Source of the DNA: a virus
Lineage: Duplodnaviria; Caudoviricetes
IMG/VR virus record: IMGVR_UViG_3300032312_000346
Location: 1-49,335 of that record
Direction: 5' to 3' (one strand)
DNA length: 49,335 nt
In this document: one piece after another, positions 1 to 49,335 of the stretch
Layout: every line of letters starts with the position of its first letter
Numbering within the stretch: the first letter of the stretch is position 1
Translations under genes and position numbers: made by a program
The notes under the pieces: generated by a model
Databases searched by the model: none
Told to the model about the DNA's origin: nothing
The model's input: only the letters and a program-made list of their open reading frames with translations

Positions 1-948
1 AGTGGCTATGATTTTATCTACATCAACGTGCCACTCAAGGACATCCCCGACATCGCGCTATCAATGCCCGACCACCAAGCAAAGGTAACACGCGCATTCA
101 TCAATGAGATATGGCTAGGCACAGACTCGACTAAACCTAAAGTCATCATGCTTGATGAGGTGTTCAAGGGCACGGACTTTGTGAAGCTGATGATGAACCG
201 CCTACTACTTGAGCAGATGGTTGGTGACTACAAGTTGCCCGAGGGTAGTATCGTGTTCGGCACGACTAACTTTGCGACCGATGGTGTGGGTGACAGAACC
301 AATGCACACAGCAACAGCCGAGTGGTACGTGTACCAATGCGTAAGCCATACCAAGATGAGTGGCAAGCATGGGCGATTGATAGCAACGTGCATCCGCTTG
401 TGACGACGTGGGCTAAACAGAATCCAGCTATCTTTAGTTCGTATAAGGACACCGAGTTCGATGCTAGAGCGCATAAGGATGGGCAAGGTATATTTCATTA
501 TATATTCCACCCACAGCACAACAGTCAGCAGTACGTGTGCCCACGTACACTGGAGCTAGCTAGCCATCAAATCTATAACATGGATACGACAGGCGAAGCA
601 CTGATGACTAAGGCATTGATTGGTACTGTGGGTATGAAAGCCGCATTGGATATGAGCGCCATGTTTGCGTTGGGCGGTGACCTACCCACACTGGATGACA
701 TTGTGCAACAGCCCGAGAATGCGCGAGTACCAAGAAGCGCACCAGCACAGTTGATGCTAGTGTTCAAGTCGTTACAGTATCTTAAAGCTGGCAATGTAGA
801 CGCGTTTGCTACGTACTTCTTCCGATTACCCAAGGAAGTCACAAGCACGTGGATTAAAACCATAATAGCTACGGACAAGATAAAAGCTATCGCGCTACAC
901 AACCAACAGATTAAATCGTTTGCGATTAGCAACGCGTGGATTTTGTAG
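1..948 (+). CDS. MoxR/AAA_5-like AAA+ ATPase (5' truncated)
   Basis: Frame is open from base 1; Walker B VIMLDE, sensor I GTTN and SNSR, PRT motif; Walker A lies outside the window; vWA-type gene downstream. Confidence 0.75.
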   Translation, partial: SGYDFIYINVPLKDIPDIALSMPDHQAKVTRAFINEIWLGTDSTKPKVIMLDEVFKGTDFVKLMMNRLLLEQMVGDYKLPEGSIVFGTTNFATDGVGDRTNAHSNSRVVRVPMRKPYQDEWQAWAIDSNVHPLVTTWAKQNPAIFSSYKDTEFDARAHKDGQGIFHYIFHPQHNSQQYVCPRTLELASHQIYNMDTTGEALMTKALIGTVGMKAALDMSAMFALGGDLPTLDDIVQQPENARVPRSAPAQLMLVFKSLQYLKAGNVDAFATYFFRLPKEVTSTWIKTIIATDKIKAIALHNQQIKSFAISNAWIL

Positions 949-949
949 T

Positions 950-1162
950 ATGAAAAAAATGATGATTCCATTTCTAATTGAGTGGCTGGTCAAGTATGGC
1001 ACCGACCCTGTGGACACAAACAATATGGATACGTATCCGTTGACTATGCTAATCAAAGCAACGAGATTAGGGTACATAGCAGACGTACAGAGTAATGGAC
1101 ATCGAGCACTAATGAAGATAACCAAAGAAGGTATAAGATATTTACAGGAGAATCAGAAATGA
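950..1162 (+). CDS. hypothetical protein
   Basis: ATG at 950 just after the ATPase stop; ATGA overlap with next ORF. Confidence 0.6.
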   Translation: MKKMMIPFLIEWLVKYGTDPVDTNNMDTYPLTMLIKATRLGYIADVQSNGHRALMKITKEGIRYLQENQK

Positions 1163-1296
1163 ACAACGACGAAGTAGTAAAAGTGCTAAACGAATTGACA
1201 GATATATTAGATATGTCTGATGAGTATACGTACAAGGAACTGTACGAGCAAGCTAGAACATACATATTTAATAAACTAATGGAGAATCAAAAATGA
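1159..1296 (+). CDS. small hypothetical protein (45 aa, MNNDEVV...MENQK)
   Basis: Hand translated; GGAG RBS; ATGA overlaps at both ends. Confidence 0.65.
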   Translation: MNNDEVVKVLNELTDILDMSDEYTYKELYEQARTYIFNKLMENQK

Positions 1297-2138
1297 GTAC
1301 ATTGAATGCGGCGATTGTAGAGTTAAACGTATCAACATGGACAGCGCGTAAGCTGGACAAGAATGCGTCTAAAGAAGTTAAGGTGAGTAAAGGTGCGTAC
1401 AGTGATGATGCGGCACGTGTTAACAAGAACCTATTGGCTGGTATGAATAACCTCAAGAGAGTGACTGACTTTGTAGCACTAACACGCAATGAGTTCTATC
1501 GCTTGACCTTACCTTGGTCTGATAGTGGGCAACGCTTGGTACCTATGATGCAGTTCTTTGAGTTGAAGAAGTGGGTCAATGACAGTGAGGCTACGTTCAA
1601 TCAGCTAGTGTCAGAGTTCTTGCGTGACTACCCGACATTGATTAGTGCGCAAGCCTTCCAACTAGGTGCATTGTTTGACCGCAATGAGTTCCCCGATGTT
1701 GCAGATATTGCTACTAAGTTTAGGTTCAAGGTGGGGTTCCTACCACTACCAAGCACAGGCGACTTTCGTATTGACGCACCCAATGAGGTGATAGCAGAGA
1801 TGCAAAAAGAATACGAGTCTATGTATGCAGAGCGCATTCAGCAGGTGAACCAAGACTTGTGGACACGCTTGCACGACACGCTTAAACACATGAGCGATAG
1901 GCTAGGCTATGATACTACAGGCAAGGCTAAGATATTTCGTGACAGTATGGTAGAGAATGCTGTAGAATTATGCGACATGCTAAAGAGATTGAATGTATCG
2001 AATGACCCGAAGCTAGAGAAAGCTAGGGCAGGGTTAGAGTCAGCGCTACTTGGTGTTGATGCTGGTGAACTTAGAGCAGACGGTGCACGTGATGAAGTCA
2101 AGCACAAAGTTGATACCGTTATTGCCGATTGGTTTTAG
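1293..2138 (+). CDS. DUF3150-like phage protein
   Basis: 281 aa; WTARKLD and TLPW..G.RL motifs typical of the family found beside phage AAA/vWA pairs. Confidence 0.6.
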   Translation: MSTLNAAIVELNVSTWTARKLDKNASKEVKVSKGAYSDDAARVNKNLLAGMNNLKRVTDFVALTRNEFYRLTLPWSDSGQRLVPMMQFFELKKWVNDSEATFNQLVSEFLRDYPTLISAQAFQLGALFDRNEFPDVADIATKFRFKVGFLPLPSTGDFRIDAPNEVIAEMQKEYESMYAERIQQVNQDLWTRLHDTLKHMSDRLGYDTTGKAKIFRDSMVENAVELCDMLKRLNVSNDPKLEKARAGLESALLGVDAGELRADGARDEVKHKVDTVIADWF

Positions 2139-2147
2139 GAGAATAAT

Positions 2148-3329
2148 ATGAGAGATGATGGATTGAATGCAGAGCAGTTGATTAGCAAAACTAAAGTTGC
2201 TATTATGAACGACAAAGATTGGCAATGGATGGCTGGTATTGTCATGATGGGTACGGTTAGCTTTGTTGATGGTAAGCACAAGGTACAGACAGCGGCTACC
2301 GATGGCTTGAATGAGGTGTACCATCGTGACTTTGTTGAGGGCTTGGTGCTATCAGAGCTTAAGTTTATCGTGCTACATGAGAACTTCCATAAGATGTTTA
2401 GACATCTGTTCATATGGCAGGATTTGTGGAAGGAGAACAAAGACCTAGCTAACATTGCATGTGACGCTGTGATTAACACGCAGTACTTGTACGGCAAGCC
2501 TGGCATATCATTTGTTGAGGGCGGTGTCTACATGCCCGAGTACGCCGATGCTAATGTGTGGAACGTCAAGGCTGTGTATGACGACCTTAAAAAGAATGGT
2601 AAAGCAAAACCTACAAGCGGGCATGACAGCCATGATTGGGAATCAGCTGAACAAGTAACCGAAGAAGATGCCAAGGACATCGAGGTACAGGTAGACAACG
2701 CGTTACGCCAAGCGTCATTGGCTAGCAGTATCGGTGCGAATATGCCACGTAGTATTACACAGATGCTTGTACCCGAGGTTGACTGGAAGTCATTACTTGC
2801 TGAGTTCTTTAAGAGTGCATGTAGTGGCAATGACAAGCAAACATGGCGTAGACCACACAAGACTTACGTAGCATATGATTTGTATATACCAGCGCCATAT
2901 AGCGAGAGCATTGGTCGTGTGTTGATTGCTGGTGATACATCGGGTTCTGTTGATGACCGTATGCTGTCCGTCATCATGGGGTATATGCAACAGTTAGTAG
3001 ACGAGACACAGCCAAGTGGTGTGGACATCGCATGGTGGGGTAGTAAGGTAGTAGGCGTAGATAGTTTTGAGCGCGGTGCTATGGATACACTGGCTAACGT
3101 GGTTAGACCTGTGGGCGGTGGTGGTACGACACCATCATGTATTACTAACTGGATGTATGAGGAGAAAAGAGATGACTACGTATGTGCTGTTGTCATTACC
3201 GATGGTGAATTTTATGGTGATTCTGTCGGGGATTGGGGTGATTTGCCTGTGCTTTGGCTTGTGGTCAATAACAGACCAGTGCCTAACATACCTGTCGGAC
3301 AGACTGTTCAAGTGAGGGATGTATCATAA
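2148..3329 (+). CDS. DUF2201-like HExxH metallopeptidase plus vWA domain protein
   Basis: TAATDG, LHENFH, NIACD; C-terminal MIDAS DTSGS, GGGGT, ITDG. Confidence 0.85.
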   Translation: MRDDGLNAEQLISKTKVAIMNDKDWQWMAGIVMMGTVSFVDGKHKVQTAATDGLNEVYHRDFVEGLVLSELKFIVLHENFHKMFRHLFIWQDLWKENKDLANIACDAVINTQYLYGKPGISFVEGGVYMPEYADANVWNVKAVYDDLKKNGKAKPTSGHDSHDWESAEQVTEEDAKDIEVQVDNALRQASLASSIGANMPRSITQMLVPEVDWKSLLAEFFKSACSGNDKQTWRRPHKTYVAYDLYIPAPYSESIGRVLIAGDTSGSVDDRMLSVIMGYMQQLVDETQPSGVDIAWWGSKVVGVDSFERGAMDTLANVVRPVGGGGTTPSCITNWMYEEKRDDYVCAVVITDGEFYGDSVGDWGDLPVLWLVVNNRPVPNIPVGQTVQVRDVS

Positions 3330-3442
3330 TGAAGGAACGAGTGATGAATGATATTGTAACGGTAGTGATAGCGGCTGTAACTGGGGCGCTAATGTTTGCT
3401 ATGGCGTATGGCATAGCGCAGTTGGTAGCACCTTATATTTAA
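3329..3442 (+). CDS. small membrane protein (37 aa)
   Basis: Hand translated; TAATG coupling; single hydrophobic segment. Confidence 0.5.
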   Translation: MKERVMNDIVTVVIAAVTGALMFAMAYGIAQLVAPYI

Positions 3443-3451
3443 AGGAGAGAG

Positions 3452-3652
3452 ATGATGTTTAATTATATTAGAAAAGCAATTAGTATTTATGGGCATGAGC
3501 TAACGTATATAGACTTGTATGGGATAAAGGTTGACCCTAACCCTAATCGTGCGAGACGAGTGCAGGCAGTGATTGATAGTATGGGTGATAAGTATTTGTT
3601 AGCTAAACCAGTGGAGAGATTAAATGGTACCGTTTCACGAGATAAAAAGTAA
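3452..3652 (+). CDS. hypothetical protein
   Basis: AAGGAG RBS; in operon direction. Confidence 0.65.
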   Translation: MMFNYIRKAISIYGHELTYIDLYGIKVDPNPNRARRVQAVIDSMGDKYLLAKPVERLNGTVSRDKK

Positions 3653-4112
3653 GTCTGTTATAACGCAAGCTGTTATACATACAGCAATGCACCCCGAAGC
3701 ACAATGGCAAAAGTATTTTAACTTTGATGCGACGCGCATTCCTAATGAGGTACTGGCTTATGACCCTGTGCTTGCTGACATCGGCAGTCGACATCCTTTG
3801 ATGGGTGGGGTTGTGATGCTACCGCCGAATACGTTTTATAACTGGCATACCGATACACGTAGGGGTGTAAGTATTAACATGGTGTTGAATCCTTATGATG
3901 GTGTTAGCCATTGTGTGTTTACCCCTGATAAAGATGTTGCAGTAGGTGAGTTTATTGAGTTACAATACCAACCCGACACGTATTATCTGTTTAATACACA
4001 GGTTAATCATATGGTACTTAACTTTGACAAGCCTAGGTTATTACTGACCGTTGAGTTCGGTGAGGATAAAGATGCATTAAGTTATGATGATTTATTATTG
4101 GAAATATTATGA
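3624..4112 (+). CDS. cupin / 2OG-Fe(II) oxygenase-like protein
   Basis: WHTD (HxD), distal FNTQVNH and PRLLL motifs of a double-stranded beta-helix oxygenase. Confidence 0.6.
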   Translation: MVPFHEIKSKSVITQAVIHTAMHPEAQWQKYFNFDATRIPNEVLAYDPVLADIGSRHPLMGGVVMLPPNTFYNWHTDTRRGVSINMVLNPYDGVSHCVFTPDKDVAVGEFIELQYQPDTYYLFNTQVNHMVLNFDKPRLLLTVEFGEDKDALSYDDLLLEIL

Positions 4113-4531
4113 GCGTAAAAGACAGACAATCAATTGAAGTAGAAGCAAACCAAGAAGCCGCGTACCTATACATCAAAGAACGTGCTGATGTAACAGGTAA
4201 AGAATGTGTTGAAGCATTAGAGTTCTTTGAGAAGGGTAAGAAGTACTTGCGGTGGTTAACGACACACGGACACCTTAGATGCCATAAGAAAGTAATTGAT
4301 GGTAAAAAGCAATGTGTTTACAACGCCGCGCTACCGTATGTAAGACGTGTCCACGAGACACCAGTTGAACCAGTTGAAGTTTCTACACCGCAACAGATAC
4401 TGATAAAGAATGCTACTACAACCTACAGGTTGTTAGACAAGCCTAGACCACCTGCGCACAAGTCAGAACGCCCACAGCGCAGAACGCAAGTAAGTATAAG
4501 CAGTGGGCTAACAATGTTTGATAGTTATTAA
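4109..4531 (+). CDS. hypothetical protein, possible winged-helix N-terminus
   Basis: ATGA overlap; 140 aa. Confidence 0.6.
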   Translation: MSVKDRQSIEVEANQEAAYLYIKERADVTGKECVEALEFFEKGKKYLRWLTTHGHLRCHKKVIDGKKQCVYNAALPYVRRVHETPVEPVEVSTPQQILIKNATTTYRLLDKPRPPAHKSERPQRRTQVSISSGLTMFDSY

Positions 4532-4545
4532 TAACGGAGATAAAA

Positions 4546-4791
4546 ATGAGTGACGGAATGACGGATATGTTTTATGAAGAAGAGAATGCATTGACCAAGC
4601 AGGTGGGTGGCAATCACTACACCGATATGGTAGTTCAGCCTGTAGAGTTTATTGTGGCTAACAATCTTGGGTTCTTGGAAGGAAACATAATTAAATATGT
4701 TTGTAGGCATCAATCTAAACAAGGTGCAGAAGATATCAAAAAAGCAATACATTACTGCGAATTGTTATTACATACTAAATACGGTGACTGA
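4546..4791 (+). CDS. DUF3310 (SaV / T7 gp1.7-like) protein
   Basis: VGGNHY...F.EGNIIKYVCR..K.G.EDI.KA..Y signature. Confidence 0.85.
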   Translation: MSDGMTDMFYEEENALTKQVGGNHYTDMVVQPVEFIVANNLGFLEGNIIKYVCRHQSKQGAEDIKKAIHYCELLLHTKYGD

Positions 4792-4792
4792 T

Positions 4793-5308
4793 ATGAAAAG
4801 ATGCGGTGGTTGTAAAGTGTACAAAGAAGTAACTGAATTTTATAAGAGCAAACACACAAAAGATGGGCTAAATCACTGTTGTAAAGTTTGTTCGTATCAG
4901 CGAAAACTAAAGTCATTGAGTATAGGTGACAGATTAGAAAGGAAATCAGCACAATATAAAGAATGGTATCAAGCTAATCGAGAGGTTCTTTTACAGAAAA
5001 AAAGAGAGAAACGTAAAGACCCCATCGAAAAAGAAAAGAATAAGCAACATGGTATAAATAGACGTGCTCGAATGGGAGAAGAAAAGTACGCAGAATGGCG
5101 TAAACAATTAAGAGTAAAGTATCGAGATAATATAAAAGCGTATAACAAGATGCGAATGGATAAATTTTTTGATGCGGAAGTTATCGCAGAGATTAGAAGT
5201 AATGCTAAGTATACTAAACTATCAAAGGAACAGATACCTAAAGAGATGATTGATGTTTATAGAATGATTAGATTTATAAATAGGAAAGTTAAACATGAAA
5301 CCGTGTAA
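4793..5308 (+). CDS. basic CxxC...CxxC zinc-finger protein, paralog 1
   Basis: Likely start ATG 4793 (MKRCGGC...CKVC); Lys/Arg-rich helix; no HNH motif seen. Confidence 0.65.
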   Translation: MKRCGGCKVYKEVTEFYKSKHTKDGLNHCCKVCSYQRKLKSLSIGDRLERKSAQYKEWYQANREVLLQKKREKRKDPIEKEKNKQHGINRRARMGEEKYAEWRKQLRVKYRDNIKAYNKMRMDKFFDAEVIAEIRSNAKYTKLSKEQIPKEMIDVYRMIRFINRKVKHETV

Positions 5309-5879
5309 GAAGTGTGGAGAAACTAAAGCGTTTGATATGTTTAGTTTTTCAGGGTATAAAGACAAGCTACGTTCTTGGTGCAAAGAATGTTACAGCGTTT
5401 ATGGGTACGAGTACAGAAAGAAAAACGCGGATAAACTTAAAGAATATTATCGCCAATTATGTAGTACCGAAGAATATAAACTCAAAAATAGAGTAAAAGT
5501 AAAACAATGGAAAGCAGCTAATCCCGATAAAGTAAATGCAGGGCATGCTAAATACAGGGAAAAAAACAAAGACGCTATCAATTTAAGGCACAGGGAAAGA
5601 AGCAGTCGGTTATTTGCTGAGAACCCAAATTATTATAAAGAAAGAAACAAGAAACAGGAGCAATCTAATCCTAATTATTATTCAGAATATAAGAAAAAGT
5701 ATGACTCGTGGCATAAGCAAAATATATCTGACCAGTATATACGATTTATTTTTAACAAACTCATACCGAAAGGAGCAAAACTTACTAACATACCACAAGC
5801 ACTAATAGAAGCAAAACGATTACAAATTTTAATTAAACGGAGAGTGGAAAATGAAAAATGTAACAACACTACGCAATGA
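5295..5879 (+). CDS. basic CxxC...CxxC zinc-finger protein, paralog 2
   Basis: MKPCKKC...WCKEC; same architecture and C-terminal motif as upstream ORF. Confidence 0.7.
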   Translation: MKPCKKCGETKAFDMFSFSGYKDKLRSWCKECYSVYGYEYRKKNADKLKEYYRQLCSTEEYKLKNRVKVKQWKAANPDKVNAGHAKYREKNKDAINLRHRERSSRLFAENPNYYKERNKKQEQSNPNYYSEYKKKYDSWHKQNISDQYIRFIFNKLIPKGAKLTNIPQALIEAKRLQILIKRRVENEKCNNTTQ

Positions 5880-6045
5880 ATTAGCAGATGTATTTGACCA
5901 ACTTATGACAGGTCAGATTAAACCTAAAGAAGCAGGTGAGCTTGCCAACGTAGCAGGTAAGATGATTAACAGCGCGAAGGTTCAGCTTGAGTACTACGCC
6001 TTGCGTAAAGAAACACCTACGATTGATTTTCTAAAGGGCGAATAA
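5851..6045 (+). CDS. conserved small phage protein (INSAKV motif)
   Basis: GGAG RBS; LRNEL...A.K.INSAKVQL pattern. Confidence 0.7.
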   Translation: MKNVTTLRNELADVFDQLMTGQIKPKEAGELANVAGKMINSAKVQLEYYALRKETPTIDFLKGE

Positions 6046-6046
6046 G

Positions 6047-6181
6047 GTGTGGGTACTTCTCGACGATGAAGGCGAAGCCGTTAGGTATTTTAATTATGCT
6101 CACGAAGGTGCAGTTGAAATCGTCGAGAAGAAATTAACGATGGACGAAATGTTTGAACAACTAGGAGAAGCATTATTGTGA
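6047..6181 (+). CDS. small hypothetical protein (44 aa)
   Basis: Hand translated from GTG; fills the gap and overlaps next start (GTGA). Confidence 0.5.
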   Translation: MWVLLDDEGEAVRYFNYAHEGAVEIVEKKLTMDEMFEQLGEALL

Positions 6182-6396
6182 AAACTATAATACACGTTAA
6201 CCAACACGTGGTCAAAGCTAACGCAAAAACAGGGGAAAGAAACCCTGTACTAACTGTAAAGACGTACAAGACCAATACTTATGCAAACAAAGTAGAGATT
6301 AAGGGTGATAGTATAATTGTATATAGTCCCGACAAACCACTAAGTTGTGGTGCTAAAGTATGGATTGAAACTAACGGAGAGGTAACAACAGAATGA
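6178..6396 (+). CDS. conserved aquatic-phage hypothetical protein
   Basis: IHVNQH...PVLTVK...KPLSCGAKVWIET pattern; GGAG RBS. Confidence 0.7.
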   Translation: MKTIIHVNQHVVKANAKTGERNPVLTVKTYKTNTYANKVEIKGDSIIVYSPDKPLSCGAKVWIETNGEVTTE

Positions 6397-6566
6397 CAGA
6401 AGAACAAATTGAAACAGCATTAACAGCTATGCACAAGGGGCTAATCAATATGCAGGCAAGGCTTGATGACCACGAGAAGGTACTTGAGAAGCTGATGTTA
6501 GTAATGCAGGACTTAACCGCAGGGCAAGTGCCTAATGGATTCAGACAACCAAAGAAGGAGCATTAA
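6393..6566 (+). CDS. small coiled-coil protein (57 aa)
   Basis: Hand translated; GGAGAGG RBS; ATGA overlap. Confidence 0.6.
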   Translation: MTEEQIETALTAMHKGLINMQARLDDHEKVLEKLMLVMQDLTAGQVPNGFRQPKKEH

Positions 6567-6743
6567 ATGAAAGTCAAACGAACATTACCTAAGTGGGTAT
6601 GGTGGACTAAAGGTGAGTGTGTGGTTGAAGTGCTTAGGACAGGGCACTACCCAACGTCTATCATAGGTAAGTTACCTAATGACAAAGAAACAGAGATAGA
6701 CATTGATGAACTTGACTTGCATGTTAAAGGGGTAGAGGTATGA
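6567..6743 (+). CDS. small hypothetical protein (58 aa)
   Basis: Hand translated; AAGGAG RBS; abuts both neighbours. Confidence 0.6.
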   Translation: MKVKRTLPKWVWWTKGECVVEVLRTGHYPTSIIGKLPNDKETEIDIDELDLHVKGVEV

Positions 6744-6970
6744 CTTGGAATTATCGAGTTGTTAGATTTACAGATGAAGATGAATACTATGAAATCAAAG
6801 AAGTATTCTACGATGCCGACAATAAACCTGTGGGTTACAGCGATGCTATGTGCGGTAGTGATACGTACGAAGGGCTGTTTAAGTGTATGAGTTTGATGCA
6901 ATCAGCTCATGCTAAACCTGTATTAAACGAGGAAGAAATTAATGGCAATCACTCCCGAAAAGAAAGTTAA
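6740..6970 (+). CDS. conserved phage hypothetical protein
   Basis: MTWNYRVV...YEIKEVFYD pattern. Confidence 0.7.
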   Translation: MTWNYRVVRFTDEDEYYEIKEVFYDADNKPVGYSDAMCGSDTYEGLFKCMSLMQSAHAKPVLNEEEINGNHSRKES

Positions 6971-7238
6971 AAATGAAGTTACGAAAATTCTTAAAGAATA
7001 CAACGCATACTATTTTTTTCCTGCAACTGGTGGCTACGGGCGTAGTGGTGTCCCTGACATTGTTGCTTGTCTACGCGGCTATTTCATTGGTATAGAATGT
7101 AAGGCTGGTAGCAACACAACCACCGCACTGCAAAACCGCGAGTTAGCTAGCATTGAGTTAGCAGGTGGACGTGCTATAATTATAAACGAATCAAACATTA
7201 ACGACGTTAGAAAGGTACTAGATGCAATTAGTAATTGA
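6942..7238 (+). CDS. VRR-NUC domain nuclease / Holliday junction resolvase-like
   Basis: TPEKKVK, GVPDI, IECKAG, T.LQ motifs. Confidence 0.85.
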   Translation: MAITPEKKVKNEVTKILKEYNAYYFFPATGGYGRSGVPDIVACLRGYFIGIECKAGSNTTTALQNRELASIELAGGRAIIINESNINDVRKVLDAISN

Positions 7239-7335
7239 ATATATACTTTGTTATAGCACTGCATTCGGCTTAGGCTTAATCGCAGGAGTAGGGATAGTTT
7301 ATTTTATTCAAAAGGAACTGTATGGCGAGTCATGA
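7222..7335 (+). CDS. small membrane protein (37 aa)
   Basis: Hand translated; AAGG upstream; hydrophobic segment. Confidence 0.4.
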   Translation: MQLVIEYILCYSTAFGLGLIAGVGIVYFIQKELYGES

Positions 7336-7483
7336 CGAAACGTTATGTAACATATGTGGTAAGAGTTTGGCTGACACTAAAGAGTGTGCATGGACAAGTT
7401 GTCCACTCATTTGGAATGAACGCCGACTTGATACCATAGGGCAAAACGGTAACACAGGTGAACACTATGAGGAAGAAAAGTAA
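7322..7483 (+). CDS. small Cys4 protein (53 aa)
   Basis: Hand translated MASHDETLCNICG...ECAWTSCP...IGQNGNTGEHYEEEK; AAGGA RBS; TAATG coupling. Confidence 0.6.
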   Translation: MASHDETLCNICGKSLADTKECAWTSCPLIWNERRLDTIGQNGNTGEHYEEEK

Positions 7484-7680
7484 TGGCAGATGACGCAGAT
7501 TTGGCTCAAATTAATTCAGAGCTAGACGAAATACTTCGTCGCAAGTATAATAAAAAACCGACGCTTGAAGCAGAGGCAACAGGTGAATGCTTGAATTGTT
7601 TTGAGCCGATAGCAGAAGCAGGTAAGCGCTGGTGTGACATTCACTGCCATCACGACTGGGATTTACGAAGGAGGAGATAG
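7483..7680 (+). CDS. TraR/DksA-like C4 zinc-finger protein
   Basis: N-terminal MADDADLA (DxxDxA) plus CLNC...WCDIHC. Confidence 0.7.
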   Translation: MADDADLAQINSELDEILRRKYNKKPTLEAEATGECLNCFEPIAEAGKRWCDIHCHHDWDLRRRR

Positions 7681-7905
7681 ATGTATAGTAAAGTAGTGTA
7701 TAGAATTAGTGACCGTAAATTCAAAGTTGAAAGCACTGATTCTATAGGGAACATGAGTAAGCCTACTTATTACAAGAGTTTAAATGCAATGCCAACAGAT
7801 GTAGGCGATAAAGTAAAACAATTAATGTGGACAAGCCCTGACGACCAAACCAATACAGAAGATGTTGGAGTTCGAATAGGTGATAATATATTTTGGATAA
7901 TATAA
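7681..7905 (+). CDS. hypothetical protein
   Basis: AGGAGG RBS. Confidence 0.6.
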   Translation: MYSKVVYRISDRKFKVESTDSIGNMSKPTYYKSLNAMPTDVGDKVKQLMWTSPDDQTNTEDVGVRIGDNIFWII

Positions 7906-7915
7906 CGAGAGCAGA

Positions 7916-9775
7916 ATGCAACTAATAACATTAGATTTTGAAACCTATTACGACAAAGACTTTAGCCTTTCAAAGATAACAACAGAAGAATACGTACGTA
8001 GTAAGCAGTTCGAAGTGATTGGTGTCGCTACTAAAGTAGATGATGGTCCGATTGTGTGGGCGACAGGTACGTATAAAGAACTTAAGGAGCACTTAGATTC
8101 CCTACCGTGGGAGAACCACCTTATGCTTGCACAGAACACAGCGTTCGATGCGGCTATCCTCAATTGGCGATTCGGAATTAAACCTGCAGGCTACTTAGAT
8201 ACCATGAGTATGGCAATGGCTATTCACGGGCTGGAGCAATCAGTGAGCCTAGCTAACCTAGCAGTGATTTACGGTGAAGAGGCTAAAGGTGAGCAGGTCA
8301 AGCAGTACCTCGGGTACCATCGCAAGGACTTCTCCCCACTAGAGCTTGAGGACTACGGTAGCTACTGTAAACATGATGTAGAAATATGTTATAACGTGTT
8401 TAAAAAGATGTTACCTAACTTTCCTAAGAGTGAGTTACGCGTGGTTGATTTGACTATCCGTATGTTTGCCGAGCCTATCCTAGAGCTAGACGAGAAGTTA
8501 TTAGTGGATGACTTGATGAAGATTCGTGCAGACAAACGTGGCTCACTACTGACCATGATGAACTTGCTTGGGGTTAAAGATGAGGACACACTCAAGAAAC
8601 AATTAATGAGTAATGATAAGTTTGCAGAGTTACTCAAGTCGCGTGGTGTTGAACCGCCTACTAAGATTAGTGACAAGACAGGTAAAGAAGCATGGGCATT
8701 TGCTAAGACAGACGAGGAGTTTACTGACCTCATGGACAGCGAAGACCCTATGATTGCTACCCTAGTAGCAACGCGCTTGGCTAACAAGTCGACCATCGGT
8801 GAGACAAGAACAGAATCATATGCAGACATTGCCTCACGTGGTACCTATCCGTTCTCATTGAAATACTCAGGTGCTATGATTACCCACCGCTGGTCAGGCT
8901 TTGATACTAACCCACAGAACTTACCACGTGGTTCGACATTGCGTAAAGCGATTATGGCACCCGATGGACATCAGCTAGTAGTAGCTGACTTGAGTAACAT
9001 TGAGTTACGCTTGGGTATGTGGCTTGCTGGTCAACACGATGCTATACAACAGATTAACGAAGGCATGGACTTGTACCGTGTGTTTGCATCTGAGGCGTTT
9101 AACTTGGACTACAAGAAGATTGGTAAAGATAGTAACGAACGGTTCATTTCAAAGGTGTGTTGCTTATCATTAATCTATGGTACAGGCGCATTGAAGCTAC
9201 GTGAGACTATCCGTATACAAAGCAAGGGTAAGACAACCGTATCAGCTAATGAAGCAGAACGCTTAAAGAATTTGTATCGTGATAAGAATACCAGCGTAGC
9301 TGATGCGTGGCGCGAAGGTGGGCAGGTACTGGAATGGATTAGGAACAATGAGTCGCATACTGTGTATGACTTCTTACCTGTGCTTGGTTCGGCTGGGATT
9401 ATTAAACCTAATGGCTTGTCGTTACCATACCCTAACTTGACTGAGAGTGTAGGAGTCAAAGGGAACGAATGGCATTATGATGTGCGCCGTGGTCGTGCAA
9501 CGATGAAAGATAAAGTGTATGGCTCAAAGGTTTTCCAACGTGTAACACAAAGCCTAGCACGTGACATCATGGCAGAGCATACTAGCAACATTAACAAAAA
9601 ATACTGGGTTGCAGGATTGGTACATGATGAGGTAATATGTGTAGTGCCTGATGGTGAAGTAGAAGAAGCAAAGACATTCATTACAAAAATGATGCGTACA
9701 CCACCAACATGGGCTAAAGATTTACCGTTAGATTGTGAAGTAGGTTCGGGGAAAAGATATGGCAACGCTAAGTAA
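7916..9775 (+). CDS. polA: DNA polymerase family A with 3'-5' exonuclease
   Basis: ExoI LDFET, ExoII NTAFD, ExoIII YCKHD; motif A ADLSNIELR, motif B RFISKVCCLSLIYG, motif C VHDE. Confidence 0.95.
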   Translation: MQLITLDFETYYDKDFSLSKITTEEYVRSKQFEVIGVATKVDDGPIVWATGTYKELKEHLDSLPWENHLMLAQNTAFDAAILNWRFGIKPAGYLDTMSMAMAIHGLEQSVSLANLAVIYGEEAKGEQVKQYLGYHRKDFSPLELEDYGSYCKHDVEICYNVFKKMLPNFPKSELRVVDLTIRMFAEPILELDEKLLVDDLMKIRADKRGSLLTMMNLLGVKDEDTLKKQLMSNDKFAELLKSRGVEPPTKISDKTGKEAWAFAKTDEEFTDLMDSEDPMIATLVATRLANKSTIGETRTESYADIASRGTYPFSLKYSGAMITHRWSGFDTNPQNLPRGSTLRKAIMAPDGHQLVVADLSNIELRLGMWLAGQHDAIQQINEGMDLYRVFASEAFNLDYKKIGKDSNERFISKVCCLSLIYGTGALKLRETIRIQSKGKTTVSANEAERLKNLYRDKNTSVADAWREGGQVLEWIRNNESHTVYDFLPVLGSAGIIKPNGLSLPYPNLTESVGVKGNEWHYDVRRGRATMKDKVYGSKVFQRVTQSLARDIMAEHTSNINKKYWVAGLVHDEVICVVPDGEVEEAKTFITKMMRTPPTWAKDLPLDCEVGSGKRYGNAK

Positions 9776-10367
9776 TATTGAACCACAGGGATTTGGGCTG
9801 TATAGGAAAAGCGATTCTATATACAGAGGTCGTTCTAATTATCTAGTATCTACTGGAACAGCATGCTACGAAGACGATGGGTATGATGAAACAGATGCAT
9901 TAGCTATTGTTAGTATGTTGAAGGACCAAATTGACCAAGGACAAGGAACGTACTTTACTAGTCTATTGGGATGGTCATGCGCGACAGGTTTACAACCCGT
10001 TAGCCAAGAGACGCATGATAAATGGCTAAATCAAGTAACACCTGATGCTATGGATGAATACAGCAGGCCAAAAAAACAGGCGCGAGTAGAACCGAAAGTA
10101 AATGTAGCGCGAGTAGTACCTAAGATTGTGGACGCCCCTATCCCCCGTACACCGCCAAAGCTATACACGTTACAGCAAGATTGGCAAGCCGTAGAATATT
10201 GGATACGCGCAGTTGCATTTATAGATAAAATAGAAATTATAAGAACAATTGATTCAATTACACAGATTGCTAAATGGATTAGGCAAGACGAACCTAAGAA
10301 GATTAGAAGTAGAAATCCTATTTCGCTTGCCCAAGTGCGAACTATACTAAAGGAGTTTGAAAAATAA
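9759..10367 (+). CDS. hypothetical protein
   Basis: 202-aa ORF filling the space between polA and the nuclease. Confidence 0.6.
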   Translation: MATLSNIEPQGFGLYRKSDSIYRGRSNYLVSTGTACYEDDGYDETDALAIVSMLKDQIDQGQGTYFTSLLGWSCATGLQPVSQETHDKWLNQVTPDAMDEYSRPKKQARVEPKVNVARVVPKIVDAPIPRTPPKLYTLQQDWQAVEYWIRAVAFIDKIEIIRTIDSITQIAKWIRQDEPKKIRSRNPISLAQVRTILKEFEK

Positions 10368-11048
10368 ATGGCATATAGTTACTCAGCAATAAAAGCCTTC
10401 AAGAACTGCCAACGACAGTATTACGAAACACGGATACTAAAGAACTGGCCGACTCCTGAAACGGAAGCCATCATGTACGGCAAGGATGTACATAAGGCAC
10501 TTGAAGATTATATTGGTGAGAACAAGCCGTTGGGTCCGCATACTAGGTTTCAACCTATTGCTGATTCAATCATAGCTTTAGAAGGTGAGAAGTTAACAGA
10601 GTTTGAAATGGCACTGGATGATAACCTAGAACCGTGTGAGTTTTTAAGTGAAGGTGCTTTCATACGTGGTGTCGCTGACATTGTAGTAGTAGACAAAGAA
10701 AAGAAACGTGCGTACATCGGTGACTATAAAACAGGCAGTGCCAAGTACCCTGACACCGACCAGCTAGAGCTTATGGCGTTGATGATATTCAGATACTTCC
10801 CTGAAGTAGAGCATGTAAAAGCCGCTCTATTATTTATTGTGCATGACAAAGTAATAACTGCTGAGTACCACAAGAAAGACGCGAAGCCGAAATGGAAGCA
10901 GTGGCTGGCTAAAGTAGAAACAATGGAGCATGCTGCCTCTATGAATATGTATCACGAGAATCCGACAGGTCTATGCGGATGGTGTGAAGTAATAACATGC
11001 CCCCACAACACTAAAGATAGACGTATATCAAAATCAAGGAGATACTAA
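10368..11048 (+). CDS. Cas4-like PD-(D/E)XK exonuclease
   Basis: SYS...C, G..VH..LE, AD, DYKTG, QL..MA, C-terminal CGWC...CP. Confidence 0.88.
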   Translation: MAYSYSAIKAFKNCQRQYYETRILKNWPTPETEAIMYGKDVHKALEDYIGENKPLGPHTRFQPIADSIIALEGEKLTEFEMALDDNLEPCEFLSEGAFIRGVADIVVVDKEKKRAYIGDYKTGSAKYPDTDQLELMALMIFRYFPEVEHVKAALLFIVHDKVITAEYHKKDAKPKWKQWLAKVETMEHAASMNMYHENPTGLCGWCEVITCPHNTKDRRISKSRRY

Positions 11049-11254
11049 TGGTGATAGCTGATGGATTCGACGATGCCATAATCGGAGAGACGACAAAAGA
11101 AATAGTGGTTTATAATGTAGCTACTATCATTGATATATTAATGGAACGTGATGGTATGACCGAAGATGAAGCATTCGAGTATTTCGACTTTAACATTGAC
11201 GGTAGCTACATGGGAGAACAAACTCCCATCTTTATATACTTAAACGAGGATTAA
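11048..11254 (+). CDS. conserved acidic phage protein
   Basis: ADGFDDAIIG...EA.EYFDFNI.G.Y.GE.TP pattern. Confidence 0.75.
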   Translation: MVIADGFDDAIIGETTKEIVVYNVATIIDILMERDGMTEDEAFEYFDFNIDGSYMGEQTPIFIYLNED

Positions 11255-11257
11255 ATC

Positions 11258-11533
11258 ATGCCGAGAAGTAAAGATTGTAAACCAGGATGTGAAGAATACA
11301 AGAAAGAATGGGAGTATCAGAAACGAACTGGGGATAATAAAAAAAATACAGAACGTGCTAAAGCTCGCCGAATGTATGATAAACTAGGAATCGACCGTAA
11401 AGGTAAACACATAGACCATATAAAACCACTTGAGTCAGGTGGTACATCAGCTAAAAGTAATCTAAGGCTTGTGTCTGAGAGCACAAACGTAAAGAAAAAT
11501 CTCCATAAAAAAGGAGAAAAGAAAGGTAAGTAA
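11258..11533 (+). CDS. small HNH endonuclease
   Basis: IDHIKPL..GG....NL......N. Confidence 0.8.
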   Translation: MPRSKDCKPGCEEYKKEWEYQKRTGDNKKNTERAKARRMYDKLGIDRKGKHIDHIKPLESGGTSAKSNLRLVSESTNVKKNLHKKGEKKGK

Positions 11534-13095
11534 TGGAGATAGTAGATAACAAAGCGCTTTTAGTAACAGTAAGAAACCCAAAGCGTTTTACCGATGCAAT
11601 AGCAAGTAGTGTAAACCTAGGCGAGATATCCGATGGTATATATGAACTGATGGTTAAGTGGGATTACGAGAATGCCGTAGCCCTAACTAAACTAGGCTTA
11701 AAAAAAGTACCATCAGTTATTGAAAAAGATTACGTATGGGCAGGTAAGTTTAAACCAATGGCTCACCAAAAAGTGACTGCTGGATTTATTGTTAACAACC
11801 AAAAGTGTTTTGTATTTAACGAGCAAGGTGTTGGTAAGACAGCAAGCGCGGCATGGGCAGTAGACTACTTGATGACCAAAGATAAGGTTAAAAGAGTATT
11901 AGTTGTATGCCCGTTGTCTATTATGAAAGCCGCATGGCAACGTGATTTATTCCAAGTCCTACCCCATCGTTCAGTAGGTATCGCACACGGCACCCCCAAA
12001 GCACGGCGTACAATCATTCAAGGCGACTATGAGTTTGTCATACTAAACTTTGACGGTATTGAGATTGTGCTAGAAGAATTAAAAGAAGCTAACTTTGATT
12101 GCATCATTGTGGATGAAGCCAATGCATTTAAGTCTACACAGACCCGTAGATGGAAAGCGTTTAGACAATTAGTAACACCTACCACCCGACTAATAATGAT
12201 GACAGGTACACCAGCGGCTCAGTCGCCCGAAGATGCGTATGGCTTGGCTAAGTTAGTCAGTCCACAAAATGTACCAATGTTCATGAGTGGTTGGAAAGAC
12301 CTAGTGATGCAGAAGATTACTACATTCAAATGGATACCACGCCCACGTGCTAAAGAAATTGTATACAAAGCACTACAACCAGCAATCCGATTTACTAAAG
12401 AAGAATGCCTAGACCTACCTGACATCACATACGAAACGCGTGAGGTACCTATGACTCCGCAACAATCTAAATACTATGATGTTTTGAGGAAGCAGTTATT
12501 GATTGAAGCGGCTGGTGAATCAGTCAGTGCAGTCAATGCGGCGGCAAAGCTAAACAAGTTATTACAAATCTCATGCGGTGCAGTGTACTCAGACGAAGGC
12601 GCTCCGCTTTATTTTGATATTAGTAATCGCTTGGCAGAACTAGAAGCTGTGATTGATGAGAGCTTAAAGAAAGTGATTGTGTTTGCACCATTTACACATA
12701 CGATTGAAGTGATACAAAAATACCTAACAAAAAAGAAAATAACCTGTGCAGTAATTAACGGAGCAGTATCAGCAAACAAACGCGCTACACATATTCAAAA
12801 CTTCCAAGAGTTACCTGACCCTCGCGTATTAGTAATTCAACCACAAGCGGCGGCACATGGTATTACTTTAACAGCGGCGAATACTATTGTTTGGTTTGGT
12901 CCTACGTCAAGCGTTGAGACCTACCTACAGGCAAATGCAAGGGCGCACCGTAAGGGACAAGACCATAAAGTTACCGTAATAATGTTACAAGGTAGCCCTG
13001 CGGAAAGCCATATGTACACCATGCTAAATGGTAAAGTTGAATCCCACAACCAGCTTGTTGATTTGTATAGTAACATATTAGCTCAAAATAATTAA
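11533..13095 (+). CDS. SNF2-family (SF2) helicase
   Basis: EQGVGKT, IVDEA, MTGTP, HGITLT, QANARAHRKGQ. Confidence 0.92.
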   Translation: MEIVDNKALLVTVRNPKRFTDAIASSVNLGEISDGIYELMVKWDYENAVALTKLGLKKVPSVIEKDYVWAGKFKPMAHQKVTAGFIVNNQKCFVFNEQGVGKTASAAWAVDYLMTKDKVKRVLVVCPLSIMKAAWQRDLFQVLPHRSVGIAHGTPKARRTIIQGDYEFVILNFDGIEIVLEELKEANFDCIIVDEANAFKSTQTRRWKAFRQLVTPTTRLIMMTGTPAAQSPEDAYGLAKLVSPQNVPMFMSGWKDLVMQKITTFKWIPRPRAKEIVYKALQPAIRFTKEECLDLPDITYETREVPMTPQQSKYYDVLRKQLLIEAAGESVSAVNAAAKLNKLLQISCGAVYSDEGAPLYFDISNRLAELEAVIDESLKKVIVFAPFTHTIEVIQKYLTKKKITCAVINGAVSANKRATHIQNFQELPDPRVLVIQPQAAAHGITLTAANTIVWFGPTSSVETYLQANARAHRKGQDHKVTVIMLQGSPAESHMYTMLNGKVESHNQLVDLYSNILAQNN

Positions 13096-13103
13096 TAAAA
13101 TAC

Positions 13104-13132
13104 TTGACGACACTGTATGATACCTGTACACT
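13104..13132 (+). promoter_or_regulatory. sigma70-like promoter
   Basis: TTGACG-17 nt-TACACT in intergenic gap before 13163. Confidence 0.6.
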
Positions 13133-13162
13133 GTCTCTTGCTGTTTAAATAAGGAGAGTGAT

Positions 13163-13558
13163 ATGACTATTACAATTGATAAGCTGGTTGCTATTCATCG
13201 CAAGATGGAAGTAGCAATGGCTGAATATCAAGCTAAGATTGACGAGATTGAGGCACAGCGCCAAGAAGTTCGTAACACTATTTTAGAAATGATGAAAGAG
13301 CAAAAACTAGAATCAGTGCGTACGGATAGCGGTACTGTAACCAAAGGAGTCAAAGATAGATACTGGACGAATGACTGGCCTGCTTTGCATCAATACATTA
13401 TTGAGCACGGTGCGGTTGGTTTACTTCAACAACGTATCCATGAAACAAATATGCGTGATTGGATTGCCGCGCATCCAAATGATTTCCCACCTAGTCTGAA
13501 TATCGACAGGGAGTATGGGATTACAATCCGTAAACCATCAACAAAGAAGGAGCTGTAA
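13163..13558 (+). CDS. conserved phage replication-module protein
   Basis: AAGGAG RBS; coiled coil then SVRT..GT, DW...Y, LLQQRI. Confidence 0.7.
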   Translation: MTITIDKLVAIHRKMEVAMAEYQAKIDEIEAQRQEVRNTILEMMKEQKLESVRTDSGTVTKGVKDRYWTNDWPALHQYIIEHGAVGLLQQRIHETNMRDWIAAHPNDFPPSLNIDREYGITIRKPSTKKEL

Positions 13559-13747
13559 ATGAGTGACAATCAAGAAACACCGTTACTGAATATACAACAA
13601 GCATCACTGTATATTCAATTAAGTACCGCGACATTAGCACGTATGAGAAAAGATAATAACGGTCCAGCGTATGTTAAGTTGGGTGCCCGTGTGTTATATC
13701 GTAAGACAGATTTAGATGCTTACATCGAATCTAATATTAGTCATTAA
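13559..13747 (+). CDS. AlpA/excisionase-like helix-turn-helix protein
   Basis: LL....A..Y..LS..TL...R....GP.YVKLG.RVLYR..DLDAYI. Confidence 0.85.
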   Translation: MSDNQETPLLNIQQASLYIQLSTATLARMRKDNNGPAYVKLGARVLYRKTDLDAYIESNISH

Positions 13748-13758
13748 GGAGAGTAAAA

Positions 13759-14685
13759 ATGGCAACAGAATTAACAATGTTTAGTGGTAACGCAATCCCA
13801 GCACATATTGCGAAACGTGAATTAAGTAAAACAACATTAGCACTTGCAGGAGCTTCTTCAGGTAGCACAACAAAACGTATCTCTATTGAAGGCGGTGTAT
13901 TCCGTATGATGGTAGGCGGTAAGGAAGTTGCTAAGAATACAGACCGTTCAATGAATGTAGCTATCGTTAGTACAGCACCAGCGAACAGTCGTATTTATTA
14001 TGACCCAACAGTTCCATATGTACGTGGTCAAGCATCAGCACCGACTTGCTCATCAACAGATGGCGTTAAACCAAACCCAGGCACAAAGACACCACAAGCG
14101 TCAACGTGCGCTACATGCCCTCAAAACATCGCGGGTTCAGGTAATGGTGAGTCACGTGCTTGCCGTTTCCAACGTCGTTTAGCAGTCGTACTTGAAGGTG
14201 ATATGACAGGTGATGTATATCAAGTTATCTTGCCAGCGACTTCTATCTTTGGTAAAGGTCACGGTACACAGCAGTTGCCGTTAGAAGCCTATGCACGTAT
14301 GTTGCATGGTAACCGTGTGGGTGTTGATTCAGTAGTAACTAAGATGGAATTTGATACAGACTCATCTACACCTAAGTTGGTATTTTCTCCAGCACGTTTC
14401 TTGGAAGAGCATGAGCAAGCTATTGTTGACCGTCAAGCAGACACCCCTGAAGCTGAACGCGCAATTGGTTTGAACGCATACCAAGTAGATACAGGTGCTC
14501 CAGCTATTGCGGCGCCAAAACCTACTACCATAGTGGATACTACAGCGGCACCTAAAGCATCAGGATTTCAACCAGTAGCGGTAGACGAAGAAGAAGCTAT
14601 CCCTGAACCAGTCAAGGCTAAACCAGTTGATGCAGATGCACGTTCTGCAAAAATTGCAAATGTACTGGACGCGTGGAGCGACTAA
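13759..14685 (+). CDS. putative single-stranded DNA-binding/annealing protein
   Basis: Between helicase and primase; C..D...C.TCP...C motif; acidic Ala/Pro-rich tail ending WSD; strong RBS. Confidence 0.55.
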   Translation: MATELTMFSGNAIPAHIAKRELSKTTLALAGASSGSTTKRISIEGGVFRMMVGGKEVAKNTDRSMNVAIVSTAPANSRIYYDPTVPYVRGQASAPTCSSTDGVKPNPGTKTPQASTCATCPQNIAGSGNGESRACRFQRRLAVVLEGDMTGDVYQVILPATSIFGKGHGTQQLPLEAYARMLHGNRVGVDSVVTKMEFDTDSSTPKLVFSPARFLEEHEQAIVDRQADTPEAERAIGLNAYQVDTGAPAIAAPKPTTIVDTTAAPKASGFQPVAVDEEEAIPEPVKAKPVDADARSAKIANVLDAWSD

Positions 14686-14696
14686 CTTTATAATAG

Positions 14697-14728
14697 ATAC
14701 ACCTGCCCTTACGGGTGGGTGTATTTTT
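14697..14728 (+). terminator. Rho-independent terminator
   Basis: ATACACCTGCCC-TTAC-GGGTGGGTGTAT followed by T run. Confidence 0.75.
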
Positions 14729-14748
14729 CACTAACAACGGAGAACAAA

Positions 14749-14916
14749 ATGCAAACAAAAAGACCACTAATAGGTTTTACGACAGAAGGTATACTAGAAC
14801 TAATCCAAAAACGTAAGGATATGGTATACGGCTTACAGCTTGAAATCAGAGACTTAACTGAAGAATTAGAATTTAGACTAGACCCAAATCCACCAGTCCA
14901 ACTAGAACTGTTTTAA
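14749..14916 (+). CDS. small hypothetical protein
   Basis: GGAG RBS before ATG 14749; ends QLELF. Confidence 0.55.
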   Translation: MQTKRPLIGFTTEGILELIQKRKDMVYGLQLEIRDLTEELEFRLDPNPPVQLELF

Positions 14917-14928
14917 TAAAGGCACACC

Positions 14929-17835
14929 ATGAATACGCTAATTAATAGCGTGGTGCCTTCTATTGGGACCTACTGCCTCACTACCATTCAAGGTAAAGCG
15001 ATTGTACAGACTTTTTACGACAGTAAAGATGTACTCGTAGCCGCTGGTATTGACGCGTCAGCGCAAGGTAAAAACGCATACTATGCTATGGCATCGTTTA
15101 ATGATGCAAGCACACGTACACAAGATAATGTGTTACGGCTCAAAGCGTTTTGGCTTGATGTCGACTGTAAAAATAAAGACCCACTTAAAGACTACGCTAA
15201 CAAACAAGATGGTATTGTAGCCATCCAAAGTTTCTGCGCTCGTCACTCGTTCCCTCGACCAACCATCGTTGATTCAGGCAATGGCTGGCATGTGTATTGG
15301 ATACTGGATACCGAAGTTACAAAAGCCGAATGGCAACCAGTCGCTGATAAATTAAAGTCATTGTGCTTGAATGACAACCTACGCATTGACCCAGCATGTA
15401 CAGCGGACAGCGCTCGGATTTTACGAATCCCTACGACATTAAACTATCGCTTTGACCCACCGTCAGTAGTTGAGTTGAAGCTGGAAAGTAAGCCCGTAAT
15501 GTTTGAGGCTTTCAAAGGCTTGATAGACTTAGCTTTTGTGACATTGAATATAAAGCCTACCTTAAAGATTGCTGGAACACCTACAAAGAAAGAAATGAGT
15601 GCTGTTACTAAAGCGCTGATTGGTAATTCATCTTCATCATTTAAGAAAATCATGAAGCGTAGCTGTGCAGGTACTGGGTGTGAGCAATTACTTTATGGGG
15701 TAACTGAACAAGCAACTATTGACGAACCGTTTTGGAGAGCTACGTTATCTGTAGCCCAGCATTGTAACGATGCGGCTACATCCATTCATTTGGTTTCTAA
15801 TCAGCATCCTGACTATGACTATGATGCTACTGTGGCGAAGGCTGAACAGACAAAAGGTCCGTATACATGTGCAACGTTTGATTCACTGCGCGGTAACGTA
15901 TGTCAGTCTTGCCCTAACTATAATAAAATTACTAGCCCTATACAACTAGGCTCTGAAATACAAGCGGCAACTGCGCCTGTAACGGTTTCTATTGCACCAG
16001 CACCATTACCAGTTACAAAAAAAGTAACTGAAGAACCTAATGTGGGTATCGCACCAGTTGATATGGGAAAGATTGACGCTTCACTTGCGGCATTCCACAA
16101 AGATAAAGATAAGGTAATAATTCCTGTCCCACCAAAGCCGTACATACGCGGTCAGAAGGGTGGGTTGTATAAACAAACTAAATTAGAAGACGGTACAACG
16201 GAAGACGTATTAATATACAAAAACGACTTCTATGCGTATGCGCGTCTAAGAGACCCCGACGAGGGTCAGGTTTTGGCATGTCGACTACACTTGCCATTAG
16301 ATGGTGTTAGAGTTTTTAACATCCCATTAAAATCAGTAGGTTCACGAGACAAACTGAGAGAAATAATTTGTAGTCAAGGCGTAGCGGCTAACGATAAAAA
16401 GATAGCAGAGCTAAGTCAATATTTAATAACATTAACATCGGAGATTGAAGAAATGCAACGCGAAGAAAAAGCAAGAACCCAAATGGGTTGGCAAGACGAT
16501 AATACGTTTGTACTAGGTGCACGTGAGTATTCAAAGAATGGTATTCGTAACTGTCCACCATCAAATGCCACAACAAACTATCAAGCTATGTTCCGTATGG
16601 AAGGCGAGATGTCAGAGTGGCGTAAGGTGGTTGATGTATACAATGCCCCAGGATTTGAAATACATCAGTTTATATTCTACATGGCACTAAGCTCACCTCT
16701 ATTAAGGGCATTAGGGCATCCTGGAATGTTGACTACGTTGATTAGTGACGAGTCAGGTATTGGTAAAACAACTTTAGGTATGGTGTGTAATAGTGTATGG
16801 GGTCACCCACGCGAGATGCTTTCTATGCCACACGATACAATCAATGCAACGGTTAACCGCATGGGTGTATTTAACAGCGTGTCGTTATTCCTAGATGAGT
16901 TTACCAACAAGACACCTGAAGTGTGTAGTGATATTGTGTACATGTCTACAATGGGTCGTGGTAAGAACCGTAGTACTATTACTGGTGTTGAGCGTCCAAA
17001 CAACACGACATGGAATCTAAATTCATTTGCAACAGCAAACGCCGCATTACGTGATAAGTTAGGTTCATTAAAGGCATCTGCTGAAGGTGAGAACATGCGC
17101 TTGTTTGAGTTTGATATGCGTGGTACACCTGTACTACCTAAAGAAGTTGCTGATGCCGTATTTCCATTAATGCAAACTAACTATGGTCTAGCAGGTCACT
17201 TCTTAGCGTCGTGGTTGGTTGAGAACGTAGACAGTTTGAAGCCTATGGTTGAGCGTGTACAACGTAAGATGGATATGCAGTTTAGATTTACCAGTAAAGA
17301 ACGTAACTGGTCACTAGGCGTGGCTTGTGCATATACAATAGCATACGTAGCAAAAGAGTTAAAGATACATGACTTCCCAATCCAAGAAAACATTGAAGCA
17401 ATGGTCAAGCATATCGACCGTATGCGTGGTGAAGTAGAACAAAGCGTTACTCATTACGATGCTTTGATTGCTGACTTCTTGGTAGAGAACCATAGTTATA
17501 TCTTGGTAGTAGACGGCTTACCTGATGCTAACGGATTGTTAGCACCGCCACGTAATAGAAACATCAACAAAATTGTAGCGCGATATGAGCCTGATACTGG
17601 CAAGTTGTATGTAGCTTCTAAAGCGTTACGCGACTACTGCGTACAAAGACAGTTCTCATTCAACAGCTTGATTTCACTATCTAATGCAGTGCTAGGTAAC
17701 AGGCGCTTATCAGCAGGTTCAGGTGTGGTGGCAGGTAATACTCGCACTGTTGAGTTTGATACAAACAAAGTGAATATTGATATGGGTATGTGGCATGACA
17801 TGGAAGCGGAAGTAGATGATACTGCATCTGCCTGA
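14929..17835 (+). CDS. primase-helicase (RepB/AEP-like primase plus DUF927 and P-loop ATPase)
   Basis: WLDVD, DSGNGWHVYW, ARILRIP; Cys cluster; QMGW; Walker A SGIGKTT; Walker B LFLDE. Confidence 0.85.
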   Translation: MNTLINSVVPSIGTYCLTTIQGKAIVQTFYDSKDVLVAAGIDASAQGKNAYYAMASFNDASTRTQDNVLRLKAFWLDVDCKNKDPLKDYANKQDGIVAIQSFCARHSFPRPTIVDSGNGWHVYWILDTEVTKAEWQPVADKLKSLCLNDNLRIDPACTADSARILRIPTTLNYRFDPPSVVELKLESKPVMFEAFKGLIDLAFVTLNIKPTLKIAGTPTKKEMSAVTKALIGNSSSSFKKIMKRSCAGTGCEQLLYGVTEQATIDEPFWRATLSVAQHCNDAATSIHLVSNQHPDYDYDATVAKAEQTKGPYTCATFDSLRGNVCQSCPNYNKITSPIQLGSEIQAATAPVTVSIAPAPLPVTKKVTEEPNVGIAPVDMGKIDASLAAFHKDKDKVIIPVPPKPYIRGQKGGLYKQTKLEDGTTEDVLIYKNDFYAYARLRDPDEGQVLACRLHLPLDGVRVFNIPLKSVGSRDKLREIICSQGVAANDKKIAELSQYLITLTSEIEEMQREEKARTQMGWQDDNTFVLGAREYSKNGIRNCPPSNATTNYQAMFRMEGEMSEWRKVVDVYNAPGFEIHQFIFYMALSSPLLRALGHPGMLTTLISDESGIGKTTLGMVCNSVWGHPREMLSMPHDTINATVNRMGVFNSVSLFLDEFTNKTPEVCSDIVYMSTMGRGKNRSTITGVERPNNTTWNLNSFATANAALRDKLGSLKASAEGENMRLFEFDMRGTPVLPKEVADAVFPLMQTNYGLAGHFLASWLVENVDSLKPMVERVQRKMDMQFRFTSKERNWSLGVACAYTIAYVAKELKIHDFPIQENIEAMVKHIDRMRGEVEQSVTHYDALIADFLVENHSYILVVDGLPDANGLLAPPRNRNINKIVARYEPDTGKLYVASKALRDYCVQRQFSFNSLISLSNAVLGNRRLSAGSGVVAGNTRTVEFDTNKVNIDMGMWHDMEAEVDDTASA

Positions 17836-18019
17836 TGGGGTGGAGATGGAAGTGCCTATCGAGTTTATGGTACCTAAAGATAGCGTTTTCATCCCTACAT
17901 TAAAACCAACAGAACTAAGGCGTATTATTAAAAAGATAGCTAAAGAACTTGAGTATACCGTTGAGATGCGTAACACAGTCGAAGACGGTTACTTAGGTTT
18001 AATGGTGTGGAGACTGTGA
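17816..18019 (+). CDS. conserved small phage protein
   Basis: SVFIPTL...G.MVWR pattern; last gene of the + arm. Confidence 0.65.
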   Translation: MILHLPDGVEMEVPIEFMVPKDSVFIPTLKPTELRRIIKKIAKELEYTVEMRNTVEDGYLGLMVWRL

Positions 18020-18064
18020 TGGACATATTTGGACGTAGTTGGTCTTAAATACTGTTGATAAGTG

Positions 18065-18093
18065 TTGATTTCTATAGTTTACTATAGTATAGT
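18065..18093 (+). promoter_or_regulatory. sigma70-like promoter
   Basis: TTGATT-17 nt-TATAGT with no downstream ORF before the terminator. Confidence 0.6.
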
Positions 18094-18099
18094 TTGACC

Positions 18100-18166
18100 T
18101 GACAGTCGTTGCATTCTGTCTCTCTCCGTTTTACCCACTTGCCCCAGCTTTTGCTGGGGCTTTTTT
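18100..18166 (+). ncRNA. candidate small RNA with anti-Shine-Dalgarno linker
   Basis: Promoter upstream; 5' hairpin GACAG/CTGTC; pyrimidine linker TCTCTCCGTTTT; terminator. Confidence 0.45.
18141..18166 (+). terminator. Rho-independent terminator at arm convergence
   Basis: GCCCCAGC-TTTT-GCTGGGGC-TTTTTT. Confidence 0.9.
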
Positions 18167-21100
18167 ATTCTACTTCGCTACGTACTCGCCTAATCTGCAT
18201 ATCGCGCAAACCAGCTTCTACAGAAGCCATCAGTTCATTAACTAATTGGCGTTTTTCATCAGGTGTTAAATCAGGACTGCTCATAATTAAATTACGTTGA
18301 TGACTCACTTTGTTCATCTCAGTATGCAGAGATTCAACTGCATCACGAGCGGCAAGTCTAGCTTGAATTTCAGGTTGGTTAATATACTCTTCTAATTTAG
18401 CCTCGTCACCTTCAGCTTGTATAGCTGTAGCTGTTTTATAGGCTTGTTCTGTCAGTTCACGAAGCGCGTAGTATTCTTCAGCGTATCTACCACCCACAGT
18501 TTTTTGTTGGAATGAGCCAATCACAGGGTACTTATCAGCCGCCATCTTGTTACTACCCATCACCACATCAGCAAACTGAAGTAACGCACCTGCAGAAGTA
18601 CCACCAATGGCATTAAATATATAATCAATTTTCATTGGTGAGAAGTTAAGTACATCCCCTACGTTTTTAGCGAACTCACTAGTGCTAGCTGTGTATTGTT
18701 GGAATGGAGCAAGACCTTTTAAGCGCTCACTAACGATAGGCATATCTGAGAAGAAGCTATAATTTGTTGCTAGTTCTACAGCAGGTAGTACACCATAAAC
18801 TGCAGATGGTGGAGTAAACCCAGCGGCGGCGGCTTCTAAGATGCCTTGACGTAAACGTGTAAGTGACTCAGGGTTCTCAGTACCACTTTGCAGTATGTAA
18901 TCCGTAATGCGCTCAGGTATTACTTTACCTAAGAAGCCAACGTCAGTAGGTACAGGTATTAATCCACCACCAGGAATTACAAAGTTGCGGTCAGTAATAA
19001 AACCTTTTTGTTCTTCGTAGTCGTCATCACCTGAACGTGACATTGTGTAAAGAGTAACTAACCCAGCATACATAGCCATATTACCCCAGTATGCAGCTGC
19101 GGCAGCTTTACGCTGTTTCATAGAGTTACCACGACCAACCATACCTTTGTAGTTAACATCCATACCTTGCAAGTACGCACCCATAAACGGAATAGTTTGT
19201 TTTAGTGTGTTTACAAACTGACTTGTACCTGATTTTTGGAAGTTAATAATCTCACGAGCGCGAGTAGCGGCAAGTGTTTTGTCACCAGTTTCTTCCATAG
19301 TCTGACGATAGATACCTAAACGCACTGCTAGGTCGGCACTGTAAGCTAATTTCTGTAGGTAGTTATATCCCTTAGTAGCAACAAATTTATCAGAGATAGT
19401 CTTAGGCGCTTCACCCATACCAAACTGACTAGCGCGACCACGTGTAGAGTCATAGGCTGTATAGTCTGCAGCTCCAACAACACCTTGGTTCATTAACTCT
19501 TGAATGTCTGCATTGGTACCACGGAAGGCTTCGCCTGTAAGGAATGACTTGTATATCTTACCCATCATAGCCCAAGGTTTATCTACACCTGATGTAATAA
19601 ATGCGCGTTGTGAGTCCATTACTACTTGGCGTAACGGGAATGCAGGGAATAGCACGATACCAGCACGGAGTCTACCTAGCCATGTACCTATTGTTTTCAT
19701 AACCCCACTATTCATACCACTTACTGTTTGGAATGCGGCTAAGTCATATGGGTTATCAACAGTCCAGTATACTGGTTTACCAGCTTCATAAACCATAACA
19801 ACGTGAGCAGGGTTACCTGTTGTTGGGCGCATACTAGAGCGCGTTGCTGTACCCATAGTGGACATCGTATTGAGCGCACTATTAGCAGTATGGTTAGCCA
19901 CACCTGAACGAACACACCAGCCAATCATTTGTGCCATGTTCTCAAGCATGTCGTTAACTTCTTCAGTACCACCAACTAATGCTTTCATCTGACGTAAGTC
20001 AACCATACGACCTGTATTACCTAGTCCAGGGATTTGAGATTGGTAGTCTTTCAAGCGTAGCCACGGAGCGTATGAATCATCCGCTAAGAACTGCGTTGCT
20101 TTTGCATCTGAAAGAAAACCTGCTTGTTTTAAGAACTTAACCATCTCATTCTTAGCACCGATAAACTCAGTCTGCATTGCGCGTAGTTCAGGGTATTGAT
20201 TAAATGCCGCCATCGCTGCATTGATTTGCGCTTGTGTAGGTACTATACGCGGGTCTTTTTGCCAGTTCTCAGGCCATTGGTCACGAGGTACATTAGCGAT
20301 AATAGACTTGGCGCGGTAGTGATAGAATACACCAGTTATTAAAGCACGAGCCTCTTCAACGCCAAGTTGTTCACCTAATCTTTTTGCGTGACGGAATACA
20401 CCGTCTACACTATGATTTGCGTCTTTTGCTCGCATAGAACCGTTAGGTAGGATTTCCATACCACCTCTGGTAAACACAGCATTGATGAAGTTGTTTACGT
20501 TATTAGCCGCACTCAATAACAAGTCAGCACGTATTTTCCCATTCACATTATAGAAGGCACCGCCATTAGCGTCTTGAATTGCAGCTGATAGATTTGCCGC
20601 TTTGTCAATTACTTTAGTACGGAATTTGTTAGCCATTTCCTCAATCATGCCAAACGCACCACTAGGGTTGTTCACCATAGTAGTAGCAATATTACCTAGT
20701 ACTTGAGTAGTAGTTGTTGGTTGTGTTGGTACGGATTGAGCAAGAGTACCTGACATACCAGCGATAAATTGCCGTGCCTGAGCCTGTGCTACTGGATTTA
20801 TCTGTGCAGCATTGCCTCTACCTGGGACGGTGTTTCCACGTTGCGTAGTAGGTCCACTATTGGCTTGTATATTGCCATTCCTTCCCTGTCCCCCTCCTGA
20901 CGGTACAGTTCGTGCCGTGTTTCCGCCGCCGCGATTAACTCCTCTAGCTGATGCGGACCCTTTTGCGTAATCCTCAAGAGACTTTGCAGTGTTTTTTGTT
21001 GTTGATTTTCCATATGCTTCCCTCATTGCAGTAAAAGTAGATTCATGACGCACTAATGTGTCCATTATTGCATCTCTAAAATAGTCAAGCATTCCAACAT

Positions 21101-24100
21101 CAGCAAGATATTGTTCTACTTTAATCATTTGCCCATTGTGTCCAACACCATGACTCATATCTCCTTGATGTGCTATCTCATGTATCATAGTGTTAAGGAG
21201 ATTTTGCCTTATGCCAAATAACGACTTTGCTCCCCAGTCATAGAATGGGTTTAATAACACAGCCTTGTAAGGTACTTTAATATGTACCCCACCGTACCCT
21301 TTATCAACTGAGATACCCCCAAAGAATAAGTTATCTGGTGATAATTGTTCATACCCCCACATCTTACTCTTAGCTAATTCTTCTTTCATATCGACCATTA
21401 GGGTACCAAGCTCGGCAAAGAATGCTTGTGGGTCTCCGAACGCTTTACCTATATCAATAAAATCCACATTAGTGTTGTTATGGAATATAGGAAGTTTAGG
21501 GTCTTGCTCCATTTTAAGCATGAATTTATCGCTACCAGGAGCTTCGTTTTCTGCTTCAAATGTACTTTCCTTATTTTTTTCTGATTTCTTTTCAGCGTTT
21601 TCTTTGTCTACAATAACACGCCCTTTATCATCAGAGACGATGTTATCTTTAATAACAATAGATTTAGGCATTGGGGGCAGTTCAAATTTAGTTTCACCTG
21701 CGCCACGTTGGTCAAATACTTTTTTAAGTTTTTTACTTACTTCAGCTACATCTTCTCCAGCTTCAATACGAGGCATTGATACAATACCTTTAAAGCTCTC
21801 TTGTAAATTTTTCGCTTCTTCACCGCGAGCAACCCTTCTAAGGAAGTTCTGCAGTGATTCCATATCCTCTTTTAAACGAGGTTTAAATCTTTCTCGGCTG
21901 TTTTCAAAAGGGTAGTCTGGGTGTTTTGCATCTACATTAGGTTTGATGTTAACAATAACATCAAAAGGAAGTCTTTCCCCCCTTGCCAGCTCGTAATATT
22001 CGTCAAACTGATATACACCACTGGATAATACTCGGTGCTTTGGTTTATCATTACGATTTACACCAAAATAAATATCCGCACTTCCCCACGAAAAGTTTGC
22101 CTTAGTAAGTAATGGCATCTCTTTAGTATCAAAATTAACGCCAACAGGTAGCACTTTGGTATCAGTATCGCCGTATCCTGTAAAAGATACAGTTACTTTT
22201 GTAGGGCCTATTAAAGGTTTAGTTAGCGGTTGAACATCAGTGCTATACGGGAAATAAATATACTTTTGCTCACCTGTGTTTGAGTCTGTGTAGTACTCAG
22301 GAATTTTTACTTCTACAGTTGTACCATGCGCATTTTTAGGCGCTGGAGTTTTAACAAGTTTAAATGCAGATTTAGCTATTTCTAGGGATGTTGTGTCGAC
22401 AACAGTACGTACACCATCACGAACCGTATCTAATTTAAGACGTTCAGCACCCATCATAAAACCCATTTTAGCTAATCCAAGGCCACCGCTTCGCTCACTT
22501 GGGTCAAGGTCCGATTTATCGGAACCAGCTACCGTAAAAAACGCATTCTTAACAATATCTGTTGTCATTCCTCGAGCATTGTCAGTAAATTTAATCGTGC
22601 GGTCATTACTATTAATATCAATCTTAATATCACCCTCTTTAATTAACCCAACTTTAACCGCGGCTTTTACCGCATCAAATGAGTTTTGAAGCAACTCTTT
22701 AATTGATACATCAGCAAGACTAGCAGCGTACATATTTGAACCCAGTAATTGGATAATCCCTGCCATATCAGCATTTAATTGCCCTGCTTCTGTTCCAAAC
22801 TTGCTTTCACTATTTTTAGATGCCGATGCATTTATTCCAGAAGCTGGACGACTAACGAGTTTAAGTTGTGTTTTTTGAACTCTGTGATATGCTTTAGGGT
22901 TAGTTGCAGTGTCAGGACGGAATTTAACGTAGTCCCCATTAAATCCTACAACAGTACCTGGTAAGTTTCCGTAACGAACACTGTCACCAATTAAGAAACC
23001 ATCAACAGCATCTTGCGCGTATTGTTTTACAACTGGCTCTAATATAGTTTTAGATTCAGAAGCATCAGGTGCTTTAGTGGTAGTTGCTTCTTCAGTTGAT
23101 AGTTTATCTAACTGTTTTTTTATTTTAGCTACTTTTTTAGCTGCGGTATTTTTCTTTTCTTGTGTAGCAGTTGGGTCATCTTCTAATTCTTGTTGATTTG
23201 CAACAGCTTCATCTATTTTTCTAGATAATAATTGAACTGCCATCTCTGGACTACCTGTAGCTATTCTAGTAGATACATTTGCTTTAGTTGTATTGGCTAT
23301 TTCAATACTTTCAATATCATCAGCTGTATCTTGAGTTAAGTATCCGTCTTTATGTGCTTGTTTTACTTTATCTTTACCAATCTTAGATAGCTTACCAAAT
23401 GGGATGTCACTAAAGTAACTCCATGTAGTTGCAACAGGTTCTTTTTTTAGTTCAGCGGCGGCATCTTTCGCAACGCTTTTTGGTACTGGTGCTAATGCAC
23501 TTGGTTGAGTCCTTTTGCTTGGTCTAGTTGTTCTAACGTTTGGTTGAGGTACTCCACTATCACTAACCACTCCTGTTCCGTCAGGTTCTGCAACTTCTTC
23601 AGGCGTGGTTTCTTCTGGCTGAATAGGCACTCCCACGCTCGGCTCAGTTCCTGGTTGCTCAGTAGTAGCTGGTACTCCGTCCTCTGGAAAACCAAAGAGG
23701 TCTGGTTGTGAAGGTTCTGCTGTCGGTTGGGTTTGCGGGGCATTAGGTACTCCAAATAAGTCAGGCTGAACAGCGTTAGGGTTATAGTGAGGGAATGCTT
23801 CTAGAATACGGTTAGCATAAACACCTGTGGGACTATTACCCGATGCCAATACTGTAAGTAAGTTATATGTAGTTGGGTCAGCTAGGTTTGCATTTTTTAA
23901 CGCTTTGTACACATTTCTATTACTTGGAGTAATACCAAATGTTTTTAATAGCTCAGGAGTCAATATTCCTTCAGCAGGAGCTACAGGTTCTACCCCATAA
24001 ACACCTTGTTGAATTGCTTGACGAGTCTTGTTTCTTTCCTTGATAGATAAATCAGGGAAGTATAGTTTCATATTGCCAGCAAGTTCAGCTCGACCTTCAG

Positions 24101-25313
24101 GAGTTTTATTTAATTCTGCAATTTGCGCTGGAAGTGACTGTAAACGACCCGTCTCTACGCTCGCCAAAGCTTCAGGGCTAGGCTTACCCCTTGGCGTAAA
24201 TAGTTCGCCCTGCGTAGGTACCTCTACGCCAGGAATCGACGTTTCTGGCTCTGAAATTGGTGTTTCTTCCTGTGTCGGAGGGGTAAAACCCTCTGGTGGC
24301 ATCGGTCCCGCAGGTGTTGGAGCTTCTTCTTCCGTAAATAACGGTAGTTGGTCCATTACCCCAGTAGCTTCGCGCTGTGCTTGAGCTTGTGCTCGTTGAG
24401 CAGCTTCTGCTTGTACCGCTTCGTCTTGTGCAACTACTCTTTTAGCTTCACCACGTTCTTGGAATTTACCAATCGCACCTAGTGGACCAATCAATGCAGT
24501 TTGATATGCAATGTCTGCGTATTCTTTTCTAGCCTCATCATCGGTCAGCGATAAGCCAGCTTGGTAACGCTCAAGCATTTGTTGTGCAACTTCGGTAGGA
24601 ACTTCGGCTGCAACGCCTTTGGCGGTACCTTCTGCTAATGTACGTTTTAATGATTTAGCAACAACAGCATCCGCTTCAGCACGACCTAACGTCTTAACAG
24701 GAAGACCCATCAATTTACTAAATAATAACTTGTCAGTAAATACATCTAAAGCAGCTTGAGGAACAGCGGCACTGTAAGCAGCGCCAGCGTCAATTGGTGT
24801 ACCTTCTTGTGCTTGTCGTTCTAAGTTTGTACCTGATTGTTGAACGAATGACGGAAGGAATGCACCGCCTAAACCACCAACTACAGTACCAACAGGACCA
24901 AATGCTGAACCTGCCATAGCGCCAAGTCGTGCAGTGCCTAGAGCAGCTGCTAATTGCGGAGCTTGTTGTGCGATAGCACTTGGGATTTGACTGATGACTT
25001 CACGAGCAGCTGGGAATAAACCTTTTTCATCATATACTTGCCCGATTTTATCTAGGCTAGCACCAGGCCTTTCAGTGATAGCTTTTTGACGTTCTTCACC
25101 AGCTTTAGCGGCTTCTTCGGCATTGAATATACCTGATACACCAGTCCCCAATGAACTAATCATACGTTTGGTTCCACCTACAAAGGCTTCACCAACACCA
25201 GCTGTTTCAATTTTAGGAGTGTTAAACTTGTTGTATTTAGCTAGTAATTCTTTCTGCGTAATGTTTTCAGGAACATCAGTTATGATTGTTCCATCAGGCA
25301 TTTGTACATTCAT
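18165..25313 (-). CDS. giant internal virion/ejection polyvalent protein (GHKL ATPase, HExxH peptidase, LPD38-like C-terminus)
   Basis: 2382 aa at the end of the structural arm; ELLQNSFDA/DNARGM/GGLGLA/GTTV; HEIAH; C-terminal INF...PF..A..QG, ELATN.SFF...PIV, SP.KIDY. Confidence 0.75.
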   Translation of the reverse strand: MNVQMPDGTIITDVPENITQKELLAKYNKFNTPKIETAGVGEAFVGGTKRMISSLGTGVSGIFNAEEAAKAGEERQKAITERPGASLDKIGQVYDEKGLFPAAREVISQIPSAIAQQAPQLAAALGTARLGAMAGSAFGPVGTVVGGLGGAFLPSFVQQSGTNLERQAQEGTPIDAGAAYSAAVPQAALDVFTDKLLFSKLMGLPVKTLGRAEADAVVAKSLKRTLAEGTAKGVAAEVPTEVAQQMLERYQAGLSLTDDEARKEYADIAYQTALIGPLGAIGKFQERGEAKRVVAQDEAVQAEAAQRAQAQAQREATGVMDQLPLFTEEEAPTPAGPMPPEGFTPPTQEETPISEPETSIPGVEVPTQGELFTPRGKPSPEALASVETGRLQSLPAQIAELNKTPEGRAELAGNMKLYFPDLSIKERNKTRQAIQQGVYGVEPVAPAEGILTPELLKTFGITPSNRNVYKALKNANLADPTTYNLLTVLASGNSPTGVYANRILEAFPHYNPNAVQPDLFGVPNAPQTQPTAEPSQPDLFGFPEDGVPATTEQPGTEPSVGVPIQPEETTPEEVAEPDGTGVVSDSGVPQPNVRTTRPSKRTQPSALAPVPKSVAKDAAAELKKEPVATTWSYFSDIPFGKLSKIGKDKVKQAHKDGYLTQDTADDIESIEIANTTKANVSTRIATGSPEMAVQLLSRKIDEAVANQQELEDDPTATQEKKNTAAKKVAKIKKQLDKLSTEEATTTKAPDASESKTILEPVVKQYAQDAVDGFLIGDSVRYGNLPGTVVGFNGDYVKFRPDTATNPKAYHRVQKTQLKLVSRPASGINASASKNSESKFGTEAGQLNADMAGIIQLLGSNMYAASLADVSIKELLQNSFDAVKAAVKVGLIKEGDIKIDINSNDRTIKFTDNARGMTTDIVKNAFFTVAGSDKSDLDPSERSGGLGLAKMGFMMGAERLKLDTVRDGVRTVVDTTSLEIAKSAFKLVKTPAPKNAHGTTVEVKIPEYYTDSNTGEQKYIYFPYSTDVQPLTKPLIGPTKVTVSFTGYGDTDTKVLPVGVNFDTKEMPLLTKANFSWGSADIYFGVNRNDKPKHRVLSSGVYQFDEYYELARGERLPFDVIVNIKPNVDAKHPDYPFENSRERFKPRLKEDMESLQNFLRRVARGEEAKNLQESFKGIVSMPRIEAGEDVAEVSKKLKKVFDQRGAGETKFELPPMPKSIVIKDNIVSDDKGRVIVDKENAEKKSEKNKESTFEAENEAPGSDKFMLKMEQDPKLPIFHNNTNVDFIDIGKAFGDPQAFFAELGTLMVDMKEELAKSKMWGYEQLSPDNLFFGGISVDKGYGGVHIKVPYKAVLLNPFYDWGAKSLFGIRQNLLNTMIHEIAHQGDMSHGVGHNGQMIKVEQYLADVGMLDYFRDAIMDTLVRHESTFTAMREAYGKSTTKNTAKSLEDYAKGSASARGVNRGGGNTARTVPSGGGQGRNGNIQANSGPTTQRGNTVPGRGNAAQINPVAQAQARQFIAGMSGTLAQSVPTQPTTTTQVLGNIATTMVNNPSGAFGMIEEMANKFRTKVIDKAANLSAAIQDANGGAFYNVNGKIRADLLLSAANNVNNFINAVFTRGGMEILPNGSMRAKDANHSVDGVFRHAKRLGEQLGVEEARALITGVFYHYRAKSIIANVPRDQWPENWQKDPRIVPTQAQINAAMAAFNQYPELRAMQTEFIGAKNEMVKFLKQAGFLSDAKATQFLADDSYAPWLRLKDYQSQIPGLGNTGRMVDLRQMKALVGGTEEVNDMLENMAQMIGWCVRSGVANHTANSALNTMSTMGTATRSSMRPTTGNPAHVVMVYEAGKPVYWTVDNPYDLAAFQTVSGMNSGVMKTIGTWLGRLRAGIVLFPAFPLRQVVMDSQRAFITSGVDKPWAMMGKIYKSFLTGEAFRGTNADIQELMNQGVVGAADYTAYDSTRGRASQFGMGEAPKTISDKFVATKGYNYLQKLAYSADLAVRLGIYRQTMEETGDKTLAATRAREIINFQKSGTSQFVNTLKQTIPFMGAYLQGMDVNYKGMVGRGNSMKQRKAAAAAYWGNMAMYAGLVTLYTMSRSGDDDYEEQKGFITDRNFVIPGGGLIPVPTDVGFLGKVIPERITDYILQSGTENPESLTRLRQGILEAAAAGFTPPSAVYGVLPAVELATNYSFFSDMPIVSERLKGLAPFQQYTASTSEFAKNVGDVLNFSPMKIDYIFNAIGGTSAGALLQFADVVMGSNKMAADKYPVIGSFQQKTVGGRYAEEYYALRELTEQAYKTATAIQAEGDEAKLEEYINQPEIQARLAARDAVESLHTEMNKVSHQRNLIMSSPDLTPDEKRQLVNELMASVEAGLRDMQIRRVRSEVE

Positions 25314-25321
25314 GCTAATTC

Positions 25322-26935
25322 CTAACCAGGGTTTAATTCACTAAATGATACCATCTTAGGACCTGCTGCTCCAGCACTTCCTGCCCCACCTGACAATGCA
25401 TTTAGCGCGGCAGTGATTTGTTTTCTTCTTTCGATTGTTGCAGGTGACCTATCAAACGGCGATAATTCTGATAACTCTTTGTTTAATGCGGTACGTTGCG
25501 ACGCAATATCACGTTGGTCGATAGCCCCAAAGCCTGGGTTGCTAGTCTCGTATGCCCTTCTAATTGCTTCTGAGTCACTGATTTCAGGGTTGTCTCTTTT
25601 AATTATTTTAGCAATATTCATAACAGTATTCTGCCCTTTATCAGCCGCATATCTAGTAGCGGCAACTTGATTCGCAGCGATACGTTCTCTAGAATCAATT
25701 TCATACATGGTTTTAGCCATTTCGTTTTGCTGGTCAACACCTTTAATACCTAAGTTAGTTAAGGCAGAGCGTGTTTCTTTTATTCGATTGCGAGATTCTT
25801 TTAAGTCGGCTTCGTTACCACTAAATTGAGCCGCGTTAAATTGGTTTTGTGCAACGGCTAGTGCGGTAAGTTTATCACCAATTCTCTCTTGTCGTGCTTC
25901 TTCTTTATCATCAATCTCGGCTTTAGTTCTACCTGCATTGGCTAACGCACTAGAGAATGCAGTCATAGTAGTCTCACCAGGTCTCGGTGCTTGTCCTAAA
26001 CGCTCTGCAAGTGCAAAGTAAGGCATGGCTTCATTAAGACGAGAACGAGTGTCAGATAAGTTTTTCTTGCCTTCAAGTTCTGTTCTTTGTTTACCATATA
26101 CATCAAAGTCAATACCTGCAGCTTTTTGTTGTTCTTTACGTCTAGCAGCTATCTCATCAAATGTATACTCTTTACCAGTAGCTTGATTCATTTCAGAATC
26201 ATATTGAGCTTTAAGTTGTTTTTCAGCTTCTGTGTAAGGTTTGATATTATAACCCCCAATGCCTGTACCTGCACCTTTTGTTCGAGTAGAGCTTGACCTA
26301 GATTCACTACCAGATAACATAGAATCTAACATTGACGGTTTGTCTTTAGCTGTAGCTGGAGCTGGAGCTGGAGCTTTAGTTGATTCTTTTTTAGGGTATG
26401 TTTTATCAATGTTAAACTGCTCAATTCCAGGTGCGCTTACTGGAACTTCAGGGCGTAATGGAGTGCCTTGCCTTATGGCTCTGTTAAGTAGCGTATTAGA
26501 CCCTGTTAATGGGTTTCTTTTTGGGGTATTATCTTCTGGAGGTGCACCATATTGATTTACATATTTTTGTTTTTGTTCAGGTAGTAACGCGTTATACTGA
26601 TTTATAGTCATAGGCATAAACATATCGTCTGTGCTAAATGTACCACCTTCAGCAAGCGCAATAATGCCACCTTGTGCCATACCTTCAACAGGCAGGTTAG
26701 AAGGCAGTGTATCTACACCAGCGCCATACGCAAGGTTTTGTGCTACTACAGGCGGTTGTTTAGGGGCTTGAGCTGCCATAGCCATCTTAGCGTCTTTATC
26801 TTGTTTGATTTTAGAAGCCAAAACAATTTGACCCACTTGTGGGTTAATCGTACCGTTACGTAATGCTTGTTGTAACTGAGGAATAGTCAGTCTTTGTGCT
26901 TGAGCCATCTGGCTCATTGGGTCACGCATGTTCAT
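25322..26935 (-). CDS. putative internal virion/ejection protein
   Basis: Position; Ala/Gln-rich helical; MAQGG and LAEGG motifs. Confidence 0.55.
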   Translation of the reverse strand: MNMRDPMSQMAQAQRLTIPQLQQALRNGTINPQVGQIVLASKIKQDKDAKMAMAAQAPKQPPVVAQNLAYGAGVDTLPSNLPVEGMAQGGIIALAEGGTFSTDDMFMPMTINQYNALLPEQKQKYVNQYGAPPEDNTPKRNPLTGSNTLLNRAIRQGTPLRPEVPVSAPGIEQFNIDKTYPKKESTKAPAPAPATAKDKPSMLDSMLSGSESRSSSTRTKGAGTGIGGYNIKPYTEAEKQLKAQYDSEMNQATGKEYTFDEIAARRKEQQKAAGIDFDVYGKQRTELEGKKNLSDTRSRLNEAMPYFALAERLGQAPRPGETTMTAFSSALANAGRTKAEIDDKEEARQERIGDKLTALAVAQNQFNAAQFSGNEADLKESRNRIKETRSALTNLGIKGVDQQNEMAKTMYEIDSRERIAANQVAATRYAADKGQNTVMNIAKIIKRDNPEISDSEAIRRAYETSNPGFGAIDQRDIASQRTALNKELSELSPFDRSPATIERRKQITAALNALSGGAGSAGAAGPKMVSFSELNPG

Positions 26936-26937
26936 AG

Positions 26938-28080
26938 TTATCCCTTATAATTCATCAATTCACTCATGTGTAATTCATCAATACCTGTGCCAGCACGTTT
27001 ATTAATATCTTTAGTACTACCACCTTCTTTAGCCATACCAGCCAATTTAGCAATACCGTATGCCCCTGCACCTAATGAACCAAGTTGTGCTGCACCGCTC
27101 GCAGGTGGTGCGTATGTTGAAGTTGAAGCATTTTCTAACGGCATACCACGAAGTAATGCGTTCATGTTCGCTAATTGCATCATCGGGTATTGCTGTTTAG
27201 TTGCGTAGTCTTTGATAGCTTGGTCAATCTTAGCTTGTTCACCTGCTTGTTGTGCAGTACCAAACTGATTCTGCATATTGATAATATTTTGTTGTCCTTG
27301 CAACTGTGATTGACCTAGTTGACCTAGTGCACCCGCCGCTTGTACACTTTGACCATAGCCTTGAAGTGCAGCTTGCTGACCTTGTAGACCCAACTGATTA
27401 CCCCTAAAGATATTACCTTGTGCATCGTTGTATGCGTTTTGGTAGCCTTGACCAATCATTTGGTTCATAGCAGTATTCATATTACGGTTATTTTCAGAAG
27501 CCATTAGTGCTTCACGAGACCCACCAAAGGCACCTGCTCGAGTGGCTTGACCTTGCTGTTGTTGACCTGTAATGCCATACTGACGACGTGATTCTTCAAG
27601 AGCTGGGTTCAACGCATTCATTAAGTACGGATTCATAAACTGATTAACAGCACCAGGATTTGTAGCCATACTAAAATAATTATTACCAGTGTTACCTGCT
27701 TGACCCGCAACGCCTAGTGAACCTAACCCACCTGCACCTGCTAGCTCTGAGCCTGCTTGGTATTGACCTGGGAGTTGTAAGTTGGCAGCACCAGCATAAG
27801 CCTGCTCTTGCATTGGTGATGAAGCAGCAAAGTAATCGTTTACATTATCACTATATGCTTGATAGGGCTTAAAGCTTTGTATGTTACCTTTTGCATCCAT
27901 ATTATATATTTGCTGCTGGGCGGAACCCAACATGGACATTACATAAGGCTTGGCATATTCAGGGATGTTAGTGTTATAAGCTGTAGTAGTGCCCGTAGTA
28001 TTGCCACCACCACCACCACCGCCTGTATAAAACATAAACTGGTCAATAAGCAGCCATTTAAGTTGTTTTAAAATACTCAT
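26938..28080 (-). CDS. putative DNA pilot/ejection protein
   Basis: Gly run near N-terminus; Gln/Gly/Ala-rich; FMNPY and GAFGGSR motifs. Confidence 0.65.
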   Translation of the reverse strand: MSILKQLKWLLIDQFMFYTGGGGGGGNTTGTTTAYNTNIPEYAKPYVMSMLGSAQQQIYNMDAKGNIQSFKPYQAYSDNVNDYFAASSPMQEQAYAGAANLQLPGQYQAGSELAGAGGLGSLGVAGQAGNTGNNYFSMATNPGAVNQFMNPYLMNALNPALEESRRQYGITGQQQQGQATRAGAFGGSREALMASENNRNMNTAMNQMIGQGYQNAYNDAQGNIFRGNQLGLQGQQAALQGYGQSVQAAGALGQLGQSQLQGQQNIINMQNQFGTAQQAGEQAKIDQAIKDYATKQQYPMMQLANMNALLRGMPLENASTSTYAPPASGAAQLGSLGAGAYGIAKLAGMAKEGGSTKDINKRAGTGIDELHMSELMNYKG

Positions 28081-28493
28081 ATTAATTTCTCCACTACTGT
28101 TTCAGTAGCAATAAGTCCCACTTTTTGTCTATATAACCTAACCCGTGCTTCAGAAGCATACGCTCTAATTTTAGTAGCTCCTTGAGATTTAGCCCATGCA
28201 ATTACTTGATTAAATGATTCTTCATCTACAATACCTCTACCACCTACATTAGTCATAGTTGCAACCCTATGATTAGGATGTGTACTTACTTGAATCGTTG
28301 CTGCCCCTATAACTTTTTCATTTTCTACTGCTACCATTAATGTCTGTGAACCACTAACCAACTGCAATTTTAATTGGTCAAGTGTACAATCTATGTCACC
28401 TAACGCTACATCAACCGAAGACTTAATAAATGGTTCTACTGTATTCCATACTTGATGCACATGATTTGGACCTACTGTCTGTATTAAAATCAT
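28077..28493 (-). CDS. GNAT-fold-like virion assembly protein (P22 gp14-like position)
   Basis: 138 aa between ejection genes; VIGAA, VGG, WAKSQGA..I, RLY pattern. Confidence 0.5.
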   Translation of the reverse strand: MILIQTVGPNHVHQVWNTVEPFIKSSVDVALGDIDCTLDQLKLQLVSGSQTLMVAVENEKVIGAATIQVSTHPNHRVATMTNVGGRGIVDEESFNQVIAWAKSQGATKIRAYASEARVRLYRQKVGLIATETVVEKLI

Positions 28494-30277
28494 CTAGGTA
28501 AAAACTTATTAGGTTTAATTTGTTTGCCTTGTTTCTTATTGCCCGTGCGAGCCTTACGTACTCTATCCATCATGTTGTATAGATGTTTAGCACCTGCATC
28601 TGTTGAGCCATTACCTAAGTGACTAACTACATCAGCGGGTACTACAAACTCACCATCAGCAAGTCGAGCGGGTTGTCTGTCACCAATTGTAGCAGGGATA
28701 TTATCTGACATGCCATCGCCAGGACCTTTTAATAATCGTGGATTACCCCCAGCAGCATAGCCACCTAAATTATAACCTGCAATACCACCACTAGCCATAG
28801 CCGCAGGTGTTGAAGCTGTACCTGTAGAAGTACCCTCAGCCGTACCTTCAGGAGCTGGAGAAGCATATAGCGCAGCAACTTCTGGATTTGTTGCAGCAAG
28901 TAACGGTAGTGAATCAGCTAGTGAGTAATCTCTACCTACCCCACCTTGTGGACCAGTGTATTCACGAGGGGCCATTTGTTCGCTATATTCTGCTCGATAG
29001 TGGTTTTCTATAGGGTCAATTTTATATCTACCTACTGATAAGGGAACGTCGCCAAAAGTTGCAGCTGGTGCATCACCGATATATCTACGATTACGAGTAT
29101 TATTACTACCATACATAGCAGCGGTACCAAAACTTCCTGGTGATAGGGTGTAGTATTGTCCTTTAGCAGAATCATAATACACTTGACCACTATTACCTGT
29201 AGGACCCCCTGGGAAGAACCTAGCAATTCCACCTTTTGCCATGCCACTATATGTATTGATTGCAGGTCCGTAACCATCACTTACAACATCACCACTAATA
29301 GGTGACTGAGATGCCATTGCGTATCGGCTTGAATTATATAGTCCTTGAGGATAGCTTCTACCCCTCATTTCTCTTTCAGCAGCTAAATCAGCAATGCCAC
29401 CCTGTGCATAAGAGCGCATTACGCCGCCTTCTTTAGCACCTCTGAAGTAATCAGTGTACTGAGCTTGTGGGTATGGGTCGGGGCGCGGTGCATCGTAGGG
29501 GGTAAAACTATCACGGTCATACCCAGCCAACGGACTTTTTTCTTCTTTTTCTTCTTCCTCTTTCATTTTTGGGGGATAGAGCATACCATATGCAGCACCC
29601 GCACCACCTGCAGTTATTTCAGGATTTGCAATTGCGAAATCAAATCCTTTGTCTAGCATACTCCCAGGTGTAGGGTTAAACCTACTTTTAAGGTCTACGA
29701 ACGGTCCATTAGGCGTTGTTGGTAATGCGGCTTGTTTTGCTGCTTCTTGCGCTAATGCTTGTTCTGCAGCTGCCTGTTGTACTGCTTGTTGGGCTGTTAC
29801 AGTAGGAGCGGCGGCAATGCCTTGTGAGCCCGCAGAAGATAATGCAGGGTTATAAGTATTAGCTACATTAAGTCCTGTGTTAACGTTTGCAATACCTTGT
29901 GGAACCGATGATTGGACTGCAGAAGATAGTGCAGGATTATAAGTATTAGCTACATTAAGAGCTGTGTTAACACCAGGAGCAGCGCTTGTGATTCCTTGGC
30001 TTACTGCTTCTTTCGCTACTTGATTTGTAGCTTCAGTAGATAACCCTGCAGCGGCGCTATTTGGGCCTATTAATCCCATTGCACCTTGAGTAAGCCCCGA
30101 CATTGCACCGCCTGTTACCCCACCAAGCAACGCTGCTTTTAACGGGTCTTCACCTGTTACGATAGCTTTACCGCCACCAAATGCAGCACCTATAAGTGCA
30201 GCTTCACCGATACCGCCCCCAACATAGAAGGTAAAGGCAGAGGCAAAATATCTACTAAGTGATGAAAACGAAATCAT
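28490..30277 (-). CDS. putative internal virion protein
   Basis: Gly/Ala-rich N-terminus; several AxGG motifs; C-terminal GPGDGMSDNIPA...LADGEFVVPADVV domain. Confidence 0.65.
   Translation of the reverse strand: MISFSSLSRYFASAFTFYVGGGIGEAALIGAAFGGGKAIVTGEDPLKAALLGGVTGGAMSGLTQGAMGLIGPNSAAAGLSTEATNQVAKEAVSQGITSAAPGVNTALNVANTYNPALSSAVQSSVPQGIANVNTGLNVANTYNPALSSAGSQGIAAAPTVTAQQAVQQAAAEQALAQEAAKQAALPTTPNGPFVDLKSRFNPTPGSMLDKGFDFAIANPEITAGGAGAAYGMLYPPKMKEEEEKEEKSPLAGYDRDSFTPYDAPRPDPYPQAQYTDYFRGAKEGGVMRSYAQGGIADLAAEREMRGRSYPQGLYNSSRYAMASQSPISGDVVSDGYGPAINTYSGMAKGGIARFFPGGPTGNSGQVYYDSAKGQYYTLSPGSFGTAAMYGSNNTRNRRYIGDAPAATFGDVPLSVGRYKIDPIENHYRAEYSEQMAPREYTGPQGGVGRDYSLADSLPLLAATNPEVAALYASPAPEGTAEGTSTGTASTPAAMASGGIAGYNLGGYAAGGNPRLLKGPGDGMSDNIPATIGDRQPARLADGEFVVPADVVSHLGNGSTDAGAKHLYNMMDRVRKARTGNKKQGKQIKPNKFLPR
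29832..29971. repeat. in-frame direct repeat of about 53 bp, period 87 bp
   Basis: Encodes VNT(A/G)LNVANTYNPALSSA twice. Confidence 0.8.
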
Positions 30278-30316
30278 AATTTAAATCCTTGTTTATTTGT
30301 CCATATATTATCATTA

Positions 30317-31192
30317 TTATAGTGCCGATACAAACGTTGCAGTTAAAATAACCGACGGAGCTGCAGGATGTATTGGGCTTGTACCAGGAGGGTATGTGCC
30401 AATAACTGTATCTCCAGACTCTGAGTGATACATCAATTGAATATTGTCCCCAGTATTTATAGAAAGCACTATATTCCAAGCAGCTATGGTAGCGCCTAAC
30501 TTAGTACCAGGCCCTGTTGGAATTGTAGCAACGCCAGCACTATAGGGTATATCAATACCATTTTTTCTAAACCAAAAAACTATATTATCTATTGAACTTC
30601 TAGGGTTTAGAAGTTGAGCGCTAAACTGTATGTTATAGTACCCTGAAACGGCAAAAACAATCTTACTGTTGTCTACTGTATCTATACTTACTTGATTGCT
30701 AGTATCTGTTGAGTCAAATGGAATAGCCAATGCCGTTGTTGCATTTGGCACTGCTTGCGCCTCAGTTACATAAACTCCAGCTGCATGAGAAGCTCCTGAA
30801 GAGCCATACTCAGAGCGAGTAATTCCAGTAAATGTGGTTGCTGTTTTTCCTGTGTAACTAATTAATTCTTTTCCAATTATAAGCGTACCAGCAGATGAAA
30901 ACAAAGCGGTAGAGTTTACAACAATAGTTGCCGTTGAACTTGAATTTGGTATAGCATTAGTTAGCGTTGTATAACCATCTTGATGAAATGCACCATTAGG
31001 AAACTGTAAAAAACTACCGCCGTTAATCCCTGCTAGACCAATAGTAAAATTATCCACCTGTGCAAAATATAAACGGAATGCATTAGATAATTGGTCTATA
31101 TATTGTTGACTGTACTCTACAGGCGCGATAGGCAAGTTAGGTGCCTTTGAAGGACGAAGCTGTTGATTTTTTAGCTGTGGGTTAACAACCAT
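30317..31192 (-). CDS. tail/virion structural protein
   Basis: PNLP.AP.EY N-terminus; beta-rich C-terminus GYYNIQFSAQL. Confidence 0.6.
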   Translation of the reverse strand: MVVNPQLKNQQLRPSKAPNLPIAPVEYSQQYIDQLSNAFRLYFAQVDNFTIGLAGINGGSFLQFPNGAFHQDGYTTLTNAIPNSSSTATIVVNSTALFSSAGTLIIGKELISYTGKTATTFTGITRSEYGSSGASHAAGVYVTEAQAVPNATTALAIPFDSTDTSNQVSIDTVDNSKIVFAVSGYYNIQFSAQLLNPRSSIDNIVFWFRKNGIDIPYSAGVATIPTGPGTKLGATIAAWNIVLSINTGDNIQLMYHSESGDTVIGTYPPGTSPIHPAAPSVILTATFVSAL

Positions 31193-33387
31193 TATCTACG
31201 CCCATCAGGTTTAATATCAATACGAGGTACACCTAACTGCCATGCTACGCCTAATTCATTTGACTCAATACGGAATGCTAACTGTCGACCACGAAGCCTT
31301 GTGTATACCTGCCCTGTAAATTCTTGAATGTTATAAGCCCGCGATTCACCATAATTATCAGCACTTACTACAGATGGGTTATTTGCTTGGCTATAAGGAG
31401 CGCCTGAGTTTACACGAGGTTTTATTGTCATTGTAACTGAGGGGTTGTTCACATTAGAGCCGTTAAAGTTTACATCTGGAAGTACGCGCCAAACAAAACC
31501 AAAGTTATGACCATCACCAATATCAAAGTCAGAAGATTGAATATAAGAACTAATAGGAAGTGAAGACTCACCAGCATTATCATCTACCGAAGATTCATGA
31601 TATAATACTCGATGATTATAATCAGTAGCCATAGGATATTGACGAATGCCTGAATCTAACCAAGCAGTACGTGCCATACTGCCATAATACCAAACACGGT
31701 CTAGGTAGTTGTAAATAATATACTTATCAACTGATGTTGAATTGGTTGAGCAATAGAACCACCATACTTCGTTGTAGCCTTCATTACCACCAGCAAATAC
31801 TTGGAATGATTGGTCTTTGTTAATGTCATTAAACACATACTGACGTAAGGCGCAAGGCAGTGTTTCTACCCGACCTGAATACATATAGAACTTATCCCCA
31901 CCCATCCAGTAGGTAACGTTGTTTACCGTAACCATAGAGTTAGGTGACATGACAGAAATATTATCCATCAAAATGTTAAAACCCCATACATAAGGCGCAC
32001 CTAGGTACTGCATGGAATATAACGCTGTATCTGTCCATACTAAGATTTCTTGGCGGGTTGTACGTGCCCCTACAATTACTGAGCCATTAGTTAATGTAAA
32101 CTCACCTGATTGATTTGTTACGTCAGGCACCCACTGGTATGGGTTTAATTGGTCTGACCAACGCACAAGCATGGGGTTAAATACTGTTTCTGAATCATTT
32201 GGGTCGTACGGATTTGAGCCAAAAGCAATAATAAAGCGTTGAATTGAGGATGATACAACTTGTAATGTTTTGTTTGGTACAAACTGCCCTGCAAACCCTG
32301 CGTTAATTGACAAAATGTCAAGTGGCTGGGCATGGTACGATAACCCTAGGCCACCTTGCCAGTATGATATAGCTCCATTACGTGGGGCAATAACAAGGTC
32401 TTGCCCAAAGTTGTCATTTGACCATAATCTTAATTGTTGCCCAACACCCGATATAAAGTTAGAACCCCAAGGGCGAGGTTGTGTAGTTACTCTAGCACTA
32501 GCCCCACCGCCTGATGCAGTTGACGTTGCGCCTGTTGTATAAAATATTTGATATGAATCAACTGTTAGTACTGTGATTTGATAGGTGTCATTTATTTGAG
32601 TTGTAGTGAAACCTGCAAAAGCAGTAGCATTAGAAAAAGTTACATAATTACCCGTTGTATAACCATGCGCAGTTTGATTTACCGTAACTGAGTTAGACCC
32701 GCTGACAGCATCAAATGGTGAGGCCCCTAAGTTTGTAGTAACCCCAACTGTGCCTCCCCAAGGTCCTGTACCCCATCCCAAACCGATGGTAAATATATCT
32801 AGTCCAATAGGAGTTTCATATTCTATTACTACCCCTGTACCACCTGTAAGGGTGTCGCTTGCGTTAGCTAAAACTGGTAGTCCTGTAGTTGGGTCTTTCG
32901 CATTAATAGTATAAGTACCAGGGGTTGTAATGTCTATGATTTCATAGTTCTGATTTAGTACCGCAGAAGTTATATTTCCGCCTAACGATAAAGCACCTGT
33001 AATTATTACAAAATCCCCTTTAGTGGGTCTATATGTAGGGTCAGTAACCCTAATAGTACTTGAGCCAGTAGAAGCTACAAAAGCATTTCCTACAGGAGAA
33101 TTATATACAATTGGAGTGATATCAATGTATTCCCCACCTGATTCAACATAATATTTTTTACTAGTACCAACACCTAAATAGTTACTGCCGTTAAGTGTCG
33201 CCCAATTCCATAAACTACGAGCAACACCTAAATACGAATTATTAGATAGACGTGACCAACCACCAATCTTTTCAGGAAAGCCAGAACGAAAGCGAATCTT
33301 ATCCCCGTCATACCAACCACCTTCGTTAGCATAGTCAGTACCTTCGCGGTTTATCCCTGGTCTATATTCTAGTTTCTGTAATGGCAT
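31192..33387 (-). CDS. tail nozzle / packaged-DNA stabilisation protein (P22 gp10-like)
   Basis: 731 aa, beta-propeller-like; PGINREGT..., RFRSG.PEKIGGW, ends IKPDGRR. Confidence 0.65.
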   Translation of the reverse strand: MPLQKLEYRPGINREGTDYANEGGWYDGDKIRFRSGFPEKIGGWSRLSNNSYLGVARSLWNWATLNGSNYLGVGTSKKYYVESGGEYIDITPIVYNSPVGNAFVASTGSSTIRVTDPTYRPTKGDFVIITGALSLGGNITSAVLNQNYEIIDITTPGTYTINAKDPTTGLPVLANASDTLTGGTGVVIEYETPIGLDIFTIGLGWGTGPWGGTVGVTTNLGASPFDAVSGSNSVTVNQTAHGYTTGNYVTFSNATAFAGFTTTQINDTYQITVLTVDSYQIFYTTGATSTASGGGASARVTTQPRPWGSNFISGVGQQLRLWSNDNFGQDLVIAPRNGAISYWQGGLGLSYHAQPLDILSINAGFAGQFVPNKTLQVVSSSIQRFIIAFGSNPYDPNDSETVFNPMLVRWSDQLNPYQWVPDVTNQSGEFTLTNGSVIVGARTTRQEILVWTDTALYSMQYLGAPYVWGFNILMDNISVMSPNSMVTVNNVTYWMGGDKFYMYSGRVETLPCALRQYVFNDINKDQSFQVFAGGNEGYNEVWWFYCSTNSTSVDKYIIYNYLDRVWYYGSMARTAWLDSGIRQYPMATDYNHRVLYHESSVDDNAGESSLPISSYIQSSDFDIGDGHNFGFVWRVLPDVNFNGSNVNNPSVTMTIKPRVNSGAPYSQANNPSVVSADNYGESRAYNIQEFTGQVYTRLRGRQLAFRIESNELGVAWQLGVPRIDIKPDGRR

Positions 33388-33388
33388 T

Positions 33389-33583
33389 CTATTGGTATTC
33401 CTGCTCTAATGACAATATGTATTCTCCAAGCGCTTTAGCATTTGCTCGGTCTAAACAAATTCCACCGTCACTTTGCTTTTGTATCTGTAGTGTCGGTTTG
33501 GTCGGTTTTACTGGGGTCGTTTGTACGCACCCCGATATTAAAGTGAATGTCAAACCAATCAGCAGGGTTTTGTTCAAGTGCAT
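33389..33583 (-). CDS. lipoprotein, putative o-spanin (Rz1-like)
   Basis: Hydrophobic leader ending ISGC (lipobox-like); overlaps upstream gene; exact start uncertain. Confidence 0.55.
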   Translation of the reverse strand: MHLNKTLLIGLTFTLISGCVQTTPVKPTKPTLQIQKQSDGGICLDRANAKALGEYILSLEQEYQ

Positions 33584-33677
33584 CTCTCGCCTTTTGTGCT
33601 TTTTTGTGCTCTTGACGGGCTACCCACTTATCTAATAAAGCAAGTAACCTGTCGAGTACAGCAAGTAATATCTTCAT
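33468..33677 (-). CDS. putative i-spanin (Rz-like)
   Basis: Hydrophobic/amphipathic N-terminus and helix; follows holin; overlaps lipoprotein gene. Confidence 0.45.
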   Translation of the reverse strand: MKILLAVLDRLLALLDKWVARQEHKKAQKARDALEQNPADWFDIHFNIGVRTNDPSKTDQTDTTDTKAK

Positions 33678-33844
33678 TTTTTATCGGCAGTGAATACGCC
33701 AATAGCACCAATAACTGCTAAACCTAAAGCAATAATTGCTTCACCTTGTTCTGGTGAAATTGCAATACCACCAGCGGTAACTAATGCTACCAAACCACGC
33801 CATGTTGATGCTTCTTTACCACGAGCTAAAATAAAATCTAACAT
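33674..33844 (-). CDS. putative holin (56 aa)
   Basis: Hand translated MLDFILARGKEASTWRGLVALVTAGG...IGAIGVFTADKK; two hydrophobic segments; AGGAG RBS; next to endolysin. Confidence 0.7.
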   Translation of the reverse strand: MLDFILARGKEASTWRGLVALVTAGGIAISPEQGEAIIALGLAVIGAIGVFTADKK

Positions 33845-33867
33845 ATTATCTCCTATTGAGGTTACGA

Positions 33868-34281
33868 TTAAAAAGTTTTTCCTTCTTGAAAGTCAGCAAG
33901 GTTTAAGCCACCAGTATACTGGCAATGTGCTAATTCTTTAAACTTTACCCAACGACCAGCCCATTCAAGTCCTAAGCTTTCAGCAATCTCACCACACTTT
34001 GTAAATAGTGCAGTATCCGACCACATAGCCTTACCGTTAACTAACGGTACAAAATCAAATGCTACACGCCAATTATGAAAACTCTTACCTGCTGATGCAT
34101 TAGTTACCTTCTTTCCAGGCAAAGTGCGTCCTTGTGCATATAGTGCATTTTGTGACTCTGCATCCCTGTAAGTTGACGTAATTAATACATCAATATTGTG
34201 TTTAGCGCAAGAGGCAATGAACTGCTCACACATCTTTTTGACTTTAGGGTGCAGGTCTTCTAGTTTGCGGGAGTTAATCAT
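33868..34281 (-). CDS. endolysin, peptidase M15 (L-Ala-D-Glu peptidase)
   Basis: TYR...Q..LYAQGR, SFHNWRVAFD, WAGRW..F.E..H; start 34281 by TAATG coupling. Confidence 0.9.
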   Translation of the reverse strand: MINSRKLEDLHPKVKKMCEQFIASCAKHNIDVLITSTYRDAESQNALYAQGRTLPGKKVTNASAGKSFHNWRVAFDFVPLVNGKAMWSDTALFTKCGEIAESLGLEWAGRWVKFKELAHCQYTGGLNLADFQEGKTF

Positions 34282-35291
34282 TATCCCGTGCGTCTCCACA
34301 TATAAACAACAACATATGGCTGTAAGTTAGCGTTAGTAGCCGAGAAGCCTTCAACGCTTATAGAACCTGAAGGTGTACCTGCTGATGCTCCATTAACAGA
34401 GATAGCAGTAGTGGCACCTTCGCCGCCTGAACCAATCCAGTTAGCCCTGATATTATTTATAGATAATCTAGCTGTAGCAGCTGCACCAGTATGACTGTGG
34501 TCTGCTAACTGATTGCCAGTAAATGTGTGTCCATGGGATACTAGTGTTGCATCTGCAGTACCACCTGTAGTACCTGCTACAAAAGGAACAGTTCCAGTTT
34601 GTCCAACCATTACTCTACCTGCGCCAAAAGCTTCCCATGTACCAAAGCCAAGTAGTGTAGGTGAAGAAGGATTATTTGCGTTTACAGCGTTGGTATATAT
34701 AGACCCTATCGGGTATATTAACTGAAGAGCCGCTACAGCAGCTGCGTTTACATATTCTGTTGAAGCTAACTTGGTTGAGTTATCATTCGGTGCCTGAGTT
34801 ACTGTATTCCCTGTAATTACATTAGCTGCGAAGTTACCTGAACCATCACGAAGAACAAGAGAATCTGGTGTATTAGTACTTGCATAGTTTTTAGTAACAG
34901 GGAAGAACTGCGCTCCGTTACAGTACACAATCGCTGTAACACCATTAGCAATACTAACACCTGCAAGTGCGGGCGTTTTAATATTTACAGCGTATCCACC
35001 TGCGGTATTATTTGAAATGATGTATGTTTTTTCAACTGGAGGGGCGATGACGTTTCTTACGGCTGAGTTAGTGCCTGTTAACACAAGCACGGCATTTCTA
35101 GCTTCATCAGCAATTCCGTTAAAACTTGATAGGGTGTAATCAACATTAGTCATTCCAATTTGTTCAACACCCGCAATTGCCTGCTCAATCAAAGTGCCTA
35201 AGTTATTATTGGTTGTATTACCCCATGTACCCGATTGGTCGCCAGTACCAATAAGTTCAAGCTTTAATGATGGTGAGAATGTTGATGCCAT
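34281..35291 (-). CDS. tail fibre protein with gp10/gp53-like C-terminal domain
   Basis: LKLEL..TG..SGTWG N-terminus; YPIGSIY...GTW..FG.GRV...NLQPYVVVYMWRRT. Confidence 0.75.
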   Translation of the reverse strand: MASTFSPSLKLELIGTGDQSGTWGNTTNNNLGTLIEQAIAGVEQIGMTNVDYTLSSFNGIADEARNAVLVLTGTNSAVRNVIAPPVEKTYIISNNTAGGYAVNIKTPALAGVSIANGVTAIVYCNGAQFFPVTKNYASTNTPDSLVLRDGSGNFAANVITGNTVTQAPNDNSTKLASTEYVNAAAVAALQLIYPIGSIYTNAVNANNPSSPTLLGFGTWEAFGAGRVMVGQTGTVPFVAGTTGGTADATLVSHGHTFTGNQLADHSHTGAAATARLSINNIRANWIGSGGEGATTAISVNGASAGTPSGSISVEGFSATNANLQPYVVVYMWRRTG

Positions 35292-35345
35292 AATTTAATT
35301 CCTTATTAATTACTGTATTTTAACCTAGATAGCATAAAAACACTA

Positions 35346-35666
35346 TTAAGAAACCCACGGTATTGGTGGTGATACTACTGGTGGATTTTGCTGTGCTTCG
35401 ATTTGATTATCAATCTTAGCTTCGGTTTCATCTTTATCCACGCCACTGTCCCAAATCCATCCTAACACTTGCTCTTTTGTTAAATTAGCATATGGTGTGT
35501 AAGGTACGTCAGTGTCTAATGTCACACCGCAAGTGCCGTATATAGAGCCTGAGTAGATACCGTCAACGCCAGTACAACGCCAGTGAACAGTAAAGACTAC
35601 GTCAGTTAAGCCATCCTTTTCAGGATAGCAGTCCATTTGAGAGATATTCCAATTAAATGTTGTCAT
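35346..35666 (-). CDS. tail fibre-associated (chaperone-like) protein
   Basis: VHW, PY..LT..QVLGW, terminal PW; follows fibre gene. Confidence 0.6.
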   Translation of the reverse strand: MTTFNWNISQMDCYPEKDGLTDVVFTVHWRCTGVDGIYSGSIYGTCGVTLDTDVPYTPYANLTKEQVLGWIWDSGVDKDETEAKIDNQIEAQQNPPVVSPPIPWVS

Positions 35667-35676
35667 GTTAAGTTCC

Positions 35677-36801
35677 TTATGTTGAAGTTATTGTTTGCCA
35701 AGCAGCGCCTGTGTAGACGCATAGTTTTGCTAAAGTAGTATCAAAAACCATTAAACCTGCCGCTGGAGATGAAATAGCGTTTTTCTCTGCCGTAGTCATA
35801 TTAGGCATACGAACACCTTTTGTAGTGCTTTGTACGTCTAGTAAAGCGGATGCGTTTGGGGTAGCTGTACCAATACCTACGTTACCTGATGTATCTATTA
35901 AAAGACGAATAGCAGCAGCTTGTTCGTCTGCAATAACGAGAGACCCATTAGGAGAAAACTGCGAGCCATAGTTTGAGATAGTCCAGTTTCTAGTAGTATT
36001 AGCAAGATTTATACGAGACATGCTTCCATCAGCAGATTGAACTGTAAACACTGTAATATCGCCAGCAACTCCCATTACATCAAATCTTCCAAAAGGGGTA
36101 CTTGTACCAATGCCCACGTTACCTGCTGAGGTAATGCGCATTTTTTCGGTGTTGTTAGTTAAAAAGGTTAATGGTCCTGATGGGAAGACAGCAATTGCGC
36201 CACTTGTTCCATCAGAGTAACCATACATTCCAAGCGTACCAGCAGAAGACAAAGACCATGAACTCGTACCAGATACAGAATTGAGAGCTAAATTTCTTCC
36301 AGCAACAACAGGGTTGGTGTTTGTTGTACCAATGCCTACGTTACCGTTTGCGTCAATTCGCATACGCTCTGAACCTGCTGTGTATAATTGAACATTTCCG
36401 TTAGTTCCAGCAAGTTGACCAAGTTGCAGTGTAAAATCATTAATAATAGAAAATATACGCCCTACATTAGCAGAGGCAACATCTATAATCATACCTGTTG
36501 ATAAATTATCAGCGTTATTAAAATTTATCTGCCCACCTTCGCCACCGCCTCCAAGTAATACAGTTCCACCAGAGACAATAGGAGTATTAAGTGTCTTTCC
36601 TGAAAGCGTTTGGGTATTGGTTGCAGTTGTAATAGCTGCACCGCCTACCGTTCCATTTGTGATAGCGGCATTAGTAATCGTCAATGCGGCAACTGTATCG
36701 CCTGACTGTATTTTGTCTGTGTTTAGGTTGATAAAGTTCGAATCCATCTCATCAAACGTAAGTGGAGAACCTTTCCCTGCTCTTGTAACTATTGTTGACA
36801 T
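35677..36801 (-). CDS. tail fibre/spike protein
   Basis: TRAGKGSPLT..E.D.NF N-terminus; three GNVGIGT repeats; ST.KG...P.MT C-terminus. Confidence 0.75.
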   Translation of the reverse strand: MSTIVTRAGKGSPLTFDEMDSNFINLNTDKIQSGDTVAALTITNAAITNGTVGGAAITTATNTQTLSGKTLNTPIVSGGTVLLGGGGEGGQINFNNADNLSTGMIIDVASANVGRIFSIINDFTLQLGQLAGTNGNVQLYTAGSERMRIDANGNVGIGTTNTNPVVAGRNLALNSVSGTSSWSLSSAGTLGMYGYSDGTSGAIAVFPSGPLTFLTNNTEKMRITSAGNVGIGTSTPFGRFDVMGVAGDITVFTVQSADGSMSRINLANTTRNWTISNYGSQFSPNGSLVIADEQAAAIRLLIDTSGNVGIGTATPNASALLDVQSTTKGVRMPNMTTAEKNAISSPAAGLMVFDTTLAKLCVYTGAAWQTITST

Positions 36802-36819
36802 AATTATCCTTGTCTATAC

Positions 36820-37512
36820 CTAATTATCAGTAACGTATCCGTTAACGTAATACCCATTGAAAACATACATCTCACCAATTATTTCTGACCATGATGGTGT
36901 TTGCGCATTGTTTATCACATACCATCCAAGCGTTTCTATTAATTCAGATAATACCACGTACTCCTGAATAGTTACAGCAAATCCAATCGGACTATTATAA
37001 ACATCACTTACATTTAGTGATTCTGAAACGGTTACATTTTGAAATCTTTCAGCCGTGTATGATTCAGTTAAATTATAGGTGTCATTTAATACTAGGGTGT
37101 AATCAGTAATTGCATTATTGACGTCTGTAACGGTTACGGTTTCGTTTATTGGTATGTTGTAAGATGTAACAGCGTTGTATATTTCTGTTAAACTAAATCT
37201 TTCAGTAATATTATCGCCCTGAATATAACTATCAGTGATACTAATTGTATCTGCCAGTGTATAAACAAAAGTCGCATCTACTGCTTGTGTGTGTGAAATA
37301 TTAACTGTTTCTGTTAGTGCTGCTGGGATTGTTAGCGCTTGTGTATATGTATCAGTTAAGTTTATTGTTTCTGCTTTTGTGAGTAGAAAAAATGCTGTCC
37401 CTGCATTTGTATCTTGTATATTAATAGTCTCATTTATTAATTCAGCAAAAATGCTAGGGCCTCCACCAAGTGTGGCAAAGGGTGCTTGAGAAAATGAGGA
37501 TAAACCAAACAT
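36820..37512 (-). CDS. virion structural protein with ET/DT-type repeats
   Basis: MFG...FSQAPFA N-terminus; periodic (E/D)T(I/V)x(I/L)xD. Confidence 0.6.
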   Translation of the reverse strand: MFGLSSFSQAPFATLGGGPSIFAELINETINIQDTNAGTAFFLLTKAETINLTDTYTQALTIPAALTETVNISHTQAVDATFVYTLADTISITDSYIQGDNITERFSLTEIYNAVTSYNIPINETVTVTDVNNAITDYTLVLNDTYNLTESYTAERFQNVTVSESLNVSDVYNSPIGFAVTIQEYVVLSELIETLGWYVINNAQTPSWSEIIGEMYVFNGYYVNGYVTDN

Positions 37513-37514
37513 AA

Positions 37515-38732
37515 CTAGAGGAAATTCAACGGGCTAGGAGAGGGTCTAATGTTTAAATTACCATATCCGATTATTGGGTCTGTAAAATCAGCTCCTACAC
37601 TAAAGAATGTATTAGGGGGTTGAAATTCACATCCATAAACACCGCCTACCTGAAGCATAACAGAATTCCCGCCTGTTTTAGTAATGGTAGACCCGCCACC
37701 CCCACCATCTATGAAGAAGTTTTGACTAGATGGACTATCAGGTGATTGCATGTTTAAATTTGTTAAAGTGGTATCCCCTATTATCGCATAGCCTACTGTA
37801 CCCTCTGCATTTTTAATACTTAATGAATTATAGGTTAATGTCCCAGTAACTGATGCTACATAATTAAGACCACTGTAATTTAAAATTTCTACGTTATATA
37901 ACGTATTTGCAGTGCTTCCTGCATCTGTTGTATAACTACCAGTTATAAGTGTGCTTGTTCCAGGCGTAAGGACACATGTAGCAGTTGCTACTATTCTATC
38001 AGCTATTATGGTTCTATTACTTAGATTAACTGCTCCTATTAATTGTAGTCCTCTAGCAATTATATTAACTGGTGGGGTGAACCCGCTAACCCTATAATAT
38101 ACATAAGATAAAGGTCCATCGACAGTAGTCCACCCATTATTATATAATACTGAAGTGCTAGTTAAGGTTATATACGCCTCTTCAATAGAAGTCGCTACAT
38201 CATTAGAAGGCCAAGTAATATCTGTATTAACAGTTAGTCCATAAGTTATACTACCCGCATTATTTTTACCTAATACGATTCTACCCCTAAAACCATCCAT
38301 ATTCAATTTGTTAATGGTTGTAGGGTCTACTTGTCGTATTCTATCGGCGCTTGAATACGCGCTTCCAGCGTCAAAATACACTGTATCTGATGTTCCTGGA
38401 GCAGTTACCGTAGTATTAAGTGCGTGAGCATACATTCCACGGGTTGACAAATTTCTAAATGTGTTAACGGTAAAAGACCCCGCCGTCTGCTCTGGGTTTG
38501 AAAATGTAATGGCGGAATTTATTGTAGCAGTCGTCCCAGAAACATATATAGTATGTCCGTTAGCAATGGGGCCTTTTAAGTTAGTAAAAGTAACAATATT
38601 AGTATTAGTGCCCCCAGTCCCCACCTGTGTACCAGAAAACGATGCCCCTGGCGTAGCTCTCCACGGCCCCTGAAAACCACTAGTCCACAAGGAAGTTATA
38701 GAAGTCCCACCAACCCAGTATCTATCTGCCAT
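37515..38732 (-). CDS. tail fibre/receptor-binding-like protein
   Basis: MADRYWVGG start, P...D.VYFD, Thr/Gly/Asn-rich. Confidence 0.55.
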   Translation of the reverse strand: MADRYWVGGTSITSLWTSGFQGPWRATPGASFSGTQVGTGGTNTNIVTFTNLKGPIANGHTIYVSGTTATINSAITFSNPEQTAGSFTVNTFRNLSTRGMYAHALNTTVTAPGTSDTVYFDAGSAYSSADRIRQVDPTTINKLNMDGFRGRIVLGKNNAGSITYGLTVNTDITWPSNDVATSIEEAYITLTSTSVLYNNGWTTVDGPLSYVYYRVSGFTPPVNIIARGLQLIGAVNLSNRTIIADRIVATATCVLTPGTSTLITGSYTTDAGSTANTLYNVEILNYSGLNYVASVTGTLTYNSLSIKNAEGTVGYAIIGDTTLTNLNMQSPDSPSSQNFFIDGGGGGSTITKTGGNSVMLQVGGVYGCEFQPPNTFFSVGADFTDPIIGYGNLNIRPSPSPLNFL

Positions 38733-38733
38733 T

Positions 38734-39390
38734 TTATAGAGGTCCCGTTACTGCAGTTACATCCCACTTAGAAGTAGTAGTGTTATAAATACAACCAATG
38801 TAAGTAGTATCATTTAATGTCGTTGGTAAAACAATACCCATACCATTATAGATTGAGTTCCAAGTGAGTGTAGTTGGTGCCGTTGCAGGGTTAGAAACTA
38901 ATCTAAACGTTAACCTTTGTCCGTTTGTAGGAGTACCTGTTGGGGCAGCTATAGTAACTGATGAACCTAACGCTGTGGCATTGTATTGGTCGGTTGTGTC
39001 AGCGTTAGGCGTTACGGCAGCTGCACTTGTAACGTTTCTTGGGGTAATCCTTTTATTTTCAAGCGTTTGCGCAACGTTTGTAATCACCGCGACTTGAGAT
39101 GGGTACGTAACAAATACATTAACTGACGCCGCAAAATTATTAACGGCACTACCACCATTACTAGAAGCAAATATCCCACCATCACGGTTTAGTAACGTGC
39201 CTGATGTTGCATACGTGCCAATACCTACTTCATACTTCCCTGTAGTATCAGTAGCTGTATAATAAGTAGTGTCACCATTATCTAAGAATGAAAAGTTTCG
39301 GAAACCAACTACAACCGCACCAAGAGAAAAACTCACCGTGGTGTTAGCTGTAGCGGTTACCTGTACCCTATCCGCAATTTTTAAAGGCAT
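38734..39390 (-). CDS. tail-associated structural protein
   Basis: ADRV..T, EVGIGTY, VFVTYP; C-terminal GTP.NGQ...KWDV. Confidence 0.6.
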   Translation of the reverse strand: MPLKIADRVQVTATANTTVSFSLGAVVVGFRNFSFLDNGDTTYYTATDTTGKYEVGIGTYATSGTLLNRDGGIFASSNGGSAVNNFAASVNVFVTYPSQVAVITNVAQTLENKRITPRNVTSAAAVTPNADTTDQYNATALGSSVTIAAPTGTPTNGQRLTFRLVSNPATAPTTLTWNSIYNGMGIVLPTTLNDTTYIGCIYNTTTSKWDVTAVTGPL

Positions 39391-39403
39391 TTTTAGTCCC
39401 TAA

Positions 39404-39994
39404 TTAAGATGAAGAGCCTGTTGCTGTGTAAGTTACACTTAATGTATCGCCAGGTGCAACAACTTTCGAAGAACTAAAGTTACCAGCACTAAATAATTGA
39501 CCCGTATTAGAACGTTGTGCGTTAGTCGCACCTGTACCAGTAACCAAGAAACAACCAAATACAGTTTGCCCTGTTACAATTGTAAACACTTGAGCTGCTG
39601 TTGGTGATATATTTGTTACGCCTGCAGCTACTGCAGTGAATGTAGGAGATGCTCGAACTGCTGAACCGCCTACTGTATACCCGATAAGTTCACCATTTGT
39701 TGTATCTGCAGCTAATAAAGCCATTGTAGTACCTGCAACAACGCTATAGCTGCCTTTTAAACCCATAAACACTGCGCCTTGTGCAGTATTAGTTAGTGAG
39801 CCATTTAATGTAATTGTTAAGCCAGTGTTAACCACTAAGTTCTCAATACTGTCTTCCCATTTCAAACTACCTTCTTTGTCATGGCATTTAACCTCATAAC
39901 GTCCAGCAATACCGAACGCTGCGTTGTTTCCTGAACTTCTAGTTACTGATGCATCACATACATCGCCTATACCTACTTTATTAATTCCGCTCAT
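39404..39994 (-). CDS. virion structural protein
   Basis: KW....NLVVN.G, LFSAG.F...K.V..GD.L.VTY. Confidence 0.6.
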   Translation of the reverse strand: MSGINKVGIGDVCDASVTRSSGNNAAFGIAGRYEVKCHDKEGSLKWEDSIENLVVNTGLTITLNGSLTNTAQGAVFMGLKGSYSVVAGTTMALLAADTTNGELIGYTVGGSAVRASPTFTAVAAGVTNISPTAAQVFTIVTGQTVFGCFLVTGTGATNAQRSNTGQLFSAGNFSSSKVVAPGDTLSVTYTATGSSS

Positions 39995-40002
39995 GTTAAC
40001 TC

Positions 40003-40425
40003 CTAAGAAATTCTAATTATGGCATTACTTGCGTCTGCCGTTGGAAAAGTCATTGTAAATGTGTTTGCTGCTGTTTTGTCTGCACCAAAGTTTAGTACCG
40101 CTACAGCAGCGTTAGTAGTACCATTATATATTAAAGCGCCTCTACATGTAAAACTAGCTGGGTCCCAGATTACTGTACCGAAAGATATATACGCAGTCGA
40201 GCCACTATAGGCAGGGGGTATAACGGTCAGCGCTTTGCCTCCCGCGATGTACCCTGTTCCTACAACTTCACTATCAGTAGTATATACTGTAGTACTTGCA
40301 TCTAAATTAGCATTAGCATCATATAGTGCAATCTTGTACGTATATGGGGTACCAACAGCAAAGTTCTCTAATCCTTTTAACTGATTAAACTTAAATACTG
40401 TACACTGTGTTTGAATAATTGGCAT
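40003..40425 (-). CDS. virion structural protein
   Basis: KIALY, GY.AGG, RGALIYN, FG.DK, AIIRI motifs. Confidence 0.65.
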   Translation of the reverse strand: MPIIQTQCTVFKFNQLKGLENFAVGTPYTYKIALYDANANLDASTTVYTTDSEVVGTGYIAGGKALTVIPPAYSGSTAYISFGTVIWDPASFTCRGALIYNGTTNAAVAVLNFGADKTAANTFTMTFPTADASNAIIRIS

Positions 40426-41348
40426 TATGGATTAACCTTAATTTTAGCCTGTCCATCACGGTATGAATCCCCACGCTCAAGTCCAGTACCCAATCTGTTA
40501 AGTTGTGTCATCGCTTCTTGGTACATCTTCTCGTAGTAGGCAACCATATCTTGTTCGCCTTTCATAAAGATAACAGCTTCACGCATAGCGCCATAAAACA
40601 ACACTGGGTCGTAGTTATCGCCAAGCCACGAGGTACCTGTTGGATTTATTACATCAACAATAGGTACTGAGAACCCACTACCAGAACCGCCAATACTTGA
40701 GGGTGAAGCAGATAGTATTTCACCTGCCGCGTAGAATACTCCTGGATTTGCAAGTTCTACTAACGAAACAATACCACTTGTAACAGTTATTGTAGCCGTA
40801 GCATCCGTACCAGTCCCAGTACCGTTAGTTAATGGTACATTAGCGTATACACCATTTGTATACCCAGCACCTGCAGTAATCGTTCCTAATAAATTAATCT
40901 GCCCTTGGACAATTGACTCTGGGTAATAGAAATAATTTAGTTCAACTGGATAATTATCATTGGGCCTAGGAGTTACTATTAAGCTTAGTTCATTGGGTTG
41001 TTCTACGTTATTACCAAATAAAGCGTAGTATTTTGGAAGGCCTGTTACTGATGGGTTTGGGTATGCTTCACGTAAGTAGTTAACATCTTTATTTAGTAAG
41101 TATTTATAGGTTCCAGATGTTTCTATTACCGCTAGAGAATACGTAGCCAACCAATCGTCAGGTAAAGCCAAGAACATATTACTTGGGGTAAGACTACCTA
41201 TTACGTTTTTTCTAAGTACAGGTAATTGAACGGAGTTATAAACCCGTTCTTCGGTTTCTTTAACAAAGCGAGGGATATTCGCTACAAAAAGCGATTCCGT
41301 ATTTTCACTATAGTCTTGAATTGCCTGCGCTAGTTGGATGTAGTTCAT
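40425..41348 (-). CDS. head-tail adaptor/tail tubular-like protein with internal beta-rich insertion
   Basis: MNY..L...IQDY.E, LL.KDV...REAYP, G.PKYYA, WL...., D.YRDG. Confidence 0.6.
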   Translation of the reverse strand: MNYIQLAQAIQDYSENTESLFVANIPRFVKETEERVYNSVQLPVLRKNVIGSLTPSNMFLALPDDWLATYSLAVIETSGTYKYLLNKDVNYLREAYPNPSVTGLPKYYALFGNNVEQPNELSLIVTPRPNDNYPVELNYFYYPESIVQGQINLLGTITAGAGYTNGVYANVPLTNGTGTGTDATATITVTSGIVSLVELANPGVFYAAGEILSASPSSIGGSGSGFSVPIVDVINPTGTSWLGDNYDPVLFYGAMREAVIFMKGEQDMVAYYEKMYQEAMTQLNRLGTGLERGDSYRDGQAKIKVNP

Positions 41349-41596
41349 TAGCCCATTTTTCCACTAATCTTACGACCTTTAGTAGCAGCGCCATAACCAC
41401 GCATCTCACCAACGCCATATGGGTTCATCACTGATTTTTTGCCACCAACGCTAACATTCATAGCTTCTGTTGTAGGGCATACGTCTTTAGCGGAACGAGT
41501 GTTTGGATTTACATCACGCCCATGCCTGTTTACAGGACCACCATCCATAGTATGAGGTGGCGCATAGCTTGATGCAGGTAAATTATTCTTAGCCAT
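41348..41596 (-). CDS. small basic protein
   Basis: ends MRGYGAATKG...G.MG; AAGGA RBS. Confidence 0.65.
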   Translation of the reverse strand: MAKNNLPASSYAPPHTMDGGPVNRHGRDVNPNTRSAKDVCPTTEAMNVSVGGKKSVMNPYGVGEMRGYGAATKGRKISGKMG

Positions 41597-41600
41597 GATA

Positions 41601-41780
41601 TTATCCTTGATTTGAAATACGAGCCATGTTACGACCCATTGACTTCATTGATTCAGATGAAACACCTTTTGAACCTTTACCGCCTGATTCAGTACCAACT
41701 TTTTTACCGTCAATACCTAGTTGTTTACCTTTTGTTTTGCCTGTTTTAGTTACGCCATCAGCGCCTGATTTATAAGCCAT
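41601..41780 (-). CDS. small basic Gly/Lys-rich protein (59 aa)
   Basis: Hand translated MAYKSGADGVTKTGKTKGK...MGRNMARISNQG; AAGGAG RBS. Confidence 0.75.
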   Translation of the reverse strand: MAYKSGADGVTKTGKTKGKQLGIDGKKVGTESGGKGSKGVSSESMKSMGRNMARISNQG

Positions 41781-41791
41781 TTTATTACTCC

Positions 41792-42181
41792 TTATGTTGT
41801 TGTGATTGTAACACTTCCTACTAATCCTTGCGATATTAATGTATTAGGTGTAAGCGGTGTATCAAACCCACTAGCCCCACCTACAGGTGCCCAGCCCCAT
41901 TGAATCTGACGGCTACCATCTTGTACATTCCCATTTGCATTGCGCCCAGAAACAACGTAACTGGTATCATTACGAGGCTCTCTAATAGCCTGTGGGTCAT
42001 TCACTGGATACATACCCAAATGAAGTTGCGGGTGGTCTGGGTCCCAGCATTCTGGGCAAACAAGTATATTCACTTGTTTTAATTTAATAACAAGCTTTTT
42101 TAGTTCTCTTAATTTGTAGTATTCACCGCATCTATCACACTCGGCAATCGCGTTCTTACCACTAGCATACTTGGTTGGCAT
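41792..42181 (-). CDS. conserved CxxC...CxxC virion morphogenesis-region protein
   Basis: YASGK.A.A.CDRCG...VCPECW..DHPQL. Confidence 0.7.
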   Translation of the reverse strand: MPTKYASGKNAIAECDRCGEYYKLRELKKLVIKLKQVNILVCPECWDPDHPQLHLGMYPVNDPQAIREPRNDTSYVVSGRNANGNVQDGSRQIQWGWAPVGGASGFDTPLTPNTLISQGLVGSVTITTT

Positions 42182-42184
42182 TGT

Positions 42185-42910
42185 TTACCTCGTATAAGAC
42201 ATGTTACGTGGTACGAATCGAATTGCTGCCTTTTCTCTATCTTCATCAGCTGCTAGCTGGAACTGTTGTTCGTAATCTGTTTTTAAGCCCATAACACGTT
42301 CCATTGGTACATTAGGAATCTTCATAGACAAGTAATACGCCAACCCTGCTACCATGCAGTTCAAGAAGCGGAACGGAATATCTTGTGTGTTAACCCCATC
42401 ACCAACATCGTTAATACGACGTAAACGCCAATAGACAAACCTATACTGACTACCAGGGTCGTTAGGGGTAGGCCACACATTAATCTGAGGGTAATTAATC
42501 CCTGTTGGTGTTGTAGCCCCCGATTGTCGATTAACCCATACTTGAATAGGACGACCTACAGCTAATTTGTTTGGGATTGTTGAATATGTTGATTCGGATA
42601 TACGATTGATATTAATGTCAACTTGATTAGATGCACTACCAGAACCTGTACGAATTACTTGGTCTAATAAATCAATTGTATTTACAGGCAGGTCATATGT
42701 TGCTTGACCTGTTACCATAGGAATCTCGCCTTGTTCAATAGTCCACAAGTTAATGCCACGATTAGCCCACTCAATAGTGAGTAAGTTTAAACTACGACGC
42801 GCTGTACGAAAGTCATAACCCGAACGAACCTCTGAACCGCAACGTTCAAATGCTTCCTCAATGAGGTCATTCAAATCTAGATTAAACGCAGTGGTTCCTG
42901 TTGTGGTCAT
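42185..42910 (-). CDS. head-tail adaptor / tail tubular protein-like
   Basis: IEEAFERCG, GYD..TARRSLNLL..EWANRG.NLW, P.RF....AGLAYY. Confidence 0.65.
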   Translation of the reverse strand: MTTTGTTAFNLDLNDLIEEAFERCGSEVRSGYDFRTARRSLNLLTIEWANRGINLWTIEQGEIPMVTGQATYDLPVNTIDLLDQVIRTGSGSASNQVDININRISESTYSTIPNKLAVGRPIQVWVNRQSGATTPTGINYPQINVWPTPNDPGSQYRFVYWRLRRINDVGDGVNTQDIPFRFLNCMVAGLAYYLSMKIPNVPMERVMGLKTDYEQQFQLAADEDREKAAIRFVPRNMSYTR

Positions 42911-43035
42911 TTTTTATTCCATTTAAATGTTATCTGCACTATGAACAACGCTACAACCAAAAAATTACATTCGTCGGTCTCGTCTAATTCAAATCCAGCT
43001 AATACCCCAGTAATAAGACTGACAAATATTTCCAT
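42907..43035 (-). CDS. small hydrophobic protein (42 aa)
   Basis: Hand translated; start and stop overlap both neighbours. Confidence 0.5.
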   Translation of the reverse strand: MEIFVSLITGVLAGFELDETDECNFLVVALFIVQITFKWNKK

Positions 43036-43286
43036 TATTTTATTTTCCTGTACGGTTTAACTTTGCTTTTAATCTTATCAGGCTGTGCTACAAACTGTTT
43101 ACCTGCCGCTTTACCTTCACGTTTTGCTTTAGTTGTTGCAGCGTACTCTGAAGGGCTTAATGCTTTAATCGCTTTTTCAGGCAAATACCGCTCACCTGTA
43201 TCAGATGATTTTTTACCTGACTTGGTTGTCCATTTCTGTTCAGTCCAAGACTTAAGCGACTTTTGGCTTTTAGCTAACGCACTCAC
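43035..43286 (-). CDS. small basic conserved phage protein (DUF5872-like)
   Basis: Q.SL..W..QKW.TK.G, ERYLP, EYAAT. Confidence 0.65.
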   Translation of the reverse strand: MSALAKSQKSLKSWTEQKWTTKSGKKSSDTGERYLPEKAIKALSPSEYAATTKAKREGKAAGKQFVAQPDKIKSKVKPYRKIK

Positions 43287-43624
43287 TTATAACCACCGCC
43301 AGAGGCTTTGTATTTCTTAGCTAATAACTGTGCCTTACGTGCCGACCACTGACCTGCAGCTGTACCCTGCGTTGCTGAGTTCTTAATACTATTAAACAAA
43401 GCTTTGCGTTTTCCAGGTTGTGTATAGTTACCTGCGGCGTTTACTTTTGACTCACCACCTTCAGCATACTTCGCGCTTTTAGGTAGTTTTACGGCGCTAG
43501 GGAAGTTTACCTTCCCACCCTTTTTATACATCTCGACGTCTTCAGGATTATCCTTACGCTTGATAATCTTCTTTTTAGGCATTTTGCTAGAGGCGATAGC
43601 GCCCATACCACGAGAGGCTCGCAT
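43283..43624 (-). CDS. small basic protein
   Basis: MRASRGMGA, KKGG, GQWSARKAQL...YK..GGGY. Confidence 0.7.
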   Translation of the reverse strand: MRASRGMGAIASSKMPKKKIIKRKDNPEDVEMYKKGGKVNFPSAVKLPKSAKYAEGGESKVNAAGNYTQPGKRKALFNSIKNSATQGTAAGQWSARKAQLLAKKYKASGGGYK

Positions 43625-43842
43625 TACATCATCTTCCCACGAGTCTTGCCTTTAGTACAGCAACCGTCAGCACGACTAGATGCTGAAGAAACTTTACCGC
43701 CTTTTTTATAAGGGCGTGGTTTTAAATATTTACCATCAGGTCCAGTTGGTGGTGCGTCATCTTCTGGAACATCTTTTGGTTTAGGTTCTGGTGCTGGTGG
43801 AGGAACTACTTTTTTCTCTTTTGATTTGTCCATGATTAACAC
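43624..43842 (-). CDS. small basic protein
   Basis: YKKGGKVSSASSRADG...GKTRG; start may be ATG 43833. Confidence 0.65.
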   Translation of the reverse strand: MLIMDKSKEKKVVPPPAPEPKPKDVPEDDAPPTGPDGKYLKPRPYKKGGKVSSASSRADGCCTKGKTRGKMM

Positions 43843-44135
43843 ATCTTTCCTTTAGTTTTACCTTTAGTTTCAATACCGCCGCCTTTAGCCATTTTTTTAG
43901 TTGTACCACACATACCGCCTTTAGCCATTTTACCTTTACCATCAGCAGCGAAAGCAGGTACTTTTTTACCGTCTTTTTCAACCATAGCCATACCACCAGT
44001 AGCCATCTTCTTAGCCATACCACCTTTTTTGAGGGTGTCTAGGTTAGTTTTCTTGCCGCCGTGCATTTGTTTGTCGTGCATACCAACAGCTTTTTTAACT
44101 GTCTTTTTGTCCATTTTAATATCTTCGTGTTTCAT
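43836..44135 (-). CDS. small Lys/Gly/Met-rich protein
   Basis: Repeated KKGG/MAxGG; AAGGA RBS. Confidence 0.7.
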   Translation of the reverse strand: MKHEDIKMDKKTVKKAVGMHDKQMHGGKKTNLDTLKKGGMAKKMATGGMAMVEKDGKKVPAFAADGKGKMAKGGMCGTTKKMAKGGGIETKGKTKGKMC

Positions 44136-44147
44136 AATATTTCCTTG

Positions 44148-44531
44148 TTAACATTTCCAACGTTTTAGGGATGCTGCTTTGCGAGTAGGTTTGCCATTTT
44201 CATCTTTCATTGGACCTGGCATACCTGACATACGTGCGCAGAATGATTTCTTGCGTGGTCCACCTTCTGGTTGCGGGGCTTTTAAATTAGACCCTGTTGC
44301 TGCGTTATATTTTGCCCTACCTTTAGCCGTAAGTCCAGCACCTTTGTCGGTAGATAACTTTTCGCCACGACCAACAGCTAATGACACACCGCCTTTTTTC
44401 ATTGCTTTACCTTTGTCTGCTGTATTAAACTCTTTTGCTACTTTGGTGTCAATACCTACCTTCTTAGCAAATTTAGGGTTATGTGCTGCTGCAGCCATTA
44501 GTTTTGCTTGTGGTTTACTTTTACTTGGCAT
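44148..44531 (-). CDS. small basic conserved phage protein (DUF6321-like C-terminus)
   Basis: MPSKS..Q...M.A.AH; GL..KGR..YN...NLK.P...SFCARM...W.C. Confidence 0.7.
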   Translation of the reverse strand: MPSKSKPQAKLMAAAAHNPKFAKKVGIDTKVAKEFNTADKGKAMKKGGVSLAVGRGEKLSTDKGAGLTAKGRAKYNAATGSNLKAPQPEGGPRKKSFCARMSGMPGPMKDENGKPTRKAASLKRWKC

Positions 44532-44539
44532 AGTAGTTC

Positions 44540-44767
44540 CTATTTAAAAAAGCTATCCGTAAAGTGGGTAATTACAGCACCTAACGCACCACCTGCCCCA
44601 CCGACCATCATTAAAAATCTCCATCCACCACGAGCTTCTGCAAGGGTTGTATTGATTTCAGCTAGTGTCTGTTTAATATCATCCATATCACGGACTAATT
44701 TATCCATGTCGGCTTGAAGATGTTTAATCTCCGTTTCATGTACTGCTAGCTCGCGTTCGACACTCAT
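44540..44767 (-). CDS. coiled-coil protein with C-terminal membrane segment
   Basis: Heptad helix followed by GGW and hydrophobic stretch. Confidence 0.65.
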   Translation of the reverse strand: MSVERELAVHETEIKHLQADMDKLVRDMDDIKQTLAEINTTLAEARGGWRFLMMVGGAGGALGAVITHFTDSFFK

Positions 44768-44782
44768 GACTATTATATCCTA

Positions 44783-46069
44783 TTAATATGTTGTAAAACT
44801 ATTCCACCAAGCCGACTGCGATACGTTTACTTGGTCTAATGCATATGTACTTATTGTCCCAGCAAGTGCATTCATCTCCGTGTTAATTTCTGTAGTGTAA
44901 TATGACAATGATGAAGCTGCATTAACGGATGATTGATTTCCAAGTAATATCGTTAGTGGTGTATCTGTCGCTGTTGTTAACCCAGTCGGCAGGAATGTAG
45001 GAGAGCCTGAATCTCCACCTGTTACATACGTAAACCAATTTTTATATGGGTAACGTAAATCATTTACATTGGTAATTTTAGGGGCTATGTTTGTTTGTGT
45101 TTGTATTCCAGCACCTTGTTGTGTATAAACTGGACTAAGTAAACTTCCTGAAACATTTGTAATAACGCCTAGCTGCATTTGGCGGATACGGTCTCCACCC
45201 CCAAATGGGTACCTTTGTTTTGCTGTAAATCCATAAATTCCTAATTGCATTATTCCATAAGCCCCAGTATTATCAGACGCTAATGGTAGTTTAGTCGTTG
45301 TTATTGAGTTTGCTGGAAGTACTGAATATGGTGTAATATCTGATATAGGACTATCTAAATACCCAACCCAAATATCATAGTTAGCTAAACTTCTTGCGTC
45401 TATAATTGTTCTGGTTCGTACTACGCCATTTTTAGTTATAAAAGTTACTGAACTCCCTATAGTTGGCTGCACATGCCAAGCGGTAATAACATGCCTTGGT
45501 GATATTAAACATAGTGTACCCCCTGGGCCATTTGCAAATGGGCTTAAATCAATAATATTTTTAGTGTACTGGTTATCATTTTTAGTATCACCGCTTGAAT
45601 ACACGTTCATAAAAGATGCAGACGGAGCGGGGTTCGAACCTACTGCGGACAATACTAAAGTGTTTATTGCTTTTGCTAACGAGCCATTTGTATAGTTTGA
45701 TAAATAAGCATTTCCTACAGTTGCATCTATGTTACACTCTAACTGAATTTGTAAGTCACCGTTAGTAGTTGATATGTTTACTTTACCTACCCCATCTTGT
45801 AGGCTGACTACATTAGGAAACCCTGACGTGTCACAAATAGTTGGTGTTAAATTTGTAGTTCTTATAACTGGTTGACTGCAAGATACCGCATTATTTAATA
45901 TAGCATTAAGTGTTGTTATTTCAGTTTTTGTCGCGTCTTTAATAACAGAGTTAACTGTAGTACCACCTGCCGTTGTAGTGTATTGCGTAGCGCTAGCTTC
46001 AGGGTTTTGAAATCTATCCCAGCCTTGCCAATAATTTGTTGTACTACCCCCGTTAAGCGTAATAGGCAT
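44783..46069 (-). CDS. trypsin-like (S1) serine protease domain protein
   Basis: LISPRHVITAWH (His), YDIWVG (Asp), GGDSGSP (Ser) in the correct order. Confidence 0.75.
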   Translation of the reverse strand: MPITLNGGSTTNYWQGWDRFQNPEASATQYTTTAGGTTVNSVIKDATKTEITTLNAILNNAVSCSQPVIRTTNLTPTICDTSGFPNVVSLQDGVGKVNISTTNGDLQIQLECNIDATVGNAYLSNYTNGSLAKAINTLVLSAVGSNPAPSASFMNVYSSGDTKNDNQYTKNIIDLSPFANGPGGTLCLISPRHVITAWHVQPTIGSSVTFITKNGVVRTRTIIDARSLANYDIWVGYLDSPISDITPYSVLPANSITTTKLPLASDNTGAYGIMQLGIYGFTAKQRYPFGGGDRIRQMQLGVITNVSGSLLSPVYTQQGAGIQTQTNIAPKITNVNDLRYPYKNWFTYVTGGDSGSPTFLPTGLTTATDTPLTILLGNQSSVNAASSLSYYTTEINTEMNALAGTISTYALDQVNVSQSAWWNSFTTY

Positions 46070-47220
46070 TATGCTAGCTTTGTTGCCCGAAAGATTACAT
46101 ACGCTGATAACGTACCAGGGTTAAACTCCGCATAAACATTTTGATACTTAACGGTATTTATGGCACAGTCAATAACAGCGGTCGGTAATGTAAATCGGGT
46201 TATGGTACCAGCTGGTGAATTTATATTTGTAGCTAGTCTACCTTTGGTCATTACGGCTGTAATATTAGTACCGCTTGGGTTATCTGTTGCACTATCCATC
46301 AGAAGCCCTGCGGAAACTATAGGCGCTACTACTGTAGTATTAGTAGAAACAATATTAAGTACTCCTGATACCATCCATACCCCCCCTGCAGGGAATGTAA
46401 TAGTCCCTGTATTTTTTACCACTGCAGTTGTTAATGCTTGAGGAGTACTGCTTCCAGAATTTATAAAAGAATACCCTATTTGTGAACTATTTAAAGTAGA
46501 ACTACTAAAATACTGCCCTTCCATAACTTCAGGTATAGCAAGCCTAGTATAATAAGAGCCAATTCCACCTGAGCCAATAAATTTAAATGATACAGTTCCA
46601 GGTGTAATATCAACTTGAAATTTAGGTACACTCCCTCTATCCGCATCTATAGGTGAATATGTAGGGGTAAAGGGTTCCTCTGGTTGGTATAAAGGCGATA
46701 TGGATACACTTTGCCCATAAACTAAAGTTTGCAAAGGTCCGTATGATACCAAATTTACAGTAAATGATATAAATGATATTAAAGGGAATCTAATATTAAT
46801 ACTCTCAATTATATATGTACCCTCATTTGCAAGAGCGTCGTCTATGTATATGTTAAGTGTAGTTAGGTTTCTACAATCAATATACGACGCTCCACTATTT
46901 GTATATTGATTTACGTTAGCGATTGTAAATGTAAAATTTGATGTTGCTCCACCTGTTATTATTTGAGCCTGCCCTGCAGCACCGTTAAATCTTACAAGGG
47001 CGTTAGCATCTGTAGCATATCCGATTTCAGATATACCCCCAGCTAGTGGTAAAAGTGTGCCTAATGTGCCTGAGCGAAGGTTTACGTTCGCAGAGACCGA
47101 ACCCGTTAGATTAGGGTTATTAATGGTAGGGCTTTCTGATAATACTATGCTTCCAGTACCTGTTGTACTATTTCCAAGAATACTTGGATTTGCTACTTTT
47201 TGATTTACGGTTGTTGCCAT
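46069..47220 (-). CDS. virion-associated fibre-like hypothetical protein
   Basis: TGTGSIVLS.SPTI repeat typical of fibres; beta-rich C-terminus. Confidence 0.5.
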   Translation of the reverse strand: MATTVNQKVANPSILGNSTTGTGSIVLSESPTINNPNLTGSVSANVNLRSGTLGTLLPLAGGISEIGYATDANALVRFNGAAGQAQIITGGATSNFTFTIANVNQYTNSGASYIDCRNLTTLNIYIDDALANEGTYIIESINIRFPLISFISFTVNLVSYGPLQTLVYGQSVSISPLYQPEEPFTPTYSPIDADRGSVPKFQVDITPGTVSFKFIGSGGIGSYYTRLAIPEVMEGQYFSSSTLNSSQIGYSFINSGSSTPQALTTAVVKNTGTITFPAGGVWMVSGVLNIVSTNTTVVAPIVSAGLLMDSATDNPSGTNITAVMTKGRLATNINSPAGTITRFTLPTAVIDCAINTVKYQNVYAEFNPGTLSAYVIFRATKLA

Positions 47221-47221
47221 T

Positions 47222-47545
47222 TTATAGCCCCATGAATAAACTTACTGTTGCGCCTATATTTGATGTTATTACACTTACTCTACCGCGAACGTATGTCCAA
47301 TTAGCACTTGATACAAATCCATCAGTTGTTGTTGAAGTGCCTAGCGTTAATGTAATTGTACCCATTGTTATCCAGTTTACATTATCGTTGCTAACCTCTA
47401 CAACAACATCAGTTGTACCTGCACTATTGGCTCTACCTGAAGCTTGGAATGTTTTGTTATCTGTAGGAATGCGTAATGCTTGGACGTTTTGAGGCGTTCC
47501 CGTGACTGTAGAAGTCGCATTATTTAGTAATACTATCGTTGACAT
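47222..47545 (-). CDS. small beta-sandwich structural protein
   Basis: VEVSND...W, W.YVR; AAGGAG RBS. Confidence 0.6.
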   Translation of the reverse strand: MSTIVLLNNATSTVTGTPQNVQALRIPTDNKTFQASGRANSAGTTDVVVEVSNDNVNWITMGTITLTLGTSTTTDGFVSSANWTYVRGRVSVITSNIGATVSLFMGL

Positions 47546-47566
47546 AATTAATCTCCTTGTGATTTA

Positions 47567-47589
47567 AGAAGGGGCCGAAGCCCCGTTCA
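47567..47589 (-). terminator. hairpin / probable terminator
   Basis: GGGGC-TTCG-GCCCC then TTCTT on the minus strand, just after the 47596 stop. Confidence 0.6.
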
Positions 47590-47595
47590 GATTAA

Positions 47596-48087
47596 TTAAG
47601 CTGTAAACGCTGTTGGAGCGGTTGAGCCGTCAGGGTTACGAACAGTGTAAGTGCATGTAACTGTTGCCGCACCACCAGAAGCTGTACCAGCACAAGCATA
47701 AGTAGCTTGAATTAACACATCAGTAGTACCTACGTTTACATAAGTACCGATACTTGCATTAGTAACAGCGAATGTTGCACGACCAACAGATAAAGGTGTA
47801 GTGGTTGCATTACCAACAGTGCCTAATGTAGTACCTGTAGAAGTTGCAAGAGTAATTGTATTACCTGTAGTACCTGCATAAGCAGTAGTAATATCAACAG
47901 TAAAACTTAAAATTTGTGCACCTGCTGGAAGTACAAATAAAGTAACTGCTGAAGTATTAGAAACAGTTGTTACACCAGTTTGCGTTACGGTTGTAGCGCC
48001 TGTGTTACGGATTGTACCAGCTGTTGTGCCAGTAGTGTTTTTTACAGTACCCAATAACCATGGGCCTAAGTGAGTAGCGATTGCCGT
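47596..48087 (-). CDS. capsid decoration/minor structural protein, apparent ACG start
   Basis: Thr-rich, LPAGAQI motif; the AAAGGA RBS points to in-frame ACG at 48087-48085. Confidence 0.6.
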   Translation of the reverse strand, partial: TAIATHLGPWLLGTVKNTTGTTAGTIRNTGATTVTQTGVTTVSNTSAVTLFVLPAGAQILSFTVDITTAYAGTTGNTITLATSTGTTLGTVGNATTTPLSVGRATFAVTNASIGTYVNVGTTDVLIQATYACAGTASGGAATVTCTYTVRNPDGSTAPTAFTA

Positions 48088-48103
48088 TATATTTTCCTTT
48101 GTG

Positions 48104-48176
48104 TTATAGCACTTCCCAACCCAATTTCTATAATATCTGCTAGGTCAGTTTGGGTCAGTAAAAAATAATCCTAGAT
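48104..48176 (-). ncRNA. structured double-pseudoknot leader RNA, possibly Mu-gpT-DE-like
   Basis: Three interleaved pairings CTAGG/CCTAG, GACCCAA/TTGGGTT, TTATAG/CTATAA; downstream of the capsid gene. Confidence 0.5.
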
Positions 48177-48182
48177 GTTGCT

Positions 48183-48211
48183 TTTATACTATGTTATCGT
48201 TCCCGTGTCAA
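48183..48211 (-). promoter_or_regulatory. strong sigma70-like promoter
   Basis: TTGACA-17 nt-TATAAA on the minus strand. Confidence 0.75.
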
Positions 48212-48229
48212 ATGTTTATTGAGAGCATA

Positions 48230-48595
48230 ATGCCTTTTAAAGACCCTGTTAAAAAGAAAGAAAAACAAAAAGAATATTCAAGAAAATATTATGAAGCTAA
48301 CAAGGAAAAGATTACCGCTAGCACAGGTAAAATGAGAAGAAAAAGAAGGGCTGAGTTTACAGAGTTTAAGTCTACTTTATGCTGCACTAAATGCCCTGAA
48401 AATCACCCCGCTGCACTAGACTTTCACCATGTAGTACCCAATCCAGCTAATAAAAAGATTACAGAGCTTATTAGAGCAGGGCGCTTTGCATTTGCAATGG
48501 AAGAAATTAAGAACAAGTGTATTGTGTTATGCAGTAATTGCCACCGTAAACACCACTACGAAGAAGATAAAAAGAAAAGGGGCCTAAGCCCCTAG
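48230..48595 (+). CDS. HNH endonuclease, antisense to the structural arm
   Basis: CTKC, LDFHH, C..LCSNCHRKHH; likely start ATG 48230 (MPFKDP). Confidence 0.85.
   Translation: MPFKDPVKKKEKQKEYSRKYYEANKEKITASTGKMRRKRRAEFTEFKSTLCCTKCPENHPAALDFHHVVPNPANKKITELIRAGRFAFAMEEIKNKCIVLCSNCHRKHHYEEDKKKRGLSP
48569..48593 (-). terminator. Rho-independent terminator of pqqA
   Basis: AGGGGC-TTAG-GCCCCT then TTTCTTTTT on the minus strand, 4 nt after the pqqA stop. Confidence 0.75.
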
Positions 48596-48597
48596 TA

Positions 48598-48669
48598 CTA
48601 CTTGTTCATTACGTACATTGTCACTTCAAAGCCAAAACGCATTTCAGTAGCTGCTGGTGTTGTCCACAT
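48598..48669 (-). CDS. pqqA: pyrroloquinoline quinone precursor peptide PqqA (23 aa)
   Basis: Hand translated MWTTPAATEMRFGFEVTMYVMNK; W..P.....R.GFEVTxY with the E-x3-Y core; AAAGGAAA RBS. Confidence 0.95.
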   Translation of the reverse strand: MWTTPAATEMRFGFEVTMYVMNK

Positions 48670-48858
48670 GATAATTTCCTTTAAGTGTAATATTTTCAAT
48701 ACAAAAAAGTTTGTCTGTAATAGAAGGTTTATTTTTACAAGCAAAACTAACTTAATAGTGTAGATATGTATACATTTTTAAACTTTATATACACGTCAGC
48801 TACTATGTGTATACATTCTGCGCTTTTCTATACAAGTCGCAATACGTAAAATCATGAA

Positions 48859-48932
48859 TTACCGAGCGGTAATTGAATAGTAAAAAACATAGAAAAAGGG
48901 GACCGAAGTCCCCTTAGTGTTACCGAGCGGTA
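48859..48932. repeat. two copies of palindromic TTACCGAGCGGTA
   Basis: Exact 13-mer at 48859-48871 and 48920-48932. Confidence 0.75.
48893..48915 (-). terminator. Rho-independent terminator after the major capsid gene
   Basis: AAGGGGAC-TTCG-GTCCCCTT then T run on the minus strand. Confidence 0.85.
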
Positions 48933-49334
48933 TTAAGCGCCTGGAGAACCGTACATACCTAATGGGTCTGAGAAACCGAATGAATAACGCTCACGAGCTT
49001 TATAACGAACGTTACCTGTATCGAAGTCACCATCCATTGAGTTTTGCAATGGTGTACGTACAAAGTGTTTCATACCGTTAGGAACATCAGTAGTCAAGAA
49101 CCAAGCATTGGTGTCTGTCAAGAAGTGGTTAATTGTGTAACCTTCTGGAATAGAACCGTTGTTTTCAAGAGCATTGATGTCATTGTCAGTTGTACCTACG
49201 CGAAGCTTAGTTTCCAACAAACGTGTTGCAACGAATTGCAATGCTGGTGGAACGATAAGTTTCTTAGGTTTAGATGCAATCAATAGACCACGTTCATCAG
49301 TCCAAGCTGCGATTTGAATAACAGCATTTTCCAA
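48933..49334 (-). CDS. major capsid protein, C-terminal part (Mu gpT-like)
   Basis: DERG...P.KLIVPP.L, NHFLTD..AWF, DFDTGNVRYKARERYSFG.SDP.G.YGSPGA; 5' truncated. Confidence 0.88.
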   Translation of the reverse strand: MENAVIQIAAWTDERGLLIASKPKKLIVPPALQFVATRLLETKLRVGTTDNDINALENNGSIPEGYTINHFLTDTNAWFLTTDVPNGMKHFVRTPLQNSMDGDFDTGNVRYKARERYSFGFSDPLGMYGSPGA

Positions 49335-49335
49335 T

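Follow-up and report, generated by a model that had tools for sequence, protein, structure and literature searches.

A stand-alone pqqA gene was identified next to the capsid gene in the window, i.e., the whole 49,335-bp stretch of DNA analysed, which is an entire record but a partial genome ending inside the capsid gene. Judged by its sequence, the locus is an intact, host-identical pqqA with the attributes of an auxiliary metabolic gene (AMG), and is not an operon. The reading preferred here, held with a probability of roughly 0.65, is that the unit is under host transcriptional control and that host enzymes would turn its peptide into PQQ, by which methanol oxidation would be kept going in the infected cell. 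Unannotated pqqA genes were also recognized by sequence in nine cultured Methylophilaceae/OM43 phage records of unrelated types; this, together with the spread among uncultured phages, the constancy of the PQQ-forming residues and the shifted promoter box described below, is what the present work adds.

Genomic context of pqqA

Since near-complete relatives are 59–68 kb in size, part of the window phage's genome is probably missing. Genes assigned by PHROGs and Pfam included those for a family A polymerase, an SNF2 helicase, SU10-type adaptors, an endolysin and the cut capsid gene, whose product shared 62% identity with that of HTVC023P and 58% with that of CRP-902 (56% to 67% with the capsids of HTVC023P, CRP-901/902, DSL-LC04 and Pag-Yong1 taken together). 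The host-like pqqA lay between viral genes, with the capsid gene upstream and the HNH gene and virion module downstream (Table 1). The hairpin behind the capsid gene would, if it acts as a terminator, isolate pqqA from the capsid transcript. Within the virion module, nt 18165–25313 (minus strand) encoded a large polyvalent protein of 2382 aa with HATPase_c and a C-terminal LPD38.

Table 1 Features of the pqqA region in the window
Feature	Position (nt)	Strand	Remarks
HNH endonuclease gene converging on pqqA	48191..48595, probable start 48230	+	PHROG 3106, E 3e-20
Hairpin with T-run, resembling an intrinsic terminator, at the end of the pqqA unit	48568..48593	-	Hairpin plus T-run 48593-48578; overlap with the HNH gene at its end
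pqqA, 23 aa	48598..48669	-	ATG at 48669, TAG 48600-48598; 72 nt, 23 codons; Glu15-x3-Tyr19
Ribosome-binding site AAAGGAAA	48675..48682	-	5 nt 5' of the pqqA ATG
Predicted hairpin at transcript 5' end	48788..48813	-	Folding prediction
-10-like hexamer, predicted promoter	48815..48820	-	22 bp behind the box, the commonest phage spacing
15-bp box, 6-3-6 palindrome, host-pqqA type	48843..48857	-	14.2 bits; matrix trained on host upstream regions only
Terminator-like hairpin 3' of capsid gene	48896..48915	-	Putative function
Major capsid gene, 3' part, cut by window end	48933..49334	-	PHROG 371 major head protein; HTVC023P/CRP-901-like family

No PqqB-G or PQQ dehydrogenase was detected among the 62 window ORFs compared with PHROGs or the 57 + 5 ORFs compared with Pfam. 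An earlier note, made from the letters alone, had described the gene as stand-alone in a viral context and pqqB-E as absent; the former was supported, no pqq partner gene being present in the window, and the latter holds within this 49-kb partial genome. Linkage of pqqB-E to pqqA was found neither in the window nor among the 268 neighbour-cluster representatives described below. Searches of the window with Rfam and ARAGORN gave no match. The HNH gene was rejected as a partner of pqqA, being patchy in occurrence (present in the related loci L244 and L031, absent from L243, L028 and L316).

The PqqA peptide

The 72-nt minus-strand ORF with a ribosome-binding site and its own terminator was confirmed as first described, and so was the peptide. 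Its assignment to PqqA was upheld by both curated models, the peptide scoring 40.3 bits with PF08042 (cut-off 21.1; all 19 positions covered) and 38.8 bits with TIGR02107 (cut-off 20; all 21 positions covered). It also had the Glu-x3-Tyr motif expected of a PqqA peptide of ~23–30 aa, at Glu15 and Tyr19, together with the ribosome site, and it matched nothing in PHROGs and no solved structure. The resemblance to Methylophilaceae PqqA suggested in the earlier note was borne out, since 78 of 130 host copies encode this very peptide, more than encode any other; it also occurs in phage P19250A, and named Methylophilaceae/Methylophilales made up 70 of the 80 genome matches listed. The host is likely a low-GC member of Methylophilaceae (Methylopumilus/Methylotenera type), as judged largely from pqqA itself. 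PqqE with PqqD cross-links the Glu and Tyr of PqqA (PMC9851590; reportedly also Barr 2016), and since the window peptide is the commonest host peptide, it is a likely substrate of these enzymes.

Gene order and capsid lineage

The arrangement in the window recurred elsewhere. An independent contig, L244, had the same order and orientation, with the capsid gene (93% nt identity) followed by pqqA (92%), the HNH gene and the next gene (80%); L031 shared the layout of the window, and in L243 and L028 the capsid gene was followed by pqqA without the HNH gene. Together with the presence of pqqA in cultured isolates, this makes a chimeric assembly of phage sequence and a host pqqA, a risk named in the earlier note, extremely unlikely, although about 240 nt between the capsid stop codon and the ribosome-binding site had little match in relatives. 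The support is one of gene order. At this level of comparison, the locus is judged not to be a chimera.

Among the best 80 capsid relatives, pqqA lay within 3 kb of the capsid gene in five, including the two closest. All 16 capsid-linked carriers (the window, those five, and ten found via pqqA) fell into one 24-row clade (100/98) of a 91-row capsid tree, and none of the 57 informative rows outside this clade had pqqA nearby. Locus GC was 0.38–0.44 in the clade (13 loci) versus 0.44–0.57 outside; this is compatible with a distinct host, but shared descent would give the same pattern. Whole-record checks gave a pqqA match in 3 of 23, one of them a clade member with pqqA elsewhere, and none in the clade members G003 (99% complete) and G001 (75% complete) or in three near-complete outsiders; the results for G003 and G001 indicate that pqqA is not essential, which counts against the AMG reading. 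A host link through genomes found no support: the capsid matched in 1 of 301 Methylophilaceae-family genomes, on a contig of the same phage family (55 kb) that had been binned there; it lies outside the clade and lacks pqqA, an absence that likewise counts against the AMG reading.

Several other features of the capsid region were observed. A 13-bp near-palindrome occurred twice in the window (nt 48920–48932 and 48859–48871), once on each side of the capsid terminator; none of the other loci compared contained it. The slot 3' of the capsid terminator contained differing endonuclease-like genes or small membrane protein genes in L287, L289, L297, L311, L067, L018 and L008, and from its contents it is considered a variable cargo site in the clade. 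A conserved hairpin-like leader preceded the gene after this slot (~nt 48090–48160, minus strand), with no Rfam match in the window; it was also present in L248, L257, L276, L306, L316, L035 and L059, in carriers and non-carriers alike. Directly 3' of pqqA, a conserved non-coding stretch of ~85 nt was shared by L028, L049, L110 and L111 and was not seen in the window.

Occurrence in cultured phages

A PqqA query against 50,697 phage records returned 12 matches, comprising nine Methylophilaceae/Methylophilales (OM43) isolates, one unassigned Manatee Spring phage and two Acinetobacter "phage" records. Peptide identity was 100% for P19250A (identical pqqA at nt 28085–28153 of record KX815270), 91% for MEP301 and Venkman, 83% for MEP401 and MEP402, and 73% for four Melnitz records. 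Acinetobacter PqqA as a second query retrieved the same 12 of 50,697 records; other gammaproteobacterial-type phage PqqA would therefore probably have shown, a coverage that stops short of divergent alphaproteobacterial types. Of the two Acinetobacter records, the one inspected, filed as phage MD-2021a (L328, CAKLQF020000010.1), proved to be bacterial DNA carrying a complete pqqABCDE operon, whose pqqA likewise lacks annotation.

In all six isolate records inspected, out of nine, the ORF and ribosome-binding site were intact and pqqA had no annotation, in line with the earlier suggestion that size-filtered annotation would miss the gene; the remaining three Melnitz records rest on tblastn. In Melnitz, a "hypothetical protein" was annotated on the strand opposite pqqA. 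In P19250A, the product of nt 1546–2202 (P19250A_0031; L322), annotated as a diguanylate cyclase/phosphodiesterase, matched a YqaJ-like exonuclease, with 50% over its length. Methylotroph-phage taxonomy comprised 18 distinct taxa, of which nine matched; HIM624-A, phiHIMB624-A, MEP431-434, Venkman EXVC038S, MG-MTP1 and RSA-MFP1 lie outside the isolate count, and no claim is made for every isolate.

The main texts on Melnitz (PMC9004378), MEP401/402 (PMC10580990) and MEP301 (PMC8024684) make no mention of pqqA, PQQ appearing in the first only as an additive of the H5P1 medium (1 nM), which could mask an effect of phage pqqA, and "pqq" does not occur in the accessible portions of the Venkman preprint and PMC13059738. 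No paper reporting pqqA in cultured methylotroph phages was found, subscription journals and supplements being outside the scope of the search.

Occurrence in uncultured phages

A core-pattern search of IMG/VR retrieved at least 119 stretches. A codon variant accounted for nine of these 119 and, searched alone, gave at least 120 stretches, which implies a floor of roughly 1,600 contigs if the scan order is unrelated to the variant. Among the matches listed, 80 loci with full flanks represented at least five unrelated phage types, with 28 of YqaJ/Sak type, 13 HTVC023P-like, 12 T4-like, 8 of portal-terminase type, 4 MEP301-like, 1 mixed and 14 without type. Since these 80 loci comprised 55 neighbour pairs, the place beside the capsid gene emphasized in the earlier note is correct as a position and has no special status. 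At least one neighbour was on the opposite strand in 48 of 70 loci, and the 268 representatives examined of the 486 neighbour clusters (short clusters and singletons under 110 aa left out) included neither a Pqq nor a dehydrogenase family.

A few of the IMG/VR matches may be host DNA, as suggested by the region upstream of pqqA in L089, which matched the host locus L150. In L030, a 72-kb IMG/VR contig, pqqA was accompanied within nt 1–8039 by a fragment encoding part of a formate dehydrogenase alpha subunit and by genes for an adenylate cyclase, a porin-like protein, a protein resembling RNA polymerase omega and a quinoprotein-associated SoxYZ-like carrier (TIGR04557 above cut-off), and two unknown genes 5' of pqqA were common to the capsid-linked locus L003; L030 would be either host DNA or a large phage.

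Predicted promoter and host box

The box upstream of pqqA was the second-best site in the whole window and is likely an activator site, as predicted by its match to host promoters. Of the regions upstream of pqqA, 106 of 117 from hosts and 64 of 118 from phages had a box above 11 bits (means after shuffling, 0.45 and 0.95, respectively), as against 0 of 110 host and 0 of 111 phage downstream controls; capsid loci lacking pqqA had a single such site in 382 kb. P19250A, MEP301, Venkman and Melnitz possessed the box, and MEP401 had no good one; the 54 of 118 phage copies below the 11-bit threshold count against regulation by the host.

The distance from the box to the -10 was 45–46 bp in 77 of 109 hosts, and in phages 20–23 bp in 54 of 94 and 45 bp in 13 of 94; the phage box is mostly shifted ~23 bp closer to the -10 than in hosts. 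The phage spacing places the box centre near -42, a usual position for an activator. A plain sigma-70 scan did not find the -10-like hexamer of the window (5 sites vs 6.6 expected). From box to ATG the window had 188 nt and relatives mostly 84–99, a difference in leader length of ~100 nt from most of them, and the whole predicted transcript folded no better than shuffles (z -0.14). A ribosome site was present in 120 of 120 phage copies, and a terminator in 56 of 115 (0 in shuffles) and in 110 of 123 host copies. Matches in RNA runs amounted to at most 0.10 of words, as contigs only, and a further run (X1), with 0.56 of the words, may be the source sample; no claim on habitat or expression rests on these figures.

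In three host genomes, the best intergenic box sites preceded the pqqA copies and a few accessory genes. Genes with the host box 80–106 bp upstream (L332, L339, L357 and L365) encoded a pentapeptide-repeat protein, a membrane protein and two YVTN beta-propellers, the last two having sub-threshold matches to TIGR03866; these accessory genes are possible members of a small PQQ regulon. That the box marks a general methanol-dehydrogenase regulon was rejected, since it exceeded 11 bits upstream of 0 of 7 PQQ-dehydrogenase genes (best 9.5). A loose box pattern was no commoner in the three host genomes (16, 11 and 15) than in controls (11, 14 and 14), and a second, weaker host-promoter box seen by eye scored above 0 in only 10 of 109 and is not claimed. 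No paper on the regulator of the pqqA box was found.

Persistence of the box across unrelated lineages, in a promoter-proximal position (22 bp vs 45 bp from the -10), would also be expected if the phage used the unit for regulation, with the promoter sensing host state or titrating the activator, or the peptide occupying PqqD/PqqE and damping host PQQ; read-through would then be possible in the 59 of 115 phage copies without a terminator within 170 nt. Such use is nevertheless considered quite unlikely, given that a decoy should tolerate or even favour loss of Glu or Tyr, which occurred in 0 of 119 copies, that the peptide equals the host substrate, and that the window unit is bounded by terminators on both sides.

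Selection on the peptide

Selection was assessed with a search pattern that left residues 15–23 free, and N-terminal free codons as well; the middle of the peptide stayed fixed in the pattern, so that decayed copies would escape it. Glu15, Thr17 and Tyr19 were invariant in 119 of 119 viral copies, the Tyr codon being TAC in 55 and TAT in 52 of 107 distinct genes. For codons 15–22 of these 107 genes, pS was 0.57 and pN 0.066 (pN/pS ~0.11), and the free N-terminal codons were more variable (pN 0.25). Both conservation by selection and a tie to one host group, as expected of an AMG, were observed, 9 of the 12 record matches being methylotroph isolates. Position 21 was Cys in 15 and Ala in 6 of the 119 viral copies, and these subtypes may point to other host groups.

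These data bear on the idea of a neutral passenger, a small multi-copy host gene that is repeatedly picked up, or whose likeness to the host copies is maintained by gene conversion, and that brings the phage no advantage. Hosts offer many copies as donors, the closest host copies show a difference of 1 nt in 69, and the gene is patchy within the capsid clade, all of which a passenger would explain; yet the strong excess of synonymous change, the failure to capture flanking host genes (none in the neighbour-cluster representatives) and the phage-specific promoter spacing make this very unlikely. No broken copy was found among the 119 read or the five reached from the capsid side, both being searches that favour intact copies.

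Proposed role

In the reading preferred here, the activator of the host pqqA promoter would bind the box by the -35, giving a ~240-nt transcript that ends at its own terminator and would be translated into the host-identical peptide. Host PqqD/PqqE would then cross-link its Glu and Tyr, an established reaction of the pathway (PMC9851590, available text), and later enzymes release PQQ, one peptide being used per cofactor. This PQQ might keep methanol dehydrogenase, the entry of energy and carbon in the host, supplied while host transcription declines. Since the pathway enzymes are reusable and the peptide is a consumable, 72 nt would be the cheapest part to carry. The dehydrogenase gene xoxF is the top OM43 transcript according to the accessible text of PMC5120137.

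Methylophilaceae genomes have 3–12 copies of pqqA versus one pqqB-G set, as stated in the part of Beck et al. 2014 (PMC4109929) at hand, and 3, 5 and 4 copies were counted in the three host genomes; hosts amplify pqqA alone, and stand-alone copies are a host habit too. Against a PQQ-supply role stand this multi-copy state and the limited PQQ gain from pqqABCDE overexpression in Methylovorus, where PqqB/PqqC are possibly rate-limiting (second-hand, from the available text of PMC9851590).

Extra PQQ could serve oxidative-stress protection, other quinoproteins, or release to neighbouring future hosts, with methanol flux not raised. The invariant Glu and Tyr fit such uses equally well, the box is common to pqqA and a few accessory genes and absent from dehydrogenase promoters, and PQQ import is described as widespread in the accessible text of PMC12124388. 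Restriction of pqqA to methylotroph phages among the 50,697 records argues in the other direction, as do its association with methanol dehydrogenase in Baikal viruses (PMC7678222, available text) and its place in L030 alongside the SoxYZ-like carrier and formate dehydrogenase genes, and these uses are rated rather unlikely. The preferred reading remains sustained methanol oxidation. Intact pqqA in cultured pairs (P19250A/IMCC19250; Venkman and Melnitz/H5P1; MEP301, MEP401/402) makes it testable at the bench.

A wider proposal is offered tentatively, with somewhat less than an even chance of being right: pqqA may be the signature AMG of Methylophilaceae phages, the methylotroph counterpart of cyanophage psbA, gained separately by most lineages, overlooked in every cultured isolate record on account of its 72 nt, and wired into the host pqqA regulon via an acquired activator site now placed beside the -35. 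If this is true, PQQ precursor supply would be the step limiting infection, and the 72-nt gene would be a marker linking viral contigs, in the thousands, to methylotrophs as hosts. Members of Methylophilaceae (Methylopumilus, OM43, Methylotenera) rank as main methanol consumers of lakes and coastal waters. A viral contribution to methanol oxidation had until now been proposed from metagenomic contigs, and pqqA offers a host marker for uncultured phages.

Comparison with known systems

Phage pqqA as such is already known, and taken by itself the locus contributes little more than a further phage family; the novelty left open in the earlier note is ruled out by PMC7678222 and PMC13188868, even as far as their accessible texts go. 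Coutinho et al. 2020 (PMC7678222) described PqqA and methanol dehydrogenase in a T4-like Lake Baikal virus, population VP_266. VP_266 and the window share a phage PqqA, a predicted Methylophilaceae host and a proposed boost of methanol oxidation, the function being a proposal in both. VP_266 is T4-like and has the dehydrogenase, whereas the window phage is HTVC023P-like and its 49 kb contain neither a dehydrogenase gene nor a further pqq gene; promoter, spread and selection are not described for the VP_266 pqqA in the available text. That text states that P19250A encodes none of its AMGs, and the identical pqqA in KX815270 corrects this published statement. In reservoir sediments, viral pqqA/pqqD/pqqE were listed as phosphorus-cycling AMGs (PMC13188868); as far as the accessible text goes, they were read as phosphate solubilisation, with no methylotroph link, and the metatranscriptome gene list names pqqD, not pqqA. 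The PqqA family is treated in host context only in the available part of PMC11118758.

Chromosomal pqqA of Methylophilaceae (PF08042, TIGR02107) has the same peptide, stand-alone form, ribosome-binding site, terminator and box as the window copy, which differs in being phage-borne; the box-to--10 spacing is shorter in most phage copies. With psbA of cyanophages, unrelated phages of one host group carry a fast-consumed part of the host energy machinery. There is no homology between the two genes, PqqA being a cofactor precursor whose expression and benefit are here only proposed, and the logic of carrying them would be alike.
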